This document shows positions 1-25,245 of a DNA stretch of 25,245 nt, piece after piece. Position 1 is the first letter of the stretch. Each line of letters begins with the position of its first letter. A program made the translations under genes and the position numbers. The DNA is taken from assembly GCA_002011125.2 (NCBI GenBank), contig MTMF02000003.1, forward strand, positions 1 through 25,245, given 5' to 3'. This DNA comes from Candidatus Hydrothermarchaeum profundi (GTDB lineage Archaea > Hydrothermarchaeota > Hydrothermarchaeia > Hydrothermarchaeales > Hydrothermarchaeaceae). The notes beneath the pieces were generated by a model. It saw nothing but the letters and a program-made list of their open reading frames with translations. It was not told the origin of the DNA and searched no databases.

Positions 1-53
1 ATGACGTCGCCCTTACAAGGCGGAGGTCGCCGGTTCGAATCCGGCCGAGCCCA
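1..53 (+). tRNA. tRNA-Val(TAC), 3' part (5' end lies outside the window); integration target
   Basis: Anticodon stem-loop TCGCC-CTTACAA-GGCGG with anticodon TAC at 14-16, variable loop AGGTC, T-arm GCCGG-TTCGAAT-CCGGC, acceptor 3' strand CGAGCCC plus discriminator A53. CCA is not encoded and a T-rich run follows. Confidence 0.93.
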
Positions 54-54
54 T
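9..54 (+). repeat. att site on the intact-tRNA side, 46-bp core
   Basis: GCCCTTACAAGGCGGAGGTCGCCGGTTCGAATCCGGCCGAGCCCAT, identical to 25192-25237. Confidence 0.96.
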
Positions 55-394
55 TCTTTTCGGTTGTTTCTTGCTTATTTTCGGGCTTATTCGTTGAAAT
101 AAGTTCAGTCAACTTCTCAATAGCCTCTTCGATCCTTTTGAACCTTTTTTCATATTGTTCCAATTGGCTAATTGATACAAACTCGTTAGCTAATTGGCTA
201 ATATCGCGAACTTTTTTGGCTAATTCGCTTCTAGAGAGGATAATTAATTCTTGACCATCTATTTCAGCGAGGTAGACGATGGCTTTTTGATCAATCCAAT
301 TTTTAAGGATCTGAGGTAATCTAACCCTAGGATAGATAAACTCTCTGATTTTTTCCCTTCCGATCTTTACACTTCCAACTTTTCTAACTCTCAT
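9..394 (-). CDS. int: Int(N): N-terminal fragment of the split tyrosine integrase (missing from the ORF track)
   Basis: Hand translation from ATG at 394 gives MRVRKVGSVKIGREKIREFIYPRVRLPQILKNWIDQKAIVYLAEIDGQELIILSR...QETTEKN-GLGRIRTGDLRLVRA. It is open through the att core and reads the core in the same frame as the 24171..25124 integrase frame does. Confidence 0.88.
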
Positions 395-434
395 TTTAGC
401 TAATATGTTAGCTAAAATATTTAAAGTCTTCTAT
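393..434 (-). promoter_or_regulatory. Integrase promoter (TATA + BRE) with an overlapping inverted-repeat operator
   Basis: TTTAAATA on the minus strand at 418-425, about 24 nt upstream of the ATG (leaderless geometry), with purine-rich ATAGAAGA upstream. Inverted repeat ATTTTAGCTAA-tatg-TTAGCTAAAAT at 393-418. Confidence 0.65.
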
Positions 435-450
435 TTGTACTTCAAATGCC

Positions 451-654
451 TTACGCTTTTTCAGCCTTTATTTCTCTTTTCCCATAGTAATGGCAAGAAG
501 AACCCTTCAAAATCTCCCTTTCTTCTAAAGAAGGATAGTAATGACAGAAACCCTCCAAGACAAACCAATCATCTTTGTGACGAAACCTACAGCTCCAGCA
601 GTGCCTTCCTATGATAGCTACAACTGCTTTTACTGCCTCAACTTTCACAGACAT
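451..654 (-). CDS. Small Cys-rich, putative metal-binding protein (67 aa; ORF track start 696)
   Basis: CWSC...GFC...CHYY pattern. ATG at 654 is preceded by GGAGATGGA and overlaps the end of the helicase gene. Confidence 0.6.
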   Translation of the reverse strand: MSVKVEAVKAVVAIIGRHCWSCRFRHKDDWFVLEGFCHYYPSLEEREILKGSSCHYYGKREIKAEKA

Positions 655-2017
655 AGCAATCCATCTCCTCTTCTGGATCAAGATCAGAGAATTCATGCTT
701 GTTTGCCTTGTAACAGTTCCAGAACTCAGAACAATTGAAACAGATCCTCGCTTTAGGATCTAGAACGACATAGTGCTTCTTGTTTGATAGAATTACTGTT
801 CTGACCCTCTCCATATCCTCCAGAGCTGTAACAACTTTTTTGTAATAATCAGCATTTGATATTTTCAGAATTTCATGGACGAATTCCCTTTTGCGAACTA
901 CAATTCTGCCTTTTTCGGAAACGAAGTCGTTTATGCGCTGGATGCAGCGGTTAAGAACTTCATCAGCTATATCGATGATTCCCTGCAGACTGCGAACAAC
1001 AAAGTGGAGTGTATCATCGAGCATTGATACATTTGGTACGTTGATCCAAAAGGAGGAAGGAGAATTTTTATTTTGTATCAGTGTATCAAACTGTATCTTA
1101 AATGTATCAATAGTATCAGAATGTATCAATGTACTATCTGGTAGAGGTTCTAAGAACTTTTGATACGTTGATACATCCAAATCTCCCATCTGTTCCACTA
1201 TTGCTGTGATATAATTGAGCTTGAGGACGGCATTCAGCTTATAAGCGTACTCTTCAATTAAGGACCAGTATCTTTCGTTAACTTTGAGGGTTGACTTTTG
1301 GAAATGGCTTAGATTGTCTGCGTTGACCAAGAAGGCTTTGTCTTCCATCCAGTTTATCAGTTGGACGAGCTTTGCTTGATGGCCTAAAGCTTCCTCGCTC
1401 TGAGGTTCGTCCGGTTCAAAGGGTAATCTTGCTCTATGGATCGTTATCGGCAGGAATCTTCTTTCGAAGCCTCCCAGAAACTTGGCTTCGATCTTCTTCC
1501 AGTCTTCTGGGAGGCCAGCTAAAATAACTGATAAGTAGTAGCTCTTCCTTGAGATTGCTACGGTTTTCTTTGTCGTCCTTCCTCTCGTGATTCTGTCGAG
1601 ATAGTAGGCCTTATTCAACAAATACTTCACCCTGTCCAAGTAGCTCTGCGATTTCTCGCCGAGCTCTCCCATCTCATCCCATATCAGGTAGCTGAACCTC
1701 CAGATATCCAAGTTCTCCTCAATGGATTCAACGCTTCCTGTAGGCAGTTCATAGATCCATGTTTGATCGATGACATCTCTCAAGCAGTCAATCACTCTGC
1801 TCTTACCGCTGGCTGGCTTTCCTACTATGGAAAGAAAGAAGTTACAGGGCATAGGCTTTGACCTCTGGACAAAAAGCTTTCCAGCTTGAGCTAGAAGCTG
1901 GCATCCTGCAAAAAAGAAAGCTTCCATATTCTTCTCCACTATTTTCGGGTAAGTTCGCAGGCAGTACTTCACCCAGTGATAAAGGAAGGAGTTTTCGGGT
2001 AGGTTTTTGAAGTTCAT
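638..2017 (-). CDS. AAA+ ATPase, putative replicative helicase (DUF3987/MCM-like) with C-terminal wHTH-like and Cys-rich segments
   Basis: Walker A GKPASGKS, Walker B LIWDE, sensor region SVILAG, arginine-finger-like GGFERRF, C-terminal CFNC...C...CYVC. Located in the early operon of the element. Confidence 0.7.
   Translation of the reverse strand: MNFKNLPENSFLYHWVKYCLRTYPKIVEKNMEAFFFAGCQLLAQAGKLFVQRSKPMPCNFFLSIVGKPASGKSRVIDCLRDVIDQTWIYELPTGSVESIEENLDIWRFSYLIWDEMGELGEKSQSYLDRVKYLLNKAYYLDRITRGRTTKKTVAISRKSYYLSVILAGLPEDWKKIEAKFLGGFERRFLPITIHRARLPFEPDEPQSEEALGHQAKLVQLINWMEDKAFLVNADNLSHFQKSTLKVNERYWSLIEEYAYKLNAVLKLNYITAIVEQMGDLDVSTYQKFLEPLPDSTLIHSDTIDTFKIQFDTLIQNKNSPSSFWINVPNVSMLDDTLHFVVRSLQGIIDIADEVLNRCIQRINDFVSEKGRIVVRKREFVHEILKISNADYYKKVVTALEDMERVRTVILSNKKHYVVLDPKARICFNCSEFWNCYKANKHEFSDLDPEEEMDCYVCES
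1010..1175. repeat. Array of TGTATCA / TGATACA heptamers inside the helicase gene (candidate iterons/origin)
   Basis: Forward copies at 1010, 1074, 1082, 1092, 1103, 1112, 1122 (two have one mismatch). Inverted copies at 1025, 1161 (one mismatch) and 1169. Confidence 0.65.
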
Positions 2018-2065
2018 TGTTTTCTTGTTGAATTATTTTCTTTGAATCATCCATACAAACAGCCG

Positions 2066-2644
2066 TCAACCCCACAGAACCTCGTGAAGCCATTTCTTGA
2101 GTTCGCTCTCTTTTAGCATTTCAGCCTCCTTAACCGGAGCCAAGGCGTATCTGCCTCTCGCATCTCCTTTTGGATGCTTAATGAACTTCCACGAGTTGTT
2201 GAGTTTGATTTTGAGGAAGATTCCTTTGGGTAGGCCTATCAGATAATAGAAAGGGATGTTTAGCATTCTTGAAAGATCTCTAAGCAGGATGTACTGGGCT
2301 GCGTTCAGAGGAATATACTTGTAAAAGTTCTCCTCCCTCGATTTCAGCTCTAGGCCTAGTTTGAATTTTCCGTTCTTATGTATAAGCTTGTCTATATCCG
2401 AGATCGTTATCCCACCTATTTCCTTTGTTATTCGGTTGAATTCTAGATCCAAACCTATCTCCTGAATTCTGTTCCTGCAGAATTTCAAACCCCTTATCGT
2501 TGCCTTCCCGCTCTCTCCGTTGATTTCCTTTAACTTCAGTTCTGAAATCTTTTGATCGATTAAAGCGAGGACGAAATCAATTGCCTTTTTTGTTATCTCA
2601 TAATCTCTTACCAAATCTGCTCTCCTCATCTCCATCCTCCTCAA
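2066..2644 (-). CDS. PD-(D/E)XK-fold nuclease (resolvase/VRR-NUC-like); true start probably ATG 2629 or 2635
   Basis: SDID...GLELK...LNAAQY...LNIPFYYL pattern matches a D...ExK...Q catalytic layout. Confidence 0.6.
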   Translation of the reverse strand: MRRMEMRRADLVRDYEITKKAIDFVLALIDQKISELKLKEINGESGKATIRGLKFCRNRIQEIGLDLEFNRITKEIGGITISDIDKLIHKNGKFKLGLELKSREENFYKYIPLNAAQYILLRDLSRMLNIPFYYLIGLPKGIFLKIKLNNSWKFIKHPKGDARGRYALAPVKEAEMLKESELKKWLHEVLWG

Positions 2645-2649
2645 AAAAA

Positions 2650-3021
2650 CTACCCTAGAAAATAGAAGTAGTTCCCTGGGGTTGCTTTAAGCTCCCTAGC
2701 TTTTTCCTCCAGCTCCTTTAGTGTTTCCCTGCACCAGTGAAGCAATGCCCTGTCGAAGTTGTTGATGTTTCTTTGGTTCATCAGCTCCCTTATCTCCTTC
2801 GAGTTCCAGCTGCTCTCCTTCCTCTCCTCGTAAACCACTATCATATCGTTCTTTCTATTCTTCTCTTTTTTGGCAAGCCCATAAACTCTCATAACAGCTT
2901 GAATTCTGTCTATCGTTCCGTGCAACAGCTTGATCTCTTCTGCAAGCTCATAGTGCAGTCTCTTGTCTTTATCAACAATCTGAAGGAACTCTTCAAGGTT
3001 ATAAACAGTCTCACCCATCAT
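2650..3021 (-). CDS. Hypothetical protein (123 aa)
   Basis: Start overlaps the upstream RHH stop codon. Charged composition typical of a real protein. No recognisable motif. Confidence 0.7.
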   Translation of the reverse strand: MMGETVYNLEEFLQIVDKDKRLHYELAEEIKLLHGTIDRIQAVMRVYGLAKKEKNRKNDMIVVYEERKESSWNSKEIRELMNQRNINNFDRALLHWCRETLKELEEKARELKATPGNYFYFLG

Positions 3022-3305
3022 TGGGAGGCCCCCTTCGTGGTAGCTTCGAGTTTAGTTCCAGCTTCTTGGCTTGCAAGCTCTATTCCTTCAACGACTTTCT
3101 TATCAAAGTTTTCTGGACTCTCTGATGTCTCTTCATTGCCTAAAACCGCAATCAACCCGTACTTTCTAGCTTCCCTCTCTATGTACTCGCTCACAGCATC
3201 CCTCACAACTTCCTGCTTAGATAACTTCCATTTCCTTCTCCTCAGCTCTTCCAACAGTTCAACCGTCTCCTCCCTCAAGCTCACGATCAGCTGCTTGCTT
3301 CCCAT
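3018..3305 (-). CDS. Ribbon-helix-helix (CopG-like) regulator
   Basis: KQLIVSLREETVELLEELRRRKWKLSKQEVVRDAVSEYIERE fits beta-alpha-alpha RHH. Strong RBS GGAGGTGA upstream. Confidence 0.8.
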   Translation of the reverse strand: MGSKQLIVSLREETVELLEELRRRKWKLSKQEVVRDAVSEYIEREARKYGLIAVLGNEETSESPENFDKKVVEGIELASQEAGTKLEATTKGASQ

Positions 3306-3463
3306 CCTTCACCTCCTTTTTAGTATTATTCATATTATCACAATATTGTGATCTTTGTTAGTATTTAACTCTATTGGTTTTTCACAATCTTGTGATTTTG
3401 TAAAATCATAATAACACGATTAACAGAAAAGTATATTAATGTTGTATTGTGATAACATAAAAT
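3306..3463. promoter_or_regulatory. Divergent promoter region with repeated palindromic operators ATCACAATnTTGTGAT
   Basis: Perfect 16-bp palindrome at 3337-3352, near-perfect copy at 3381-3396, degenerate copy at 3405-3420, half site at 3446-3453. TATA-like TTAAATA (minus, 3362-3368) and TATATTAA (plus, 3432-3439, after CAGAAAAG). Confidence 0.7.
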
Positions 3464-3757
3464 ATGTGTGCAAATGAACTCAATAAACTCTATGATGAAG
3501 AAATTCTGAGAGTTATTGAGGGCTTAAGTCATCCTATCAGGTTGAGCATTTACAATTTGTTAGCGGAGAAGGGTGAGATGTTTACCGGCGATATTTTCAA
3601 GCTGATAAAGGGGGAATTTGGAGTAAGCTCTCACCAAACTCTTTTGAATCATCTGAATGTGATGCAGATATCTGGAATTGTGGAGTTGGAGAGGGTTAAG
3701 AATAGGTACAAGGCTAAACTGAAGAAGATGATTGGGATTGAAGTTAAGGAGATTTAG
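3464..3757 (+). CDS. ArsR-family winged-HTH transcriptional regulator (candidate repressor)
   Basis: LSHPIRLSIYNLL...SHQTLLNHLNVMQISGIVELER is an ArsR-type signature. Confidence 0.82.
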   Translation: MCANELNKLYDEEILRVIEGLSHPIRLSIYNLLAEKGEMFTGDIFKLIKGEFGVSSHQTLLNHLNVMQISGIVELERVKNRYKAKLKKMIGIEVKEI

Positions 3758-3784
3758 ATTAAGGCCAATTGAAGGTGGGTTAAA

Positions 3785-3976
3785 ATGAGAAAAGAACGTA
3801 TTATCAATGGAATTCCCTTTGTGCTCCATAGAACATCCAGAAAAAAAAGTACTGCAAATTCTGTTGCACAAAACTTTAGGAATAAGGGATATTACGTAAG
3901 AGTCATTAAAACCGCCAAAGGGTATGAAATCTGGGTTTCAAGAAATCCTAGATGGTTCTACAAGATGATTAAGTAA
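3785..3976 (+). CDS. Small basic hypothetical protein (63 aa)
   Basis: RBS AGGTGG upstream. Operonic between the ArsR and PIN genes. The ANSVAQNFRNKGYYVRV...YEIWV pattern is loosely SPOR-like (weak). Confidence 0.65.
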   Translation: MRKERIINGIPFVLHRTSRKKSTANSVAQNFRNKGYYVRVIKTAKGYEIWVSRNPRWFYKMIK

Positions 3977-3988
3977 AATAAAGGGGAA

Positions 3989-4567
3989 TTGATGAAACCT
4001 TTTCAGATATGTGTAGATACAAACATTTGGATTGATTATATTGAAAAAAGAACCGCTCCCGAGAAATCTAGAGAGTTAATTCAAATGTTGACCGACGTAC
4101 ACTCACCACATAAAATAATTGTACCAAAAATACTGTACATTGAAATCGTATCTAAGCTCATTGATAACAGGAAGGAGAAATATTTGATCACAAAGCAAGG
4201 ATATTCCTCTATTGATTTCAAAAGTCCTGAAGGCAAGAAGATAAAATTCAATTTTAAGCTACCAAAAAAGGAGATGAGAGAGATCAAAGACATTTTGTTA
4301 GAATTCGAAAATTCTGATAAAATAGAGATAGTTTCGCCAGGAATTGACCTAGGTAGGGCTGAATTCCTTGTAAAAGAGGGATTTGAACTTATGGATTCTT
4401 TAATAATTGTTCAGATTGCAGATGGAAAGGCCGACTATTTTGTCACAAGAGATAGAGTGGCCAGGAGAATCAATGAAATTAGTCTAAAATGGGTTAAATT
4501 TAAGGCAACCACTGTTAGGGGAATGATTAAGTTATTAAGAAGACTCGATAACAATTTGGTAGGTTAA
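3989..4567 (+). CDS. PIN-domain (VapC-like) ribonuclease
   Basis: VDTNIWID, central IEI, C-terminal LMDSLI...YFVTRD: the four acidic PIN positions. Confidence 0.85.
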   Translation: MMKPFQICVDTNIWIDYIEKRTAPEKSRELIQMLTDVHSPHKIIVPKILYIEIVSKLIDNRKEKYLITKQGYSSIDFKSPEGKKIKFNFKLPKKEMREIKDILLEFENSDKIEIVSPGIDLGRAEFLVKEGFELMDSLIIVQIADGKADYFVTRDRVARRINEISLKWVKFKATTVRGMIKLLRRLDNNLVG

Positions 4568-4656
4568 AATCACAAAAGCTATATTTCATCAAAATTTAGA
4601 CCTAAATTAATTTAACTTCGGTTTAAAGAACTAAAAAGGGTTATTGAGTCTACGAC

Positions 4657-4905
4657 TTACCTATATACAATCTCAGCCAAAGATTTCAGTAACTCTTTTT
4701 GATCATCTATATCCAGCATCGAGATTATTTCCAGCAGCCAGTCGAGGAAGTCCTCTTTAGGCATCTCTCTTGTTATGCCTTTCTCTCTAAGCACTATAGA
4801 ATCGTGAAGCTTTCTCATGAACATTTCCCGCTTGAAGGCTGTGTAATTTAGCTCTAAAAGTTCATCTCTACCATCTAACTCTATTTTAAGCTTGATCCAA
4901 CTCAT
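4657..4905 (-). CDS. Hypothetical protein (82 aa; ORF track start 4920)
   Basis: ATG at 4905 sits about 22 nt below a minus-strand TTTAAATA at 4927-4934 (leaderless geometry). Confidence 0.6.
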   Translation of the reverse strand: MSWIKLKIELDGRDELLELNYTAFKREMFMRKLHDSIVLREKGITREMPKEDFLDWLLEIISMLDIDDQKELLKSLAEIVYR

Positions 4906-4999
4906 ACGATTTGGTTGCAAAAAGGGTATTTAAAAGTTGGAGTGTGATATGAAAGTGTGAGATCGATTTTCAAATTCAGAAATTCTTCTACAATGGTAC

Positions 5000-6109
5000 T
5001 TAAAAAGACGAGGGTTCTTCCTCGCTTGTAAAATTTTTTAAGACTTTAAAATATCTGGTTTTTTTGAGTCTTTTGGTAATAAAATCCTTTAAAAAACTCT
5101 CTTCAAAAGCGTTGTGAAAAGCTTTTTCTTCACATTTGAATACAAATGCATTGTGAATTGCCCTCTTATAAAATGTCCCTTGTTTAGAGTTATCCAATGC
5201 ATTTTTTCTTTCTTTAAGCGATTTTCCATTGCAAATTGGACAGTTACATTCTTTCAGCAACTTGTACTCTTTAAATTTCCTTCTACCGTTTTTAGGTGAG
5301 ATAAATCTATCTCCTATACTTGGTAATTGAAGCGCACCGTATGCAGCTTTCATTCTCCAACTCATAGAATCGACAGAGTCAACACCTAAACTAAACATTA
5401 GGTGCATTGTCGAAACGCTACCGACTCCAAAAACATGAAGGAATGTGTCGGGAAACTCTTCCCTTACAATCGATATTACTTTTGCCATAAATTCTATTGT
5501 ATTTATACCGTTCAACTCCGAAAGTACTGAAGTTTTCATGTACCTTACTATTGGAACTAAACTTCCTATCCCTACCATTTTAGGGTAGGTAATTTCCTTT
5601 ATCTCTTTACAAGCTTTTTTAACGTCATCTATTGTATAACCGTGAATTACGGGCATTAAGGCGATATTATGGGAATTTTCAAGCATGAATTCTGTATTAC
5701 TTATAGTGTTTTTCCATCTCTCAAATCTGCTTTCTAAGTCCATAGGATTAAATGGGTGGTCCAAAACTACACCAATATCCGGTTCAGCTCTTTTATAGAT
5801 ATCAAGTAATAGCTCAGGAGTTACAGGAATGTTCTTTTTCATAAGCTGGAAGCCTCCAGAATCCATCATAACAATTCCGTTTACATTCAGATACTCATGA
5901 ATGGAATCGATTGACATTCTCTTTTCAATTATTTCATAAGCGTTTACCAACACTGTTTCTACCTTAAAATGATCCCATGGGTGGGGTTTGCTTTTAAGTA
6001 AGCATCCCAACCATAAAACAGGAGTTTTTACTTCTTTTCCGTTAATTTCTAAGATCCCTAAACGGGCATTTGTGCTAGAATCCTCTTCTATAACATTAAA
6101 CTTTACCAT
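5000..6109 (-). CDS. tRNA-guanine transglycosylase (TGT)-family paralogue, catalytic domain only; candidate DNA 7-deazaguanine transglycosylase (DpdA-like role)
   Basis: ARLG...KTP, catalytic DSGGFQ, LDHP, PVIHG, GIGSLVP, LHVFGVG, catalytic DSVDS, Zn site CNCPIC...HN. 369 aa with no C-terminal PUA domain. Confidence 0.9.
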   Translation of the reverse strand: MVKFNVIEEDSSTNARLGILEINGKEVKTPVLWLGCLLKSKPHPWDHFKVETVLVNAYEIIEKRMSIDSIHEYLNVNGIVMMDSGGFQLMKKNIPVTPELLLDIYKRAEPDIGVVLDHPFNPMDLESRFERWKNTISNTEFMLENSHNIALMPVIHGYTIDDVKKACKEIKEITYPKMVGIGSLVPIVRYMKTSVLSELNGINTIEFMAKVISIVREEFPDTFLHVFGVGSVSTMHLMFSLGVDSVDSMSWRMKAAYGALQLPSIGDRFISPKNGRRKFKEYKLLKECNCPICNGKSLKERKNALDNSKQGTFYKRAIHNAFVFKCEEKAFHNAFEESFLKDFITKRLKKTRYFKVLKNFTSEEEPSSF

Positions 6110-6632
6110 CTAATACCTCCTTTATTGTTTTTAAAAGCATAGGTAACTTGTATAAGTTATAGGGTACTGTGATAGGGGAAAACAAACCCTCAGAGGCAGC
6201 TAAAATAATTTTTTTGTGATGATTTGGTGCAAAAACGATAAAATGCTTATGATGAGATATAGCTTTGCTCAAGAACCTTTTCAACCTCTCAACGAATACC
6301 TCTCTACCACCTTCTCCCAACATCTCAGGTGGAAATTCATAATGAGCTGCAGGGTATTTTTCCTCCCACTCTCTGGGCACTACGACTAATGGTTCTCCAA
6401 TGATATATTGCTGGACAAATTCATCTAGGCCATGCTTTACCAACAATCCAATAGTTTTTTTGTGCATAAACGAGGCTGAATATGGTTTATGTTGACTACA
6501 ACCCATTAGTAATGCAATCATTTTTTCACTCTTCCATTCTTCCATAACAGAAGAATAAAAAGAGACTACATCAGGGAGAAAAAACATCTCCTCTCCCCCT
6601 CTCAGAATTGTACGTGAACCCAAGTTTCTCAA
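6096..6632 (-). CDS. Stand-alone archaeosine synthase ArcS core-like protein (DUF5591)
   Basis: LLMGCSQHKPYSASFMH matches the ArcS PCSxxKPYSxSxSH motif. EPLVVVPREWEEKYPAAHYEFP matches the SPLGxVPRELExxYPAxxYD motif. Overlaps the TGT start by 14 nt. Confidence 0.82.
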   Translation of the reverse strand: MRNLGSRTILRGGEEMFFLPDVVSFYSSVMEEWKSEKMIALLMGCSQHKPYSASFMHKKTIGLLVKHGLDEFVQQYIIGEPLVVVPREWEEKYPAAHYEFPPEMLGEGGREVFVERLKRFLSKAISHHKHFIVFAPNHHKKIILAASEGLFSPITVPYNLYKLPMLLKTIKEVLDGKV

Positions 6633-6638
6633 CCTCCT

Positions 6639-9600
6639 TCAAATTGTCAATGAAACTCCTAAATTCAGGTAACCATCCTTTACGAGCTTAATCACTATTT
6701 CATAAACTTCGGAATTATCGAATTTGGATTTCTCTTTTACTTTATTAACAAGCTGATCTATCCAAATAACCTTGGACTTCTTGCACATTTCAACAACACT
6801 TTCTAAAACAACCAATTCTTTCTCACCTAAAATAATTTTAATCTTTTTATAAAATTCATTCTTTATTGATTCTTTTTCGCTCTCGATTTCACTTAGTTTA
6901 GCAGTGGAAGTGATGAATTCTGTATCAACTATTTTGAATCTTATTACATCAATTTTATCCAATAATTTTGAGACATCCAATTCACTATGTTTTTTATATA
7001 CTATATCTATCAACTGACTTAGATCCCGCAGATACTCTAGAGTTTTTTGAGTATATTCGTCCCAAATTTCGTTTAACTCGTCTATCAAGTCCTCCGAACG
7101 AATCATAATACCATCTAAATATTTAATCAAATCTAGTTCTTTCTCAAGCGATTCCAATAATCTATTTGGGTCAAAATCATCGTAATTGTAGGCCATAGAG
7201 GGTTTTGCAGATAAACTTTCTACTAACTCTTCTAAGTTTACTTTAATATTTTCAATTTTTGGCTTGCAACTTTCCAGATCCAGAAATTCTTCTCCTTTTT
7301 CGATGAACTTTTTAGTTCTTTTAATCTTCTCATGCACCGAGTTTTCTTTCCTAACAAGCCTATCCAAATAGTTAACTAATGTTTCTACAGCAATTAAATT
7401 TCTTTCGATTGGTTCCAAAGATCTGTCGATAATTTTTACCAAATCCATTATAGATACATTCTTTATTTTCTCTTCTCTCAAGCCAGGCATAAGATTTTTT
7501 GAATAATTCCTTAGGTATTTTAACAATTCACGTGAAAAATTTAGTTGTTCATCTATTTCCTTGGATTTGACAGTTAAAGACACTCTTTTAAATTTCTGTT
7601 CAATACCTTTAAATTTTTCATTAATATTTTTTAAGACGTCGTATTTTCTGTCAAATTTATCAAGAAACTCTTTGGCCAAGACATTGATTAAAAATAATTT
7701 TACATTAAAATATGGAAATTTATTATCTTCTTTACTGAAATAAAAGTCATCGTAGATTTCATCTTTGTATCTATCCAAGATATCTCTTAGCTCTTCAAAA
7801 TTTGAACAATTCTCAACACTTTTGATCTCAGAGATGAGGAAAGTTAACTCTCTACTATCCTTGACATCTTGTTTGTATATTTCTATTTTTAGCCACTTTT
7901 TAAAATACTTACAAATGATTTCCAGAACATCTTCGAAATCTTTCTTTCTTTCATCTATTTCATTTATTATTTCTTCACATTCAGCTTTTGCAATGGATAT
8001 ATTTTTTAGCCATGTACTTGAAAAATAGTTTGCTAACTTATAAATCAAAAATGTTTTCTGAAGTCTAACACTCTCGTCTGTTAGAGTTTCAATATAATCA
8101 TATTGTCTAGAAATAAAATCCCAAAACTCGTCTAATACTATAAGTCGTTCATCTCGCTGTTTAACCACATAACAAAAACCATATTTTTTAAACTTGCTGT
8201 CTAGGGCTGCCTTTCTGATTTTATTAAATTCAACATCCAATTTTTTCTTCAAACTAGTTTCATTTGCGATTTCAATTTGTTTTTTCTCAACTAGGATTTT
8301 CCCCTTATGTTCCAAAACATTCAGATAAAGATCTGAAAGAATCCTTTTATTAGAACTTAAAATTATGAAATAATTCTTTAAATTTTCTTCACTTATTTTC
8401 CCCTTTTCAGATTTGATGATCTTCATAATCCTATTTTCTACTGGGTGTTCCTTGATCTCATAGCCTTGTACGGGATCACCGATCAAAAACCCATTGTTCT
8501 CTAGATCTTTAGAGAGGCTTTTCAATTTATCAACAGATTCTATATCCGGTATAAAACCTATCCTAGAGCCGAATTTAATGAATTTCTTTAACTCATCTCT
8601 ATTTAGATAAAAGGCATTTTCTGGGGTTAATTTACTCTCCGAAAAATTTATATAAAATTTTAGAGCATCAGCAAGTTCTTTATGGCTGGCAGCAAAATTA
8701 AGAGTTGGATCTGTTATCACGAGTCCCAATTTTTCTTGTTCTTTAAGCCAGTCTCTTAACTTTCTTTCAAGGTTGGTATCTTCTTGGATAATTTTATGTG
8801 ATTCTCTGGAGAACATTTCCTTATCTATATACTCATAATGTTTCAAATAAGCTCTGTACATCACAATTATCTTCTTCAGCAAAGTTGGGTGTAGTTTAAT
8901 AAGCATGATTATATTCTCTCCATTTTTACCTAACTCTTTGTTCTCTATCTTTTCTTCTGCTTTAAATGTTAATTCCCCAGTGTATGTAGCCAATATTAAA
9001 TGTACAGGAGCGTTAAAGCTACTTAATACGCTATGAATTTCATCGATGTCTTGCCCCTTAAGATCTCCATTTGCAAAGTAAAAAAGCGTATTAATTGTAG
9101 CATCATCTAAGATAATCTTAACAAAACTGATATTTCTTTGCTCTTCCAGCCTCTCAATTCTAAAAATTTTTGATTCCTCTAATACAATTAAAAGAGCTTT
9201 AGGGAGAAATTCTTGAGATTGATCAGCTAATTTTCTTGTAACGTCCCTCCATAACCTCATTCTTAGTTCTCGGTCCGTAATAAATTCTAATTCCTTTGGA
9301 ACTGGTGTTGGGAATATTTGTGAAAGTAGTTGCTCACTTGCAAGATAATATACTTCTGTATCGTCACACAATTTTAGCAATTTATTTCTAAATTCTACTA
9401 TTTGATCTTCACCTATTCCTTCGAAAAAAGAGGAAATACTGTCATCATCTGTCGGTAAATAGATTTGCGGATGTATTTTGTCTCCAAAAATGTGGGGGAA
9501 TGTAATTTTATCCAAGAAATTATCCATATTCTCAACATAGCTGCCAACTCTAAGCACTTCTGTATCTTTTTCTTTAAATATATAATCGGATAATCTAGCT

Positions 9601-10865
9601 TTAATGTCATTGGAGTCCAGTTCTTCCTTCAACCTTCTTACTTTTAACACAGCTTTAATAATACCAAATCTTTCCAAACTCTCATTTATCTTTGAGATAA
9701 TATTGCCAATATCGTCGAACCCTAATCTCTCCTCAATTTGTGAAGGAGAAAGAGGCCCGTATTCTCCAATCAGTAGCCTAAAAACTTCAACACATTTCCT
9801 ACCCATCTCTATGTTTCTTTGATCTTCAAGTGCATTCAACATTCTATCTAGGTTATCATTTTCAATACAAGTTGTAGAACCACCATACACTGAGACAGTC
9901 TCCCCTCTCATATATTCTAAAAATATATCATAGTCAATAATTTTAACTCTTGAATCATCCACTTTTGAGCTTCCTAATAATCGGGTGAGTAAACTTACCA
10001 TATTTCCTAAGTTTCCGTGCGCCACTCTTACTATCCCATTAAAAATGCCCAGACTCTCTATAGGCAATTTTTTTGGTAAATTGTAATTATATGAATACTT
10101 TAACAACTCCCAAAGAAATTGTATCCCCTCTATTTTCTTGATTCCAGGTAGCTCAATAATACCTATCCTTCTACCTAAACCTCCAAAAATTAAAGATGTC
10201 TCTTCACTGACTTGTAGTTTATAGAACGCATCTGGAGTTGCTGCAAGTATGAAGTGTAAACTTCCTTCAAACTCTCCGTTTTCAAAAATTGGTTTAAATT
10301 GCCCATTAATTGTCTCTTTGATGCCAGAAATTACTTTTTTCAAAATATCCATATTTAAAAGTAGCTCCTCGAATTCATCAATAAAAACGATTATTTTTTT
10401 GGTGTTTATGGTTAATTTCCTAAGTGCATTCTCAACAAATTCATTAGGACTACTGAATTCAAAAGGTTCAGGAATAAGTTGGGGGTCGGATTCAGCTTTG
10501 ATACTAGCAAACAAGGCTACCAAAAATTGGAGTGAAGAGGAAGGTGTAGAGTTTATCAATTTCTTGACATCGTAAACATCAGTAAAAGCATTTGAAAGAG
10601 TTGAGGCCGATACAAGAATCGGGAGGTATCCCTTAGTCTCAGCAAATGGCTTGATACATCTTTCAAATGTATCAGTTTTCCCTTCACCCCACTCACCAAT
10701 AATGACACGAATGGTAGGTTTTCTCTCTGTTGTTACTACCGAGTCGATATATTGTTCTAATTTTTTTCTAACGGTTAACCTACTTTCGATTGTGATATTT
10801 CCGAACCCTTCAAAAACAACTCCCGCATCACTTGGCAGTCGTGAAAAAACATCTGTAAACTCCAT
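6639..10865 (-). CDS. Large (1408 aa) P-loop ATPase with long helical/coiled-coil region and wHTH-like segments
   Basis: Walker A GEWGEGKT, Walker B IVFIDEFEE, sensor-like ILAATP. Heptad-rich C-terminal third. Terminal EVYEIVIKLVKDGYL is wHTH-like. Confidence 0.8.
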   Translation of the reverse strand: MEFTDVFSRLPSDAGVVFEGFGNITIESRLTVRKKLEQYIDSVVTTERKPTIRVIIGEWGEGKTDTFERCIKPFAETKGYLPILVSASTLSNAFTDVYDVKKLINSTPSSSLQFLVALFASIKAESDPQLIPEPFEFSSPNEFVENALRKLTINTKKIIVFIDEFEELLLNMDILKKVISGIKETINGQFKPIFENGEFEGSLHFILAATPDAFYKLQVSEETSLIFGGLGRRIGIIELPGIKKIEGIQFLWELLKYSYNYNLPKKLPIESLGIFNGIVRVAHGNLGNMVSLLTRLLGSSKVDDSRVKIIDYDIFLEYMRGETVSVYGGSTTCIENDNLDRMLNALEDQRNIEMGRKCVEVFRLLIGEYGPLSPSQIEERLGFDDIGNIISKINESLERFGIIKAVLKVRRLKEELDSNDIKARLSDYIFKEKDTEVLRVGSYVENMDNFLDKITFPHIFGDKIHPQIYLPTDDDSISSFFEGIGEDQIVEFRNKLLKLCDDTEVYYLASEQLLSQIFPTPVPKELEFITDRELRMRLWRDVTRKLADQSQEFLPKALLIVLEESKIFRIERLEEQRNISFVKIILDDATINTLFYFANGDLKGQDIDEIHSVLSSFNAPVHLILATYTGELTFKAEEKIENKELGKNGENIIMLIKLHPTLLKKIIVMYRAYLKHYEYIDKEMFSRESHKIIQEDTNLERKLRDWLKEQEKLGLVITDPTLNFAASHKELADALKFYINFSESKLTPENAFYLNRDELKKFIKFGSRIGFIPDIESVDKLKSLSKDLENNGFLIGDPVQGYEIKEHPVENRIMKIIKSEKGKISEENLKNYFIILSSNKRILSDLYLNVLEHKGKILVEKKQIEIANETSLKKKLDVEFNKIRKAALDSKFKKYGFCYVVKQRDERLIVLDEFWDFISRQYDYIETLTDESVRLQKTFLIYKLANYFSSTWLKNISIAKAECEEIINEIDERKKDFEDVLEIICKYFKKWLKIEIYKQDVKDSRELTFLISEIKSVENCSNFEELRDILDRYKDEIYDDFYFSKEDNKFPYFNVKLFLINVLAKEFLDKFDRKYDVLKNINEKFKGIEQKFKRVSLTVKSKEIDEQLNFSRELLKYLRNYSKNLMPGLREEKIKNVSIMDLVKIIDRSLEPIERNLIAVETLVNYLDRLVRKENSVHEKIKRTKKFIEKGEEFLDLESCKPKIENIKVNLEELVESLSAKPSMAYNYDDFDPNRLLESLEKELDLIKYLDGIMIRSEDLIDELNEIWDEYTQKTLEYLRDLSQLIDIVYKKHSELDVSKLLDKIDVIRFKIVDTEFITSTAKLSEIESEKESIKNEFYKKIKIILGEKELVVLESVVEMCKKSKVIWIDQLVNKVKEKSKFDNSEVYEIVIKLVKDGYLNLGVSLTI

Positions 10866-10873
10866 ATTACCAC

Positions 10874-12553
10874 CTATAAATTGTCAACAACTTTTGTTTC
10901 GCCAATTGTTGGTTTGACCTTCCTTTCCTCATAATTAACTTCAACTACCAAAGGAAAAGGAACTGTCACCATCTGTCCCGTAACAATTAATTCGCCAGTA
11001 TTTAAAGTTGTAAGTCTCATAGATAGCGATTGGGGCAGTCCCCCAGTTACACTCCTAACGAAACTAACATCTTCTGGTGAAACTCGATGAATAAAAAAAG
11101 TATTGCACATTGAAAGAACTATTCTGTCGACAAACGAAGGTCTTTGAGTGATTAGGCATAAAGAGAGGCCAAATTTCCTTCCTTGTGTAGCAATGGCCGA
11201 TAGTTTCGAATGCGCAAGACTAGATCCTATTGGATAAGATTTATCTGGGCAGAAATTTTGAGCCTCCTCGATAATGAACAACAAATACTTCTGTGACCCC
11301 TCTAATTTATATTTGGTGAATTTATTGAACAAAATTGTCGTAAGATACATCATTACAAACTGTTTAGTTTTCAAATCCACCCCAGGTGCTCCTTCGGCTG
11401 AAAAGTCAAATACTGCTACACCTCTGTTATTTGTGATGTCATCAATGAAATCCTCACCCTTCATTGGCGAAGAAGTTGAGAGTAATTTAAATACTCCCTC
11501 TAATTTAAAAAATTCTTTAAGCTGCCTTCTTATTGCACCAATTGTGGCTGTGTGATAATTAAACGGTTTTTTATCAAGATGGTCTACGTGTCTTATCAGT
11601 TCCTCTATATCATTACATATAAGATCGTGGATAGAGCTGTAGCCTAACGCTTCCATGTATCCAAACAAATCTATTAATGCACTGATTTGCTGTTCAGCCC
11701 CTTCTGTAGTGCCTCTCAAGAAAGTTACTATGATTTCTGCTAACTCAGCATAGCTGAGCAAATCAATGTCAATGCCTATAGGATGGGTGAATTCGTTTCT
11801 GAATTCTGGTTTTTCAAAATAGATATTTGGAAAAACAAATCTTTGAACCCACCCGGATTTTATCCATTCTTTGTTTTCTGACTTACTTTCATTAGCGTAT
11901 CTCACGTAATCTAAATAATCACCATGTGCATCTATAATTACCATAGGATACGAAACGTGCTCAAAATCATTTTTGGGAATATTCATGAGTTTTTCGATTA
12001 AATATCCGGTATTGAATGATTTGCCGCTTCCTGTAACTCCAAAAACAGCCAAGTGCATTGGGATATTTTCGACATCTAGAGGGATAGGTAGGCTTCCATA
12101 TCCACTTAGAGAACCAAATTTAATTATTCCCCTATACATTCCATTTGAAAGTCTTTTTTCCCGCGAGACCCCAAAGAGATCTTCTTCGTAGTATTCATAC
12201 AATTCGGGATCTACTTTGACAACAACATCCCCAGGCCAAGGAGGATATTGAATTTCTCTTCGAGGAACTTCTATAAGTAATTCCAGTTTACATATCTCGT
12301 ATTGTCTAGCAATCGCTTCAGGTATAGGTCTTCCTTCCCTTCTAGCCTCGCTCCAAGGATCTCCCTCTGTATAGAAGGCATTATAAGGTAGGATCTGGGA
12401 AACTCTACACAAAATTTTTCTCCCTCTTGAATTGATAATCAACAACATACCCTCTCTTATTTTTCCTTTTTCGGCCTCTTTTAAGAGTTGGCATGCCGCC
12501 TCTCTTGTTGTTGCACCGCTTAAGATTATTCCAATTTCATCTTTCTCAACCAT
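10874..12553 (-). CDS. herA: HerA-family helicase/translocase
   Basis: N-terminal HAS-barrel-like region, HLAVFGVTGSGKS, IIDAHGDY, Walker B IIEEAQNF, GRKFG...ITQRPS, LNTGE. Confidence 0.9.
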   Translation of the reverse strand: MVEKDEIGIILSGATTREAACQLLKEAEKGKIREGMLLIINSRGRKILCRVSQILPYNAFYTEGDPWSEARREGRPIPEAIARQYEICKLELLIEVPRREIQYPPWPGDVVVKVDPELYEYYEEDLFGVSREKRLSNGMYRGIIKFGSLSGYGSLPIPLDVENIPMHLAVFGVTGSGKSFNTGYLIEKLMNIPKNDFEHVSYPMVIIDAHGDYLDYVRYANESKSENKEWIKSGWVQRFVFPNIYFEKPEFRNEFTHPIGIDIDLLSYAELAEIIVTFLRGTTEGAEQQISALIDLFGYMEALGYSSIHDLICNDIEELIRHVDHLDKKPFNYHTATIGAIRRQLKEFFKLEGVFKLLSTSSPMKGEDFIDDITNNRGVAVFDFSAEGAPGVDLKTKQFVMMYLTTILFNKFTKYKLEGSQKYLLFIIEEAQNFCPDKSYPIGSSLAHSKLSAIATQGRKFGLSLCLITQRPSFVDRIVLSMCNTFFIHRVSPEDVSFVRSVTGGLPQSLSMRLTTLNTGELIVTGQMVTVPFPLVVEVNYEERKVKPTIGETKVVDNL

Positions 12554-12558
12554 TTAAT

Positions 12559-13666
12559 TCACCTCATTCTACTGGCTACAAGTTGATCGAAAGGATCGAT
12601 ACTCCTACTTTTCGTCAGTATTTCTTCATAAAGAATTTCTGCAGCCCCCCTCCTGATATTACATTTCTCATGAGCAAGTAAAACTGGAAGGGGATCTTGT
12701 CCAGGGTAAGTCCAATAATCAAGCGTATTAACGACTTTCTCAACTGTTGAATTAACTAAATCTAAATTTTCTCCAGGTGGAAAGCTGAAAGGGATATCAA
12801 TTCTTAATATTTTAGATCTTATATCCCTCTCATAGAAAAAGGAAATGATATATATATCGTTTTCATAATATTTTGAAAATGGTATTCCTCTCATTTCCTC
12901 GCTTAAGTCGATCCATTGAGTATATATTGAGCCAGCGGGGAAATCTCTCCTTAATTTTGTAAATAAGAGGAGCATTAAGTGTTGATCGGTAGGAAACGTC
13001 TCTGCTTCCTTAATACCAAAATTGTTAGTTATATAATGAATAAAAAATCTATCACGTACTCTTTTTACACATCCGATAACTAACGAATTTTTTAAAGATA
13101 CTCTAAAAGCTTCACACCTGAAGTTTATGTAATCCTCATCATCGGAAAATGGAAAAGGGGGATCTACAATTGGACCATCTATAAAAATAACCGATTTAAA
13201 ACCCTTACTTCCCCAATTTAGAATGGCTTTTGATTCTGCAATCAACATCCTCTCCTCTGCTGTTAGTTTAATACTTTGATTGTTATGTTCATTGATTTCA
13301 TCTATATCTGCCCAAAAAACTTCAACTTGCGGATTAGATTTTAATCCGTTTTTAAATAAAATCCTAGTTACACTAAAAAAAAGGTACCACTTTCCTCCTA
13401 TCCCTCCGACGAGTTGTTGACTGCCGTCTATTCCTACTGCAAACTTTTCAACTTTGGAGTGGTCAATAGACGGATTTATTGAAAAAAAAGATTTTGATTT
13501 TAGATTGTCTAAAACCTTGTCAGTTAGTTTTTCTTAGCCTCCTCAACTCTCTCTGGGCTTTCTCTCCTTTACTTTGAGCAGACTCGATTAGTTTAATTAG
13601 TGTTTCAGGTTCTGTTTTGTTAAATTCTATTCTTTTAAGTAACTCTTTTAATTCTTCATAATTCAT
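12559..13666 (-). pseudogene. nurA: NurA-family nuclease interrupted by one frameshift near 13523-13533 (about 368 aa if repaired)
   Basis: The frame of ORF 12559..13248 is open upstream to 13533 and contains AVGIDGS, E..M...E, IFIDGPI and PLPVLLAHEKC. The N-terminus MNYEELKELLKRIEF...RELRRLRK starts at ATG 13666 in another frame and stops at 13520-13522. Confidence 0.82.
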
Positions 13667-13748
13667 TGTAAGTTAAATAGCAAGTTTAATACTTCAATGT
13701 TTCGATTCTCATATAATTACAACAATACTCACACAAAAAATTGAATCC

Positions 13749-14072
13749 ATGGTGAGAGAGATACTTTTTAAACCGAAGTCAATCGCTCTTAGTTTTTGTT
13801 ACTTGTATTAAATAAATACAGGGGTTAGTATAGGTCCCAGAGTACTGGCTGAGGAACTAGGGCACAAAAATTTGAAAAGATTAGGTGGTAGATTTTACTA
13901 CAAATTTCAAGATTTGTTACTTTGGGGTATCTTAGAGAAAGAAGGAAAGAGATATAAGGTGATAGAATTAGCCAAACAAGCATTAGATCCTTACGATAAA
14001 GAGGGGGCTAAAGAAGCCAATATCCTCGAAAAGCGAATCAAGAAGGGGGGCGAGAGTGAAATTGGGTACTAG
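13749..14072 (+). pseudogene. Degraded winged-helix protein gene
   Basis: ATG 13749, in-frame TAA at 13809-13811, then VLAEELGHKN...GGRFYYKFQDLLLWGILEKEGKRYKVIELAK (wHTH-like). Confidence 0.5.
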
Positions 14073-14408
14073 AAGACGGTTAAGGTACACTTTCCCACGT
14101 CAAGGATAAAAATACTATTTCCACGACTCAAGGAATTCAAGAAGCACGAATATAAGTTACTCTCAGTAGATAGCTATATAATCTTGCATTTCAGAAAAAG
14201 GTGCGACTCTTAATTTTTTATTATCTGCTATTTTTATTTTTCTAAAATTCTATATATAAATTCAACTATATAAACTCTCACGCTAATGACGAAGATTTTT
14301 GTCGCCATGCCGAACCACTATAACTACGATTGAACGAGTTCTATAACACATTTTAGATAAAATTCAATTTCAAGAGTTCAAATTACAAAATCGAGACAAT
14401 GTATCTTT

Positions 14409-14756
14409 TCATGAAAATATTTTAAATTTTAATTTTTTTATTTGTTCTTCCAAGAAATTCTCAAATAGAGATGACTTATATCTCACTTTTCCGAACTCCT
14501 CCCACTCAGATACAACGGAAGATGCATAACATCGCTGAAGATTCGAGAAGGATAGACAATAATGGCCTTATCGTTCCTAAGGGATTGAAACAAAGCATTG
14601 AGCCTTTGTAGCTTCGGCTGATCGTTAGTAAAGAAACCTCCCCTCCTTACCAATAACCAGTTGAAGGAGAGATTTTACACCCTTTCTTATCTTGAACCAT
14701 CCTTGAGTTGTTGCAACGAACCTGATTTTCAGGCTTCTGAGCTTCTTGATGTTCAG
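14409..14756 (-). pseudogene. Frameshifted 3' remnant of a second copy of the FtsK/HerA-type ATPase gene
   Basis: Translates to LNIKKLRSLKIRFVATTQGWFKIRKGV/SFNWLLVRRGGFFTNDQPKLQRLNALFQSLRND...SDVMHLPLY/EEFGKVRYKS, collinear with about 15870-16160. Identical blocks: 14680-14711 = 16083-16114 and 14517-14541 = 15921-15945. Confidence 0.88.
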
Positions 14757-14844
14757 ATTTTATCGATTCAAAAGACATGTAGAGACATCTTAAAGAAGTG
14801 CAGATGTTTTGACAAGATATTTTAAAAGCAAAATGGAAAAATAG

Positions 14845-15444
14845 ATGAGGATTGAAATCCAGTTTAAACTTTCAAAGGGTGTCAAAATGCAAGTAAAATA
14901 TGCCAGATTTAAATCGGAGGAGGATTTATTAAAATCAGTTCTACAATCTCTACCCTTCGATGTCTATCCAAGAGTTTCAGCAATAGCCGGAAAGAAGATT
15001 AATCCTGATATAGACATATTGCAAATCAACAGGGTTTCTGATTACCATAGATTAATAGGTTATGAATTGAAATTGATGAAGTTTGACAAAAGGAGTAAAG
15101 GATTGAGTTGGGAGGCTTTTTATAAGGGGATCGGTCAAGCATTGTTATACCTAAAAAACGGTGTTCATCGTGTGTTTCTGATTTTAGGATTTCATGAGAA
15201 TATCCCAAACGATAAAATGATTGAGAACTTTTGCAATTGGTTATGGGATAAAAAAGAGTTAATAAGCCAAGTACTCGGGAATCACATCTCCATCGGCATG
15301 TGTCTGTACGAAGGGGGTTCAATTTATGAGATAATAGAAGCAAAACTTGATTTTCACCCTTCAGACGATGAGACTAAATTCCTTACAGAAGCGCTATTAA
15401 AAGGAAGATTTACTTTTGATAAAAAGATAAAAAGACCGTATTAA
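14845..15444 (+). CDS. PD-(D/E)XK restriction-endonuclease-like protein
   Basis: NPDIDIL...IGYELK...KGIGQALLY: D...ExK plus GQxxxY motif. Confidence 0.72.
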   Translation: MRIEIQFKLSKGVKMQVKYARFKSEEDLLKSVLQSLPFDVYPRVSAIAGKKINPDIDILQINRVSDYHRLIGYELKLMKFDKRSKGLSWEAFYKGIGQALLYLKNGVHRVFLILGFHENIPNDKMIENFCNWLWDKKELISQVLGNHISIGMCLYEGGSIYEIIEAKLDFHPSDDETKFLTEALLKGRFTFDKKIKRPY

Positions 15445-15814
15445 CATCAATCAAATTTCCTAATTTTCTTGATACTCTCGTACATTTGTGAAGCTGTATA
15501 TCATCACATTGCTCACTCCAAAAACTTTTATGGATTTAACTAAAGCTTTTTCAAATCTATTTCTTATATACTCTCCTCCCACATCTCCTCCTTTCCTAAG
15601 CATTACCACTGCGACAAACTTCTCCCCAGTTTACTTTCGCACCTTATCTTACTATTTCGCCCTCATCCGGAACATTTCTAATGGTTTCCTATTGAAATTA
15701 AGAGCATAAAAAATTACAGTAATCTAATAATTGTTGAAGAAACAATGTGTTAGAAAAAGCCTTTTTCAGCCTCATTTGAAAAATATTCTTGACTGACACT
15801 TTTATCAAAAATGT

Positions 15815-16708
15815 TTAAATTTTATTTTTCAAATCTAAGAAATTATTTCCTCTAGTGAACTTTTCAAAAGCAAACGATCTGTATCTTACTCTCCCAAATT
15901 CCTCTCCATTTGGATAGAGAGGAAGATGCATAACATCGCTGAAGACTCTTGAAGGATAAACGATTACTGCTTCGTCATTCTTCAAAGACTGAAAAAGTGA
16001 ATTGAACCTTTGTAGTTTTGGCTGATCGTTGGAGAAGTAGCCCCCTCTCCTGACAAGCAACCAATTGAATGATGATCTAACTCCCTTTCTTATCTTGAAC
16101 CATCCTTGAGTTGTAGCTACAAATCTAACTTTCAAGCTGCGAAGCTTCTCGATGTTTAGCTGAATTATAGATCCAACTTTGCCTACTCCCTCCTCGCCAT
16201 GTCCTTGTGCTGGAGCAACGACGTGGAACTCGTCGAAGAAAATTGAGAGTGGTGTAACATAATCAAGGTGGGCATCATGAGCTAGATATATGAGGGATTT
16301 GAAGATGGCTGAGAAGATTTTGGCGTAAGTTTCTGGATCGTGTATGTATGGATACAAGGAGAGAACGTTGATTTTATTGGGGTCTAGATTTAGCCAGATC
16401 AGTCGGGGATCGTCGAACTGGCTTATATGGATGTCATGTAATTCGTCACAGCTTCTCTCGTTCAGTAAGATCGAAATCTCAAATGTTTCTGGGATCATGA
16501 CGTTGAGGGGTTTGAATAGAGCGAGAGTCAGAAATTCGGAGGATTTTCCTGTATCAAACCAGACAATCGTCTCGTTTGAGGAGTGAGTTAACCCATCAAG
16601 AATCCAGTAGAGTCCTTGGGTCTTCCCACTGCCGGTAATTCCTATCTCCAGGATGTGCTGTCCTGGAATTTTCAGGCATTCCCTCTCAAATTTCTCCTGC
16701 CAGCCCAT
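15815..16708 (-). CDS. FtsK/HerA-superfamily ATPase, putative genome packaging/extrusion ATPase (297 aa; ORF track start 16726)
   Basis: HILEIGITGSGKT, IFFDEFH, KLRS...ATTQ. Last gene of the membrane-protein operon. RBS GGGAGG before ATG 16708. Confidence 0.8.
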   Translation of the reverse strand: MGWQEKFERECLKIPGQHILEIGITGSGKTQGLYWILDGLTHSSNETIVWFDTGKSSEFLTLALFKPLNVMIPETFEISILLNERSCDELHDIHISQFDDPRLIWLNLDPNKINVLSLYPYIHDPETYAKIFSAIFKSLIYLAHDAHLDYVTPLSIFFDEFHVVAPAQGHGEEGVGKVGSIIQLNIEKLRSLKVRFVATTQGWFKIRKGVRSSFNWLLVRRGGYFSNDQPKLQRFNSLFQSLKNDEAVIVYPSRVFSDVMHLPLYPNGEEFGRVRYRSFAFEKFTRGNNFLDLKNKI

Positions 16709-16730
16709 TTTTCCTCCCTGATTCAACAGA

Positions 16731-16964
16731 TTACTTCCTTTTCCTTCCTTTCTTTTTCTCGAGGTAATGATGGGTCTTGGCGATGAGATAGCCAGTAATC
16801 AAGCAGATCGCTCCAACAATCAGAACTAAAATTCGGATATCGTGCCAGGTTGTAATAACGAGAGATGGGTCTGTGAGGTCTAATGAGTTGTTGAAGGTTT
16901 CGTTGAGGTCTATCGTTTTGTTTACGATGAAATTAACTCTGGTATTGATCTTATCTCCAATCAT
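16731..16964 (-). CDS. Small membrane protein (77 aa; ORF track start 17024)
   Basis: One hydrophobic helix ILVLIVGAICLITGYLIA followed by a basic tail KKKGRKRK. RBS GGGGAGG before ATG 16964. Confidence 0.65.
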   Translation of the reverse strand: MIGDKINTRVNFIVNKTIDLNETFNNSLDLTDPSLVITTWHDIRILVLIVGAICLITGYLIAKTHHYLEKKKGRKRK

Positions 16965-17340
16965 CTCTGCCTCCCCACCTTGAAGCGTAGACTTCCTCCA
17001 GCACTCTGGGAGAAACAAGATCATAATCGTCGATCCACCTTAGGCAAGAAGAGTAGACATCGTAAAGATAGATCTCGTATAAAATCTTCTTCTCAAAGAC
17101 ATAGGGGGATAAATCAAGGATTATCTCGTAGGTTTCATGCAAAGTGTTGACTCTTCTTTTCAGCTCTTTGAGTTCTTTGTTCAGCTCCTCATCCCGTTCG
17201 AACTCGTCTCTCAGTCTAGTTTCGATGTTTGCAAATATGGAGGCGATGAGGTTCTTTCTTTGAGCTAAGGATGAGTTCTGGGAGATTGTGAACTGATACA
17301 ACAGATCGGCTAAGTGGTAGGCTAAGGCGTTTTCTCCCAT
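16951..17340 (-). CDS. Hypothetical helical protein of the morphogenesis block
   Basis: RBS AGGTGA 4 nt before the ATG. Overlaps the downstream gene. Confidence 0.72.
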   Translation of the reverse strand: MGENALAYHLADLLYQFTISQNSSLAQRKNLIASIFANIETRLRDEFERDEELNKELKELKRRVNTLHETYEIILDLSPYVFEKKILYEIYLYDVYSSCLRWIDDYDLVSPRVLEEVYASRWGGRDDWR

Positions 17341-17383
17341 TGGATCACCTTTATCTCTGTTTTACTTACAGCTCCTACCATTT

Positions 17384-17791
17384 CTACCTCTTCTTCCGCC
17401 TGAACAGCTTTGAGATTATGCCTTCTTTTTGCTCGGTTATCCCTTCACTCTCTTCTTCGAAGGAATAGGGGTTGATTATGTAGGAAGGCCTCCGCTTATA
17501 TAGTTCTACAAATTCCTGTCTGCCAAGACGGTCCCTGGACCTTCTCAGCGAGATTATGTTCTCGATGAAGCTCATAGTAGTTGGGATTTGGATTATGTTA
17601 TTATTGAAGGCTCTGAAGGATGCTATCGCCGTTATTTCTCTTTCGTGCAGGTCAGAGAGTGCATCGTTGATCTCTGTGACAATCAGATCGTATCTTTTGA
17701 GCCTTTGGAGTTCTGGGGAGGTTTCCGTGACCTTTTCTTTAAGGGATTTTTCTATCTGCTGGAGGTTCATACTTCCAACTACCTCACTCAT
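17384..17791 (-). CDS. Hypothetical protein of the morphogenesis block (135 aa; ORF track start 17842)
   Basis: ATG 17791 follows the upstream stop by 10 nt. SRDRLGRQEFV segment and basic C-terminus. Confidence 0.68.
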   Translation of the reverse strand: MSEVVGSMNLQQIEKSLKEKVTETSPELQRLKRYDLIVTEINDALSDLHEREITAIASFRAFNNNIIQIPTTMSFIENIISLRRSRDRLGRQEFVELYKRRPSYIINPYSFEEESEGITEQKEGIISKLFRRKKR

Positions 17792-17801
17792 TTTATCACT
17801 T

Positions 17802-18194
17802 TTAGAAGAACAATCCGACAAACCAGCCAATTGCAATTCCAATAATGAAAGCTATCAGAACGATTCTCATCTCTGGCTTGATTGCAAAGGCCTGCTGGAT
17901 TAGTCTGGAGTCTATTACTTTTCCTATCAAATCGGGGTTCGTTTTGAGCTTTAGAAGTTCATCATCTTTTTCTATTCCAATCGTGCAGCCCTTGTCAGCA
18001 TCTAAGAAGTACTTCAGCTTGGTTCTTCTTCCCTTAATCCACTTTACCGGCTTGGTTGCTATTGCATAGGATCTTCCCAGAAATGGGTCAATAATCAGGT
18101 TGCCGTCTTTAACTGCTTTAGTTTCGATGAACTCTTCTCCTTCTTTGTCCACGATAACAACTTCTACCTTTTCTCCTCTCCTTAAAATTCCCAT
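17802..18194 (-). CDS. C-terminally anchored membrane protein
   Basis: Soluble beta-rich N-terminal part, terminal TM helix IVLIAFIIGIAIGWFVGLFF, RBS GGAGGTGA. Confidence 0.78.
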   Translation of the reverse strand: MGILRRGEKVEVVIVDKEGEEFIETKAVKDGNLIIDPFLGRSYAIATKPVKWIKGRRTKLKYFLDADKGCTIGIEKDDELLKLKTNPDLIGKVIDSRLIQQAFAIKPEMRIVLIAFIIGIAIGWFVGLFF

Positions 18195-18322
18195 CTTTCA
18201 CCTCCGTTGAATTTTTTATTCGTGATGAAGAGCAACCTAAGACAGAGCTTGACTGGATCTTGGTCTTTCATCTTGAGAATTGCTCCAGTTCCTTCTTCGA
18301 TTAGAATAACTCGGTAGAGCAT
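18182..18322 (-). CDS. Small hypothetical protein (46 aa; missing from the ORF track)
   Basis: MLYRVILIEEGTGAILKMKDQDPVKLCLRLLFITNKKFNGGERWEF. RBS AGGTGA upstream. Fills the operon gap. Confidence 0.55.
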   Translation of the reverse strand: MLYRVILIEEGTGAILKMKDQDPVKLCLRLLFITNKKFNGGERWEF

Positions 18323-18337
18323 ACACATCACCTTACC

Positions 18338-19231
18338 TCAAATTGGAATTAGGGTGTTCACGATCTTGTAAACAACGTCAGCAACGAACCTGATAACGTC
18401 CATCAGGAAACGGAGAAGTGAGACGTGGGTTCTGATGTACTTGCGGTAGAAAGAAAAGATGTTTCTGGAGGTTCCGGCGCTCCATGCAAGAACTATGGCT
18501 TCGAATAGTCCGAATGTCAGCAAACCATTGTCGATGAAGATCAGGTTGAAATACCAGATGATCCCGGATAGAATGCTCCAGGATTTAGAAGAGAAGTCCT
18601 TTACCAGGTTGAGGTAGTGGGTAAGGTCTGGAGCTTCCTCCTTCCTCTCTCCTCCACCGCTTCCATACTTCCTTGTGGTTTCCCACCCTTCGAAGTAGGT
18701 ATTGTAGGTCAGCAAACCAATTTTCAAATCTATTGGGCTGTTTGCATTGGTGGAGAATTTCCATATCGGGTTCATTTCCAAGTTCTCAGCAGGGATACAA
18801 ATGGATGGTTTGAAGATCTCTCCTCTTTCATAGATTAAACAGATTGAGGTTTGTGGATTCGTGTTTTCATTGAAGATGTATGTGAGTAAAACGGTTTTCT
18901 GAGATCCAAGCAAATCGTAATCCGTTAGTGTTGCGCTCTGGTTTCCTAACCTCAGATAGATCCCAGAAGTGTAGAAATTTGGTCTGTCGTATTCAATTGA
19001 ATAATCAAAGTTGGAGCTCCCGTAGTGGATTGTCCCGTTAACACTCTCACCTGAATCCAAATAAAAGTATACATCGGTTACTACTTTGCCTTCAGGGGCT
19101 GTGTAGATGAGATCTTTAATGTTGGTTAGAGATAGGAAAAGTTCAGTCTCAAAAAGTGAAGCTGAAGTAATGGAGATTAATAAGAAGATCACAAGGAAGA
19201 TCATTATCAATCTCCCCTTCATCACTTCCAC
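18338..19231 (-). CDS. Secreted/membrane-anchored putative virion protein (probable start ATG 19222)
   Basis: Signal peptide ending TSA, beta-rich ectodomain, hydrophobic/amphipathic C-terminus. TGATG coupling with the upstream gene. Confidence 0.78.
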   Translation of the reverse strand: MEVMKGRLIMIFLVIFLLISITSASLFETELFLSLTNIKDLIYTAPEGKVVTDVYFYLDSGESVNGTIHYGSSNFDYSIEYDRPNFYTSGIYLRLGNQSATLTDYDLLGSQKTVLLTYIFNENTNPQTSICLIYERGEIFKPSICIPAENLEMNPIWKFSTNANSPIDLKIGLLTYNTYFEGWETTRKYGSGGGERKEEAPDLTHYLNLVKDFSSKSWSILSGIIWYFNLIFIDNGLLTFGLFEAIVLAWSAGTSRNIFSFYRKYIRTHVSLLRFLMDVIRFVADVVYKIVNTLIPI

Positions 19232-21147
19232 CTCATAAACTTAAGCAGGCCGAAGATTGTGGCAAGGATGCAGAGCCCGATTATTGCTTCGGCATTCGCG
19301 TAGAGCAGGTTGATTCCCCGATCGAGAGTTGAGCCCTCTGGTTGGGGCAGGGGTGTATAAGTGAGAGAAGGAGTAGGAGTGGCAGTAGTAATTTCAGGAA
19401 GGAGAGTTACCGCTACTTCACTCTGATTTGTTCCAACGCTGACAGTTCCGGATCTGGAGATATAGCCTTCTTTTGAGATCGTGTAAGGATAGGTTGTGTT
19501 TGGAGCAACATTGAAAACGAAAACTCCATAGCTGTTCGTGTTTCCGGCATAGGATGAGCCAGCGGATAGAGGGCCGACAACAATGGTGGCATCCTCTATA
19601 GGATTGTTATCCTCATCTTTGACTATGAAAACAAGGGGCACACCTCCTCCCTCAACTGTCAGGTTTGTGGGAATCATTCCGATTGTTACCCAGGTGTATT
19701 CTGTTACCTTAATTGAAGGTGTGTAGCCGTAGATGTTGAAGTCGGCTATGTAACCTTCCTTTGATGCATTGTAGGATATTATAGAGCCATTTGGTACTTC
19801 AATTGAGAATCCTGAGTCAACAGTTCCATTAAAAGAGTAGTCTCCTAAGAGCGTTAAGTTAACTCCGTCTATCATCGACTGGGTTTTTGAATCAATGAAG
19901 TAGAAGGTAACGGTTTTGTTCAGGAACCCCTCAAATCCCTCATAACTTTCTGGAGAGGTTAAAGTGACGTTGAAGTAAGTCATGACGGGATCATAGACAG
20001 TAAAGTACCAGATCGGAATTATCTTCTGCCTATGGAGCGTATCGTTTGCCTGATTTCCTGTTATTATTTCAGTAAACCCATCCACCGTGGTTACGTTGTA
20101 GCTCATCTTGTCGTCCATGTAGACATCCAAAATATACCGAGATCCTTCCTTCTGGTAGATGTAGCTTCCTTCCCTTGTAGTTGAATACTGCACTTTGTAG
20201 GTCGTGAAACTCTGTCCGTAGGGGCCATCGAAACCTCCAAACCCGCCGAAGATTTCATACCAATTGTAGTAATTCCACCCTTTGCCATAGAACTGGATAT
20301 CCCACGAATCCAAGGGATGGGTTATGTTTGTGAGGGAGGGCTGTTTCCTAGTGTACTGCTTAAAACCCCAGATATTCTGTGAGGGTTCATAGTATAGAGT
20401 GCAGTAGCCTATTTGATACGTGGGCTTCATATAGATTGTTACTACATCTCCAACGTTCACCTTTGACTCGTTGAACGAGCTGACGAAATACTCGTAAACG
20501 ATCTCTCCTCCGTAGGAGTACTGATTATACCAGCCGTAACCCACGATATCCGATCCCTTTCTAAATTCCAAGCTTCCAGTGAAAGTGTTTAGATTGTAGA
20601 AGTTTGATTGGCTCCCTTCTTGACAGATGTAGGCTTGAAGGATGTAGGGGGTTTCAGACTTGAACATGAAGTATTCAGGTTTGTAGCCCATGTACTTGAA
20701 TCTCATCACGGCATGCCAAGTGTATCCAGTTTCGAAAGTAGATCCTGCACCGGCATCAGAATAACCCTCGCCGATGCCTATTTTCTGGTCGGTTATTGAC
20801 AGATAGAGATCTCCCTGTTGAAGTACCTCGGCCTTTGCCAACCAGACGGAGTTGTTGATGAGTATAAGTAGGTAAGCTGCAACCAAGAAGAATAGGGCTA
20901 TTTTCGCAAAGCTGAAAGCTTTGAAGCTTATTCTGTCTTTGTGCCTTCTGAGATATTCGATTAACAAGAGAATTATGGCGGAGGGAATGAATACCTTTGC
21001 TACGAGGTAAGCTTCGGGCGAGCTGGTGATCAGGAAAGCGACAAAAGGATTGCCCTCGTTGAATCCCCTATCGAGTAGATAGAGGGTTGAGGCAAAGTCA
21101 AGAAAATTCAGAACCAGAAATAAGAAGAGTAAAAGCTCGAGTCTCAG
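19222..21147 (-). CDS. Large surface/spike-like protein with N-terminal DUF5658-like membrane domain, beta-sandwich ectodomain, Thr/Pro linker and C-terminal TM anchor (about 641 aa; ORF track gives only 19222..20967)
   Basis: The frame is open upstream of 20967 to 21165, encoding LNFLDFASTLYLLDRGFNEGNPF...K. AGGTGA-TATT-CTG at 21147. VKDEDNNPIEDATI...YTISKEGY is carboxypeptidase-regulatory-like. Many N-x-S/T sequons. Confidence 0.75.
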   Translation of the reverse strand: MRLELLLFLFLVLNFLDFASTLYLLDRGFNEGNPFVAFLITSSPEAYLVAKVFIPSAIILLLIEYLRRHKDRISFKAFSFAKIALFFLVAAYLLILINNSVWLAKAEVLQQGDLYLSITDQKIGIGEGYSDAGAGSTFETGYTWHAVMRFKYMGYKPEYFMFKSETPYILQAYICQEGSQSNFYNLNTFTGSLEFRKGSDIVGYGWYNQYSYGGEIVYEYFVSSFNESKVNVGDVVTIYMKPTYQIGYCTLYYEPSQNIWGFKQYTRKQPSLTNITHPLDSWDIQFYGKGWNYYNWYEIFGGFGGFDGPYGQSFTTYKVQYSTTREGSYIYQKEGSRYILDVYMDDKMSYNVTTVDGFTEIITGNQANDTLHRQKIIPIWYFTVYDPVMTYFNVTLTSPESYEGFEGFLNKTVTFYFIDSKTQSMIDGVNLTLLGDYSFNGTVDSGFSIEVPNGSIISYNASKEGYIADFNIYGYTPSIKVTEYTWVTIGMIPTNLTVEGGGVPLVFIVKDEDNNPIEDATIVVGPLSAGSSYAGNTNSYGVFVFNVAPNTTYPYTISKEGYISRSGTVSVGTNQSEVAVTLLPEITTATPTPSLTYTPLPQPEGSTLDRGINLLYANAEAIIGLCILATIFGLLKFMRWK

Positions 21148-21151
21148 AATA

Positions 21152-21355
21152 TCACCTTGGATGTTTTACTCTATGAGGTTTTCCAGCTATGATAACTCGC
21201 TTATGAGGGGGCTTTCCCATCTTGCTTCGATTGTGAATCCAGTTGTAGGCTAGCCACTTCTGATAGCTTCGCTTGTTTTTGAAGTGGAGGGTATTGGCTT
21301 TTCTTTTTCTCCTGCTTTTACTCCCTTTTCTTCCTTTTCTAGTCTTTTTTGACAT
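21152..21355 (-). CDS. Highly basic 67-aa protein, candidate genome-condensing virion protein (ORF track start 21499)
   Basis: MSKKTRKGRKGSKSRRKRKANTLHFKNKRSYQKW... has no acidic residues. RBS GGAGGGGGTGA before ATG 21355. Confidence 0.72.
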   Translation of the reverse strand: MSKKTRKGRKGSKSRRKRKANTLHFKNKRSYQKWLAYNWIHNRSKMGKPPHKRVIIAGKPHRVKHPR

Positions 21356-21372
21356 CAATTCACCCCCTCCCT

Positions 21373-21756
21373 TTAGCGGAACAGCCTCGTAATCAGCCAT
21401 GCTGAGCTTACTATCACGATGAAGAACAGGAAGAAGGCTAAAATGCTGGGCGTGGTTAGAGTGAAGAGTTCTATGGCATTCAAAGGGTTCTGGAACCACA
21501 CCTGCTCACTTGGCTTGAAAACGAAGATGTAGGATTCGTTATCTCTAAGCTTAATTGAGTCTGTGGAGTTAAACTCGCCAATAAATTTGTGTCCTTTGTC
21601 TGTGACTTTGTAAACCAGTATTTTGACGTCCTTGGTTAAATCGAGGTCTGAGAAGGCAATGAAGACCTTTGCATCAACTACAGAACAGAAAACTACGACT
21701 GAAAAAGCTGTAAGAACAAAGAAAAAAGTGAGTTTTAAAGGAGAAAGTTTAGGCAT
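21373..21756 (-). CDS. Membrane protein with signal peptide and C-terminal TM helix, putative minor virion protein
   Basis: N-terminal hydrophobic segment ending VDA, small ectodomain, C-terminal ILAFFLFFIVIVSSAWLI. Confidence 0.75.
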   Translation of the reverse strand: MPKLSPLKLTFFFVLTAFSVVVFCSVVDAKVFIAFSDLDLTKDVKILVYKVTDKGHKFIGEFNSTDSIKLRDNESYIFVFKPSEQVWFQNPLNAIELFTLTTPSILAFFLFFIVIVSSAWLITRLFR

Positions 21757-21757
21757 T

Positions 21758-21883
21758 CTATCGTCTCCCTTTCTTGGTACTTTTTGTAGATTTCTTATTT
21801 CTCGCTCTCTTGACTTTCCTGACTTTCTTTACCCTCTTAATTCTCCCAGCTTTCCTAAACCTTCTAATCCTTTTTCCAGCCAT
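21758..21883 (-). CDS. Protamine-like 41-aa protein (missing from the ORF track)
   Basis: MAGKRIRRFRKAGRIKRVKKVRKVKRARNKKSTKSTKKGRR: 23 of 41 residues are K/R and none are D/E. Its stop lies 1 nt from the next ATG. Confidence 0.65.
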   Translation of the reverse strand: MAGKRIRRFRKAGRIKRVKKVRKVKRARNKKSTKSTKKGRR

Positions 21884-21904
21884 CTTTAATCCCTACAACC
21901 AAAG

Positions 21905-22195
21905 CTACCTGAAAAACCTGAAGGCATCTCTGATAGCTCCGACAATCGAGTCAAGCAAACCGGTAACGAAGCCGACCATGATAAGGATGAACAGCACAGG
22001 AACAACTTTGATAACAAGGTCGCCAATTGAAGGCATCAGATCTCCAACGCCTTTGATAAGATCTCCAAGCTGGGTCCAGTTAACGCTCCCATTCTCGGCA
22101 GAAGCAACTCCGAAAACTCCGAAGTTGACGACGATCATTAGGAAGAGGGCTTTGACTTTCTTGGACTTCAATCTGAGCTTGAGCCATTCTTTCAT
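21905..22195 (-). CDS. Candidate major coat/structural protein (signal peptide + 63-aa helical hydrophobic mature chain)
   Basis: Signal peptide ending ASA, amphipathic helix, TM segment VVPVLFILIMVGFVTGLL, basic C-terminus. First gene of the operon, with the strong RBS AGGAGGTGG. Confidence 0.6.
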   Translation of the reverse strand: MKEWLKLRLKSKKVKALFLMIVVNFGVFGVASAENGSVNWTQLGDLIKGVGDLMPSIGDLVIKVVPVLFILIMVGFVTGLLDSIVGAIRDAFRFFR

Positions 22196-22240
22196 AGTCC
22201 ACCTCCTGATCTAATTAAATAGAAATTATTTAAATCAATT
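22196..22240 (-). promoter_or_regulatory. Putative promoter and RBS of the structural operon
   Basis: TTTAAATA on the minus strand at 22227-22234 and AGGAGGTGG just upstream of ATG 22195. Confidence 0.5.
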
Positions 22241-22405
22241 ATTTTTATGATATTTGTAATATTGATGATGTTGTCGATTAAAGTGGAATCTTTGAGGGTG
22301 TAATGTTTCCGACAGTATCGTAGTGTACTTGCCAAATAGCCCGTTGGATTGGAGATTTTGAGTTACGTTTCAAGAAAGAATGGTCTTTTGAAAAAATGTT
22401 TAAAT

Positions 22406-23071
22406 TTAAATTGAGGCACAAACATTGTTTATGTAGTGGAGAAAACAGGGTGCGTAGATCTTTTTATTAGTCACTAAAAACGCTAATCCATAAGTAAAAC
22501 CTGAATGAAGTCTTATAAGTAGTCTGAGTGGATCTCCAACCCAATCAACATGTAAATCCGAGAAAAGTAATCCCAAAACAAAAATTGTAAGAATAGATGT
22601 GGTTAATTCCTTATTATTGTCTGGTAGATGGATCAGGAATCTATCTTTGAAAGTAATATGAATACCAATAAAAGCTAGTCCTAACATATATGACCTAAAA
22701 ATCAACTCTTCCGAAAAAACCACCCAAACGATGTTTAGATTGAAAATCAAAAAAGGTTTAAGTCCGTATTTGATCGCAAAAATTGAACTAAATAACACGA
22801 TAATTAAAACCGTACTTAATACAACATTTCTTAGCTCTTCCACTTTTGGAACCAAAGAATCGGAAATAAGGTTTAATCGCCTGATAACGAATAGATGAAT
22901 TACTATTCCCAAAATTAGAGGAAAATAAAATTCAATGTTGATGTTAGGCATTATTATATTCCTTAAAATAATGTAAAAGCCAACAAATATTATGCCGAAG
23001 ATCAAATGCCCTCCTAAAGGATTAACATAAGGTCTCGAATCTTCCATTATTTTTTTAACAAAACTTAACAA
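22406..23071 (-). CDS. CPBP (CAAX protease / Abi) family intramembrane metalloprotease
   Basis: Multiple TM helices with EELIFR, FSDLH and HYINN motifs. Confidence 0.85.
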   Translation of the reverse strand: MLSFVKKIMEDSRPYVNPLGGHLIFGIIFVGFYIILRNIIMPNINIEFYFPLILGIVIHLFVIRRLNLISDSLVPKVEELRNVVLSTVLIIVLFSSIFAIKYGLKPFLIFNLNIVWVVFSEELIFRSYMLGLAFIGIHITFKDRFLIHLPDNNKELTTSILTIFVLGLLFSDLHVDWVGDPLRLLIRLHSGFTYGLAFLVTNKKIYAPCFLHYINNVCASI

Positions 23072-23105
23072 AAATTAGGTTTCTGTCTTGTGAAGGTCAA
23101 AGTAG

Positions 23106-23303
23106 TTAATATTTACAATAAAAATCCTCGAATGATTTTGCAATAATCCATTCAATGCGGAAGAAGATAGGACAAGAGTCAGATTTTACTTTATCTCCAC
23201 AGACTTTGAGGTATAGCTCAAAGTGACTGGTTATTTTGATTTTAAAATTCACTAAGAAAAGCATGCTGACGAGGAGAAGAACGAAAAGGCTCTGAAACCT
23301 CAT
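23106..23303 (-). CDS. Possible small hydrophobic protein
   Basis: ORF with a hydrophobic N-terminus on the same strand as its neighbours. No motif or clear RBS. Confidence 0.3.
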   Translation of the reverse strand: MRFQSLFVLLLVSMLFLVNFKIKITSHFELYLKVCGDKVKSDSCPIFFRIEWIIAKSFEDFYCKY

Positions 23304-23545
23304 GTTTGGAGATTGGATTCCTCGGATATATTGATTGCGTTTTAAAAGTGATTAGGATAACTTAAATTCGGAAAAAAGAGTTTAAGGATTCTTGAGAGCT
23401 CCTGCGTTTACGTTTGAGCTTATCAGCTGGAGTAAAGTTGGTTATCCAGAGGTATTTGCTCTTTTCTTTAACTTGGTGGAGCACAGAATAGCTTTGCTTT
23501 TCAGGAAAAGACAGTTATGTACGATGTGAAAGTGTTTGGTTTTGT

Positions 23546-23722
23546 TTAATTCTTGCTGTAGTGGATCTCTTGAATGAACCTCCTCGTTATTCTGAACTTG
23601 TTACAAACATCCAAGGGAGATTTCACGGAATCTGAAAGTTCGCAGTATCCCCCGTCTACTGCACCTTCGAAGTAGTATTCACAGAGAAAGCAACAGAGTG
23701 GCAGGATTATCACAGGTCGCAT
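23546..23722 (-). CDS. Small Cys-rich putative metal-binding protein (58 aa; missing from the ORF track)
   Basis: MRPVIILPLCCFLCEYYFEGAVDGGYCELSDSVKSPLDVCNKFRITRRFIQEIHYSKN. Confidence 0.55.
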   Translation of the reverse strand: MRPVIILPLCCFLCEYYFEGAVDGGYCELSDSVKSPLDVCNKFRITRRFIQEIHYSKN

Positions 23723-23968
23723 GGTAGGAATAAAACGATAAAAGAGGAGAGACTTTGGTGGTTGTGATGTTTTAGTTCCAAAAATTCATTACTGGGCCCA
23801 CTAGTTTTATCCATTGTTAACCTATTTGATTTGATCTTCCACCAGTACCCAATCAGTTTTAATGGCGATATCAGTGATATTGAAAAGTTGCAATTGCATA
23901 GAAGTTAGTCTTACTGACATAGGTAGGTCAACTCTACTGTGAAGATCGATAGAACTTTAGATAAAGTG

Positions 23969-24187
23969 TCAAAGAAGTCCCTTCTCCCTGAAATGCTTCT
24001 CTAGAGCAATGTTTACCAAATCTGAAAGTCGATAGTTGTTTAGTCGGATGATGTCATAGAGTTCCTTCTCGATGTGGACTGTGGTCATAATTCTGTTCTT
24101 CTTTTCTAATTTGAGAATTCTCTTCATTGCGATTGAGTTTGTAAGTTTGGTTTCAGGTAGTGGTTTGATTTTATCGTCTTTTTCCAT
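23969..24187 (-). CDS. Ribbon-helix-helix-like DNA-binding protein
   Basis: IMTTVHIEKELYDIIR...LSDLVNIALEKHF. Overlaps the integrase 3' end and has RBS GGAGGG. Confidence 0.65.
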   Translation of the reverse strand: MEKDDKIKPLPETKLTNSIAMKRILKLEKKNRIMTTVHIEKELYDIIRLNNYRLSDLVNIALEKHFREKGLL

Positions 24188-25237
24188 AATCGCCCTCCAA
24201 CCTTCTTACAATTTCAAGGAGTTTAGGCCTACAATCCATAGGTATGAGTTCAACACTTCCCATAAAAGCCATGTATTGATTGTAAATCCTTTGGGGTGTA
24301 GCCCGATCGTAGAATTCCCTTGAGATCCCAGAGATCTCATGAGCCATGATATACTTTCGGAGCTCATCGTCCATTCTTTGCTCAAGATCCCACTTGGTGA
24401 ATTGCTCGAAGAAATATCTGCCGAACTGGAAGTTTATCCTTTCTCCTTCCTCTTTGGTATTAATATTCAGCCTTGCCAAAATCCTTCCTATTCTGTCGTT
24501 GTCAAAAAGTCTCATCCACCTAGGGTTTTCTCGGTAGGCGTTCAGGTAAACCTCTAGCAAAGGCTTGATCTCTCGATGAATTGGAATGTAATGGTGATAT
24601 ATAGCTCCAGAATGGGAAATCTTTGATTCAATCAGATCGAGGTAATCGCACGATCCATTGAACTTTATGTTTTCCTCTGTTATCTCATCAAACATCTCAC
24701 TCCTTAATCCAGTTGAGCATTTTAGCAACCACATAACCGAATATCTCAGCTTATCTAAGTTTTTGAGATCTGAGTTCAAGATTCTATTGAGAACTTCATG
24801 GACATCCTCAAGAGAAACATAGGGAGTTTTTGATTGCTTGGTTACATTCTTGAACTTGTTTCTCTTTAGGATTTCAATTATGCTATCATAGAGTTCGCTA
24901 TTCTGATAATCAACAGTCTTAAGATAGTCCATGAACTGCTTGGCAAGTTGTAACCTCTGATTTATTTCCCAAGCAGATAAATTATTTCCAGTCGTTTCCG
25001 ATTTCAAACTCCTTATATAGGCAACGAATTGATATATACCATGGGGTGAGAACTCAAATTTTAAAAGATCCCTAATGGTCTTCTTTGCCTTCAGAAACCG
25101 CATTTTGCTAACTTTTTCCTTCATTAGACTGAGCCACCTATCCGACTCTGCTTTTAAGTCGAATTGTGCTTTATTTTCCTCTCTTATATGAGCCCTTACA
25201 AGGCGGAGGTCGCCGGTTCGAATCCGGCCGAGCCCAT
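24171..25237 (-). CDS. int: Int(C): catalytic fragment of the split tyrosine integrase (internal ATG at 25124 gives 317 aa)
   Basis: TGLRSE (R), ESK (K), QFGR (H-x-x-R position), MAH, terminal FY. The frame is open from 25124 upstream through the whole att repeat. Confidence 0.88.
25192..25237 (+). repeat. att site on the partial-tRNA side, 46-bp core
   Basis: Identical to 9-54. Lacks the D-arm and the first bases of the anticodon stem. Confidence 0.96.
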
Positions 25238-25245
25238 CCTATTTT

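What the first reader, a model, noticed from the sequence alone, without database searches (positions are those of the whole stretch)
5000..6109. TGT with an archaeal-type pocket motif, a Gln-to-His change and no RNA-binding tail
Seen: both catalytic Asp motifs and the Zn site are intact. GSLVP resembles the arcTGT GGVVP motif more than bacterial GGLAVG/GGLSVG. PVIHG replaces the usual VQG, and the protein ends right after the Zn domain. Inference: an active base-exchange enzyme, probably preQ0-preferring, with a non-tRNA substrate; possibly a DNA-acting lineage independent of classical DpdA.
Basis: partly seen in the sequence, partly recalled or inferred. Interest (0 to 1): 0.7.

Follow-up and report, generated by a model that had tools for sequence, protein, structure and literature searches.

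The report
DNA-marking TGT enzyme in defence operon
This gene encodes a short relative of the tRNA-guanine transglycosylases that most likely swaps guanine in DNA, not tRNA, for a 7-deazaguanine base, as the marking half of a five-gene defence operon shared by scattered archaea and bacteria.

Summary
ORF 5000-6109(-) encodes a 369-aa TGT with the catalytic Asps, the Zn site, GSLVP and a His at the usual Gln position, and it lacks the C-terminal domains of arcTGT.

It is not the housekeeping enzyme. The genome has its own 635-aa arcTGT, a split ArcS and queC/D/E. The P0001 type occurs in 1 of 38 genomes of the phylum. All 10 other carrier genomes checked, 5 archaeal and 5 bacterial, keep their own arcTGT or bTGT.

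A careful ML tree puts the family outside the arcTGT+bTGT+ArcS clade (100/94). An AU test rejects a clade of the family with arcTGT (p 8.6e-8).

The His aligns with His181 of Salmonella DpdA and is present in 256 of 258 family sequences.

The gene ends an operon: NurA-like, HerA, a 1408-aa ORC/Cdc6-like ATPase, a DUF5591 (ArcS2-like) protein, then TGT. The three non-accessory partners recur in 11 of 35 related loci. Each of these loci, like the window, also carries either a DUF5591-type or a DUF6884 (DpdC-like) gene.

Best reading: a new DpdA-like subfamily and a Dpd-like restriction-modification system on a tRNA-flanked, low-GC island. Here the NurA-like gene is frameshifted. No biochemistry exists for this family.

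The parts
5000..6109 (-). P0001, a 369-aa TGT-family enzyme and predicted DNA-guanine transglycosylase (a new DpdA-like subfamily). Proposed roles: D83 acid/base, D117 and H156 base recognition, G182-S-L-V-P186 pocket, D247 nucleophile, C288/C290/C293/H319 Zn site.
   Evidence: The residue mapping to Salmonella DpdA Asp95/Asp130/His181/Asp256 goes through.
6096..6632 (-). P0002, a 178-aa stand-alone DUF5591 protein (ArcS C1 core only, the 'ArcS2' type). Its 14 terminal bases overlap the TGT start. It carries C45-x3-K49-P-Y-x2-S54-x2-H57.
   Evidence: Pfam DUF5591 E 3.2e-16. NCBIfam ArcS models match residues 14-138. tblastn gives 37% identity to STSV2_16. Motif seen in alignment A3; the motif definition comes from passages of PMC10516641.
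6639..10865 (-). P0003, a 1408-aa protein with an N-terminal ORC/Cdc6-like AAA+ ATPase and winged-helix region, followed by a long helical C-terminal part. Walker A is W59-G-x-G-K-T64, Walker B is D163-E164.
   Evidence: No Pfam, NCBIfam, PADLOC or PHROGs family. Invariant motifs found. N-terminal model pLDDT 85.7. Best PDB matches are Cdc6/Orc1 (7jgr_G E 2.3e-7, 2qby_B 3.5e-7). The Atlas lead to a BrxC_BrxD-bearing cluster scores 0.94.
10874..12553 (-). P0004, a 559-aa HerA-type ATPase/translocase.
   Evidence: Pfam DUF87 E 4.1e-24. PADLOC HerA PDLC04105 scores 114 bits. It is 79% identical to the L006 homolog.
12559..13666 (-). NurA-like nuclease gene broken by one frameshift near 13527-13535 in an A-run. 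The N-terminal 46 codons lie in another frame. The annotated ORF 12559-13248 (P0005, 229 aa) is the tail only. Intact relatives are 363-396 aa.
   Evidence: 76% identity to L006 over residues 47-367. The L006 homolog passes Pfam NurA at 28.6 bits against a cut-off of 21. Contigs of runs X3 and X4 from other studies match across the site with 0 differences.
1..53 (+). 3' part of a tRNA gene at the left end of the contig.
   Evidence: Rfam RF00005 at 38.5 bits, model positions 20-71, cut at the 5' side. ARAGORN finds no whole tRNA.
25192..25243 (+). Direct repeat of bases 9-60 (96% identical). It looks like an att-type copy of the tRNA 3' part at the right end of the element.
   Evidence: family D3.
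4000..15700 (.). Low-GC island (0.29-0.38) inside an element of about 0.42-0.44 GC. It holds the operon.

Best explanation
P0001 is a DNA-guanine transglycosylase of a previously unnamed DpdA-like subfamily. The proposed mechanism has five steps.

1. The host makes preQ0 with its own queC/queD/queE genes. The genes are shown to be present; their use by this system is inferred.
2. P0001 flips out a guanine in double-stranded DNA. D247 attacks C1' and D83 acts as acid/base, so guanine leaves and preQ0 is inserted. H156 and D117 read the base edge, and the GSLVP loop fits the nitrile. This step is inferred from residue-for-residue correspondence with Salmonella DpdA and arcTGT.
3. The adjacent DUF5591 protein P0002 (ArcS2-like) converts the nitrile of dPreQ0 to an amidine-type product, giving 2'-deoxyarchaeosine or a related adduct. 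In relatives that carry DUF6884 (distantly related to the YaaA/PF03883 family, to which DpdC belongs) instead, the expected product is the amide dADG. This step is inferred by analogy.
4. The marked genome is spared by the other three proteins. These are an ORC/Cdc6-like AAA+ DNA-binding ATPase (P0003), a HerA translocase (P0004) and a NurA-like nuclease, which together find, thread and degrade unmarked incoming DNA. This step is inferred. P0003 may also, or instead, be the ATPase that helps the TGT work on DNA, as DpdB does for DpdA.
5. In this genome the NurA-like gene carries a frameshift. The restriction arm is therefore probably off while the marking arm looks intact.

The operon lies on a low-GC island inside a 25-kb element bounded by repeats of a tRNA 3' end.
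For: Not housekeeping:
- G000 has a 635-aa arcTGT, a split ArcS carrying the C1 motif, and QueC, QueE and QueD.
- The P0001 type is found in 1 of 38 genomes of the phylum. The one other candidate is only 26% identical and has no partner genes on its contig.
- 5 of 5 archaeal and 5 of 5 bacterial carrier genomes also have a canonical arcTGT or bTGT. Bacteria have no archaeosine-tRNA pathway (my knowledge).

Phylogeny:
- A careful IQ-TREE run on 58 rows groups arcTGT, bTGT and ArcS-N at 100/94 with the family outside. The 26 family rows group at 93/85.
- The AU test rejects a clade of the family with arcTGT (p 8.6e-8, delta lnL 93.7).

Active site:
- H156 lies at the position of His181 of Salmonella DpdA, where GVAHG aligns with GVIQG of L108 and PVIHG of P0001.
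- His is present in 256 of 258 family sequences. It is also present in 9g DpdA and the STSV2 and SIRV8 DpdA, while 13 of 13 tRNA TGTs have Gln.
- The pocket motif GSLVP matches GGVVP of arcTGT and GGMVP of Salmonella DpdA.

Context:
- The window operon is tight, with gaps of at most 8 nt or overlaps.
- NurA-like, HerA and the large ATPase lie beside the TGT in 11 of 35 loci, 6 archaeal and 5 bacterial by record title.
- All 12 such operons, counting the window, carry one accessory gene. It is DUF5591-type in 7 and DUF6884-type in 5.
- YhhQ, the preQ0 transporter family, lies next to the TGT system in L015, L035 and L037. QueC lies next to it in L024, L032 and L036.
- In 5 other loci the same TGT family lies beside an N6/N4 DNA methylase and a DEAD/MZB helicase.

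Precedent:
- The best phage-collection hits for both P0001 and P0002 are the adjacent STSV1/2 genes.
- Passages of PMC10516641 report that Vibrio phage nt-1 DpdA2 plus ArcS2 gives dG+ in E. coli plasmid DNA, and that STSV2 DNA carries dCDG.

Extra copy: the host has a canonical NurA+HerA pair elsewhere.
Against: - There is no biochemical or mass-spectrometry evidence for this family. Everything rests on homology and neighbourhood.
- By sequence and fold the nearest characterised protein is a tRNA enzyme. arcTGT scores E 2.6e-37 against the family profile, versus 5.8e-5 for DpdA 7ui4. Foldseek gives arcTGT TMq 0.79, and 7ui4 is not among the 50 listed matches.
- P0001 is far below the NCBIfam DpdA cut-off (47 against 200 bits).
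- No ParB-like DpdB is present.
- One bDpdA (L108) has Gln at the 'His' position, so His is not universal among DNA enzymes.
- Canonical euryarchaeal ArcS needs a radical-SAM partner to finish archaeosine (recalled, not checked here), so the final product is uncertain.
- The NurA-like gene is frameshifted here, so defence cannot be claimed for this genome.
- About 24 of 35 loci lack the HerA/NurA/ATPase trio, many because their contigs are short.
- No relative was found in IMG/VR by the pattern scan.
Confidence: 0.65

Rival explanations
1. P0001 marks the mobile element's own DNA, or any DNA in the cell, as an anti-restriction coat, as phage DpdA does. On this reading the HerA/NurA/ATPase genes serve the element's replication, partition or transfer rather than host defence.
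For: The operon lies on an element bounded by tRNA-end repeats. The closest viral relatives are the STSV1/2 DpdA-ArcS2 pair, where modification is thought to protect viral DNA (PMC6884629 abstract and passages). The nuclease gene is broken here while the marking genes look intact.
Against: The five-gene set travels as a unit across 11 loci in two domains. Some of these lie on contigs of 1-2.5 Mb (L010, L023, L024). No relative was found in IMG/VR by the pattern scan. A conserved nuclease-translocase pair next to a modification enzyme is the usual restriction-modification layout (my knowledge).
Confidence: 0.12
2. P0001 is an effector or repair enzyme. It would remove or exchange guanine, or damaged guanine, in DNA that HerA-NurA then processes. 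It would act as a base-excision step in double-strand-break repair or in attack on foreign DNA, not as a writer of a self mark.
For: HerA-NurA is a DNA end-resection machine in archaea (PMC3326311 abstract, seen in the listing). In the more distant type C loci, NurA-HerA-TGT lie beside Mre11-like and Rad50/SbcC-like genes. Restriction glycosylases exist (PMC10273834 abstract, seen in the listing).
Against: Every one of the 12 operons of the window's type carries a DUF5591-type or DUF6884-type (YaaA/DpdC-related) gene. Genes for preQ0 supply or uptake lie beside the TGT in 6 loci. Both facts make sense only if a 7-deazaguanine is inserted and kept. The host already has a canonical NurA+HerA pair.
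Confidence: 0.1
3. P0001 is a tRNA (or other RNA) transglycosylase, a second split arcTGT that makes preQ0-tRNA, with P0002 as a second ArcS.
For: The best characterised match by sequence and fold is arcTGT. P0002 keeps the ArcS C1 motif. PUA-less arcTGT can still act on tRNA (recalled, not checked here).
Against: The host has a full arcTGT and ArcS. The family is also found in bacteria that have their own bTGT. It lies outside the tRNA-TGT clade and a clade with arcTGT is rejected. The Gln that all 13 tRNA TGTs in the alignment keep is His here. The gene is in 1 of 38 genomes of the phylum.
Confidence: 0.06

Closest known systems
Bacterial Dpd system: DpdA (DNA-guanine transglycosylase, PDB 7ui4), DpdB and DpdC, plus the restriction genes DpdD-K (PMC10164549, passages read)
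   Same: Both have a TGT-fold enzyme with three Asps. His sits at the Gln position, so His181 corresponds to H156. Both have a GG(M/V)VP-type pocket and a Zn site, and neither has a PUA domain. Both depend on preQ0 made by the host. [quoted passage not shown] ATPase and nuclease genes lie alongside.
   Different: P0001 scores only 47 bits on the DpdA model against a cut-off of 200. It forms a separate clade from bDpdA. There is no ParB-like DpdB. The putative restriction part is ORC-like ATPase + HerA + NurA-like rather than DpdD-K. In the window the nitrile enzyme is ArcS2-like, not DpdC. The system occurs in archaea as well as bacteria.
Sulfolobus virus STSV1/STSV2 DpdA (STSV2_15) and ArcS2 (STSV2_16) (PMC10516641, passages read)
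   Same: These are the best phage-collection matches to both P0001 (28% over residues 82-284) and P0002 (37% over 96% of its length), and they are adjacent genes. The viral TGT has His at the same position (PVIHA). The ArcS2 is a DUF5591 core only, with the same C-x3-KPY-x2-S-x2-H motif.
   Different: The viral TGT is 291 aa and aligns with no CxCxxC Zn motif. The gene order is reversed. There are no HerA, NurA or ATPase neighbours. The pairing in the tree is weak at 66/12. The viral copy serves a virus, and its DNA carries dCDG rather than dG+.
Archaeosine tRNA-guanine transglycosylase (arcTGT, P. horikoshii 1iq8/1j2b)
   Same: It is the closest solved structure by sequence (E 6.9e-23) and by fold (TMq 0.79). 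It has the same catalytic Asps, a VVP-type pocket and the same Zn site.
   Different: arcTGT has Gln where P0001 has His. arcTGT has three further C-terminal domains that P0001 lacks. P0001 scores 103.6 bits on TIGR00432 against a cut-off of 350. It lies outside the arcTGT clade, and a joint clade is rejected.
BREX-related capture (BRC) systems with HerA/FtsK, GNAT and TGT (PMC12839542, passages read)
   Same: Both join a HerA-type translocase, an ORC/Cdc6-like AAA+ ATPase and a TGT homolog proposed to mark self DNA with dPreQ0.
   Different: BRC is defined by PglZ, DUF6079, a STAND NTPase and DUF4007, with GNAT in some loci. None of these was detected in the window ORFs scanned. That paper's main text does not mention NurA, DUF5591 or DUF6884 (0 occurrences each). 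Its supplementary locus tables could not be read.
Archaeal HerA-NurA end-resection complex
   Same: Both have a HerA ATPase next to a NurA-family nuclease.
   Different: The host's canonical pair lies elsewhere and scores far higher (98.5 and 162.7 bits). The island copies are divergent. The window's NurA-like copy scores 17 bits and is frameshifted.

Membership tests
arcTGT (TgtA, tRNA G15) | Score at or above the NCBIfam TIGR00432 equivalog cut-off (350 bits) | tested here: not met
   103.6 bits
arcTGT (TgtA, tRNA G15) | C-terminal C1-C2-C3/PUA tRNA-binding domains | tested here: not met
   The alignment ends at residue 338 of the 582-residue chain. Foldseek TMt is 0.52 against TMq 0.79.
arcTGT (TgtA, tRNA G15) | Gln that reads the base edge (TIQG) | tested here: not met
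   H156 aligns with it. All 6 arcTGT rows have Gln.
arcTGT (TgtA, tRNA G15) | Falls inside the arcTGT clade | tested here: not met
   The family lies outside the tRNA-TGT clade (100/94). AU test p 8.6e-8.
TGT superfamily (PF01702 / TIGR00449) | Score above the curated cut-off; catalytic Asps and Zn site | tested here: met
   PF01702 84.7 bits against 26.3. TIGR00449 75.5 bits against 47.6.
DpdA (DNA-guanine transglycosylase), bacterial equivalog NF041059 | Score at or above 200 bits | tested here: not met
   47.3 bits. PADLOC DpdA 46.5 bits.
DpdA in the wide sense (bDpdA, DpdA1-4) | TGT core with Asp95/Asp130/Asp256 equivalents and His181 equivalent, no PUA domain | tested here: met
   D83, D117, D247 and H156
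DpdA in the wide sense (bDpdA, DpdA1-4) | Clusters with DNA-metabolism or restriction genes and 7-deazaguanine genes | tested here: met
DpdA in the wide sense (bDpdA, DpdA1-4) | Inserts a 7-deazaguanine into DNA | not testable with these tools
   Needs LC-MS/MS or a guanine-exchange assay.
Dpd system | DpdB (ParB-like ATPase) partner and DpdD-K restriction genes | tested here: not met
   No such family appears among the window ORFs scanned.
ArcS2 (stand-alone ArcS C1 core) | DUF5591 only, C-x3-KPY-x2-S-x2-H motif, next to a DpdA-type gene | tested here: met
   In P0002 the residue before the Cys is Gly, not Pro.
HerA-NurA pair | HerA (DUF87) next to a NurA-domain nuclease | tested here: inconclusive
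   HerA is met at 86.3 bits. For NurA, the L006 homolog passes at 28.6 bits against 21. The window copy is below the cut-off (14-17 bits) and frameshifted.
BRC system (PMC12839542) | PglZ, DUF6079, STAND NTPase, DUF4007 | tested here: not met
   None was detected by Pfam in the operon or the flanking ORFs scanned.

The most novel reading that the evidence does not exclude
Cellular genomes of scattered archaea and bacteria write 2'-deoxyarchaeosine, or dADG in the DUF6884 variants, into their own DNA with a sixth DpdA lineage. An ORC-like ATPase/HerA/NurA machine destroys DNA that lacks the mark. This would be a new class of 7-deazaguanine restriction-modification, the first proposed for Archaea, and the first case of archaeosine as a chromosomal self mark.
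Probability: 0.4. Interest if true: 0.8.

Novelty: new variant of a known kind. Interest (0 to 1): 0.65.

Why it matters
In the papers I read, 7-deazaguanines in DNA are reported for phages and archaeal viruses and for the bacterial Dpd islands. If this family acts as proposed, it adds a DNA-guanine transglycosylase lineage that cuts across Archaea and Bacteria. It also predicts archaeosine-type marks in cellular DNA. And it links them to a HerA/NurA/ORC-like module whose role in defence is itself poorly understood.

The natural swap between an ArcS2-like and a DpdC-like finishing enzyme in otherwise identical operons offers a direct test of which mark is made and read. In practice, the family's residue signature (H156, GSLVP, no PUA domain) gives annotators a way to stop naming these genes 'tRNA-guanine transglycosylase'.

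Tried and rejected
Searches and tests that gave nothing, or that I set aside:
- ARAGORN found no tRNA in the window. Rfam then showed a 5'-cut tRNA fragment.
- P0003 has no curated family in Pfam, NCBIfam, PADLOC or PHROGs. Three homologs gave only weak AAA_22 or nSTAND5 hits.
- The IMG/VR scan with the family alignment found 0 relatives among 29 pattern stretches. This is a pattern-based scan, so it is not proof of absence.
- tblastn of 9g DpdA against plasmids gave only phage-plasmid-like DpdA (8 records), not dpd islands. A bDpdA came instead from a 301-genome sample, where 2 genomes scored over the cut-off.
- I dropped the idea that the bacterial-type Tgt on contig C8 is contamination, because 33 of 38 genomes of the phylum have one.
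- I rejected the idea that the loci I call type C are the published BRC system. No PglZ was found among the 6 L035 ORFs scanned, which are instead Mre11-like and Rad50-like among others.
- G037:C168 is not a second copy of the P0001 type in the phylum.
- ORF 24171-25124, beside the right-hand repeat, has no family hit, so I do not call it an integrase.
- I did not use complex prediction, because I claim no specific binding.
- The AU group was named after I had seen the tree. This weakens its p-value.

Literature searches for the system:
- HerA+NurA+transglycosylase+defense: 0 papers.
- NurA+deazaguanine: 1 paper, unrelated.
- DpdA+archaea+HerA: 3 papers.
- DpdA+BrxC: 5 papers, of which only the BREX paper is relevant.
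- DUF5591: 2 papers.
- DUF6884: 4 papers.
- PMC10853773 has 0 mentions of TGT, NurA or deazaguanine.
- Supplementary tables of PMC12839542, PMC10516641 and PMC6884629 are closed. They may list loci or proteins of this family.
Full report
**1. The observation**

ORF 5000-6109 on the minus strand encodes 369 residues. It is a true TGT-family protein. Pfam PF01702 matches at E 8.4e-24 over residues 14-350. NCBIfam's general TGT model scores 75.5 bits against a cut-off of 47.6.

- DSGGF (D83)
- LDHP (D117)
- PVIHG, with H156 opposite the Gln of TIQG
- IGSLVP opposite IGGVVP
- GVDSVDS opposite GVDLFDS
- C288-x-C290-x2-C293 ... H319 opposite CSCPVC ... H

The match stops at residue 338 of the 582-residue chain. 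An AlphaFold model built on 23 homologs (pLDDT 91.7, pTM 0.91) ends in three short helices after the Zn site. Foldseek puts arcTGT first (TMq 0.79, TMt 0.52), then eukaryotic and bacterial TGTs at TMq 0.71-0.77.

I aligned 263 sequences, P0001 plus the 262 homologs returned. Counted over the sequences with a residue at each column:

| Residue | Conserved in |
|---|---|
| D83 | 246 of 246 |
| D117 | 251 of 252 |
| H156 | 256 of 258 |
| D247 | 253 of 256 |
| C288 | 240 of 241 |
| C290 | 242 of 242 |
| C293 | 231 of 242 |
| H319 | 247 of 248 |

**2. It is not the housekeeping enzyme**

The window is the whole of contig C3 of a 2.19-Mb, 19-contig genome. That genome also holds:
- a 635-aa arcTGT;
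- a split ArcS, made of a 292-aa N-domain and a 308-aa part carrying PCSAKKPYSRSKSH;
- a queC-queE-queD cluster;
- a bacterial-type Tgt next to a QueA-like ORF.

In a search of 38 genomes of the same phylum, only G000 has a full-length weak TGT match of this kind. One other candidate, on G037, is 26% identical and has none of the partner genes on its 8.7-kb contig. Five of five archaeal and five of five bacterial genomes that carry a P0001-type gene also carry a canonical arcTGT or bTGT.

The family is sizeable. There are 406 proteins at E <= 0.001 in the word-indexed search. The exhaustive search of cluster representatives finds 759, of which 120 are at E <= 1e-30. Sources that name a host span Aenigmarchaeota, Thermoplasmata, Methanobacterium, Odin- and Promethearchaeota, Methanosuratincola and Bacillota.

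**3. Phylogeny**

I aligned 58 proteins with MAFFT L-INS-i:
- 26 members of the family;
- 5 of a more distant HerA-linked group, which I call type C;
- 6 arcTGT, 7 bTGT and 4 ArcS N-domains;
- a bDpdA that passes NF041059 (L108, 323 bits) and a Heimdall relative of it;
- phage 9g DpdA and two plasmid relatives;
- the STSV2 and SIRV8 DpdA;
- a Vibrio phage TGT-domain protein, a Thermocrinis virus TGT and one odd Chloroflexota protein.

The careful IQ-TREE result gives these groups, as ultrafast bootstrap / SH-aLRT:

| Group | Support |
|---|---|
| arcTGT + bTGT + ArcS-N, as one clade | 100/94 |
| the 26 family rows | 93/85 |
| type C | 100/100 |
| bDpdA pair | 100/99 |
| 9g group | 100/99 |
| STSV2+SIRV8 as sister to the family | 66/12 |

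Deep branches between the non-tRNA groups are unresolved. Forcing the family and arcTGT into one clade costs 93.7 log-likelihood units, with AU p 8.6e-8. I named that group after seeing the tree, which weakens the test. Several rows have long branches, as the tool warned.

**4. The His is the DpdA position**

Passages of PMC10164549 give the Salmonella DpdA active site:
- Asp95 is the acid/base.
- Asp130 and His181 hydrogen-bond to the base edge.
- Asp256 is the nucleophile.
- Phe99 and Leu236 sandwich the base.

Aligning L108 to the solved chain 7ui4 places GVAHG of Salmonella on GVIQG of L108. Counting along the printed chain gives residue 201, which is His181 after the 20-residue tag offset. 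The same offset fits Asp95, Asp130 and Asp256. In my alignment that column holds H156 of P0001.

The correspondences are D83 = Asp95, F87 = Phe99, D117 = Asp130, H156 = His181, F227 = Leu236 and D247 = Asp256.

Residues found at that column:
- His in 26 of 26 family rows, in 5 of 5 type C rows, in 9g DpdA and its two plasmid relatives, in the STSV2 and SIRV8 DpdA, and in the two other viral TGTs.
- Gln in 13 of 13 tRNA TGTs, in L108, in its Heimdall relative and in the odd Chloroflexota protein.

His is thus typical of DNA-acting TGTs, but it is not universal among them. PMC6884629 also speaks of a 'conserved histidine' of DpdA.

**5. The operon and its relatives**

On the minus strand, with gaps of at most 8 nt or overlaps, the order is:
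- a NurA-like gene (12559-13666);
- HerA (10874-12553; DUF87 E 4.1e-24; PADLOC HerA 114 bits);
- a 1408-aa protein, P0003 (6639-10865);
- a 178-aa DUF5591 protein, P0002 (6096-6632);
- the TGT.

P0003 has no curated family. Its relatives keep a Walker A motif (G60-x-G62-K63-T64), a Walker B motif (D163-E164) and R233. A model of residues 1-560 (pLDDT 85.7) matches Cdc6/Orc1 AAA+ proteins best: 7jgr_G at 2.3e-7, 2qby_B at 3.5e-7 and 2v1u_A at 5.0e-7, with TMt 0.43-0.50. An Atlas lead points to a cluster in which 20% of members carry BrxC_BrxD (score 0.94).

P0002 keeps C45-x3-K-P-Y-x2-S-x2-H57, the ArcS C1 motif as quoted in PMC10516641.

Of 35 genomic loci that encode a relative of P0001, 11 also encode relatives of the NurA-like protein, HerA and P0003 next to it. 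These are L006, L009, L010, L012, L013, L015, L016, L019, L023, L024 and L030; in L030 the P0003 match is cut by the contig end. By record title, six are archaeal and five bacterial.

All 12 operons, counting the window, carry exactly one accessory gene:
- DUF5591-type in 7: the window, L006, L013, L019, L023, L024 and L030. Pfam confirms this for L023 at E 1.4e-11.
- A ~164-aa protein in 5: L009, L010, L012, L015 and L016. It is DUF6884-like. It scores 27.3 bits, just under the cut-off of 30. hhalign gives 95.7% probability (E 8.9e-9) against clear DUF6884 proteins from other loci. It has the CxxxK and LS(D/A)xxG motifs that the Pfam paper describes.

The Pfam paper describes DUF6884 as a distant relative of YaaA/PF03883. 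PF03883 is the family that the BREX paper gives for DpdC. One member here also hits PF03883 weakly.

Genes for 7-deazaguanine supply lie beside the TGT in six loci. YhhQ/Vut_1 is in L015, L035 and L037. QueC homologs are in L024, L032 (with QueE) and L036.

Five further loci put the same TGT family beside an N6/N4 DNA methylase and a DEAD/MZB helicase.

**6. Precedent**

The best matches in 50,697 phage records for both P0001 and P0002 are adjacent genes of Sulfolobus viruses STSV1/2. Passages of PMC10516641 report three things:
- The viral 'ArcS2' is the DUF5591 core alone.
- Vibrio phage nt-1 DpdA2 gives dPreQ0 in E. coli plasmid DNA, and gives dG+ when its ArcS2 is added.
- STSV2 DNA carries dCDG.

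**7. The setting**

- The operon lies in a stretch of 0.29-0.38 GC, against about 0.42-0.44 in the flanking parts of the element.
- The contig starts with the 3' part of a tRNA.
- Bases 9-60 recur at 25192-25243 at 96% identity. This is the picture of an element integrated at a tRNA gene.
- Nearby ORFs include RHH, HTH_20 and PIN proteins.
- The host has a canonical NurA+HerA pair elsewhere.

**8. A broken nuclease**

The NurA-like gene of the window is split by one frameshift in an A-run near 13527-13535. Codons 1-46 are in one frame. The rest, 76% identical to residues 47-367 of the L006 protein and including the conserved GIDGS, is in another frame.

Contigs from two other studies (runs X3 and X4) cover the site with no difference from the window. 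It is therefore not an assembly slip of this record. Contigs cannot show minor variants.

**9. Reading**

The most economical account is a Dpd-like restriction-modification system. A DpdA-like TGT inserts preQ0 into DNA. A finishing enzyme turns the nitrile into an amidine (ArcS2-like) or an amide (DpdC-like). An ORC-like ATPase with HerA and NurA acts on unmarked DNA. I put this at 0.65.

The weakest links are these:
- There is no chemistry for this family.
- The final product is uncertain.
- The role of P0003 could be sensor or DpdB-like helper.
- The nuclease is dead in this genome.

The rivals are element-centred anti-restriction, an excision or repair role, and a tRNA role. They are set out in their own section.

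**10. Novelty**

I found no description of a NurA/HerA/ORC-like/TGT operon in the searchable library. Nothing in the Dnd reappraisal paper mentions it. The nearest published idea is the BRC system of PMC12839542, which has a different, PglZ-centred gene set. Supplements were closed and may hold relevant loci.

I rate this a new variant of a known kind: a new DpdA-like subfamily and a new partner set for 7-deazaguanine DNA marking.

Noticed in passing
G000:C8:6827-7873 (L001) and 32 other genomes of the phylum: 33 of 38 genomes of the window's archaeal phylum carry a bacterial-type Tgt (437-487 bits on PF01702, open frames of about 353-446 aa) besides arcTGT and ArcS. In G000 it lies next to a QueA-like ORF. 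This hints at a queuosine-type pathway in an archaeal lineage.
   Followed up: partly
window 12559-13666 (-): The NurA-like gene has a single frameshift in an A-run near 13527-13535. The same sequence occurs in contigs of two other studies.
   Followed up: yes
window 14502-14756 and 15906-16159: A 74-83% identical partial copy of the 3' part of ORF 15815-16726 lies at the edge of the low-GC island. It may be a scar of the recombination that brought the island in.
   Followed up: no
window 1-60 and 25192-25243: The contig begins with a tRNA 3' fragment, and that fragment is repeated at the far end. ORF 24171-25124, beside the right repeat, has no family hit.
   Followed up: partly
window 3018-3305 (-), 3464-3757 (+), 3989-4567 (+): RHH/CopG-like, HTH_20 and PIN-domain ORFs lie just outside the operon, possibly as toxin-antitoxin or regulator genes. 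ORF 2066-2644 hits a Holliday-junction-resolvase PHROG weakly.
   Followed up: no
G000:C9:1125830-1125997: A weak HerA-family match lies in an open frame of 10,846 aa. That is an unusually long ORF.
   Followed up: no
L035, L036, L037, L038, L040: A more distant TGT group (25-28% identical; DNGAF and PVIHI motifs) lies after NurA (497 aa) and HerA. It has DUF6884 and YhhQ upstream. In L035 an Mre11-like phosphoesterase and a Rad50/SbcC-like ATPase lie downstream.
   Followed up: partly
L014, L018, L020, L029, L032: The same TGT family lies next to an N6/N4 DNA methylase, an unknown ~384-aa protein and, in three of the five, a 1000-1600-aa DEAD/MZB helicase. L018 has two tandem TGT copies.
   Followed up: partly
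L104 (Thermocrinis Great Boiling Spring virus) and L101: A viral TGT that lies directly after an acetyltransferase gene, and is itself annotated 'acetyltransferase/queosine tRNA-guanine transglycosylase', groups at 100/100 with a Chloroflexota protein. This recalls the GNAT-TGT pairing of the BRC systems.
   Followed up: no
window 12400-13800: The stretch is found without any difference in contigs of marine metagenome runs from other studies, besides the likely source sample.
   Followed up: partly
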